This document shows positions 1 to 64,000 of a DNA stretch of 64,000 nucleotides, piece after piece. The position numbers and the translations under genes were made by a program. The notes beneath the pieces were generated by a model. It did not search any database. It had not been told where the DNA came from and saw only the letters and a program-made list of their open reading frames with translations. The DNA is from Lytechinus pictus (lineage: Eukaryota). Location: contig NC_087249.1 of assembly GCF_037042905.1 (NCBI RefSeq), positions 40,176,001-40,240,000 of the forward strand, given 5' to 3'. The stretch's first letter is position 1. Each line of letters opens with the position of its first letter.

Positions 1-450
1 GAAATACATGACAAGAACAAAACAAAGTAACAAAAAATGATAATACAGTAAATAGTGTACGAAACAGGCTTTGAGTGTGGACTGGCATTAAAGATCTGTT
101 GGATCTTAGAAGTTCCAGCCCAGTAAAGAAAGAAAAACAAGGGATACAACCTCTGATGCTGTTTCTTTGTTTATCAGGGTCTTAATTGCAAAACAATTTG
201 CAATAAAATGTAACTTGATTCTCAAGAAATCATAAGCATGCATTATGAGACTGTAATTGAATACAAGGCCAATATTAAACTTTTTCATGAGTAGCTACCT
301 GAAAGTGATATATGTGATACCTATCCCCTTGTCTATTTTACAGCTAATCTTCATGAAGATTCTTCTAATTAATTCTAAATTCATTTCATATTTGTTTCAA
401 AACATACCTCTTGGAGAAATACCTGCGCCCTGCAGCCCCTTCCCCACCTA

Positions 451-554
451 GCCAGGAGGCTCATAGAGAGTAAAAATCATTCACTTAATAAACGTAAGAG
501 TAAACTATCGTTAGTGAATGATTTTTACTCTCTAGTCTATAGGAGCCTCCTGGC
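451..554. mobile_element. small inverted-repeat (MITE-like) element
   Basis: gccaggaggctc...agagagtaaaaatcattcact and its reverse complement agtgaatgatttttactctct...gagcctcctggc around a ~23-bp spacer. Confidence 0.55.
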
Positions 555-600
555 CTGCCTATCCAGGATCCTTGCCCCCATCCTATAGTGATGCAGTTAC

Positions 601-2079
601 CTTCATTTTCAAGAGGACATGTTTCTTGTAAATCTTCTTGAATTTCTTCAGTTTCGAGATCTTGTACTTCAGTTTCGCTAGAATTTTGATCCTGATCCTG
701 CTTTTCAGAACCTGTCAACTTTTGACGTTTGGAGGGTTGACTTGCCAAATCCTGATCCTGTAACATTAAAATTGAAAAGAATACAAGATTTGTCATGATT
801 TATCATTTGATTCACAATAGAGCAAGCAAAATTGCAAATGACAAGAATTTGGACAGTGAATTAGCATCATAGGCATAGTGACGTACACCTGGTGACGTAA
901 GAAAATTAGCTCAAAGGCAAATTTTATAAACTCGACATCACTACACCATCATTACCTCGGGCGAAGTTCGTGCAGGCTCCACTCCACTTCACTACCGCTA
1001 CACTACGCTCCACCTACCCGAACTTTGGGACGGTGAACTCGATCGGATATTCCGAGTGACGAAGGTGGGATCAAAAACTGGTTTATTGTAAAAATTAAAG
1101 AAAAAAAAAAAAAAATAGAAAGAAAAATAGCTTAATTTCTTACTCTTTACCCTTATTTCACTCCGTGTCCATCCTCCGGTTATCCTCAAAATTTGTGATT
1201 TTGGGCCAGTATCAAATTCCTCACACGTATTATTCACGGCCGATTTCAAAACATTGCATGCAACGAACGTAGAGGGCAGAAAAGCCAGAAACACACATCA
1301 GTGTTGCTATTAGGAAGGTCCACTCGATACGCGCATACAATGTTTTGAAATCGGCCGTGAATAATACATGTGAGGAATTTGATTATGGCCCAGAATCACC
1401 AATTTTGAGGATAACCGGAGGATGGACACGGAGTGAAATAAGGGTGAAGAGTAAGAAATTAAGCTCTTTTTCTTTCTCGTTATATTTTTTTTCTTTAATT
1501 TTTACAATAAACCAGTTTTTGATCCCACCTTTGTCACTTGGAATATCCGATTGAGTTCACCGTCCCGAAGTTCGGGTAGGTGGAGCGTAGTGTGGCGGTA
1601 GTGAAGTGGAGCTTGCACAAACTTCGCCCGAGGTACACCATCATCAGACTATCCACACTGTGCAGACCTGTCCTGACATTTTAAGCAAACCTGAAACCAA
1701 TTTAAAAAAATATATAAATATTCAATGATGAATATTTGACGGAATAAAGCCATATATGTATTTCCACTTCCCCATCATATATGTTCGATATTAGGCCAGG
1801 GCTAGATATATTATTCTGAACCTTCTCCATGTTTTTATTTTCAATTTTTAGTGGGGGGTGCATATGGAACTCTTAGTCTCTTACCAATATGTAACTTATT
1901 GATGTTCATCTTAATTTTTAATCTTAATCGAAATCAAATGTTATCTTTCTTACCGATTCATCATCTTCATTCGTGTCATTTGCATTTGTTTTCCTTCCTG
2001 GATGATTAAATTTCTTGAGATGTTCCTCACTCTTCCTGTAGCATTTTGTCCCATATTTGCAGTCATGATTCGACGCCAT
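601..2079 (-). CDS. 5' coding exons of a PBZ (CCHH poly(ADP-ribose)-binding zinc finger) protein, possibly HPF1-like; gene continues leftwards, 3' part unresolved
   Basis: Exon 2079..1954 reads MASNHDCKYGTKCYRKSEEHLKKFNHPGRKTNANDTNEDDES, then GTAAGA donor; CxYGxxCYRKxxxHxxxFxHP matches the PBZ consensus. Phase-0 exon 757..601 (ttacag|DQDLASQPSKRQKL...ENE|gtaact) is acidic with an NLS-like KRQK. An N-terminal PBZ plus acidic linker is the layout of invertebrate HPF1 (e.g. Drosophila CG1218), but the HPF1 domain is not visible here. Confidence 0.7.
953..1635. mobile_element. non-autonomous foldback/Mutator-like element with ~300-bp inverted arms
   Basis: Arms 953..~1253 and ~1341..1635 are reverse complements (they produce the mirrored ORFs 998..1294- and 1345..1554+); 9-bp direct repeat CACCATCAT at 944-952 and 1636-1644. 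Confidence 0.85.
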
Positions 2080-2604
2080 GTTCTAAAGATAAGCTGTAAA
2101 CTCGTCTTCGATTTCGTTTTAGGTCTACATAGAACCTAGATAAATCTAGATAGTATCAGAGGCTAAAGACAATTGAGTCTAATTTCCTTCTAACATTTTG
2201 CATTTGCATTGCATTTGGTTGATTTCACGTTGTTTACAAGTGTGCGGCGCGCGCAATATTCATACTATAGGAACGTTTGAAGGATTACGTAGTAATCTAA
2301 TTTTACACTGTTCATTATTTATTGATTTCAACCACAAAAAAATAATTACTGGATATTTCGAATACTATAATATTACAATCGAAATGTCTTTTTGTTAAAA
2401 ATATATAAATACAAATGAAGAATACTACCAAAGGACGTGCAAAAACATATCACAAAGTCTTGGAAAAGGTCGCAAGATCTTTATGGTCACCTGATCAAAT
2501 CCCAGATCGAATGACGTCAGAGTTGCTTGGTTTCTGACAACAGTTTATCGAGGATCCGGAAAAAAGGAGTAAATCTTCATCAAATTCTTGTATAGTCACG
2601 CAAC
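2080..2604. promoter_or_regulatory. probable bidirectional promoter between the PBZ gene and the kinesin gene
   Basis: Divergent ATGs are only ~525 bp apart; perfect CRE palindrome TGACGTCA at 2512-2519; local CpG enrichment. Confidence 0.55.
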
Positions 2605-5600
2605 ATGGTTCGTATTTTAATTGGTTTCATGTGAATTTTACACGTTAGTAGATTTAGGATTGTGATAGTAATGAAAGTAGGACTACTGCTTGTTCTGATT
2701 TTTTTAACGTGCATATCGGCCATGGCATTGGCATTGCATTGCCGAATTGCATCGCGATGCGATGTGAACTTAATTAATTGGCATTATACCGTGGCCTGGC
2801 ATTGCATGCAGAGAGCCGAGTGTGAATAATGCTGAGTGAGAGAGGAGGGGTTGACCAGGCGCGGATGGGGGGGGGGGGGGGTGATCACAAAAGTCAAAAT
2901 TGCAACAAATGACAATGTCAAAGAGAGAGAAAGAAGAAAAGAGACTTACTCTCAGAGAAAAAAGAGAAGAATTTCAGAATCAGAGAGTGTTTTACTTAGC
3001 CAATAATAGGGTGTCTGGAGAAAAAAATTATTTTTCTTATTTCAAGAAAATATCACGTTTTCTTTGTGAATTTGAAGAGAAATGACCTTCAGACTGACAG
3101 AAATGTAAAATTTTTGAAAAAAATCCAATTATTGGCTGCAAAAAAGAAGAATGAAATTAGGTAAATTTTCAGCATTTCTCTGCCATAGACTGTGTAGTTA
3201 AGAAATGGACACACACAAATCCAAATTTTTAGCTTCCGAGAGCTGTTATAAATTTATTATTAATGCCAAAAACTTGTCCATAAAGAGTCCAATAGGATTT
3301 TTTATGCTCTATCTGATGGTATGATTTTTATAAAGATTTGGAAACCAGATCACAATGAAAAATTGCGACAAAATGAAAAAAATTGTGCAAAACAGAAATT
3401 TCATTTTCCCATAGAAAACGCATGGAGAAATGGCAATCTCAACACACACAAAAATAAGGGTTTGCAATTTATCTCTAAATCCTTATTTAAAATGATCATA
3501 TAAACTTGTCCTTACTGTCAAAAGAAGCCCCTGAATTTTCTCTTTCCATACATGCCAAACACAAGTTAATAATCAATTCAGATCACATTTTTCTAGTAGC
3601 CTGAACTTCCCCGAAAAAATATGCCATATTTTCCCCTAAATTAGCCTGTTTTATGCTGACACTTTTCAGTGTGGCTTCAGACACCCTACCAATAATGCCA
3701 TGCCATGGTATTACTATAGTAAGCTTGTAACCGATTTTGCAATCGGCAACCGATTCCATTCGATTTCACCACAATCGGCAATCACTTGCCGATCTTCGAT
3801 CATGCCCCTTGAAGGAAAAAAATCGAAAATAAAAAATCGGCGTAGATCTGGTTACAGTGCGTGATCGCTCAGAACATATTTCAAGATTGTTTTTGAGGTG
3901 CTAGCTATTTAGAGGTCGCATTATTCAGGGAGAAAGACGCGGTATTATCTATGGCGATGTTTAAGAGGATAGATATCTTCTCTTCCAACTCATGGTGATA
4001 GCGGATGCCGCCGTGAACTTTGAAAGGTCGTATTACCGACGGAGCTCACTGCGTTACTCTCTTACATCGTTTATGATTATATACATTTTATTTTCAACCT
4101 CGTGGTGATAGCGGATGCCGCCGTGAACTTTGAAAGGTCGTATTACCGACGGAGCTCACTGCGCTACTCTCATACCCCCTTTATAATGATATAAATATTC
4201 TCTTCAACCTCGTGGTGATAGCGGACCCCGCCATAAACTTTTAAAGACTGTACTATTGACGGAGCTTATTGAGTTACTCTCTTACATCGTTTATGATGAT
4301 ATACATTTTATTTTCAACCTCGTGGTGATAGCGGATGCTGCCGTGAACTTTGAAAGGTCGTATTACCGACGGAGCTCATTGTGTTACTCTCTTACATCGT
4401 TTATGATGATATTCATTTTATTTTCAACCTCGTGGTGATAGCGGAAGCCGCCGTGAACTTTGAAAGGTCGTATTACCGACGGAGCTCACTGCGCTACTCT
4501 CTTACCCCCTTTATAATGATATAAATCTTCTCTTCAACCTCGTGGTGATAGCGGACCCCGCCATAAACTTTTAAAGACTGTACTATTGACGGAGCTTATT
4601 GCGTTGCTCTCTTACATCGTTTATGATGATATTCATTTTATTTTCAACCTCGTGGTGATAGCGGAAGCCACCGTGAACTTTGAAAGGTCGTATTACCGAC
4701 GGAGCTCACTGCGCTACTCTCTTACCCCCTTTATAATGATATAGATATTCTCTTCAACCTCGTGGTGATAGCGGACCCCGCCATAAACTTTTAAAGACTG
4801 TACTATTGACGGAGCTTATTGCGTTGCTCTCTTACATCGTTTATGATGATATTCATTTTATTTTCAACCTCGTGGTGATAGCGGAAGCCGCCGTGAACTT
4901 TGAAAGGTCGTATTACCGACGGAGCTCACTGCGCTACTCTCTTACCCCCTTTATAATGATATAAATATTCTCTTCAACCTCGTGGTGATAGCGGACCCCG
5001 CCATAAACTTTTAAAGACTGTACTATTGACGGAGCTTATTGAGTTACTCTCTTACATCGTTTATGATGATATACATTTTATTTTCAACCTCGTGGTGATA
5101 GCGGATGCCGCCGTGAACTTTGAAAGGTCGTATTACCGACGGAGCTCACTGCGCTACTCTCTTACCCCCTTTATGATGATAGACATCTTCTCTTCAACCT
5201 CGTGGTGATAGCGGACCCCGCCGTGAACTTCAAATTGATTTGAAAACGCTAGCTACCCAAAACATTTTAATAACATATTTCAAATCATCGTGCGTGCTTG
5301 CGTCTTTTACTTCATTTTAATTGCACTTGCGACTTTAAGATGATGCGTCGTAAGAGATCATTCCAATAATTCTAAATCGCTAGCACCTAAAAATACTTCT
5401 AAAAGATGTCCCGCCGATCGTTCATTAACCTGTGATCTATGAGAAATATTTTCATTTTATTTTCCTTTGCGCCTTTGCTCGGAAGATGCGTCTTTCGTTT
5501 ATCTTTCTAATAACAATCACTCGGTTTATTTTAAAGCAATAACACCTCAAAACCCCTGGCTTTAAAACATGTTCCAAACGATCGCGCATGTTGGCGACTT

Positions 5601-8600
5601 CCATTCCAATGCATTCGTCTTTGTGACTTTGTCAGGAAGATGCGCGCGACCGCGAAACACATTTTGATGTATTCCTTTGTTTTTAAACATCGCCGATTCG
5701 ATTTTCGATTCGATTTCGATTTTAGAAGCTTAACTGCCGATCCGATTTTCGATCTGATTTTTGATCCGATTTACAACATTATACTATAGTATAGTAGGCC
5801 TACCCCCTTTACCTTTAGTAAACTTCAACATGTTCAAGGCCTTCTTTTGGGGGGGGGGGTCTTGTCAAGTACGATCCGAGGCCCTGCTTGGGACAATTTC
5901 CATAAGACAACTTCCATGATTGTCATAACTGGTCATTATCGTGAAATTGGGAACCACCGTTCACTTTGTACAGTAGCGCTTTATTCATTCACACGCACGG
6001 TTCCCTATTTTCACCTCCATTCACAGGCGCGCATGCGTATATAAATCGACAAGTGGTTCCTGAAACCACGATTTGGCCCATTACTGTCACCATGCTCATA
6101 ATAGATGTCTGTAGATGTGTATTCATGATCATGGTATCCCTCTGACTTTTTCAATATTTTTTCAGGTCAAGATATAAAAAATAATTGACTGTGTTGTAAT
6201 TTGGTGACTAGAATATATAAATTGTATCATTGTAAGTTCTAAAGCAGGCTGGGGAAGGAAAGGAAGGGGAAAAAAGACAGTTGAAGAGAAAGAAAACAAA
6301 ATTTAAAGGAGAAATATTGAGAAGAAGAAATGAATCGGGTTATTAAAAAGAAATAAGAAAAGTATAATTATTTGTAAGAAGAAAAGAAGATGGAAGTTGG
6401 GGGGTAGGGATGATATGATTGTAAAGAAGGAGAAAGAAGGATATTAAAGTAAGGAAATCTTCTGAGTTGATCAATGCTTTGAATTCATTAAATGAAAATC
6501 ATAACAAATGTTGATTTTAATTGCAATTACATTCCATTTCTTTTGATTGTGAAATAAATTTCTGATTATAGAAAGTAAATCAGAATGATTCAATGTGCAA
6601 TACAAGTAAAACCACTTTACATCATTGCATTAAAAAATTAGATTAAAAAACTATAATAATTACTTTACTCTGTCACCTGTCTTTCTGAGAAGCTTACTTT
6701 GCAAGTACTCCAAAAATATTTGTAGAACAATTGACATCAATGGCATGATTAGAAAAATTGAGATTCACAGTGAATATGGGCAGGGTCATTGTCGCCATGA
6801 CCATTGTATTTATTTGTCAAATTTCTGTGTGAGCTCTATATATCGCAAATACGGATGAAGCGGTGGGTTCGGGGGATACATGTGCTCGGCTGCGCGACCT
6901 GCCGAGCATCTCTAATTCAAATATTACCTTATAATTAATTCAATTTAGAGTCCACAAAGAATGAAAGTTTGTATTAATGTAAGAAGATTGATAGAAAAAT
7001 TTAGAAATGTAGCTATATGGAGCAAGATATTAAATGAAATATGAAAACCACCACCACCATCATCATCATCATCTGATTCAGAAAAATAACATAACTTATA
7101 AAGTTGTGAACAGTATTCAGATGGACTTCTGATGATTAATTGACATTAAATCTGCAGTTAAGTTGTTTTAATGAAAACTCGAAATGTTATTGTTAATTAT
7201 TTAGTAGCTTGAGATTTCAGGGAATTGTTAGTGGTTTTGATATGTTTTCACTTCTAATTTGTTCTATTGAAATGAATTAAAAGGTTTACTTAGTAATCAC
7301 TGTATATATGTAACTATTTTCTTCTTTTTTCTAATTAAGTATTTTAAGCATGAATATCACTTGTAAGTTGTAACATGTATTATAGTTTTGGGAGTTGGCA
7401 AGCAATATTTAGTAAACAGGTTTATTATTCGTATATTGAGTGATTATCTGCAGTCAGATGCTCACTTTGCCAAACCTTTTAACTTCTCTTCCCTTGTTGT
7501 TTTTAAGAAGAGTGGGAAGATTAAGATCCAAACTTGACAATTTTTAACTGCTTTGCAATGCTTTAATTTTAGCCTGACTCAAAGGCTGCAGAGAAGGTAG
7601 CGGTGAAAGTGGTGGCACGATGTCGACCTTTCACAGATATCGAGAAAGAGAAAGGTGCTTCAAGAATTGTCAAGATGTCTGGAGACAAGACTACATTGCA
7701 GAATCCACAACAGGGCGGCACTGGAAAGGTTTGTTCAGTCTATTATTCAAGTGATGAATTTGTCATTTTCTATCTTCCATTGCAATAAGTGTATATTCAA
7801 TTGTTTTTCTTTTGTAGCAAGATGTTTATATAAGGGGGACAAGGAACTTTCTATAATTTCTTGTTTTTACCCATTTGTTAAACAAAATTTTGATGTACAC
7901 CTTTAAAAACCTTATAATTGCACCAAACTGATATATATCATGAATTTAAATTTCATCATGTTTTTCATTGTATTGTGTCATATCCTTTACTTGACTAAGA
8001 TTTCAACAGATGAAAGATTGTAATGTGTATATTTACCATGCATCCTCCCTTAGTTTGATATTTTAGTGATGACACTAATGTAGAATGATATAACACACTA
8101 TTTATTAATTTTGTGTTTTTTCTGTTCATTATTACTATATTTAGGAAGCTGTATTTGCTTTTGATGCCAGCTACTTCTGGGATACAAGAACAGTAAGTAT
8201 TTATTTCATAAAATTCTTTCTCATTTGCTTTGTACATACATCAACCAGGGCTCCATTACTCAAAGAGTTGCAATTGATCCAATCAAACTATGGAAATCCA
8301 TCAGTGTAATGATTCTTATAGGAAATATACAGTATGCATTCCTTTAGAAACGAGGAAAGACTCATTTATTTGTTAAGAAAAATGATGACAGATGTATCAT
8401 AAGAGAAAATAGTCATAGGGTGTGGTCTTTATAGACAATCTTTGGTTGCTAAAGTTTGTGGGGTCTTATTTAAGCTGTTTATAGGTCGCAAAAATGCCAT
8501 TTTTGGAATACTGGAGCTATTTTTTTCCTTGCTATTCCACACTCATTACTTTTTACATTAAAAAAAAAATCATTATTATTATTATTATCATTATTATTAC

Positions 8601-11600
8601 TATTATTATTATTAATATTGACTATATTATTATAATTATTATTATTGTTATTATTATTGTTATCATTATTATTATTATTATTGTTATTATTGTTTGCTGC
8701 AGAGTTTGGTATACAAAGAGCAATGTGAACCCTTATTGAAGAGAGCAATGGAGGGCTATAACGTCACTATCATTGCGTTTGGACCTACAAACAGCGGCAA
8801 GACCCATCTCATGTCTGGGCCTATGGAGGATCCAGGTCTTGTTCCAATGGTAAGAACAGTCTTTATTTTTCCAATCTACTTGCATCTACAGTGTGTCCCA
8901 GAAAAATGAAACCAAAACAGTTTTTCAGCTGTCTTTTTTCAGTCTACTTGAAATTTACCATTTTTGTTATGTTAACACTTTAAAGTACAATACTTTCTTT
9001 TGTGATTCCTGACAAAACAAAAAGCATCTTGATCATATCATATAAAAAAAAAATAGAAGAAACGCCATGGGTTAATAAGGCACAACTTAATATAAAAGAA
9101 GTAAATAAACTAAGCAACTTTGAGGTTACGTGTAACTGTCTTTAATAACCATGGCCAAGAGACCAACACAAGGTGGCGCGCTTACACTTTGTGATTGCAA
9201 CATCGAATCATCAGTATAATACGATAACAACACACTGGCGTGACTGCCTTTTACTTTTCCCATCTTTTTACAATAAAAACTGTATGACAAAATCATGATG
9301 ATCCGTAATTAAATCACTATTACATAAAAAGGGTTAGACCTTCACTGGTGTAAGACTCTGATAAATCTAGTCACCAATGTATCATAACAAGTTGAATACT
9401 AAACAGGCATACCACAACAAAGGTCACAATTTAAAAAAAAACATCAAATGGCAGCACCACTTCTCATCTCTCTCCATCATATAAATTGACGAAAAACATA
9501 GGTGGGCTTACAAACGGATTGACAGCAAATCATTATCCCCGTCTAGACAGCGGATTGCAAAAATTGGACCCAAAACTACGCCAAAACACAAGGCTCAATT
9601 AAGGCTGTGCACTAATAGCCAATTCTCGACACAAATTAAACAAGCATAAACCTGCATTAAAAAGGAAAACATGCATATTGGCAAATAAAACAAAAAGCAA
9701 TACAATGACCTCAGTGCAAAGTTTCCACATAGCAAATAGATTAAATGCACAGTTGAACGGTGTCACCCTAAATAGCAAAAACATCTGTGTATGATAAAAA
9801 AGGATGGCACAAAAAAACAGGACAAAAATTACTGAATTATGAGCAGTCTCATACCATCTCAATGAGATAAGAAAATACTTGCAAAAACGGAAATGGATCA
9901 AATAGAGGAAACAGCCACTTACCCACAACGTATGACTGTTTAACTACATAAAACTGACACAAGGAACTGAGTAACATTACTAGGTATAATGCATGATACA
10001 CACAAGTTATACAACGTCTGAAAACAAGGCATATAAATCATTATTCAGAACAAAAGTATACTAACTAATATCAAAACAACACAAATCATCTTCTCAAATA
10101 TCACTGTAGGCACACATTAAAGAATCAGCAAATCATCACCTGTCCAGTATAACGTCATAAAAATACACATCCACAAAATCAACAACACTAATAACTGGCA
10201 GAATCACTCACCCAAAGCACATCACAAATTACATCATGAAACTGTTTATTGTGATCAATCAAAATAACATACTATACTGTATACAAAAAATCATTGAACC
10301 CCAAAATACCTGCAAATAATTATAATAAAATATCCTGACAGAAAATTACAAGTCATAAAATTTACATGGCACTCCTAACCTTCCTGATTGAACAGAAATA
10401 TACCTGCAAATAAACATAACACAAAAGTACATATAAAACCAAGTAAGCATGCTGTCCATATCGGCTAACAACATCAAGTGATGAAATGTATAAAAGTCCT
10501 GATAGAATGTTCTTAATAATCACATAATATGGCCAGTCCAATTATAAAAGCACAGTGTCCAAGCTCACGAAAGATGTAGAGTAATCACTGTCCATGGAAA
10601 GAAGGTATGTCTACGTAATCATAGGTCTTGAAAGCAAGGCGAGCGAACACTGTATCAAACAATAAATGTCTCTGGAGCGTTGATAGGCGAGAATCATGAA
10701 GAAAAGTCCTAGGTAGGGACCAACATCATACGGTCTATGAAACTTTACCACTGGGATAGACAGACCAGCAGGACCATACCCTGGAGTAGCATGGGGCCGG
10801 TCTGGCGGACGAGTGTGAAGACATCCTTGAGGGTTGGACAGATCAGCAGGACAATGCCCTGGTATAGCATGGGGCTGATCTGGAGGACGACAATGATGAA
10901 CACCTTCAAGGACAGACAGATCAGCAGGACCAAGCTCTAGGGTAGCAAGGGGCTGATTTGGAGGGCGAGTACGAGGAGCGACACCAGTCCGGATTGAATG
11001 AACATGGCTATTAGAGACTGGGATGCTAGGTGAGTGCTTACATTCGGTAGGATACGATGCTGGCGGGATGAACGACTTACAGCTCTGCGGGATCAACCCG
11101 TTCACGAAACATTGTACCCGCGCCGGACGGATAACTTGCGTAGTAGAGCTACTGCTGCTGACGTTAGCCTGGCACGGAGGCATAGCGGTTACCCCGGTGT
11201 TTGCTCTGTGGCGGTTACTCGCGTTGAAGGGTAACACCGAATCGGCCGATGGTGTAACGGACACAGTATCAACACTACTAGAAGTGTCAAACATGTGATC
11301 AAGAGGCAGTACGGTACCTCCACGGTCAACGACAAGGTTGCTACCTATGCAGCGATCCAGTAGCATATCGAGTGATATGTTAGGCAAAACTGTCTCATCA
11401 GGCAAAGTCATGTTAGGGAAAATTGTCACATCCGGCAACGTCAAGGTAGGCGAAACTGTCACATCAGGCAAAGACAAGTTAGGCAAAACTGTTACATCAG
11501 GCAAAGTCATGTTAGGTGAAATTGTCACATCTGACAAAAAGCAAGGACCATGGTTCTGACTAGGATCCAAATCAAGGGACTCTGTAAAACTGCAGGTCAC

Positions 11601-14600
11601 ATTGGATTGGCAACAATCCCAAATTACCAAAGGCTGAAACTCATCGGCAGAAAGTGGAGAGCAACTCAATCCACTCAGAGTAGTAAAGGCAATATTACCA
11701 TGCCAACAATCAATGCAATGGAGTGAAGAAGTTCTGAAATCACTCAAACGTAAAACTGGAGGAGAGCATGAACTGCTTTCATAAGTGTCTGTAACTGTAC
11801 ACTCTTGGAACAATGAAGGCACATTGGCATCGGTATCCTGACCAATTACATCACTATCAATAGACCCTACATTATCTTTCCTTGTTTCTTTTACATCTCT
11901 CATGTGACCAATAAGCACATCATCTCCATTAGCTTTATCAACCACATCAACATTAGCTTCATATCCAATTTCTTCATTCCATTGTTTCACATCACATTGG
12001 TCACTTTCATGATCCAAACCATCACAAGCTGCATACTCAACCTCCTCATTCCATTCTTTCATGTCAGCACTGTTTGTTGCATTCACCTCATCATCACTAG
12101 TCACGTATCCATCATCTGCATTACATTGTTTCACATCAACTATGTTAGAGTCATGACCTCCACCATCACTACTCTTGTATCCATCTACATTGCATGGTTT
12201 CATTTCACCTTTGTCAATTTCAAGCACCTCACCATTACTAGTCTCATCTCTTCGATCTTCATTACAAGATTTACAATCATTACATTGAGATTCATTCAAC
12301 TCGCTATCACTTGTCTCATATCCATCATCTCCTTTGTGTATGTTAGTGTTTACTGGTGTGACTGTGGTCCCTAATGTAACATGATTATCAATCTCACGAC
12401 TATCATCCATTTCACTCTCATTCATCTCATGCTCCCGATCAATGAGAATGTGATTTGTAATTGAATGTATGCCAGCGAGATCAACATCACGAAAACATGG
12501 CGGAGCTGCTCGAGATGACAAACCATAGCAGAAAGCAGTACCGTCTCCAAACCTGATCAACTGCTTGGAGGGGCGAACTGAAATATCGTTCTGCTCCATG
12601 AATGGAGCCCCAGCAACAATACTGCGAGAACCACGCAAGTAGTCATCATGGACTACCACACCATCAAACCAAAGCTCACAATCCTCATACAATAATGTGA
12701 ACTGAGTCAAACCGACCACCAGGGTCTGATCAACTAGACTAACAATGGACACACCATCAACAAAATAATCATCAAAACCAAAATCATCAACAAGAATCTC
12801 GACACCAATATCATCTGCTACAGATTCAGTGATTAAATTGAGCTGTGATCCGCTCTTTAATTCAACATTAATCCGCGAATTATCTATTGTGCGGGCACAA
12901 AAACAAGGTTTATTCAATATCTGCCTGCAAGCAGAAAACTGGCGCAACCTTGGTTGCGACGACCTGCTAGCCGAACGCCAGCTCGACGCATCGTGAACGG
13001 CTGCCGCGGCGGTCAACGCGGCCCTGGCCATGGTATATGTGGGACTACACAAATTTATATTCGGGAAGAAACCCAACCTCTCGTCTACCACCGATAGAAC
13101 ACGGCGTGCCTAGCCCCAATTTATAGGGTTAAATTAACTTGGGAAGGCTTATTTATACTCGATGGGTGGATACAATCCAGCTGCCACCACGCCATGGGTT
13201 AATAAGGCACAACTTAATATAAAAGAAGTAAATAAACTAAGCAACTTTGAGGTTACGTGTAACTGTCTTTAATAACCATGGCCAAGAGACCAACACAAGG
13301 TGGCGCGCTTACACTTTGTGATTGCAACATCGAATCATCAGTATAATACAACACAAAACAACACACTGGCGAAAAGAAAAATGGAATAGAATATATCATT
13401 GATTGTCTTCTTCAATCAACAAACAAATAAAAAAAGTAAAATTGTGCAACCAGTTGGGCATTCAGGCTATAAAACCTACTATCAAATCCATTCATTGAAA
13501 AGAATATATCTACATGAAAATGAATAGTTGTATCAATAGCTAAGTTACAGAAACATGAATATATTTTATAATCATTGCCTAAAGTATAAGTTAACTAAAA
13601 GACAAAGGACAGAAAAAGACAACAGTCTTAATCACTCGACCACGATGCCCCTGATTAATTGTAGGATGTAGTGAGAGTCTTTTTTCATGGCGTATGTAAC
13701 ACAAAATTTTAATTGAATCTCTGATCAATTTTCAAAATTGGTTGCATTGATAATCACGTGTAATCAATCGTAAATAAATTGTATGATCAATCTCTTTGAG
13801 TTACTGGGCCCCAGACCACTTATATCTGTTTTTATTAAATCACTAATATTTCTACCTTAACTACTGTTTGTGCCATTCACTGAGGTTTAGGTACAGAATT
13901 GATGATTATTGAAATGACTAAGATTTTTTTAAATTCTGAATATTCCTCCTTTTATTCCAACCCTTCTTGACGATAATGATACTATTTGTTATTCCAGATC
14001 AACCGAAGTCTCTTCAAGCAGATCAAAACCTCAAAGAAGCAGTTCCTTGTGACAGCATCATTTCTGGAGGTAAGAGCCAGATGCATATCTGGGGCCCGTA
14101 ACACAAAGCTTAGCAATGATCGTAGAACATTTTTCTACGATTGATTGCATTGACTACAATGTACAATCAATCGTGAAAATCAAGCTTACGATTAATCAGT
14201 AATCTTTGTGTTACGGGCCCCTGGACAGTGTTTCATGGAGCATCTTGCCAATGAATTTCATCGGAAGATTTGCTTTGTGCCAATCAGATGCAAGGATTTC
14301 AGTTGCTTGTAACAAATAGTAAAGAAAATAGAAATGCCTTGAAGTAAACTTTGTAAAATAAACTTTGTGCTGTGAAGTTTCTCAAAGTGAACTATTCAAA
14401 AAAAGTAAAACATATGTCTGTAGAATAAACAAAAGAAGTTTTGTGGTTTATAACTTGTACCAAGGTGACTAAAATTGAGACTAGTGCTATACCTGGTGGG
14501 TGTTTCAGAAAGCTGTTCGTAAGTTATTAAGAACGACTGGTGATCCTTTTTATGCACTTATCGCCAATGAACATTTAATGGTGAATATCATTCACCACAA

Positions 14601-17600
14601 GAAAGGATCACCAGTCGTTCTTAAAGTCACTCTTAACTTACGAACAGCTTTATGAAACGGCCCCCAGATGAGAAAATGCTATAGGTGTAGAATGGGTACT
14701 CTTTTTGAAACCTTTTTTGTGTTTGCAGTATAATTGTTGGTGCTGATAGGTAAAAGTTGTTGGAATTTATAAAATACTAGCAAGCAAATAAACAAAAGAA
14801 AAATAAAAACATTCAAAACAGTGTGGTGTGTTTATGTTTATCATTTGATTCTGAGTCCCACAATCATGATAATAATGATTGATGAAAAACATAGACAAAA
14901 GTCTCTCTATGCCCTTAGCAAAGTTAGACGAGTACACATTCATGAAACTTAAAATATTTGCAAGTATTATAAAACTAACACTTTAGGCTTTTCCTTTCAA
15001 AATTGTCCCTCATATTAAAAATCAGTGGTGTATTATGTGAACAAGGTTTTTATTATTTTCTCTCATTTTCAATCAACAAACTATTGTTTTCATTCTTTCT
15101 ATTCCATTTCTTTTTCTCTATCCAGGTGATGGATGAAAGTATGACTGATTTACTCAACCCCCACACCGACGACATGCAGATCAGACAACACCCTCAGATT
15201 GGAATGTAAATAGTCTTTTATACCATAAGAGGGGGAAAAAATTACTAAATTACTCAGGGGGGGGGGGGGGGGCTCGGGCCGATTTCCCCCCCAAAAAAAA
15301 TGCTCAAAAGAGCCCTAGAAAAAATCAAAGGAGCCATGGAAAATTCCAATTCACAGCAATGTTAAAGCTTATCCAATTTTCCTGACTTAGGCATTAGGTT
15401 GTGAAAAGTTACTCCTGAATATGAAAAAAAAAAATTTGTGTGTGTGTGTCTTTCATAAGCATTATTCTTGAGATCATAAGTTGTTGTAAAGCTATCCCAT
15501 AAAAAAGTAATGACAATGATAATAATAGCTTGATTTATGTAGAGCTTTTCCCAGAGGATACAAATCACAAATATTATCACCGTGGTTTTAGATTTGACTT
15601 TGAGTGGCTTAGAGAAAGTACTGATACTTAATTTACTTACTTTAATCCAACAAACTTCGATGTATCATGTCAAATGTACAGACAGAGTATTGTCATGACT
15701 TTTAAGAAATTCAACTCAAATTGCTTTTTTAATGGATTTTTGTCTTGTGTTTGCTTATGAATAAAATATTCAAAATGGCAAAATAAAAAGTGGGTATTAA
15801 AGAAAACATGAATACACTCGACTTGAATATGATATACGTCAGATGCAGTGGTACAGAATGCAAAATGAAATTCAATTTTGAATTGAGACAATTATTTTGC
15901 CTTTTCAGATTTGTTGATGGTCTATCGGAGCTTGTAGTGAAGAGCGGTGAAGACTTGTCCAGGTACTATGACCAGGGAAGCAGAGCTAGGAAGATGGGCG
16001 CTGCTGATATCAAGGCGCACAGAGCAAGGTAAGAACAAGTCTTGATTCTTCTCTCGCTTCATCCTCTCATTTATACTTTTCCTTCTATTCCTTTTCTACC
16101 TTTCATTGCACTCTATGTCATATTTTAGTTTAGTGATATAATAATATCTGTTAAGTGTCAATGAAGAGGAGGAGAAGTAGAAGAAGGAGGAGGAGAAGAA
16201 GAAATAGAAGAAGGAGGAGGAGGAGGACGAAAATGACAAAATGAGGAGGAGGAGAAAAAAAAAGAAAGAGAAAGAGTAGGAGGAGGAGTTGGAGGAATAG
16301 AAGAAGAAGTAGGAAAAGGAGAAGGATAGGGAGAAGGAATTGAGGAGAAGATGAAGGAGAAGGATTGGAGAGGGAGGATGATGATGAGATGGAAGGAGAG
16401 ATGATGATGAGATATCAAGGCACACAGAGCAAGGCAAGAACAAGTCTTGATTCTTCTTCTCTCGCTTCATCCTCTCATTTATACTTTTCCTTCTCTCTAT
16501 TCCTTTTCTACCTTTCATAGCACTCTATGTCCTATTTTAGTTTAGTGATATAATAATATCTGTAAAGTGTCCATGAAGAGGAGAAGGAGTAGTAGAAGAA
16601 GGAGGAGAAGAAATAGAAGAAGAAGATGAAGAAGAAGGAGGAGGAGAGGATGAAGAAAAAGAAGGAGGAGGAGGACGAAAAGTGACAAAATGAGGAGGAG
16701 GAGGAAAAAAAAAAAGAAAGAGTAGGAGGAGTTGGAGGAATAGAAGAGGGAGCAGGAAAAGGAGGAGGATAGGGAGAAGGAATTGAGGAGAAGATGAAGG
16801 AGAAGAAGGGGAAGATTGAGAATGGGGGAACTATGCAGGATGATGATGATAATGATGAAGAGGATCGGGGAGGGAGGATAATGATGAGATGGCAGGAGGG
16901 ATGATGACAAGGTGGAGGAGAATGTTGTTTTAATCATAGATTGCTGAGGCGCCGCAACGGATTGACACTTTCATTTGCTCTGTTTACAATCTAGGGCTCA
17001 TGGTATTTTCTCGATCGGTATCGAGCAGAAAGATGCAGATGGTGGTCGTGGTCTTAGGAGTAAGATCGTCCTAGCTGATCTGGCTGGTAAGTAAATTGAA
17101 ACCCAGCCGTACATTGCAGGGGGGGGGGGCAGTTCCCCCTCCCCTGAAAACATTTTTTACTGAAAATTCTCACCAGATTCACCCCAAGTGTGTATACGGC
17201 AATCCTTCTATATCACTTTAGAATAATCAAAAGCACACCCCTATGACAAGCTCAGTCGCTTCACTCCGTAGATCTGGGTTTTTACAAAATTTCGCATCTT
17301 GCCCCCCACCCCACTTCGGAAAAAATTCTGCATACCCTCATATGAAGACTCTCAACAGGGACAAGAAAAAAACTTTTTAAAACATTCCCTTCTCTTACTA
17401 TTCATGTTTTATTTTAATAAAGCATTAAAAACACATATTTTCATGATTTGCCAGTGCAGTTTGAAAGCATATTGGAAGTACCAAAATCTTGTAAATTTCT
17501 CATAAGCATTATAGATAGGTTGTCTTTTTAGACATATGGTTGTTTATGGTAGGTAAATTTTGATGTTGGGCTGTTGAACATACAGAACTTTCTTTCAATA

Positions 17601-20600
17601 AAATGCATATTTACAATTGATAGATCAATTTTAGGTCAGCAAAATTAATGATGTTAATATTTATTGGTCAATTTTGGCTATAGCAAATTCATAAAAGGTA
17701 TTTTCTCTTAAACTTTTTGTTGCAAGGAACTGGCTATCAACTTGAATCAGTTGTGAGGCTTATGATTGATTTATAAACAGGTGTTAAATCAACTGTTTAT
17801 TGATTGTAAGGTAATTACAGTGTTTCGTATATCTTCCTTTAATTCTGGTCTTATTTATATTCAATGAGTTAAGGACACATACCAATGAAAGTCCTTATTT
17901 ACTGCTTCTGATGACATTAAACAAAAAAGATCTACTCTTCAAAATCTTATATCTTTGTTTCTGTTTGTTTCATTTTACTGTGATTTATTTCATTCACTAT
18001 AATTTTCTCCTTTTTTTTCAGGTTCAGAAAGCGTTCAGAGTAAAGACAAAGGGTAAGTATATATAACCACTTATCTCTTTTTAAATAAAAAAATTGTGTT
18101 CTGTCATAGCATTTATCTAACACTGAAAAAACACTATATAATATATCTTTTTTTGCAAAATGTAGAATAATATTGGACTTCATGAGGATCTCTGCCATAC
18201 AAAAAAGGCAATGGCTCATAATCGGAACTCGGGTTTAATCTAAACTCTGGTCTACAGTTGTAAATCAACTATGGATAGCCAGTTGGGCAATTAAAAAAAA
18301 AAATGTTTTTCTGACCCCCTGTATGTGGGACCTTTATTAAATTTTCTGTCTCTGATTTCTTGTTCTTTTGACAGTCTGTAATGTTCTCAAAGGACCATGA
18401 CTTGGTTAGTTTATGAAGTGAAGGAAGACGTGAGAAAAATGGGGGTTTGAAGTACAAAAAAGGTCTAATCATTTTATGGCATTGCCCAGTTCTGACACAA
18501 ATCTCTATCAGTGCAGGTTCACTTTATCAGCTCATGTCATTGAAAAAATTGTGTCATCTATCTTGTATTCTTCATTCGTCTTGAGAATATGCTATGCCAG
18601 CTAGGGAGCATTTTGTTGACTGCATTGTATCATACATCTTTTCTCTCCCCATCTCACAGACTTGGTGCCTTGGGGGATGTGATCAGCGCCCTCGGCGATC
18701 CTCGGAAGAAAGGGGGCCATGTTCCTTACAGGGATTCAAAGGTTACACGTTTACTGCAGGTATTGTAATAGCTTTGTATTTTTTTGCCCAGCCCGCCCGG
18801 CTCCATTAAATAAAGATTTCTTTTGAATAGTTCGCTTTGAAGACCTTCATAGCTTGAAGTTAATGATACAAAGTTTCTTTCAAGGCGTTTCTAAATTTTT
18901 CACTACCTAGTATGTTATAAGCTACTGAAATTCTTTTATGTACAGTCAATCTTTCTAGTTTATTTTTCAGTGTTTTCTGTGGTGCCATCTTTACCTTTGT
19001 ATTAACACAGTTCAAATGAACGTTTTGGGTCCTCTCTTTTTCTTTGTTGTATTTTACTCATATTGAGCAAAATTGAATATTGGTCCTCATTTCCTGTATT
19101 TGTTCATTTACTCAAGATGACAATTTCTTTTTTTTTCAATTTTATTTGATTCCATTCTTCTATGATCATTAACTATTGAAAATTTGTTTTATCATTCACC
19201 ATGAAGTTTAGGTAAACGTCAAATGAATTGGAAAGGGAGACCTTTGGATTAAAGTTATTTAGTTAATCTTTCTCCTGTCCCATCATCCATCCTTATCCTA
19301 TTGTTTGTCTATGTTCTTCATATGTTTTTTGATCGTGTAGAATAATGATAATGTATTCCCATGAATCCCAGGACGCCCTTGGTGGGAATGCCCACACGCT
19401 GATGTTCACGACCATCTCCCCGTCCGATACGTGCTACAACGAGACCCTGACCACCCTACAGTACGGGCAGTACTGCAAGAACATCATCAATCACCCAGCA
19501 ATAAATGTGGTATGTACTCTTCTTGCTCTTGTCAACACAATGTTCTAAAGTTACACACTGTTATGAGCCTACATGATAATTGATGTGAGGGCCAAGGAAA
19601 TTCACTGAATTGTAGATATCGTTGAAGCAAAATCAAATAGAAATCGAAATACAAAATAATAGAGTTTTGAGGCTGGATGTTTCGTTTTCTTTTTAATAAA
19701 CTCGAATTTGAGTAGAGGAGGCTTGATAATTCATTCAGTGCCCTGGTTCAGTTCTAGAGCCCTTTGATAAGGCATTTCCTCGTTACTAGGTCCCTCAGAG
19801 AGGACCTTAAGCTTTTGGTTCTCTGATTGCTTGCTTACAAGCATTCTCGCTTTCTGAGCAATCAAGTAAAATATCACCACCACCATTCCTTTTTGTACAT
19901 TCATTCATTTCATTTGAGTAGAATTGAAAGAATGTGAAATACATTCTATTAGGTGACTTCAGAGTCCCTTAATTGTTTGACCAAGAGAATATTTGACATT
20001 TAGAAAATTTTGTTTGACCAAGAGATTTCTTGACATTTTAAAAATTTTGTTTGACCAAGTGAATTTTTGACACGTTTTCTCCCCAGGATGATAGTGAACG
20101 ACTGACCAATCAACTTCGCGAGGAGATTTCTCGTCTGCGGGAAAAGCTGACCGGTACTTCACTGACCGAAGCGGGAAGCAAAGAAGATGTGGCCAAACTG
20201 CAGGTCAGTACAGGTCAAATGTTATACGAATCAAAAGTTAAAAATTATCTTTTAAAATGTGTGTCATTGTAGAGTTGTTGTGGATCAGTGGTTAAGTCTT
20301 GGGACTTTGCACCACGTGGTCATGGATTCCAATCCCGTCACAGCACCTCCAGCCTTAATCTGATTTACAATTTGCCACTCTACCACCCAGGTAAAGTAAA
20401 TGGGTATTTGGTAGGAACACTTTCCTTGAATGCATGCATGAGCATCTGATCAGGGTAGCTATGCTGGTGCCGTGGTTGTAGTATGCTATGCTTATAACCA
20501 TTGAATCAAGCGATAAATGTTTCATATCGTTATATTAATTATTTTTTGCAGATTTTAATTGATCAGATATTTATCATTTATTCATTTATTTATTTATTTA

Positions 20601-23600
20601 TTCATTCATTTGTTCATTCATTTATTTATTTAACCATTCATCCATCCATTCATTCATTTGTCTTCTTTTAGTAGGGTTGCTCCATCAATAACCTGTATAC
20701 TGTTGTAACTCGAGGCCCTAAAACATAAATACAATTATTACAAACATTTAAAACATAAAAACATAAAACATAAAAAGCAAAAAAAAATAAAAATAGACAA
20801 ACAATTTCAAGCAAATAAGAAGAAAAAATAAAACAACACAAAGGGCCACCTCATTTACTAAGGCTATCATAAACCAAATTTATTTCTACCGATCAGGATT
20901 TGATAAAGGATCTTCAGATTGCAAAGCGTCAAGGATGGGAGGAGAAGGAGAGACAATCAACTCAGTATGAAGAGGAGAGGAGAGAGAACCTCGCTAAGAA
21001 GGTAAGATTTATCAACTTTTTTGTTATTCAACAATATCTTATAATTTGGCCTACAACCTTCCCCTTCCCATCCGCTCAGTATAAAGAGGAGAAAACCTTG
21101 CTAAGAATAATAATATATAATAATATTTCTTATTTACTCAGGGTAGCCACTTCAGCTCTAATGAACTGTTCTCTCAGCTGGCCCTGCATATCGTAATGCT
21201 AGTATTACCCTTCTCCATTCTAATACATTGAGAGAAGGCAGAAAGTCCAATTTTTTATAAAAGTCTTTGGTATGACTCGGCCGGGGAATGAACCCACGAC
21301 CTCCCATTCATGAGACAAGTATCATGACACAAGTATATTTCAAAAAATGCAAAAAAATGAGAGAAATATATGAAAAGAAATTTAATTAAAATCCAACAAT
21401 GAATATCAAAGTCATGAACTTTGGGAATTTGGACTTTGCCATGTCACAAGTGAGCAGCTATCCTATTTGTCATGTAATAGAAATATCCATAGGTAGCCAT
21501 TTTTTAACTGTTCATGATGACTAAAGATTTTTTTTTAGTGTCTTAACCCACGACCTCCTAGGAGTATGTCATTTCATGGAATAATAGTCTTTTAACATTC
21601 TCATTCCACTCATTTCTTTAGATATTATGGTTTGGAAAATTGCATCTGATCACAAAATTTAAACTTTTTAAAGAAGCCACAAAACGTCTTGCTTTAAAAT
21701 AAAATTGATTCTGTCAGCTAATAATGAACTCTTTTGGTTGGGACGGTACATGAAAGAGATGTCAATATGTGAAATAAATTGGAATAGTTAGATATAAATT
21801 GCCATTTTAATTATGAAAAAAAGTTACTTGATGAAATTATATATTCTTTTACAGGGTATTCTGCAGTGGGTAATGGCGGAGAGCGTTCATAGAGACAACA
21901 GAGAGATGCAGGAAAGGATCTTACTCATGCAGAAAGAAAAAGATCAGGTAAATAATGAAGGAGTGAGGTAGGGAGAGACAGATCTGATTTCATTTGTGTA
22001 TCTAGGCACTGAGTAGCTACCTCAGCTGTGGTAGGACTGTTTTTTTTTTGTAGGGTCATGCAAATAAACATAATCCATGTCCAATATGCAAACAACATTC
22101 CCATTGTAATTCCAATATACAAACTGAAATACAAACTTAATATGAAATAGAGATACAAAATGAGTGAGAGAGAGAGAGACAGATAGATAGTAATACAAGC
22201 AGGTTGACAAATGAACATAAGAGACAAGGGAATAGAATGGAGAAACAGAGGGCCAAACAGCTCTGCATCAAAAATAGAGAGAAAACCACTCAGACAGTGA
22301 AAATAAACCCAGACAAATAAGATACAGAGAGAAGATGGACTGAGACATACACAATGCAACTGACGGAGATACATAAGTAAAGAAAGACATTTGAATTGAG
22401 AATGATATACAGAGGGACAAATCACACAATCCTATCTCCATTCCTGTACATCTCTACACTGAAACCTAAAGAAAAATTGCCCTAAATTCTTGTACTTTTA
22501 CTGAACAGCATCTTCATACACTTAAATCTTGTCTTTCGCTCTCTTAATTCCTGCATCTGTGTTGTAGTCTGAAGCGGAAAAGCTTCTCCTACTTTCAGTA
22601 AATATGTACCTTGATACAAATGATTCTTATCTTTTCAGTTGCAACATGAATACAAGGACAAACGATCATTAGTGGATAGGCTGAAAGAGGATCTCCAAGC
22701 TAAGATTGTAGATTACACCAATATGGCCGAAAGTGGTAAGAGAGCTTGTTCATTGAATGACTTGTCATAGTTTAAATTGAAACTTGATGGAGAGAAAATT
22801 GATTGTTGAGAAGTCGGTCAGCAAATCAGTAGTCCAAAGTTTCAAGTCCAAAACTTTACCTCGGAATTGCGGCAGTAGCCCTTAACCCCTTGCTCTACTT
22901 TCCACACATCCTAACCGGCACTCCGACTCCTCTAACTCCTAGTCTTCTTTGGTCATCCATTATCGTGGAAGAGCCATGGTGTAGTGCAGGGGTTCTCAAA
23001 CTTTTTCCTTGAAGGGCCAGATGAGACTCCAAGTAAACCTGAAAGGGCCAGGGTGAAGTGGATACTTAGAAGAAAAAAATGTGTGCGAAGCGCAAAGACC
23101 CTTGCGGTTGGGGTCCTAGATGTTCTCTTGTGCAATCTGGCCCTTACTTTGGGAGCATTTAATCTAACAAATTTATAACAGTTTCACATGGAACGCAGGC
23201 AAAATTAGAAAAGATTTCAAAATACAGCGAGAGCAATATTAATGATAACAAAATTGTAGTACTTTGTTAAAAGGAATCTAGATTGTACCTATACATACCT
23301 GGTATTGGGGAGTTAGATAATGATTTGAAGTATCAAAATTTTTTGTAGTCAAAGTAGAATGAATAATAAAGCATGTCTGTTGTATACTCTAACAAGGGTG
23401 TCAGTCTCCTAATCAATTTCAATATGGGAAACGTGACAGTCTGTCAGCAACAAGTTGCTTGAACCTTGGCACAAAAGGTGTAATTGCCAGAAGGCACTGG
23501 TGCTATGGAGTCGCGGAAGCGGGGGGGGGGTTCCAAACCATGTACAAAACGTAAAAATGGCAATATGATTGTGATTTTTTGCATGGCCAGCCCCCCCCCC

Positions 23601-26600
23601 CCCCCCACTTTGAAAACCGTTCCACGACCCCTGTCAAGGTACTTCGGTATGAGTTAGTTCTTTAAAATGTTCATTGTGGAAAATGCTTTCGCACCTGTAT
23701 GTAGATCTAAACATGATGAGAACAGTGCTGGTCATCTAATAAGAAAGTAGATCGAACAGACCGAAAAGGCTCCACTAAACTTTGTTTAAAAGTCAAATTA
23801 ATTTGACTGCCATGAGTACTTTTATTACGATTAGGTCTACATGGATACACAATGTAATCATATTGAGCTATGTTTCATATTGTGAATTAAAAGTGATTTA
23901 AAAAAAAACCAGCAGAGTCTCGCGGGCCGGATTGAGAAGCTCCACGGGCCGGATCCGGCCCGCGGGCCGTAGTTTGAGAACCCCTGGTGTAGTGGTTCAG
24001 ACTCCCACCTTGTAATCAGAGGATCGTGTGTTCCATTCCCACCATAGCCTAGCATCCTTTGGCAAAACACACTTTGCTACTAAATATATAAGTACCTGAT
24101 AGGATATGAAAGTCATTGTAGCTTGCCCAGTACTGTGTGCGACTCAATGGCGAGTGGCTGGAATACTCCCCAGGGAGTGAAGCATGTGCATTGTGTGTAG
24201 GAATGATCAATTAAATCCAAATGTTCGGGGTAATAATAAATCTGTTAACCCTTTGAACCCAATACCGGCTTCACCATCATGAACGCGCATACACCCAAAA
24301 AGCCGGAATACCAGCTTCGAGTCATGTGACTTGAAAAGCAAGGGTTTAGATGTCAGCTAGGTGACCTTTTAAAAATGACGTCATCTTGGAGATATTCAGT
24401 CGATAACTTCAGTTGATAATTTCATCGATAAATGGTTTTCATTTGCAAGGCTTTAGCATTAAAAAAATGACAAAACTTTACTATCCTTCCAAGGAGTCTT
24501 GTGCGATTATACACGGCGAGTCGTATACAGACAGTGCTAAGCTATTGGTGAATTTTACTTCCGTCAAAGCAGTGATTTTGGTACAAACTTTGAGATTATT
24601 GTTGGTACGGGAAGGTACAGAACATCAGCCGGGCCAGGCCTTGTCCAAGCGGAGTAAGGTGACTTTGGCATGGCTGGGACCATGAGAATTAATAGATTAT
24701 TCATATTTCAAATGTCATATATTTCTTCGTTTTGGCGACAAGCTTGATATCTGCAATAATTCAGGTTGAGGGTCACTTCACGACCGTCCCAAACAATTCA
24801 GGGTTCAAAGGTTAATGCATGAGATAGTACAGTATGTCTTAAGTGCAATATAAATAACCCAATTATTATTTCCATACAGTAGTAGACTAACTGAGAAGTG
24901 GAATATTAACCATGACGTTTGCATTTTTGTTACTCTTTGACAGGTAAGGGAAGTGAGTCAGAGACAAAGGCAAGGGTGAATGCCATCCACGAGGTGAAAG
25001 AAATGATCAAGAAAGAAAGCGAGAATCTGAAAGACGTCAAACATAGACTCAAAGAACTTCAAGAAAGACAGAAGAGGGAGAAAGAGGTGAGGGAAAAAAA
25101 GGCGGTTCTATCTTTGTGAATATAAGGATGCATTCCAGGAGGGAGGGGGATCCGGGTAGGCACTCAAATTATATTTTTATGTGCCTCACGAAACCTTGAA
25201 ATTGGGGTCTTATGATGACTTCAAAGAGTAAAATATGGGGTCTTGATTAAATGATTTTTTTTTTTATTTGATCTGATGTTAGCATCGACATTCTAATTTG
25301 ACCTCTCAAAACTGGAGGTTTAATCAATTTTATTAAATAACAATGATACCATTGATAAAAGCATTTAAAATACTTCTTTTTCAAACTCAGCAATGGAAAT
25401 ACACAGTGGTAATACTACAGTATTATGTTACTGAATATTTGATAAATAATTGGTTAATTTTCTTGATCCTAGAGCCTGTTGCATGATACTGACTATTATT
25501 ATTGCCAACCAATGGTAACTTCACTAAAATCCTTGATTCTGATTGGCTGTTGAGTATTGTAACCATGTTACACGGTAGTTATTATATGACACTGAGATAG
25601 ATCCTTGTCATTTGATTGGTCAAAATCGGTCAGTCAGCCCATTTTACAATGACGTCATCAACCATGCAATTTTAGATCCATTCATCGTGCAATTTTGGAT
25701 CCATACGATTTTGTCCATTGCACACGCGCACCCAGACTACAGACACCATTAGTGCAGCGCGCATGTTGGATGTACGCAATAATCAACAGACCGAGCTCGC
25801 ACTGCATGAGCATATTTTGCATCAAAATTCACAAATTTCATTATGAAAAAGAATCTATTTTAGATGTCATACAAACCAAATAATAAATGTTCTTTCCATT
25901 CGTGCAATGGACAGAATAATTTATTCGGTGAAAGATGAAATGAATGATCCATTCAACTTGGCTATGCCTCGTTGAATCGATCATTTCATCTTTCACCTCA
26001 TGAAGTATTCTGTCCATTGCACTCATAAAAATTTATTATTTGTATACCACTGAATGGCAAAAAGTACTATATAGTAACTTATATGCGAACAGGGTGAGAA
26101 TACACATTCCTTCAATCTCTGTTATCACTGTATCTCAGGATATGAGAAGCCAGCATGCTGATCTCCACCACAACTCAGAGCTGCGTCGCCTGGCCCGGGC
26201 TGAGGAGCGCAAGCGGATGGAGGCGGAACATGCCCTCTCGCTGGAGGAAGAACTTGAGAGAATGCGCATGGAGGTCGATCACCAGAAGGCTGAGATTCAG
26301 GTAATATAGCCCATAATTGTCTCCTGGAACCATTTGGTCCCTGTACAGAGCCTATGGGATTCACAGAAATTAGGAGACAACAGGTTAACCTGTTTCTGGT
26401 AAGACTGGGTGATCTCTGATTGCCTATGGGAATGACAAAATTCTGTATTCAAAGGGTTAACCCATTGCTTTCTAGAAGTGGATGTTTCCTGTGCAAAGCC
26501 TATGGGAAACACACAAAAATTGTCGCCAAAAGGGTTAACCCATCTCCCGTTGGGACCAGGTATTCCCTGTTCCTAAGCCTATGGGGATTACAGAATTCGT

Positions 26601-29348
26601 GAGTCAACAAGTTAACCCATTGCATACAGGAACAGGTTGGTCTCTGTTCAAACCATGTGAGAATCACAGCATTCACTACTGTCAATATGTTAAAACTAAG
26701 TGCTTAGTAGACAAACTGGTTATAGAAGAACTAGGGTACCGTTTGACCATGTAGGGTAAACCCAATGGAGACGTATCTACCAACTCCGACAGCCAAGATA
26801 TTGGAACAAAGTACTTAGAAATTTTCAGAAATAAGAATATTCATAAAATTCCTTTTCAATACTAGAGGTGTTGTGGCTCAGTGGATAAGTCTTTGGCCTT
26901 TGAACCACAAGGTCCGGGGTTCAAATCCCACCGCAGCACTAGCGTCCCTTGTCAAGGCGTTTATCTACATTTGCCACTCTCGACCCAGGTGTAGTAAATG
27001 GGTACCCAGTAGGAAGGAATTCCTTGAAGGCTCGATGCGCCCGATCAGGGTAACCGTGCTAAAGCCGGGGTAATAGTATGCAGCGCTTAGAAACATTTGT
27101 TTTAAGTGCTATATAAATGTTGCATATTATTATTAATACTATAGGAAAATTTCCACAATAATAGGAATGCACAGGTTAAAATGGTAATTTTATTTTCTCC
27201 AAAATAAGAAATATTTCAATGTAATAGGAACACTTAACAGGTATGCACAAGGTAGACATAACAGGTGTAGACCCAAAGGCAATTTTACATTTCTAAGACC
27301 CTATCTAATATTGTAGGGGCGTCATGGTCTAGTGGTTAAGACTCCCGTCTTTCAATCTGAAGGACGTAGGTTCGATTCTTTCAGCAATAAATTTATCCAC
27401 ATTGTGCTGCACTCAACCCAGGTGAGGCAAATGGGTACTGGCAGGAAGTAATTCCTCAAAAAGCTGTGCGCACCAGAATCGGTAGACTAGCTTAGTGGGG
27501 GTAATATAGGAGCGCCTTGAGCACCTAGCAAGGTGGATACGTGCGCAATACAAATCCTATATTATTAATAGGTAAAACTGTTGTGCTTTGCTTGTAAAAC
27601 ACCACAGTTAAGATCAGCCAACGGAGGAACAGGGTACAGCCAGGAACAGGCCATGCAGATAGAGATGAGTCTGGTGAAGGAGAGAGAGGAGCGTCGGGTG
27701 GTGACCATGCAGCTCCAGGCCATGGACGCGGAGAAGGCCCTCCTCATCGCAGAACTCGACGAGGCTTATCTCAAACACAAGGAGGAGATGGAGATTCAAC
27801 AGCTTCAGCATTTCCAGGTATAACAAAAATACATTATAGTTATATGACTTGGTGGCCACCTGTCCTGAAACCTGTCTTAAGTGGCCATTTTGACAAAATT
27901 TATACTGGTATGACAAAAGGAAACAGCTCTTTGGAATGAGTTTCTTAGTAAATAGGGAATGTGTCATTGTTTTATGTGGAAATATAAGGACTTAACTAGT
28001 AGTAGTAGTAGGAATAAGTATTTGGTTATTATTTGAAAGAATATAGCACAATGTCTTCATTCAATATGGACATCGTATTTGAGAATGGGTGGGAGAGAAA
28101 ATAAAGAAACAAATTTGTACCCTTGTGATTCTTCTATCTAAACTCTAACCAATACGTTACTAAAATTTGACTGATAGAAAGTCTTTTTCAGTGGACACTT
28201 GCAATCCTTCCCATACTTTCACAGCCAAAAAAAAGTCATCCATAGGATTTTTTTTTAAACTTTGATATTGTTATTTCTCATTCACTCAGACATTTCGTAA
28301 CTACCGGGAGGCCTTTGAGGAGCAGAAGATGGCTCTAGAGCAGCGATACCGGACCCTGTTAGAGGATGCCATCCAGGATGCTGTCTTTCTCTCCGCAAGG
28401 AACTCTGAACTGGAGCAAGAGAATCAAGCTATCAAACAAGGCAAGTATTGTAAGCCACAAACAGCAGTAACTGGCTCCTCAAGGTTCGCCTTAAGGACAT
28501 TGAGGTCATTTCATGAAACAAGTGCTTCTTGAGACTGTGTGACCTCAAGGACGGTTAGTTGGCCGAGATCTGTGCCTTCTAAGTCTAGGCCCTTGCCTAG
28601 CCAAAGTTGGCCAGAGGTCGAGCTGAAGTCCTTGACCTTGGGTCCAATGTGGTCTCAGGGTAGGTCCTTGGATGAGGCCAGGGGAGCATGTCATCAACAT
28701 TTGGTGTCTGGAATAGTATCAGATCTGACAACTTTCCTTGCTCTTTATTGGCTAAGAAGCACAGTTACTATGGTAACTGCCAGGTAAAACAGGACTTGGT
28801 GGATGAAACATTCGACAAGTCCTTTTATGAAACGCTCCTCCCAGGAAATTATTCAGAAGTGTGGATCTAACACTGAGTCAGTAAATCTATTGTTTTAAGG
28901 AATATCATATGTAGTGTTGTCATCCTCAAGGATAATTATGAGGCTGTGGACTTGTTCTTGGCTGTGGAACTGGTCCGTGGCCTCGGAAATACTCTATGAT
29001 CATTTGCTTTGGCATAAAGGGTCTTAAGTTCTTAGCCCTTTGCTTTGGCTTTGGAGTAGGTCCTTGGATGAGGCCAGGAAAATATTCAGAAATAAGAAGG
29101 TAACAATTTAAGTATGGAAAACAGTTTGTAGTGTTGTAATCCTTTGAAAAATTGGAAATGATGATTTGAGTTAGGCAATGATGTGACTTGCAGAAGATTG
29201 ACTTTGCAGAGTCTAGTGTATGTTTATGATTTACATTAAATGTATATTCTTAATGACTTTGACAGATGTTGCCGAGTTGAAAGACAAGGTGTCCATGCTG
29301 GGAGGAAGTTCAAGAAGCAGGCCGTCGTCAGCAGCAAGCTTACGCTAG
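2605..29348 (+). CDS. kinesin-like protein (N-terminal motor, long coiled-coil tail), 20 coding exons, 715 aa
   Basis: Exons: 2605-2607 (ATG only), 7573-7728, 8145-8192, 8703-8849, 13998-14069, 15126-15205, 15909-16028, 16995-17086, 18022-18052, 18660-18759, 19372-19509, 20087-20203, 20897-21001, 21855-21947, 22639-22735, 24944-25086, 26139-26300, 27608-27817, 28290-28440 (GC donor), 29266-29348. Phases join into one 2148-nt frame. Motifs: [30 protein letters not shown] (P-loop), [26 protein letters not shown]. Neck LREEISRLR and a WEEK motif recall kinesin-3, but no FHA domain is seen. Exon 1 is the least certain. Confidence 0.93.
3008..3688. mobile_element. hAT-like MITE
   Basis: TIR (t)agggtgtctg.ag / ct.cagacacccta; flanking direct repeat CCAATAAT at 3000-3007 and 3689-3696. 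Confidence 0.7.
3720..5781. mobile_element. hAT-like non-autonomous element carrying an internal 110-bp tandem array
   Basis: Imperfect TIR TAAgcTTGTAA / TTACAAcaTTA; 8-bp TSD TACTATAG (3712-3719, 5782-5789); clusters of CCGATT/AATCGG/TTCGAT subterminal motifs at both ends. Confidence 0.7.
3975..5231. repeat. 110-bp tandem repeat, ~11.5 copies, with higher-order structure
   Basis: ttcaacctcgtggtgatagcgga recurs every 110 bp (~3985 with variants, 4093, 4203 ... 5193). Confidence 0.95.
8572..8692. repeat. (ATT/GTT)n microsatellite next to the kinesin exon 4 acceptor
   Basis: Seen directly; explains the poly-N and poly-I spurious ORFs. Confidence 0.95.
9063..13371 (-). mobile_element. non-autonomous LTR retrotransposon (Gypsy-like) in kinesin intron 4
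   Basis: Near-identical direct repeats 9063..9240 and 13190..13371. On the minus strand the 5' LTR is followed directly by TGGTGGCAGC (tRNA-Leu-type primer-binding site, 13189..13180), and a purine-rich tract AAAAAGATGGGAAAAGTAAAAGG precedes the 3' LTR. No RT/RNaseH/integrase motifs inside. TSD is ambiguous in A-rich flanks. Confidence 0.88.
10611..13031 (-). CDS. single ORF of the LTR element (806 aa from first ATG; open from 13091): degenerate retropepsin-like domain plus three kinds of peptide repeats
   Basis: Uninterrupted 2.4-kb frame. [21 protein letters not shown]...[24 protein letters not shown] resembles Gypsy aspartic proteases with D(S/T)G changed to KSG. It is followed by ~24-aa acidic, 11-aa [11 protein letters not shown] and 25-aa RPPDQPH repeats. 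Confidence 0.75.
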   Translation of the reverse strand: MARAALTAAAAVHDASSWRSASRSSQPRLRQFSACRQILNKPCFCARTIDNSRINVELKSGSQLNLITESVADDIGVEILVDDFGFDDYFVDGVSIVSLVDQTLVVGLTQFTLLYEDCELWFDGVVVHDDYLRGSRSIVAGAPFMEQNDISVRPSKQLIRFGDGTAFCYGLSSRAAPPCFRDVDLAGIHSITNHILIDREHEMNESEMDDSREIDNHVTLGTTVTPVNTNIHKGDDGYETSDSELNESQCNDCKSCNEDRRDETSNGEVLEIDKGEMKPCNVDGYKSSDGGGHDSNIVDVKQCNADDGYVTSDDEVNATNSADMKEWNEEVEYAACDGLDHESDQCDVKQWNEEIGYEANVDVVDKANGDDVLIGHMRDVKETRKDNVGSIDSDVIGQDTDANVPSLFQECTVTDTYESSSCSPPVLRLSDFRTSSLHCIDCWHGNIAFTTLSGLSCSPLSADEFQPLVIWDCCQSNVTCSFTESLDLDPSQNHGPCFLSDVTISPNMTLPDVTVLPNLSLPDVTVSPTLTLPDVTIFPNMTLPDETVLPNISLDMLLDRCIGSNLVVDRGGTVLPLDHMFDTSSSVDTVSVTPSADSVLPFNASNRHRANTGVTAMPPCQANVSSSSSTTQVIRPARVQCFVNGLIPQSCKSFIPPASYPTECKHSPSIPVSNSHVHSIRTGVAPRTRPPNQPLATLELGPADLSVLEGVHHCRPPDQPHAIPGHCPADLSNPQGCLHTRPPDRPHATPGYGPAGLSIPVVKFHRPYDVGPYLGLFFMILAYQRSRDIYCLIQCSLALLSRPMIT
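14092..14220. mobile_element. PIF/Harbinger-like MITE (CWG target)
   Basis: TIR gggcccgtaacacaaag / ctttgtgttacgggccc, CTG on both sides; second copy at 37215..37344. Confidence 0.85.
14496..14664. mobile_element. palindromic MITE (CWG-flanked)
   Basis: gtttcagaaagctgttcgtaagtta / taacttacgaacagctttatgaaac inverted arms; CTG and CAG flanks. Confidence 0.7.
16006..16905 (+). repeat. ~405-bp tandem duplication of the exon 7 end plus intron start, with GAA/GGA low-complexity tracts
   Basis: gatatcaagg.cacagagcaagg.aagaacaagtcttgattc begins at both 16006 and 16411. Confidence 0.9.
20272..20540 (+). mobile_element. degenerate tRNA-derived SINE
   Basis: A-box tggatcagtgg, B-box-like ggattccaatcc, shared core ttgccactct...acccaggt...taaatgggta. 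Confidence 0.65.
21118..21312 (-). mobile_element. SINE fragments, minus strand
   Basis: Minus strand reads gtcgtgggttcattccccggccgagtcataccaaagac (B-box head); (AAT)n tail on the left. Confidence 0.5.
22967..24240 (+). mobile_element. tRNA-derived SINE interrupted by a hAT element
   Basis: Removing 22987..23986 and one TSD restores gagccaTGGTGTAGTGGttcagactc...gttccattccc and the SINE body ending taataataa. Confidence 0.7.
22987..23986. mobile_element. hAT (Charlie-like) non-autonomous element, 1.0 kb
   Basis: Perfect 16-bp TIR CAGGGGTTCTCAAACT / AGTTTGAGAACCCCTG; 8-bp TSD GTGTAGTG; subterminal CGGCCCGCGGGCCG. Confidence 0.92.
24249..24811. mobile_element. piggyBac-like MITE
   Basis: TTAA|ccctttgaaccc ... 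gggttcaaagg|TTAA. Confidence 0.8.
26865..27134 (+). mobile_element. tRNA-derived SINE, full length
   Basis: A-box TGGCTCAGTGG, B-box GGTTCAAATCC, (ATT)n tail, flanking direct repeat AATACTA. Confidence 0.85.
27316..27567 (+). mobile_element. tRNA-derived SINE
   Basis: A-box TGGTCTAGTGG, B-box GGTTCGATTC, core acccaggtg...aaatgggtac, tattatta tail. Confidence 0.8.
28682..28841. mobile_element. Harbinger-like MITE with CAG TSD
   Basis: CAG at 28679-28681 and 28842-28844; a matching empty site is present at ~29058-29092. Confidence 0.75.
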
Positions 29349-29474
29349 ATCCCCATTCCATGGGAGCGACCAACGTCCACAAACACAGAGGGCAGAAAAT
29401 GGAAAGAGACGGGGAACAAAATTTTCGGGGGCTCGGAGTGATTCCCGCCATGAAATGCTCAAAAGAGCCCTTAA

Positions 29475-30051
29475 AGGACAAGTCCACCCCAACAAAAAGT
29501 TGATTTGAATAAAAAGAACAAATCCAACAAGCAGAACTCTGAAAATTTCATCAAAATCGGATGTAAAATAAGAAAGTTATGACATTTTAAAGTTTTTGCT
29601 TAATTTCACACAACAGTTATATGCACATCCTGGTTGGTATGCAAATGAGGAGACTGATGACATCATCCACTCACTATTTCTTTTGTATTTTATTATATGA
29701 AATGGGAAATATTCTATTTTTCTTCTCATTGTCAAGTGAAACAACGATTAATTCCTCCCTGAACATGTGAAATTAGCATCGTTTAATACTATATGATTCA
29801 GTCAAGTTGGTCCTTTTTTTCAAATCTATAAAAAATGAAATATCGTATAATTCAAACAATAAAAAACAAAAGAAAAAGTGAGGGACATCATCGACTGTCT
29901 CAAATCACTGTTTTGTGAAAAAATAAGCAAAACTTTAAAATGTCATAACTTTCTTATATTACATCTGATTTTGATGAAATTTTCTGTGTAATGCTTGTTG
30001 GATTTTTCTCTTTTTATTCGAATCAACTTTTTGTTGGGGTGGACTTGTCCT
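29475..30051. mobile_element. Kolobok-like MITE
   Basis: TTAA|aggacaagtccaccccaacaaaaagttgatt ... aatcaactttttgttggggtggacttgtcct|TTAA with long TIRs. Confidence 0.88.
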
Positions 30052-30196
30052 TTAAAAATTGACCTATCATAAAAATATATTCTTTCAACACCTGCATAGT
30101 AATGCAGCCTCACATTTAAATGAAACTCGGAATTAAGCCCCTATTTGCTCCTAGTTCTTTTAACTTCTCTCTCTGAAGTTTTTCACACTGAATTAA

Positions 30197-30779
30197 AGGA
30201 GAATGAAATCCTTGAAACCAGCTGAATCCATATCAAAGAGAAAAATCAAAGGAACACATTGTTGAAAGTTTGAGGAAGATTGAATGAATAATAAGAAAGT
30301 TATGAGCATTTGAATATTGAGATCACTAGTGCCATGTAGATCCTCCCATCGGCAATGCGACCAAGATCTGTGATATCACACACGTACAACTCCCTCATTA
30401 CTTTAGTACTTATTTCACTTATATTCTCACTTTTATAGAGTCTATCACAAGGTGAGGTGTTCTCTTTATGAGATGACAAGTACAGAGGTTTCACAACATT
30501 ATATCATTGATGAATCGTTTGTCATATGATTAGAATGAGCAAAAAGAAATGTTTTGGGGTATATTTTCAGTGTCCAAATGGGAGAGTTGTACGTGTGTGA
30601 CATCACAGATCTTGGTCGCATTGCCAATGGGAGGATCTCCATAGCATTAGTGATCTCGACATTCAAATGCTCATAACTCTTTTATTGCTAGTCCTATTTT
30701 ACTCAAACTTTTGTTGATCTTATTTTTTGATTTTTCTGCTTTCACAAAAGCTAACTTGCTCCAAGAGTTTCATTCTCCT
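30197..30779. mobile_element. Kolobok-like MITE
   Basis: TTAA|aggagaatgaaa ... tttcattctcct|TTAA; inverted arms extend ~200 bp. Confidence 0.85.
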
Positions 30780-30973
30780 TTAAGTACAGGTAACTCTGCC
30801 TAAGTCAAATCTATTGGGATTTCACTTAGCCAGAGAAGCATCCACCATGAACTTGAACTTGCCTTATAACAACAAACTGATGTGGGAATCATTTCACCAG
30901 TGGAGTAACAAAGGCCGGAAGATTAAACCACCAAAAATATTTACGCTCAAACAGTATGAAGATCAGACAATAA

Positions 30974-31123
30974 TACCTCGGTCACATTTGCTCTACGGCG
31001 GCCGTACGGCGAGTCGAAATTAGCCGTTTTATCCATTTTTATTCAAACCACCTATATGTAGCTGGTACAAAAATGTTAACACAGCTGTTTTCGATTCGCC
31101 GTAGAGCAAATGTGACCGAGGCA
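30974..31123. mobile_element. Tourist/Harbinger-like MITE
   Basis: TIR cctcggtcacatttgctctacggcg / cgccgtagagcaaatgtgaccgagg; TAA on both sides. Confidence 0.82.
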
Positions 31124-32829
31124 TAAATAATATGGGGCATTTATATAGTCGTAATACAAAATGTCTTGAAGCACTGCATCGAGAATTCAAGGAATTCCTT
31201 CCTACCGGGTACCCTTCACTCCCAAAAGTGAGTTGATTATTGCTTATGTCCACAGTTGCAAATGTTTATGAATGATATCTACTTTGCATTTCTGCAAAAT
31301 CTTATAATGCAAGTATTATTTCACTGTTTTCTCTGTGGAGCAATTTTGTTCATGGAAAAAAAAGGTTTTTCAAGCATTTGACAAGTTGCAGACTTTTTCA
31401 CGTACACATACACTTCATAGAATATTGTTCGATTTTATAGTGAATGTATTTTGAGAGGGATATATCAGATAGATTTATATGGATTATTAATACAGATTCA
31501 GCCTTTCTAGATGTGATTTTATTTATTGCACTTATCAAGAAAGGCTATATTGACAGAATTGTGAGTGTGCTCCAAATATTCTGAGAATTCACCAAGTGAT
31601 ATTAACGTTCAATGATTTATGCAAGAATTAATACCACCACCTTGATCAGCAAATCCTAATATCTCATCGCAATTCCGTCCTATTTATGATTGTACAAAAC
31701 TTGAATTATGCGCTGCTATTTTTATGAATATTGTTATCATATATTTTCTGGAAATAGAAATATGTAAATATTTTCTTAAATTTTGCTCTATTTGCTGTGA
31801 GTTTCTTTTTTACAAAAAAAAAATCAATCTTGAATTGAATATTTATTATCTGTATATTTGTAAGAGTGATTTAAAAAAAATATTTTGTTATATACTTGTA
31901 GGCAAATCATATTTCATTGATTGATGTAAAAATTTAAACTGGTATGTCAAATAGATTTCATTTTCTAGTTGATGCATTACTGTAAAGTAATTATGACCTA
32001 ATTGACCAACTCAAGTATATCAAGATTTTTTTCTCACTTTATGTATTGTGGAGAAGAGTAATACCATTATTTGTCACCCCTCCCCACTGTATCAATCTTT
32101 GAAGAATGATTAGATGAGCAACATGATGAATAATTGATAAACAACATGATGAATAATTGACATATATTTTGTTTGTCTTACAGTAATCATGGTTAGAAAC
32201 ATAATATCAAATGTAATTTCTTAGAGTATATGTATGTAGTTCTATTGTCTTTTTATATTAAATTTATTTAATATCATTCTTGGTGTGTTGCTGTGTCATT
32301 TATTGACAATTCTTGAATATCAAAATGCTATTTGCAGTGTATCTTCTTAATCATAAAGCCTATATTTAGTTTGGGTAAATCCCCAAAAGTGTATGTCACT
32401 GTTCCAATTCATTACAGAATTAAAAGCAGACATAAACCAGCAACCTCACTGACACCACCTTAAGTCTGGCCAGGTTCTTTACTCATAATACAACATTCTG
32501 AGCATATAGGCCCACTTGAATGACAATACAATAATTCACTACTCAATACACCCATACCACAATTACACGTATGTTACCAAGTAGCAAAACAAGTGCATTT
32601 CCTCTCAAATTGTTGCATGTATATGGGCTATTTCAAACCAGGTTATACTGGGGGGGGGGGGTTAATTTGACCCCCCCTTCAGATCTTGGCAGCTGATTCC
32701 GCGATCGCCACGAACATTTGCAGAGTTGATTGTATACTACAAGACTGTATAGTGAAATTTTCAACTAGCACATCAATCATGTGGAGCTCATCCGGCATCT
32801 CGCAAATAAATATAACATAATTTTTAATT

Positions 32830-34673
32830 ATAGACCAATTTCAAATACTCCAATTAACTCCAATTACTCCAATAATAATGAAAATGCTTGAAAAAGCAGT
32901 TAACAATCAACTACTTGAATATCTCACGGATAATGACATTCTCACTAAAGAACGATCAGGTTTTCGAAAAGCACATTCAACAAACTCTGTATTATGTTAC
33001 ATCAGTGATCTCATATACAAAGAAATGGATAATGGAAATTTGACTGGAGTGGTCCTTGATCTAAAGAAAGCTTTTGATACCGTAGATCATGACCAATTGA
33101 TAGATAAACTGTCCAGCTATGGAATCAGAGATATGGAAAGGGAATGGTTCATTGATTACCTACATTGTCACAGCCAAGAAATATCTGATTAGGAATACAA
33201 CAGGGATCAATCCTTGAGCCCCAATTGTTCTCACTCTATGTGAATACCTTACCAAGTTCAATAAAGAATGGGAAAGTAATGATGTATGCTGATGATACAA
33301 TGATTCTTTACAGTGGTTCATCAGCAACGGAACTCCGAGCATGCCTCAATGAAGACTTGTATCACGTAAATCTCTGGTTGACAGAGACTAGCCTTGTTTT
33401 GAACACAGCTAAAACTAAATATATGATAATGGGAACACCTCAGAAGTTGGGTAATGTTCACAAATCTTTTGAACTTATTGTAGAAAACACTATACTGGAA
33501 AGAGTAACCTCCTATAAATATCTTGGTGTATTCCTAGATCAATTCCTAGTATGAAATAATCATTTTGATTACATTAACAAGATAGGATCTAAAATATCAC
33601 TTCTCAGTAGGCTTAGGCCTTTTCTTTCTTACATGCTCCAAAGTACTTGCTAATGCCTAATTATGCCACATTTTGATTACTGTAGTCCGACTTGATCCAA
33701 TTGTAATTTGAATGGAAAAGACACAATTGTCAAACAACAAAAAAGAATGGCTCGAATTATCTTACAAGCTGATACTATAGGACCCCAACTGTAGAAGTGC
33801 TGCAGAAGTTAGGATGGGTTTCATTAGAGGAGAGATGGAAATTCCAAATAATCAAGCTTGTTTACAATGCCCTAAATGGTAGTTGCCCACAATATATTTC
33901 AGATTTGTTCATTCAATTATAAAACACCCACTCATACCCCAGGGGGGGGGGGGGGCAGTTAAATGTATTGCTGTACACACGCGTGGCCAAATTATTTCCA
34001 AACACCCCCTTAATGACTTTCTGTGTGTGCAAAATAACCCCCTAAATAAGTTTTTCGCAGGCTTTATTTACATATTTTGGCCCCTAAACAAGTTGTCGCC
34101 AGATAATGATCGCGGGGAAAAAGCTTGGGAAAGAAAAAACATACCCTAAACACGTTTGGCTAGTCTTGAAATAAAAAGCTTTGGAAAAAAACATACCCTA
34201 AATATGTTTGACCCTGCGATTGAGCATTGACCGTTCTTTCAAAACTATAACGAGTGCATGCGCGGCCCGTGGCCAAAATTGAAAAAAAACACCCCTTTAA
34301 ACGCGTTATTTTGGTCATGCGACCGTACCAGAAATGCTGATAGTTATGGGATCATAATATAAAAGTGTAAAACAGAGAAGGGAAAGAAAAGGATTTCAGT
34401 ACACGGTTCAATTCTGTGGAATAATACTCCATCTGCAGTAAGAAGGGCTGCAACCTTGCAATCATTTACTTCATCCTATTGGAGAAACCGTAGATCTTAA
34501 CCCAGGTTTTAAGACACAACTCGTTAAATTTTATTCTGTTTGTATCGTTCTAATTTTGTTGTCCTTTGCTTTTTTTCTTTTGTGTTTAAATGTAGCAGGG
34601 CCCTCTGGGAGAACAGTGTAAGTCACTGATGAGGCTACCCTGGATAAACAAGACTTTACAATAATAATAATAA
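32830..34673 (+). mobile_element. 5'-truncated, frameshifted LINE (CR1/L2-group) reverse-transcriptase remnant with a nested insertion at ~33938-34322
   Basis: SGFRKAHST, LDLKKAFDTVDH, MMYADDT, YKYLGVFLD in broken frames; (AAT)n tail at 34660-34673. Confidence 0.9.
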
Positions 34674-34699
34674 TTTCAGCCCAGTTGACACTGTAGTGA

Positions 34700-35590
34700 A
34701 TTATATTGGTGACATAAATTGAGGAAACAGAATTGATATTGATGAAGAAATGTCAGAGAAGCATTTTTTGTGATTTATGAATAAATTTTGTATAAATAAG
34801 CATTAATCATTTCCTAATCCAACTTTCTAAATTCTGTGTAGAAACTTGATGAACCTCATGTATCTCTCAGATGGAACAAAAAAATCCAAAATCAGTCAAC
34901 AAATAAATAAGCATTTATTTGTGATTATGAATAAATTTTCGCATAAATTAGTGTAACTAATTTTCTAGTAAAAATGTCAAAATTTTGTGTACAAGTTTAG
35001 TGAACCTCATGCGGCTCTACCACATGGAAGTAAAAAATATCAAAATGATCGGTCAACAAATAAAAGAGACATTTTCTGTGATTTATGAATAAATTTTGCA
35101 AAAATTAGCAGAAATCACTTTCTACTCAAAATTTCAAAACTTGTGAACCTCATGAAGCTCTATCAGATGGAAGAAAAAAAATCAATATCGGTCAAAGTAC
35201 ATATCAAGAAGCAGCATTTTATGTGAATTTTGAAAACGCAACAATCAGCATAAACATTTTTCTGGTCAAAATTTCAAAATTCTGTTAAGTTTGATGAACC
35301 CCATGAAGCTGTACCAGATGGAAGCAAAAAAATCAAAATCAGTCATCAAATAAAGTAGCATTTTTTCGTGAATATTGAAAAAAAAAGTGCGCATAAATTA
35401 GCATATTTAATGAGTTTCAGAATTCTGTGTAGAAGTTTTGAATCCCCCACCAAGTGCTATCATTTAAAGCAAACAGAATTGAAATCGGACTTGAAATCAC
35501 GAAGAAGCATCTTGGAATTGTGGACGGATGACAGATGTACACCACGCCACGGCATAAGCTCATCTGGCCCTCCGGGCTGGATGAGCCAAC
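34700..35590 (+). repeat. degenerate ~150-bp tandem repeats ending in a GGAC/GACA tract and terminal hairpin (pearl/DINE-1-like layout)
   Basis: gtgatttatgaataaatttt...gaacctcatg...agatggaa unit seen ~5 times; hairpin gctcatctggccc-tcc-gggctggatgagc at 35558-35586. Confidence 0.6.
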
Positions 35591-37011
35591 AAAATTGTTT
35601 ATATTTTATTTATATATTAATTATGCAAATAAGCATATGAAATTTGCCCTAGATGTTTTTGCCTTAACTCATTTTACATAGCAAGTAGATTTTTGGGGGT
35701 GAAAATATAAATTCTTACATTTCCATCAAATATTTACAAAAAAATTGCCAAAATATAATTAATTTCCGATGTACTTTGTTTTAATTCTGATGTATTTCAT
35801 AAATTCTTAGTTTTTCAAACCCATTTTTATTAACTTTTTTGAGACCCTTTTGCAATCATTAACGGCATAAAATAAATCCATTTAACCCTAAAAGGACTGG
35901 GGGGCCATGATGGCCCCCCCTCAACGCTTCACGCGATATTTCTGAAACTACATTTTTTCTTCACTTAAAATTATACATCCACAGGTACAAATTTCAGTAT
36001 TTAGAGGGATGAAAAAGTATTGGGGTAGAAATAGAGTAAATTAACTGCAAGAGTCTAAAGAGACATTGTGTGTATTGGGAACAAAAAATTAATGTTATAA
36101 AACCTGCAGTTATTATTAGGCAACGGTTTAAAATAGGGGGGGAAAGGGTTTGCACCTCTGCATCCTTCTCATAGCAAGGTTTCTCAGTCTCGCTGCACAA
36201 GCGCAGAAAGTTACATGGCGAGTGGGGTATGGGCGAGATGTCTCAAAATCAACACCATGTGCATAGTCAATCGGATGTGATCTCGTCTCCGACAAGCCAT
36301 GCCTGAAAACATCATTCCATCTACATTTGAAATGGATGGTCAATATTGACCAAAGAGTCGACAGGTTATAAGGAGACAATTATGATTCCTTTTCTTTTCA
36401 CTTATGGAGGTAAAGTGGCAGTGGTTCTTATAGTCTATAATGTCCCATCTTTCCTGCCTTGGCTATCGGCTCGGAAAAAAATCCCCCGGACTTGCCCATG
36501 TCCTAGCCTGGGGATCATTTCTTCAACATTTTCGTCTGACATCTGTCCCTGATTTTGATTGGCTGAGAAGCAGTGTTACTACGGTAACTGTCTGATAAAA
36601 CGTAGTCCAGTCCTTTCATGAAAGGCTCCAAAGATCTTGCTCGACTCCCAACATTTATTGACAGCCCAAAGCTGCCTTTCATACACATGTACATGGTAAA
36701 AATGTCAACCTCACACACGGGTAAAAAACGGGAGAAACGCACAGCATACAAGTATCATGCTTCCACACCAATCACACTGGGGCAACACATAAAAATAAGA
36801 CAGGAACACATATAATCTTGATTTTTTACATTTTTTATTTTGCACGGTTCTTGCAAAGTGACATAGCTCGCTCACCGATGTATGGCAAACGGTAATTGGA
36901 CAAGTTTCTGTGAACAATGGCGGTTGGCGGTGAATGGTCAAGACTCTTTTCTCAGAAATGGTTTGGAATGGGACGACTGTGGGGTGTGTTCTCTGATGTT
37001 GAGTTGTGTGT

Positions 37012-45267
<8,256 letters not shown>

Positions 45268-45283
45268 AGTTAGGGAGCTTATC

Positions 45284-45293
45284 AAAGAGGAAG
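45284..45293 (-). promoter_or_regulatory. 5'TOP / TCT polypyrimidine initiator of RPS3A
   Basis: Minus strand CTTCCTCTTT 17-26 nt upstream of the ATG, typical of ribosomal-protein gene start sites. Confidence 0.8.
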
Positions 45294-45579
45294 TAGCCTG
45301 CGAAATGCATATTGGGATATGGCTTTTAATGCTGTTCGTTCAAAATCGGGAATGTGACAAATTCCGTTCCCCATCTCAGGACTAGGCTTTCTGTATGCAA
45401 AACATTAATAGATTTATTGAATAAGTTCAGATTGCTTTCTTTTTTAAATAGAAATATACAACTTAATAAATTATACAATTCATCTTCATTCTACGCAATT
45501 TACCACTGGCCAGGAGGACATGAAATATAATGAAATGTATCAAGCAGACGACGCATATTAATTGCAACATATTTTTCTT

Positions 45580-45601
45580 GAAAGAAAGAAAGAAAGAAGG
45601 G

Positions 45602-45634
<33 letters not shown>

Positions 45635-45812
45635 TGATAGATATAGCTATAGATAGATAAAAATAGATAGATAAATAAATAATTAAAAAGGAAGGAAGAA
45701 AGAAAGAAAGAAAGAAAGAAAAAAGAAATACTGAGAAAGATAGATATTTAGACAGAATCGAGAGAAAAGAAAGAGAAAAAAGAAAAAAGAAAGAATGAAA
45801 GAAATAAAGAAA
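45580..45812. repeat. (AGAA)n/(GATA)n microsatellite region
   Basis: Seen directly. Confidence 0.9.
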
Positions 45813-45962
45813 AATACTTTATTATTTATTTTCAAATGAAAATTTTATCTTTGCAAATATCATAGTCACAAACTTCAAATGAATAGATTGACATGGATAA
45901 AAAAATATATTTATTATCGAAATAGATAAATAAACGAAAAGAAAAATATAAGACCTGCATGG

Positions 45963-46106
45963 CAGGGGCTGCGGAACCGGGGGGGGGGGGCTTCAGCCCC
46001 CCCACTTTTTTCCAAAACCGTGTACAAAAACGTAAAAAATTACCATATGATTGTGATTTTTAGCATGGTCAGCCCCCCCACTTTGAAAACCGTTCCACGG
46101 CCCCTG
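45963..46106. mobile_element. short MITE; related copy at ~23505-23633
   Basis: caggggctgcggaac / gttccacggcccctg termini; CATGG on both sides. Confidence 0.65.
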
Positions 46107-46619
46107 CATGGGGCCTATCAACAAAGAAAAAAAGAGACACAAACTGGAGTATTTTAGCATTAGGAGCTTGGATTTTAAGAAAAAGAATGAAAACAGTGAC
46201 GGGAAAGAATGAAAATGCCCGGGTAAAAATGACAAAATAGGAAAGAAAATCGGACGGGTGTCAAGCCTGAGACAATGCAATCAAGGCCCTTTATATAACT
46301 AGATCGAAAGTACAATATCAATTTATTTCGGGTGAAAAAAAATGAAAGAAATTAAGATCGAGAGGCTCAATTAAAGAGAGATAAGGAAGAACCGTAAGAA
46401 AGAAAATTTTAAAAAAGAGGCCGCCGGGCTTTTAAAAATGTATAGTCTAGCTCCGGCCGGCTTAAAGGGATTGGCCGGGCTGAAAATATTGATATCTACC
46501 CTGATAGCAGACACGGTCGTAATGACGTCATTAACTGATCGTAAAGTGGTAATACTCGTCATGTCGTCGTATTTATGACGTTCTTACGACGTTATTTTGA
46601 CGACTTAGAATGGCAACTT

Positions 46620-46985
46620 TCATTTGCATTTTTATTTGACCAGATTATGACGTGATTTCGACGTCATTTACTGACCAATTTACGACAAGTAAATTTGCTC
46701 GCTTATATGACCAGATTATGATGTGATTACGACGTCATTTACTGACCAATTTACGACAAGTAAATTTGCTTTCTTATATGACCAGATTATTACGTGATTA
46801 CGACGTCATTTATCGACCAATCTGCAACAAATGAATTTGCATTTTTATATGACCACATTATGACGTGATTATGACATCATTTATTTACCAAACAACGACA
46901 AAGAAATTTGCGTTTTCATATGACCACATTACGACGTGATTATGACATCAAATTTTACCAATCAACGACGAGGAAATTTACAAGT
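46620..46985. repeat. 71-bp tandem repeat, ~5 copies, rich in TGACGT/GACGTCA
   Basis: tgacca(g/c)atta recurs at 46637, 46708, 46779, 46850, 46921. Confidence 0.9.
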
Positions 46986-47379
46986 TTAATTTCAAAGCCA
47001 CATACTATTTTGCCATTTTGTCAACCTTGCCATGTTAGCAAGGCTATTTCTACTTATAAAAGGAAAAGTAAAACTAAAAAAAAATAGTACAGAATTTTTT
47101 TTATTTTAGGTAATTAAGTATATAATTCTTCAAAGAAAAAAAGTTTCAAAAGCAGTGGCAAAAATAATCAACCAAACCAAACCAAACAAGAGGAAGCTTT
47201 ATATGTCAAAGAAGTTTGTATCTATTTTAAAACTTTTTTTTCGCAAGTGGTGTCATGCCCCGGTGTCATGCAAACCCCCTATCTAGTTAGCTCACACCCC
47301 CCCTCCCCCATGCACGCCCCCCGGGCTCACCCCCTATAAAAAATTCATGATCCGCAGAATTAATTCGCCGCCGGGCGTC

Positions 47380-47605
47380 GAGCCTGCGCATGCGCGCTGC
47401 ACTGCATGCAACTGGCGCAGTCGCAACGTTTAATTTGAAAAAGGAATGCGCCCGTTTTTCGCCGTTAAATGTTGCAGCCCTAATTTTGGATCGAGAATTA
47501 AGTGCGACGAAGATGGCCGTTAATAATAGTTCTACTACTTTAAGAACACGGTTCACGGTTTGGATAACGACTTCGAAGGCATTCGCAGGAGACCAAACAG
47601 TAAGT
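47380..47605 (+). promoter_or_regulatory. CpG-rich promoter-like segment with a candidate first exon
   Basis: NRF1-like TGCGCATGCGC (~47385), YY1-like AAGATGGCC (47510), strong donor ACA|GTAAGT at 47599/47600; no downstream exon identified. Confidence 0.4.
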
Positions 47606-47816
47606 TAGATAACCATCTTCTAAGATTTTCTTTTCGGAGCGCGGCTTGCCTTTGGCTTTAGATTTCGTGCACTGACACTGCCCGGCCGGGGTGGCTGCCC
47701 CGACCGCCGGCATGCTGAATTGGACAGGCTGCGCTGGTGGGCTCAGGGCCCAAGTACAGTCTGCACAGACACAGTGCACACTGTTGTAGTAAGTCACCCC
47801 ACCCGGCCCCCATATA

Positions 47817-50800
47817 CCGTATACCGACCAGAACTCGAACACCTGGCTCAACTGCCAGCGGCTGCGTCAGTGCGCCTTTCATTGCCAGCGCAAACGCGTA
47901 TCGGGGAATGACAATACGCAACGGGGCTACTGCCGGGTAGGCCACGATCGTGCCTTTGCAAACATGCGCGATAAGCATCGAAAACGATAATTAAACTTGG
48001 CAAAAACTAGTCTTTTTACTTCACAATTTGAGTAGCGGTTGATCTTATTCACGATTTTCTACGGGGTGCCCGTAATCAGTATTTTTACGGAAATTTCACC
48101 TTTTTAATAAAATTGGAAGAAGTTGACCAAAAAATATACAATATTCCGAAAGTGCTTCTTACGTCGGCTCGGTGTTCTTCAGGGCATCTCGTAATTACGG
48201 ATAATTTTCGTTTCAGAAGGGGAAAAAGATGACACCAACATGACAATTTTTTCATGCCAGAACTCGAACACCCCGATTTATTGATATTTGCACTTCAACA
48301 CGTAATTAATTAATGGTAGACTAGTCTTTATCAAGCATTAATTATGATCTCTTTTCTTTTGATATCAATTTGTTTTCTTTTATTTTTTGACCAAATGCTT
48401 TTTTCTTGTGTGTTAATTTGCCCATTATAATACACATATTTTATTATTTATTTAGTCTTTTTTTTTTTGGGGGGGGGGTGGCAAATACTAAGGATTTAAA
48501 ATGACCTTACATTTTGGGTGAACCCCCCCTTTTTTTTTGCTTGTAAAATTTTTCTGTTAAAATAACATTACATTTTGGGTGATAACACTTTTTTTTTTTG
48601 CTTGCCATTTTTTTTTAAATGACCTTACATTATACTTTTGGTGATGACCTTTTTTTTTGGGGGGGGGGTTGTTAATTTTTTTTTGGGGGGGGGTTAAAAA
48701 GGCCTTACATTTAGGGTGATAACCTTTTTTTTTCTTTGCTTGTCATTTTTTTAATGACCTTACATTATATTTTGGGGGATTTTTTTTTTTTTTTGGGGGG
48801 GGGGTTGTTAATTTTTGGGGGGTTAAAAAGACCTAACATTTTGGGTGATAACCTTTTTTTTGGGGGGGGGGTCAGGTCCCCCTACCTTTGGGGACAGATT
48901 TACGCCCATGTCAAATCTTTCTGTTAAAAGTACCTTAATTACATTTTGAGTGATCTTTTTTTTTTTTTTGCTTGCCATTTTTTTTAAAATGACCTTACAT
49001 TATACTTTTGGTGATAACCTTTTTTTTTTTGGGGGGGGGGGTTGTTAAATTTTTTGTTGGGGGGGGGGTTGTTAAATTTTTTGTTGGGGGGGTTAAAAAG
49101 ACCTTACATTTTGGGTGATAACCTTTTTTTTCTTTGCTTGTCATTTTTTTTAATGACCTTACATTATATTTTGGGTGATTTTTTTTTGGGGGGGTTGTTA
49201 ATTTTTTTTTTTTTGGGGGGGGTCAGGTCCCCCTACCTTTGGGGACAGATTTACGCCCGTGGGAGGGTTTCCTTTTTATTATAATTTTTCAACCGTTTCC
49301 TTTTATTTATTTTTGTATAGATCGGGTGATTTTTTATCCTTCATATACAGACCTTTTTGGTCAGAATACCCCTATTTTTCATTTTTAATATTTCTTTATT
49401 GGGCGATTCTCCCTAATATTAAATTATTTTGATCCAATATCTAATTTTGGTCATATATCGAGAACCACCCCACGGATCCTTGAGACCTTGACTATGATTG
49501 ATATATAATTTCATCTACATGTTGCTATTGTTGTCATCATTATCATTGTGACATTACTTTTGTCATTACTATATATTAAAATTATAATCATTATCTCGAA
49601 CATTCTTACCTTTTTCTGTGATGGTATGGCCAGGACCGAATCCATTTTTTTCTTTCTCTACATTCTAGGCTGGGTATTTTGCTCACTGTGGGCATGCAGG
49701 CTATGTATGAACAGTATATCCAGGTTTGTATGCAACGGCAGCACCAAGATTTTGACTAGGAGGCAAGTGGGGGGGGGGGGGTTGGTTTCAAAGATATATT
49801 TGGGGCCAAGTTTGGCAAAAGCACATTACAATTTACTAAACACGTTTTTCCAGGTTTATTTATTTTAAATTATCAGGGGACAACTGGGGAATGCCCCATA
49901 ATGCCACCCCCCTTGCAACCACTTTTAATTTGTATGCCATGGACAATGCCCTATTTTGATGGAATGAAGATTTTAATATTAACTATTTCTAAAAATTACA
50001 GGACTAATAACTCAACTAATACATGTTCTCTTAAGCTCCTTTTCTTATTTCCCTTTTTTTCCTCATTTTATCCCTTTATTCTATCAGGGGGTAATTGTTA
50101 TTTTCACAGCCACGACTCATTGAACCCCCCCCCCCCCCCCCGTTGTATACTTTCCTGCACTTTTATAACATGATATTCTCTCTTTCTCTCCTATACTATA
50201 GAGGTGGATTTATTGTCATATTTACAAGAAGATCTGTAGGCCTACCAAGTCCATAAAGATGTCTTCTGTGGATAGGCTATACCTAGCCATCAATGTTCTA
50301 TGCGGTTATACATATACTTTGAAATGTAGAAAAAGATGCTTTTACTGTTAATATGGAAAGTTTATTTGTTTTTAATGAACAGTTTCACAGTGATCATATG
50401 ATTAATAATGCTTTCACTGTTTCACAACTGAGACTGATTGAAAGATGAACGCAAAAGATTTTGAATTGAAAAAGACTACATCATTCATACTCATTGTGCT
50501 TTTTATTGCATAGTATATAAGCGATACAATTATGATTTTGATTTTGCTAATCCATAAATGATTGGTCTCAAAATAAATATGTTTCATTTATGATTACAGC
50601 ATTTCATCATTGTAGAAATATTTATTCTGCTTAATTAATAAGTATAAGATACAGAATGGATCAAGAATAAAAATAAGGGCTGCAGTGATCAAGGAAAAAA
50701 AATGTCTACTGAAATGATGCATGACAGGCAATAATTTTCCTGGTATCGCATCGCAATTTGCTCCACACTTTTTAAAGACTGCTACGCATAAATTCTTTCG

Positions 50801-52453
50801 TAAAGCATATTTTTACATATAGGACTGTACATTACTTAGTTGAGAGCTAAATTATGACCAAAATGCTATTCGAATATGTAAGCAAAATTATTCCCTGCAT
50901 GATATAACAATTACTTTTATTTGGTTGTCTCATCTTTCTTTCTTTAAAAAAAATGATTGACAGTCTATGATCACTAAAAACAATTTTTAAATCTCATTTT
51001 GGGACATGATAAATGTCTTTGTGTTATTATATTATAATTAATGCATTAATGCTCATAAGTAATTTATTGAAGTTGATGAAACCATTAAAAGTGCTTTATG
51101 AATATATTTTATGATTTTTTTATATTTATAATTCATTTATTCATTTTTATTTTTATTTATTTATTTATTTAAGTTGATAAAACAAATAAAAATTACTTAT
51201 GATCTTTTTCAATTTTGTGTATTTATTTATTCATTTTTTTATTTACTATTACATGTATTTTTTATTTAGTTATTGTATTTATTGTATAGTTTCTGTTATG
51301 TTTTTGGAGATAAAGGAATCGATAATAAGGCAAGAGTGATCGATATATATATCATCAGTAAGTTATATTTTATTATGCAATCGGAATTGAGCGCCCATGC
51401 AGAGTGTGCTAAGGTAAGTGGTAAACTTCTATTTCGCACTTCTTTAGATGAACCAAGAAACCTGCAATAAAACACAGAAATCAAGTACCGGTAAGTGATA
51501 TATGGAAATCAATAAATCAATAATGTTAAATCTCAATATGAATATAAAAAAAAAAAACCTGAAATACTCCTACTTGCCTCAATAAAAGTAGCGAGACAAC
51601 AGACATGCATTGTGGTTATATCCTCCAAAATATATTCCCTACATGAATTACTCCATGAAATAAGTTCATATACTGGCAGAGAGAAATTATACCAATGTGA
51701 TAATAAGTAATAATAACACAAATGATATAGGCCCATATGAAAGAAGATGCCAATGATGGTGATGATATTGATAACATTGATTAATGACAATTATGAAAAT
51801 GACAATAGATATAAAAATATAATAAATCAATAACAATATTAATAATTTTATAAGTCATAGAAGAATAGTAATTGAGAGGAATACATAAAAAAGCTATTGC
51901 AAATAAATGTATCCATTCTCATTTTTCTAAATAAACAAATTAGAAAATCTATATGCACAAAACTCAAAATAAAAGTAAGTGATATGACTGAAATTATTCT
52001 AAAATTGAAATATAAATTAAATGTAGCAGAAACTCATTCAAACAATGAAATTTATGATTTAATGTATAAATAGTTGAAGAAATTAAAAAATAACTACATG
52101 GAAATAGATAAAGAGGTGAATTAAGTCAATAAACAATGAATTAACAACAAACCAATCATTTAATTATCACAGAGCGAGGGGGATATGATCGCGCGATCAT
52201 CAACAGGCAAATTGTATTGCGCCATCTGGTGTTCGAATTCTGGCATGTGGTGTACGAATTCTGGCAGGCTCGAAGCCTTCGGCGATCGCCGCGCCACCCG
52301 AAACTTTCCCCAGAAAATCCAAATCGGACGGCACCTACGGAAAGCTTAGAATTTCGGCTACATCGCAAGCCCAAGAATGTAAGCCAGAAACACCGTAAAT
52401 ACATTTTATGCGACCTTTATTGAAAAGGTGTACGAGTTCTGGCGGTTATACGG
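47817..52453. mobile_element. 4.6-kb non-autonomous TA-flanked (Tc1/mariner/pogo-like) element
   Basis: TA|CCGTATACCGACCAGAACTCGAACACCT ... AGGTGTACGAGTTCTGGCGGTTATACGG|TA; motif AGAAYTCGWACACC repeated subterminally (48259; inverted at 52228, 52249); no transposase ORF. Confidence 0.8.
48460..49262. repeat. polyT/polyG-rich internally duplicated repeat (~350-bp duplication)
   Basis: ggtcaggtccccctacctttggg...acagatttacgccc at ~48870 and ~49221; repeated acattttgggtgataacc. Confidence 0.75.
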
Positions 52454-55400
52454 TAGGTCTTCCACCGGGAGATGGCGCTGGACCCCTTTTAGCAAGGCCC
52501 TATATAAACAAGGTTGCGATAACAGGGGTCAAAGGTCAAATTTGAAGGATCTCGAATAGTTCCAACCGGGCCTTTTTGTCGACTGCTACCATTGGAAATG
52601 CGTGTAAAATTTTGAATAATTTTTTATAATTATATCGGAAATCGACGTTAAGAATTTATTTTCACACTGCACATCCATATCAATATATTAGCGGCCACCT
52701 AAATTTATCAAATTTGTACAATCTTATAACAAAAATCGTGAAATATCGTTGATTTGAAAAATGGCAACCGAGTTCGTCGCAAGCCGCAAATGCTCACTGC
52801 TGCTGGTAGCGAGCGGGACGCTGCACTAATTTTCCCCGGAACTGTCGGGCTGGATGTAAGGTTCTGCTGGCCCCCACGGGTCGTTTGGAGAGCGAGAGGT
52901 GAGTATGTACCGGAATGTCATGTGGTGCCATAAATACTAGTTTCATGTCCTAAATTCTTATTGTAGATTTTTTGCCGTAGTAAATTTAGCTGAATTTGAT
53001 TTTTTTTTACCAGAGCACTCAAAAACATGAATGATTTGAGCATATCTTTGTGCCTGTCTTTAGTTTGAGTTTGACTGAGTGGGCCCCTTAATCATTAATT
53101 AGGCCTAATTATTTATTTATTTTTGATTTCTGATATTTAAATAGGCCACAGGGCGGCACATATCATCAACTTGGTGGTTTTCCATGTGGCCCTATTAACA
53201 AAAAAGTACAGCAAAAAGTGTTACTAGATCTATTAATAATACCAAATAGATCTAACGTTAGATCTACAGTACATGCAGCTGCAGTGAGTTAAAATAAACA
53301 TGACAAAATGTAGGCAAAAAATGTATGCGAACATGTTATAGGAAAGATGATTGGTATCCTTAATTGGGAATTATGTTCATTTAATATTAAAATCAACTAT
53401 GACAATTCGAATCAATCCTGTGAATTTAGATTTTGAAGATGAAACATATATTGCCTATTAATTGATGGAAAGAGAGATAAGTGCTGTGCAGAATGCAGAT
53501 ATTCAATTCTACTAACCTTATTTTTATTAAGAACAAAATTAATTTCAAGAATTCAATTTATTTTGGGGGCTTGGGGCCAATGCATAAAGTGAATTTACAA
53601 CCAGGACTGTACCAAATAGTGAAGTGCTTTATCCAGTTTAGATCAAAAGAACATAAAAAAAAAGAAAGTAAATAAATATTTATTCATTTCAATCACCACA
53701 CAGCACAAGATTTACTAAATGAGGATAACGTTAGGTTACTTATATCATAAAATTTTACATTGGATAAGTGGTCTTGTCAGTTGTCACCAGAATAAGGCTA
53801 GTGCTAGTTTCCCCTTATATTCCTATCGCTACAGAATTTTTCATAGCGTTCTTAATATTTCTACCCTTTATGCCCTGTAAAAACATACCATGGTGTTCTT
53901 TGGATTTTATACCATTTCAATGCCTTACATACATGTACCTCGTTGCTCTCGAGATCAACATGCTTTATTTTATTTTCATATATGATACAGGCCAGGGTTA
54001 TCCTTATAGTTGCCACCGTGATGTAAAACTATTCCGAAGGAAAGTGAAATACCCAAGTAGGCCTAGTACAGTACTAGACCAAAAGCTTTAGTATCTGTAT
54101 TTGGTTGTTTTGCTGAACTGTGTTGGCTTCTCTCACTTAGTAAAATGTAAGAAATTGTTAAATAAATCCCTAGAAATGGTTATTCCTGTCTAGCTTAGTA
54201 CCAATTTGGCTATAAACTCTTTGTTGTGTACTGGGTGAGTTCAATTCTCACGAGGCATATTCGAACATCATTGACCACCAAGTCTATGATAACCCTAAAT
54301 GCTTTCATGGTGTCAGTACATGGACAAATGAGTTTAGTAATCCAGTTGGTTTGCATGTAGCTTCCCTTTTTTTTTTTAAATATTACTTTCATTTCTGCAC
54401 TGCCAATACTTTGCACATTTTCTAGACCAAAAATCTTCAATCTCTGTACCATCTCAGATGTTGTTCTGGAAGTTTCCATGGCAAAAAAGAATAGTGTAGC
54501 AAAAAACATCTGAGATAGTGTAGTAGGTTTCATGGTCATCATGTATCTTTCTTGGGCAAATGTTGGTCCTGAAAAGGACCACCCAATCTTGACGTTGCGA
54601 CAAGTGTGTTCTTGTCGTCCTACTCATGCCTTGTGTACTGAAAGCCCTCTCGCTCAGACAGCAAGTATTGTATGTGCTAGTCCTTACGTGGAGCCACACT
54701 TAGAACAAGTTTCATTCGGTCTGTGCCTGCAGACTAAACTAATGTGGCCATGGCACCTCCTCACCCATCCAATGCCATATAAAGTTCATATTGGCATTAA
54801 AATGTATTTGCTTAATAAAACAACCTCTTTACAACTATCTAAATTAACGCATGATCCAACTATATTATCATTACATGTACACTAAATATGAAATAAAAGA
54901 AACAATAGGTAGAGAGTGAGAGATTGACCCTCATTTTATGCTGTTGCCACCAATGAAAGTTCTTAATTTAAATTTGGAACTTAATGAGAGTCGAACTCAT
55001 CCAACATTGCACAAAATGCGGTCAGAAGACAGGCGTAATGATACATGATGAAAGATTTAAAGGAGAACATTTCAAGGAAATAAGAAAGATTGACTGCACA
55101 ATGTAGCCCTACATGTATGTAATATAATCACATCTTATTACAATCATGATGAAAATCAAACAATCATACTTACACAGCTTACTGGCTTATCCATTAGTTC
55201 CTCTCATCCAAAACAGATCAATCGGCAGCAATTACATGTAGGGCCTATTTTATTTTCCACAATCAAATTGAAAAAAAAAATCTACATTTAGATCTAACTT
55301 AGATAAGTTTGGTGCATCAATGATTATCTTGTCAACTAAGCACGTATTATCATTGGCTTTTGTAATTACTTAGTTATCAAACCATACATATCAACAGAGT

Positions 55401-58079
55401 AGAGGTCTACATGTGCATGTATGCTAAATTAGGCCTTAAAAGTTTCTTTGAAAAACTACAAAGAATTGATTTTAATTCCAAACCATTTCAAATTACTTGG
55501 CCTAGTCGAAGAAATTTTTGGTCTAGATACCCAACCTGTCCGGACATGCAACTAGTGGTATGATAGGGGCACTTGTCCAATACTACAAGGTTGTGATAAC
55601 ATCCATGTGGTCTTAAACCACTTTTAAAAAATGCAGTGCTAAGCTAACACCACTTTTATCACAAGGTTGTGATAACCTTGTCCACAGTTAGTAACCTGTG
55701 TGGTGAACAAGATTGTCAACAAGATTGTCAATTTTCTCTTGATCTAGACTGGATGAATACTTGATATTTTGGAACAGTCAATTTTGACCATACAGTGAAT
55801 TCATCATCATAAAAAAATGCCTTGGCACAAAACTAAATTGAATTCTTGAAATTTATAATTTTTTTCTAATTAAAAAGAGATTAAAAAGAGAGTCTGTGGA
55901 GATGAAGATCTGCATCAGTCACAGAGGGCCTCACAAAAATATGCTCAAAATTAAAAGTTTTTGAGCGCTCTTGTGAATAAAAAAAAAGATTTCTAAGTCT
56001 AGAATGAAAACAAATAACTGAATGGATCTGTCTTTTTGAGTGTGCATTGTACATGAATGTTGCGTAGACAGAAAGAGTGGTTGGAGAGTGCAAGAGGATG
56101 GGGTGCTTCCACTCTTCCCGCAATTCAAGAAACTTTTACTTTTTCCAGGAAAGGTTCCAGAAATGAAAAAAATTCCAGGAAATTCAGGGAAATCCAAAAA
56201 TTACAAGGGGGGCCCCTTGAGAAGCAAAATTTAAAATTGTAATGTAGAAATGCAGAAGTGTGCCCCCCCCCCCCTTTGAACGTGAAGTCCCTTTTATTTT
56301 TGCATGTCAATTTTTTCCTCAGGAAAATGTGCCTCCCCTTTTGGAGAATCCTGGATCCGCCCATGATTACAATTAAATGACAATTTACCGTAGCAACTTT
56401 CAAATATTCATGTAATATTTTACAAAGATTTAGATCTAACATTAGATCTTCCTCCGGATCCAGACATAGGCTCCGTCGTCGGAGCTCAAAATTTTCTGCC
56501 CTCGTCATTTCGTAATTTTGTTCCTATTTTTCAAGAGGACATGACGAACAAAAATGTTTTATTTCTTGATTTTGGTCACTTCTTGGACCAAATTTAGGCT
56601 CACTGTATTAATTATTATTGCCAGATTTGAAAAATCAAAATGGAAAATTCCAGGAATTAATTGTCTATGAATTTCAGAAAATTTGGGATTCATTTTCAGG
56701 AAATTTGTTTTTAGACAAGACCAATATGGGGCGAACTTGAGTTCAAGGAGCATTTTGGGGTAAAAGTTGGGAACCGGTCTATTTCACCTAATATGAATGT
56801 GCTGAATCTGATAAGACCGGTTCCCAAGCCAATTTTTCATGTTTTGACCACCTAATTTGCATAAACAAAATGGCTGTCAAATTGACAATTTATAATCTTA
56901 TTTCTACAATATTCTTTTTTAATATTCGCTTTCACCGATATGGATACTGCAAAATCCTGCATACTTAACATGTACCATTCGGGAAAATTTGTTATTTCTG
57001 TTTGCGGCTAATTAATTATGCAAATTTATGCATATTTTGCAATACTATGCTATAATTTGATAATTACACCTAAAATGTTTATTATTTTGGGTACAAATAG
57101 CATTTCTATCATTATGATAATTGTTTGGCCCTTAAATATAATACTCAAGTCAATTTTTATATGTATTTTATTGTTCTTTGATATTTCTTTTGTGTTCTTG
57201 TATTTTCTGCCATTTGCTTTGTATATGTTTGATATGAGATCTTTAAAAAACTAATATCAATGGCAGACAAATATTAAGCTTCAATTATTGAATCATTTAA
57301 TAAACTTCTTTTGCCACAACTGTTAATTGTACTCAGAAACAAATATACACACATGCTTCCACACCCACACCTATATATAGAAAGTAATATACTTGCAAGG
57401 TATAGTAGACATGCCCAATATAAAAACATTGATGCTGATCCTATAATCATGACAATTACCAAATTCAATGAACCCGTAAGAAAAGAAAAGTTTAGAAGTT
57501 GGAAAACCTGTAATCATGCTGAACTTAAATTTCTTGAAATACATGTATATATATTAAAATGTTTTATAACAGATCAAATAATCAATTAAACGTATGATTT
57601 ACGCAGTGTAGTTTATCAATCGGATATAAGTATCAGTACATTGTTATTATCCTTGTAGCGAAATTATATCTTTGATTCAGCTCCATCAGAACTGCAATCA
57701 TGGCAGTTAACCAAAGAACAATTTGTAATATAAATGCAAAGGGTCTGTATTACTGGATCACTTACTAGTTTTTTTGGTCATTACCGATTTATTCATTTAT
57801 TTGGCAACGATACAACCATCAAAGTAATAACTGAAAACCACAGCTTTTATCCAATCCTTGCCTTGGAAGATTCTTTGACGAACGATACTGAATACAGAAA
57901 ATACAGGAAATTATAAAAACATGGGGCTAAACACAGATTAGCTCCATTGTTAAAACATGGGCAAAACAAGAAGGTTTCCAACCCAGTCACTGCCCAATGC
58001 AGAACAAATTTTCACAGTGTGTCCTATATGGTTAAAAAGTGCTAGAGATGCCTGTTGAAGATAAACCAGCATGGAGACA

Positions 58080-58790
58080 GTTGCAGAAGTCCAGTCTAGA
58101 GGTTATCCGGTCATGGATGATATTTTCTGCACCACCTCATGTAAGACAATGTCTGATCTCAGCAATTATGTGGAACAGGTAATATGCAGATTGGCAGACA
58201 TGTAATGTGTGTTTCTTCATGCTCATTGTTCTATCAAAGACTACGCCAAGAGATCTAGCCTTGCATACTGGAGATATATACCTTGCTCACCTATTAAGAC
58301 TTGAGTTGTAGTCATAATAATTACGCATATATGGAGATGACAGAACAAGATACTTCGCTTTTTATTGTTAAGCTCCAGGAAGTTGACCTTCATCCAACAT
58401 CGAATCCTCGATGGCAGCACCAGCGACAGCAGCTGCACGAACCTCTGTATCTTTACCTTTTGGATCAAAAGTGAGGTATACAGCTGGATGTCATCAGCAT
58501 AGAAGTGTATACCAAGACCATGTTGCCACAATACAGAGCCAAGAGGAGTGATGTACAGTTTGAAGAACAAGGGACAAGGACAGACTCCCAAGGAACTCCA
58601 TATCAAAGGGTAGTCACAGGAGACTGCATGCCAGTGATGAATACAGCTTCATACAGCTCTGTTGGCAAGGTAAGAGGAAACCTGCCATTGGAGTGCAGAA
58701 TCATCAATTCCAAAACAGACTGTCAGTCTCCCAAGAAGGATGACATGTTCACTGGTATCAAAACCTGTTGACAAGTCAAACATAACTTAG
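58080..58790 (-). mobile_element. degraded LINE reverse-transcriptase fragment
   Basis: [17 protein letters not shown]...[11 protein letters not shown]...[10 protein letters not shown] in broken frames. Confidence 0.75.
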
Positions 58791-59039
58791 GCAACTGCTT
58801 TCCTCATAGAAAGAGAAATCCTGGCTCTACAATCGAAGAAATTCTCGACCTAGACTCTGATGGTGATATCTCAGACTCGCATGCAGCCTATCACAGCTGG
58901 GTAAGCTATTGGATGCTGTTGGTTTTGGATTAATAATCACATACAGGAACGCCAAACATGCCAGGAACCCACCATCCTCTGAAAGATATCTTCGTTATCA
59001 ATTTGAAATAGTCTATCTTATGAAGATATGAAGATGTGT

Positions 59040-59480
59040 GAATATAGAAGTTCGATAAATGGCCTAGAAGACATTACACAATTCACTGCGGTATTGAAAA
59101 GGTGCACTGCGAGCATTTTAACACCTGAAACAAAATATGGTTAGACAGCAGATTCTCTCTCAAGACTATGGATCTGTGACACGAGAGTCGGACAAATCTC
59201 AAGAACACAAACACGATGACTTCGATACGAACTGCCTCCGCAGAATACTTGTACTAAATTGGTTTGATTTCAACAATTAGAGATGACTTTTATAATATGA
59301 GGCTGCCCTGTCAATCAAGCCATCCAATGGAACACCAAATCGATGTTAACTGACATCGATCTTTCAACACCCCGAAGGTAAAGGTGTATATCAAGCTGGG
59401 GGAAGCTGGATGCCTCTAAGTTGGATGAAGCAGCAATCCATGATAGGACAGGTGCAGTACTGCATTGAAAAAGATATATT
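59040..59480 (+). mobile_element. degraded RTE-like LINE fragment
   Basis: Residual FDTNCLRRIL-type peptide (ttcgatacgaactgcctccgcagaatactt) typical of post-RT LINE regions. Confidence 0.4.
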
Positions 59481-62400
59481 ATGGAGATGCACATGTAATC
59501 CGTTAATGAAGTCCAATGATAAAAAAAATATTAAAAGGATATGCAGTGACTTATTCGTTGTGGAACTTTAGAACATCACAGTCTGGCTTTTAAAACACGG
59601 AAAACTGTCTAATTGATAGGCAAAATGAGAAATTAGATGGATTATATGTGGGTTCAGTTCTGAGAATTTTTTTCAAAATTGGGACTATTTGACAAGCGTA
59701 ATGGAGAAAAACACAGGACATCTCATTTTCAGCAGACTGTTTTCACTTCATTTTGCTGAAGAAAAACACACTAAATATATATACATGTATGTGTGATCAG
59801 ATTCTGTTGGTCGGGAAAATAACTACTCCAAAGGATATTAAAAGCAACTGATTGACTATTAGGAGTTGAGAATTACAGTACTGTTATGATTCAAATTTAA
59901 TAATTCATCATCTAAAATTGTAAATATGAATGAATTGATTGATATTATAATTCAAGATACCATTTTATAACAAAAATATAAGCAATTAATAGTGACATTC
60001 GCTTGAAGGCAGATAGGTTCATGAAATTCGTTGGATCTCCACCAGTGTGCTTTTAAATGGGAAGGCCCTCCGTGCAGGAGTTTACCTTTGTATGCAGATG
60101 TGGGTGTGGGAGTGGGTGAATCTGTTTATGCCCATGGATATATATGCGAATAAATAAGTGATTACATAATTAAATCATTGATGGTAATTATTTTCTGCCA
60201 TTGATAATCAATAATTTGACAGATCCCATAACAAAACATGTAAAAAACAAAAGGTACAAAATACAAAGAAATACATAAGAAATTCAAAAACAATAAAATA
60301 CATTATTATTCACTGTGATATTATATTTTAAGGGCCGTACAATGATTCATAATGATGTAAATGCTATTTGTACCCAAAAAATAAACATTTGAGCTGAAAT
60401 TATCAAATTATAGCATAATGAACCAAAATATGCATAAATTTGCATAATTAATATACCGTAAACAAAAATAACAAGTTTTCCCGAAAGGTACACGTATGTA
60501 TGCAGGATTTTGCAGTATTCATGTTTGTGAAAGCGAATATAATTAAAGAACATTGTCGAAATAATATTCTGAATTGTCAATTTGGCAGCCATTTTGTTTA
60601 TGCAAATTAGGTGGTCAAAACATGAGAAATTAGCTTGGGAACCGATCTTATCAGATTCAGCATATTTGAATTGTGTGAAATAGTCCGGTTTCCAAATTTT
60701 ACCCCAAAATGCTTCTTACAGTTTATATAGGCCTCTTTTTCTAGAATGGGTCTAGTCTATTTGGATCTGTGGAACATCGATGAGGGGTTTGGTGTCCGGA
60801 CACTGAAAAATGAAGCCTTGTATTTGTAGAAGTTTAGGCTTGCTGTTGTTTATCTCACTTACTTTTTTTAATTTTTTTTTTATTTTATCTCACTTCTCAG
60901 CAAAATAAAGCAAAAAATATAGCTTGGATAATGCTTATCACCATCATTATTTGTTCTTTATAATATTTTCTTACATTCTGAGCTAAAAAAAAATCAAAGA
61001 CATTGCTTGTATTTTTTGTAAACTTTTCAAAATTAAAGGAGATGTCGTGAGTCCGGACCCAACCCGTCAGGAAACACAACCACAGCGTATATCGGGCTAC
61101 TGAGCCAGCCGCACTGCCGGCTACAGTTGCCAGTCCCATACCGTATCTTTACTGTCATGTTTACGCCTTGGAACTATTAAAAATTAGTAAAAAAGCATGT
61201 TAAAATTCAAAATTATTGCAAACCAATCATATCAAAATGAAGCACATAAAATTCTCTTTAAAAACTATCATTTTGTTTTTCTTAATAACAATTGTTATTA
61301 CCTGAAATTTGCTGTCGAAAAATCTCCCCCATTGACTTTGTACACAAACTTCGGTGAATTTGGAACTATTCAAAACCTCCATGAGCAAATGACGGCTACT
61401 TCCGGTGTCGCAACCTTGTTTATATAGCTATAGGGCCTTGCCTTTTAGACGCTGGAGGACGTTGGATCCCTTGGATCATTGTATTTGAAGCTGAACTCAC
61501 ACGGAATAGACAGGAACTAGGACATCACTCCAGGAAAATACTGGTTAGTGACTTATTCCTTATATTCTAGCTTCAGGTATCAACCTAGTGGTCAAGCTGG
61601 GGGCGCGACCGCTACAGTGGCGCTGCGAGCCTGACTGTGCCTGCTTTTGTGGGCATTTTAGGCCAATTTCTGAAAATTAAAATTGGGATATTGATTGATT
61701 GTCTCGCGGTGAGCAAGGCCCCCCGTATTCGCATCGGACGTGCATTTCCCTATGCCCCGCTGCGTGGGGGGAAACGGTCGCCGCTGGAGAGGGTAAAATC
61801 AGGGAGGAAATTGGGGTGATTTTGGTAGATAGGGTCCAGTTATTAGGGTCCTGTCGATTTATATATATATTCTGTGAATATCGGGGAAGGTGGTGTGTAT
61901 GTGTGTCCCGAGTTAGACTAGGTAAGTTTGACTTGGGACATTTTTTCGATAGTCGTCGCCTCTCTTTTTTGGAGGTTTCCGTCGCGGGGACTGATGGTAG
62001 TTCCGGTACCGTGACGGAAATTTCCACAAAGGAGAAGGAGAGCACATGTCGTGGAGTTGTGTGTTTGTTGTCGTTGTTTGCTATTTATTTCTGTTTCTTG
62101 TTGTGGCTGTGTGTTTTAAGTCAGTGTGATTGTAATTTTTACGTGTGTTTTTGGTTGTTTTGGTGATTTTGGTGTCGTTTTGTGAGTGATTTGTGATTGC
62201 ACTATTTGTGTTAGGGTGCAGGGTGCGGAAGGGTAAGGGTGGTACGGCTGGGCCGGAAGACGGCACGGAGCGGGATCCACGTAGCGGGGCTGCCGCGGAG
62301 GGATACGTTCCGACCTCACTGCTGGCACAGACGCCATCTTGTCCTCCATCGTTGAGCAATCGTCGACCAATTCATTTTTACGGACGAAAAAATTGATTTG

Positions 62401-62994
62401 AGAACCAATTTGAGCAGAGGAAGGTGTGGAAAGTACAGAAATAGGTAGGATTTTAATCATACTATTTTCCGATTAGTATATTTGTGGTGTAGTGGTTGTT
62501 TTAGCGTGTTGTTTTGCTCCTCGAAGTTGGGTTTATTGTTAGGCATATCTAGATTAGATCTAGAACACGGGCAGCCCCACTCGTTCACTTTCGAGTGGGG
62601 TAGGAAGTGTGTGTGTGGATATACGGTGTTGGGTGTTTGCGACGTAGGTGGCGTAGTGTGTGAACCCACCCACTCACTGTAGTGGGGAGTTCAGAAAAAA
62701 AAAAAAAAAAAATCAAAGAAAGAAAAAGAAAGATTATTTGAGAGAGAGTGTGGGGTGACTCGGTGTGCATGAAATATTTTGTGTGCTGAACTTGGACTTC
62801 AGTGTGATATCACTGATAGAACCAGCTTCGAGGATTACTAAAATAAATAGGTAAATTAATAAAAGACAAGTTAGGCTTAGAGTTTAATATAAATATTTTT
62901 AGAACTAAAATCATTCTTTTTGGCAGTGCTAGCGCAAACTATTAACAACAGCCGGACTAAACTAATCTAATTAATAATAAAAGCTAGACTTTTA

Positions 62995-63600
62995 TACCAT
63001 AAATTGGGTTCGCTTTTGGACCTAATTTTTTGGGATAGCTTTTTGGATAACTTTAGCAGGTTTTTTGGTCGGGCTAATTACTGTGCCTAACCATTAACTG
63101 TTAAAGGTATATTTTTGGACTTATACCGGTTTTATAATTTTAGTTGCTAAAAATAAAAGAATTGTTATAAAATAAATTGGGTCTGCATTTGGACCTAATT
63201 TTTTGGGATAGCTTTTTTGGATAACTTTAGCAGGTTTTGGTCGGGCTAATTACTGTGCCTAACCATTAACTGTTAAAGGTATATTTTTGGACTTATACCG
63301 GGTTTATAATTTTAGTTGCTAAAATTAAAAGAATTGTTATAAAATAAATTGGGTCTGCATTTGGACCTAATTTATTGGGACCACTTTGGGATAAATTTAA
63401 GTAGGTTTTTGGTCGGGCTTATTGTGCCTAACCATAAACTGATTGGGGTATATTTTTGGACCTTTTTTGTAATTTAGTTGCCAAAGGGAAATAAAAGAAA
63501 GAATTTAATAAGATTGGGTTAGATTGAGACCTAGTTTTAGAATAGCTTTTGGATAATTTCAACAGGGGTTTGGTTGGGCTCAGTATTGGGCCTAACTGAA
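62995..63600 (+). repeat. ~172-bp tandem repeat (~3.5 copies) in the retrotransposon leader
   Basis: taaattgggt...ttggacctaattt at 63000, 63173, 63345, with a degenerate copy at ~63508. Confidence 0.9.
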
Positions 63601-63636
63601 CCTTGCTAGGATAACACCAATTAGGGTAAACACAAC

Positions 63637-64000
63637 ATGGACGGGGAAGAGAAAATCCCCATTAATGTGTGCTCCTTTGAGGAGTTTAGGTCGCTAGGGC
63701 TAAGCTCAGCCCTAGCCGGGATAATTCAGGGGGTCAGACTGGACCATGGGGAGATAACCCCTGAGCTTTTTGAGAGCAGTCCAGTGCTGTGTAACAATCG
63801 AGAACTAGCCGCACGAGTGGACTTTTCGGGGGGCACCCAGGGGGGAGAATCTAGTATTTTCATTACTCCCAGGGGGCGCCCCACCATGAGCACCCCTCGC
63901 AGGGAACCCGACCAGAATGGGGCGGGGCCAGGGGGTGCTTACCCATATGATCATTATCCACCTCCTGCGGCAAGCCAGTCTAGTGGGTCCTGGGGCGCCA
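63637..64000 (+). CDS. start of probable gag-like ORF with an N-terminal helix-hairpin-helix-like segment (truncated by window end)
   Basis: acaacATGG context; open to the end: MDGEEKIPINVCSFEEFRSLGLSSALAGIIQGVRLDHGEITPELFESSPVLCNNRELAARVDFSGG...; lies downstream of the LTR and PBS. Confidence 0.65.
   Translation, partial: MDGEEKIPINVCSFEEFRSLGLSSALAGIIQGVRLDHGEITPELFESSPVLCNNRELAARVDFSGGTQGGESSIFITPRGRPTMSTPRREPDQNGAGPGGAYPYDHYPPPAASQSSGSWGA

Follow-up and report, generated by a model that had tools for sequence, protein, structure and literature searches.

To our knowledge, few catalytically impaired kinesins are known, among them KIF7/Cos2, KIF26 and Vik1, and each has taught something of how the motor head couples its nucleotide state to microtubule binding. 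In KIF7 the canonical switch motifs are preserved and immotility stems from altered chemomechanical coupling, while KIF26A/B, VAB-8 and Smy1 are kinesin-like proteins reported to be without motor ATPase activity. The motor-homology domains of Vik1 and Cik1, the partners of Kar3, have the kinesin fold without a nucleotide site. The Ser and Asn residues of switch I coordinate Mg and the gamma-phosphate. KIF7 has been described as immotile (PMC5881503, PMC8886809), and switch I participates in ATP coordination and hydrolysis (PMC5498027).

The window analyzed here, a stretch of 64,000 nucleotides from Lytechinus pictus, contains the single-copy gene LOC129261998 on its plus strand, to which all features below belong. 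It has at least 19 coding exons in the window and encodes XP_054755999.1 (P0160 in our working set), a protein of 715 residues of which residues 2–715 map exactly onto the DNA; the intact 715-residue frame of the original prediction is identical to this NCBI protein. The triplet at 7570–7572 is TAG rather than an initiator ATG, placing the start codon on some upstream exon, and a search upstream of 7573 for an initiator exon (an ATG followed by a strong donor) gave one unconvincing site, at 3316. NCBI has named the gene 'kinesin-2b-like' automatically; elsewhere in the family automated names include FLA10, KIF4, KIF13A and CENP-E, and a tunicate protein is called 'early endosome antigen 1'. 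Such names are unreliable for members of this family. LOC129261998 is a real, expressed kinesin-2 relative, strongly conserved, in which key ATP-hydrolysis motifs have been lost.

The first exon located, at 7573–7728 (aa 2–53), is flanked by an AG acceptor and a GT donor, carries the N4 motif VVARCRPF and matches XP_054755999.1 exactly; it is followed by exons at 8145–8192 (aa 54–69), also matching the protein, and 8703–8849 (aa 70–118; Pfam Kinesin, 51 bits, profile positions 58–104), which holds helix alpha-1 and the P-loop. As the P-loop reads GPTNSGKT, the Walker A motif GxxxxGKT is intact. The next exon, 13998–14069 (aa 119–142), was located by tblastn with a crinoid ortholog and is an exact match to the protein. 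An AT-rich sequence at 8850–8960, kinesin-like in two frames (LFFQS…FFSLLEIY) and considered as a possible frameshifted relic, has no Pfam match and was rejected in favor of that exon; its resemblance to a kinesin is due to chance. The protein-matched exon at 15126–15205 (aa 143–169, ending RQHPQIG) contains loop 8 (RQHPQIGIFVDGLSE) and, with 13998–14069, the sequence EVMDE in place of EIYNE.

Switch I is divided between exons 15909–16028 (aa 169–209, protein-matched), which comprises helix alpha-3 and ends in ADIKAHRAR, and 16995–17086 (aa 209–240, AHGIF...VLADLAG; Pfam profile 203–233), which supplies the terminal AH, beta-6, beta-7 and the start of switch II (DLAG). It reads KAHRARAH, so that the N2 motif NxxSSRSH is absent and with it the switch I Asn and Ser residues. 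The whole of the loop 11 remnant, (G)SESVQSKDK(G), is encoded by a 31-nt micro-exon at 18022–18052 (aa 240–250), so that DLAGSE is separated from helix alpha-4 by eight residues, where canonical members of the family have 21; 13 residues are absent in the alignment to KIF3B. In terms of the N3 motif, DLAGSE is present but a full-length loop 11 (~21 residues, RLKEGxxIN) is not. The Pfam profile shows the same gap: the exon that ends at 17086 reaches profile position 233 and the one from 18660 resumes at 259, which leaves 11 residues to span about 25 profile positions. The remaining motor exons are 18660–18759 (aa 250–283; profile 259–289, 34 bits), with alpha-4, loop 12 and the start of alpha-5, and 19372–19509 (aa 284–329, DALGGN...; profile 290–327), with alpha-5 (LGGN), beta-8, alpha-6 and the neck linker INHPAINV. 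Besides Walker A (GxxxxGK[ST]) and the N4 motif RxRP (here RCRP), the motor thus keeps DLAGSE, the switch I Arg, loop 8, a basic loop 12, alpha-5 and the neck linker. Every sequence claim of the original prediction, those for switch I, loop 11, the P-loop and EVMDE among them, was borne out on re-examination.

Despite these losses, the protein scores 269 bits against the Pfam Kinesin profile (PF00225; cut-off 29.3) over profile positions 1–327, which places it in the kinesin superfamily; its sponge ortholog scores 390 bits. The AlphaFold2 model of the motor (pLDDT 91, pTM 0.90) is predicted to keep a confident kinesin fold, with KIF3B (3b6u) as its best Foldseek match at a TM score of 0.88. 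The best PDB sequence matches are likewise KIF3B (3b6u, 216 bits), then KIF3C and OSM-3, while a PDB search with a single exon was uninformative for family assignment. The protein therefore resembles the kinesin-2 motors (KIF3A/B/C, KIF17/OSM-3, FLA10) in these matches and in its N-terminal motor, neck linker and coiled-coil stalk, but differs from them in its degenerate switch I, its loop 11 and its tail.

Orthologs from other animals place these changes in a broader frame. In a motif census SSRSH is kept in none of 56 bilaterian orthologs but in 26 of 26 canonical relatives, all of which also keep DLAGSE; Walker A survives in ~55 of the 56. Loop 11 is 3–13 residues long in bilaterian orthologs compared with 21 in canonical ones. 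Canonical SSRSH and a full loop 11 are found in sponges, a nucleariid (Nk52) and protist relatives, and both are lost in all cnidarians and bilaterians sampled, with the switch I Ser and Asn replaced by Ala, Arg or Lys in every bilaterian. Many molluscan orthologs also lack the switch II Glu or Gly (DCAGNN, EIAGFD, DLAMGE), and in those of tunicates, sharks and amphibians the P-loop, RxRP and loop 12 are gone as well, with the tail conserved. Residues R209, D237, A239, G240, G96, G101 and K102 are near-invariant, and the degenerate cnidarian and bilaterian orthologs otherwise retain Walker A as well as loop 8, loop 12 and alpha-5, in a comparison of conservation between clades that mixes different phylogenetic depths. 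The gene tree, built with a 'quick' method, tracks the species tree, with sponges basal and the degenerate clade of Cnidaria and Bilateria supported by an SH-aLRT of 99; the family forms a separate clade with 100% support adjoining the KIF3-type outgroups, the only outgroups in the tree.

The shared loss, together with the canonical sponge and protist relatives, gives comparative support to the pseudo-motor reading that the original prediction had offered; the loss of ATPase activity and the binding of microtubules we infer from sequence. What the motor retains, namely Walker A, RxRP, D-x-A-G, the switch I Arg, loops 8 and 12 and alpha-5, is in keeping with an ATPase-impaired microtubule binder. 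The best explanation, which we regard as likely, is that LOC129261998 represents an orphan kinesin-2 branch whose product is a nucleotide-binding, hydrolysis-impaired and non-motile microtubule binder on a coiled-coil stalk. The head would still bind nucleotide and microtubules but be incapable of normal microtubule-stimulated hydrolysis or stepping, leaving the protein to act as a microtubule-binding module that is static or very slow. It would in that respect be like KIF7 and Costal2 (kinesin-4), whose heads serve as static microtubule binders or scaffolds and not as transporters; those proteins belong to another family, however, and in the L. pictus protein the catalytic motifs themselves are lost. 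It resembles KIF26A/B, VAB-8 and Smy1 in having a motor-like domain with degenerate nucleotide-processing motifs retained under selection, but has no specific sequence relationship to them, and they are absent from the homology matches. Vik1 and Cik1 look like the end-point of the same trend, and the tunicate and vertebrate orthologs (P0305, P0306–P0320) resemble that state, whereas the L. pictus protein keeps Walker A and DLAGSE and carries its motor at the N-terminus rather than the C-terminus. The comparison with Vik1 and Smy1 drawn in the earlier work is one of analogy only.

It is unlikely, though worth weighing, that the protein remains a working homodimeric motor, one that can hydrolyze ATP and move, if perhaps slowly, with the non-canonical switch I and compact loop 11 that its lineage evolved. 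In echinoderms Walker A, RxRP, DLAGSE, the switch I Arg, the neck linker and the coiled-coil neck have all been kept and are under constraint. A slow ATPase is conceivable because DLAGSE and the switch I Arg, which form a salt-bridge pair, are intact there and kinesins tolerate some deviation; a nucleotide-driven conformational change may also still matter, given that the neck linker and P-loop are conserved. Against motility stand the replacement of the switch I Ser and Asn throughout the bilaterians sampled, the molluscan changes in switch II and the disappearance of the P-loop in chordates, a graded series of losses that is hard to reconcile with movement as the selected function.

Behind the motor, seven coiled-coil stalk exons (aa 330–638) lie within 20087–27817, with exact peptide matches to XP_054755999.1 and codon-level matches at 20087–20203, 20897–21001, 21855–21947, 22639–22740, 24949–25086, 26139–26300 and 27608–27817, where boundaries after the first are accurate to ~2 nt. 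The last two coding exons, 28290–28439 and 29265–29345 followed by a TAG stop (to 29348), encode aa 639–715 in agreement with the protein and hold the signature C-terminal helix. AlphaFold2 predicts for aa 590–715 one continuous helix over aa 591–701 (pLDDT >96) and then a 14-residue disordered end. The tail is 57–92% identical from sponges to urchins, and residues Q638, R644, R659, L662, Q667, D668 and A669 do not vary among 31 sequences spanning sponge to shark. An operational signature of the family, found in full in the L. pictus protein, combines the helix LEQRYRxLLE[DE]AIQDAV[FY]LSxRN with a loop 8 containing RQHP and a loop 12 containing KKGGH. Since the heads of tunicate, shark and amphibian orthologs have decayed further while the tail is kept, these data suggest that the indispensable function resides in the tail, the head having become no more than a structural or regulatory domain. 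Its own conserved C-terminal helix sets LOC129261998 apart, apparently as an orphan branch within the kinesin-2 group. Nucleariids are not known to have flagella, and a strict link to cilia is doubtful given that the nucleariid Nk52 has an ortholog. The Lottia 235687 and Capitella 221227 proteins, which we equate with orthologs P0197 and P0183 through the JGI identifiers in NCBI locus tags, are listed under Kinesin-2, without assignment to a subfamily, by Wickstead et al. (2010; PMC2867816, supplementary file 3); as Lottia already has 2A, 2B and 2C members, this would be a fourth kinesin-2 lineage. A kinesin-17 identity, considered for the cilia-linked distribution that Wickstead et al. (2010) describe, was rejected on that same listing.

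Kinesin-2 ancestry also raises the idea that the protein is an obligate non-catalytic partner of KIF3A, KIF3B or KIF17, as Vik1 and Cik1 are of Kar3, lending a second microtubule-binding head through a heterodimeric coiled coil. Kinesin-2 motors commonly heterodimerize (PMC12527917), the coiled coil is long and the head is conserved despite its catalytic loss. We nevertheless consider such a partnership quite improbable: we could detect no similarity between the tail and those of KIF3 proteins, the predicted structure of the C-terminal 126 residues lacks a beta-hairpin motif, and the canonical sponge orthologs carry the same tail, whose origin therefore does not lie in pairing with a live motor. 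A complex prediction for two tail copies and the motor, modeled on the fold-back of kinesin-2 autoinhibition, scored 0.00, the predictor giving no answer, which counts neither for nor against such a fold-back. For the hydrolysis-impaired microtubule binder that we favor, the coiled coil of ~370 residues would probably dimerize the protein and the conserved C-terminal helix would be presented to some partner.

The short loop 11 could have been an artifact of annotation, with a missed micro-exon or alternative splice through which the mRNA would regain an ordinary loop 11 or switch I. The original gene model was built without sight of RNA, the intron at 18053–18659 is 607 nt long, and an alternative GTAAAG donor lies at 18040. 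Two transcript contigs (2485 and 2197 nt) and raw stranded reads from two RNA-seq runs show transcription from the plus strand and splicing exactly as modeled. The junctions 15205>15909, 16028>16995, 17086>18022, 18052>18660, 18759>19372 and 19509>20087, all GT..AG, are present in contigs and raw reads, and no alternative junctions were listed. In both contigs 17086 and 18660 are joined through exactly 31 nt, with raw read support of 5+14 for 17086>18022 and 3+16 for 18052>18660. The micro-exon is therefore present in RNA and no extra exon is seen, three-frame translation of intron 18053–18659 yields nothing resembling loop 11, and the short loop recurs in orthologs of over 50 species, many drawn from transcriptome assemblies. 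Taken together, these observations make a missed exon very improbable in the samples covered. A tandem duplication within the intron, at 16006–16910 with copies starting at 16006 and 16411, takes in the last 23 nt of exon 15909–16028 together with its donor. The second copy carries GC in place of the donor GT and is unused in RNA.

The motor is under strong purifying selection, with a dN/dS of 0.055 against L. variegatus (33 synonymous and 7 non-synonymous changes) and 0.033 against S. purpuratus (102 and 18), and the tail has a dN/dS of 0.008. That the gene is a decaying paralog or unitary pseudogene whose frame is open by chance, as its degenerate catalytic motifs and a Pfam score ~120 bits below that of the sponge ortholog might suggest, has a negligible probability given these ratios, eight of eight expressed SNPs being synonymous, 95.5% protein identity to S. 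purpuratus, its single copy in the genome, its RNA junctions and intact orthologs that track the species tree through Cnidaria and Bilateria, and the earlier view that it is no pseudogene stands.

Across the family, we give roughly even chances to an ancient, unrecognized group of pseudo-kinesins converted stepwise from motor to scaffold: canonical in sponges and unicellular relatives, crippled but still binding nucleotide and microtubules in cnidarians and invertebrate bilaterians, and with the P-loop and microtubule-binding loop erased in tunicates, sharks and amphibians, the C-terminal helix being invariant throughout. A literature search on pseudokinesins, the LOC129261998 accessions and kinesin repertoires found nothing on this family, which has probably escaped study because none of the orthologs found comes from a mammal, bird, teleost, insect or nematode. 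The family adds a deeply conserved example to the impaired kinesins, with graded states of decay across phyla. Members occur in experimentally tractable animals, namely Nematostella, Hydractinia, Xenopus, axolotl and L. pictus, itself a genetically tractable urchin, and living canonical sponge orthologs allow swap experiments. If the head at the intermediate stage is a non-hydrolyzing, nucleotide-gated microtubule anchor, the family would offer a natural series for how a motor is disabled and re-used.

Residues 2-715 of the 715-residue L. pictus protein XP_054755999.1 (P0160), annotated as 'kinesin-2b-like', align to the plus strand of the window with zero mismatches, in 19 coding exons running from 7573 to 29345 and followed by a TAG stop. 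The triplet directly before the first located coding exon (7570-7572) is also TAG; the initiator ATG must therefore be on an upstream exon, which was looked for upstream of 7573 and not found. The gene is single-copy, as its family-specific tail exons are found nowhere in the L. pictus genome but at G000:C5:40176001-40240000, the present window. The exon translations reproduce the motifs as originally read: the P-loop GPTNSGKT (exon 8703-8849, plus strand), the EIYNE-box equivalent EVMDE (split across plus-strand exons 13998-14069 and 15126-15205) and the switch I sequence KAHRARAH. Exon 15909-16028 ends ...ADIKAHRAR and exon 16995-17086 reads AHGIF...VLADLAG; these are followed by a 31-nt coding micro-exon (18022-18052) and by exons 18660-18759 and 19372-19509, the latter beginning DALGGN, all five lying on the plus strand with AG/GT borders. 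The match to the Pfam Kinesin profile stops at position 233 in the exon ending at 17086 and resumes at 259 in the exon starting at 18660, with ~25 profile positions spanned by 11 residues, and HMMER alignment to KIF3B (3b6u) places 13 missing residues in loop 11; together these confirm that the loop is shortened. An AT-rich interval at 8850-8960 has a kinesin-like look in two frames (VRTVFIFPI... and ...FFSLLEIY) and was rejected, since Pfam returned nothing and the true next exon is 13998-14069.

RNA was compared over 15100-20300 using two assembled-transcript runs and two raw stranded RNA-seq runs from L. pictus. Two contigs, one of 2485 nt and one of 2197 nt, each span six plus-strand junctions: 15205>15909, 16028>16995, 17086>18022, 18052>18660, 18759>19372 and 19509>20087. 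First mates map to the minus strand, consistent with plus-strand transcription. The gap between 17086 and 18660 is exactly 31 nt in the transcript contigs, and raw reads cross junctions 17086>18022 (5 and 14 reads) and 18052>18660 (3 and 16 reads). No alternative junctions were among those listed for 15100-20300 in these contigs and raw-read runs, and the missed exon that might have restored loop 11 was not found, the RNA matching the modelled junctions. A spike in RNA depth at 18232-18579, in the intron between the micro-exon and 18660, was rejected as an exon because it is a dispersed repeat whose reads continue into unrelated sequence. Its word depth reaches ~9,600 in the contigs, with reads of both strands, and its RNA stems from other copies, outside the kinesin mRNA.

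Several repeats surround these exons. A tandem duplication of ~405-500 bp (16006-16910) starts 23 nt inside exon 15909-16028; in the second copy, which starts at 16411, the exon end is repeated with a GC donor in place of GT, and the RNA uses the first donor only. GA-rich microsatellite arrays occupy both copies. Inside the 5.1-kb kinesin intron, near-identical segments at ~9060-9300 and ~13190-13390 hold the same ORF pieces, flank an LTR element at 10611-13091 and probably belong to a larger nested insertion. Upstream of the gene, at ~3965-5320, lies a tandem array with a period of ~220 nt and open reading frames kept in its copies.

Comparison of the motor (codons 1-329) with the L. variegatus locus (L003) gave 33 synonymous and 7 non-synonymous changes (dN/dS 0.055), with a dN/dS of 0.008 for the tail; the motor differs from the S. 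purpuratus locus (L004) by 102 synonymous and 18 non-synonymous changes (dN/dS 0.033). Protein identity is 707/715 and 683/715, respectively, and all eight exonic differences seen in RNA reads are synonymous, third-position changes. The AlphaFold2 model of residues 1-345 is confident (pLDDT 91, pTM 0.90), its sole dip being the loop 11 remnant at ~67, and the nearest solved structure is KIF3B (TM 0.88), followed by KIF13B, KIF1A, OSM-3 and Giardia kinesin-2. The low dN/dS, the synonymous-only RNA differences and the confident motor model uphold the view that this is not a pseudogene. Residues 591-701 are predicted as a single long helix (pLDDT >96), and the tail contains no Pfam domain.

The P-loop exon, used as the query of an exhaustive phmmer search, led to a crinoid orthologue (P0005), which as the next query returned full-length relatives of ~700 aa. 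These came from echinoderms, hemichordates and amphioxus; from nemerteans, annelids, bryozoans, a brachiopod and a large number of molluscs; and from cnidarians, three sponge classes and the nucleariid Parvularia (Nk52), with more remote relatives in stramenopiles, a dinoflagellate and others. Their automatic names are discordant (FLA10, KIF4, KIF13A, klp-20, unc-104 etc.). The tail is the uniting feature of the family. The last 68 residues of the L. pictus protein share 57-92% identity with all metazoan members, sponges included (E-values 1e-22 to 1e-39), and match Parvularia at 2e-18; KIF3-type proteins gave no match to this query. Residues Q638, R644, R659, L662, Q667, D668 and A669 do not vary among 31 aligned tails that range from sponge to shark. 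The feather star Anneissia japonica has two members (P0151 and P0152, of 711 aa and 600 aa), the only lineage-specific duplication seen in the family; the 600-aa member is without part of the stalk, and both copies have degenerate motifs.

Motif columns were compared over 120 relatives. Each of the 26 canonical relatives, which are sponges, Parvularia and protists, has NxxSSRSH, DLAGSE and a loop 11 of 20-21 residues, SERxxxTGAxGxRLKEGAAINKSL. SSRSH occurs in 0 of 56 bilaterians, the common form being AHRxRAH, and bilaterian loop 11 has 3-13 residues (8 in most echinoderms, 12 in most spiralians). Cnidarians, including a hydrozoan cluster recognised via Hydractinia, are degenerate too, with an intermediate loop. 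The degenerate state is thus common to the sampled bilaterians and cnidarians, and the sponges, Parvularia and protists are canonical. Walker A is kept in ~55 of the 56 bilaterians, and conservation over the whole alignment is 90% or more at the switch-I Arg (R209), D237, A239 and G240; many molluscs have lost the switch-II Glu or Gly (DCAGNN, EIAGFD, DLAMGE). In a maximum-likelihood phylogeny of the motor region (LG+C20, quick search, KIF3-type outgroup), the family and the KIF3 clade are split with 100% support, Parvularia and then sponges branch at the base of the family, and the degenerate sequences of Cnidaria plus Bilateria group together with 99% support; the order otherwise follows the species tree. 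Because the degenerate clade is united and the rest tracks the species tree, the simplest reading is a single loss in the common ancestor of Cnidaria and Bilateria. Among bilaterians, conservation is spread more evenly along the motor and the catalytic elements do not stand out as they usually do: pairwise identity averages 0.62 in the P-loop, 0.54 in switch I and 0.31 in the remainder of loop 11, and the microtubule-facing alpha-5 (0.73), loop 12 (0.63) and loop 8 (0.62) rank with the best-preserved segments. Canonical and degenerate members have in common the family signatures RQHPQxGIFVDGLSE in loop 8 and a basic two-residue insertion, K/R-KKGGH, in loop 12.

A tail-only search and a follow-up search, both read from the top word-sharing matches, added uncharacterised chordate orthologues; among the matches listed these were an ascidian, catshark, caecilians, frogs and axolotl. 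The ascidian protein (P0305, Phallusia mammillata) is misnamed 'early endosome antigen 1' and has no Pfam kinesin match; the labels of P0305 and of the amphibian and catshark orthologues (P0306-P0332) are 'early endosome antigen 1', 'CENP-E', 'KIF4' or uncharacterised. Several chordate orthologues fall below Pfam kinesin detection with the family C-terminal helix kept. The ascidian, catshark and amphibian orthologues are without RxRP, Walker A, switch I, switch II and the HVPYRDSK loop, and retain the helix (...LEQRYRKLLEEAIQDAV...). That chordate heads decay further with the tail intact argues that the tail may carry the essential function. No mammalian, avian, teleost, insect or nematode members were among the matches listed in these word-based tail searches, which do not prove absence.

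Kinesin switch-I serines and Asn assist coordination of Mg and the gamma-phosphate, and loop 11 orders on the microtubule, coupling binding to catalysis. The L. pictus head has a kinesin fold in the AlphaFold2 model, with the main microtubule-contact elements present, and retains the phosphate-binding loop, the adenine-side RxRP, the switch-II Asp and Gly, the Arg-Glu pair and the neck linker; missing from it are the Asn and Ser residues of switch I and the stretch of loop 11 ahead of alpha-4. We consider it probable, from these sequence features, that the head would bind nucleotide and microtubules with poor or no hydrolysis, that a dimeric coiled coil would carry it as a static or slow microtubule anchor, and that the conserved C-terminal helix would bind a partner. 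A slow but real motor, for which the retained phosphate-binding loop and neck linker might speak and the missing switch-I residues might not, seems unlikely, and pairing with a catalytic kinesin in the manner of Vik1 seems somewhat less likely still. The original observation of the degenerate motifs is confirmed, and the comparison across relatives strengthens its interpretation as an ATPase-impaired microtubule binder, short of proof.

Both sequence and fold comparison identify kinesin-2 as the nearest group. A beta-hairpin motif is present at the coiled-coil end in all kinesin-2 models (Webb, Toropova et al. 2025, PMC12527917), but AlphaFold2 does not predict it in the last 126 residues of the L. 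pictus protein. Since kinesin-2 is nearest and yet its beta-hairpin is not predicted, we regard the family as a probable orphan offshoot of kinesin-2, outside the characterised subfamilies. Lottia 235687 and Capitella 221227, which we infer through JGI ids to be the family members P0197 and P0183, respectively, were assigned to 'Kinesin-2' but to no subfamily, their Pfam scores being low, and Lottia has separate 2A, 2B and 2C members (Wickstead et al. 2010, PMC2867816, the first two in supplementary file 3). No literature on the family or its degenerate motifs was found. The family is a putative addition to the catalytically impaired kinesins already known, and its interest is above average for its breadth, strong constraint, canonical orthologues at hand and graded decay across phyla.
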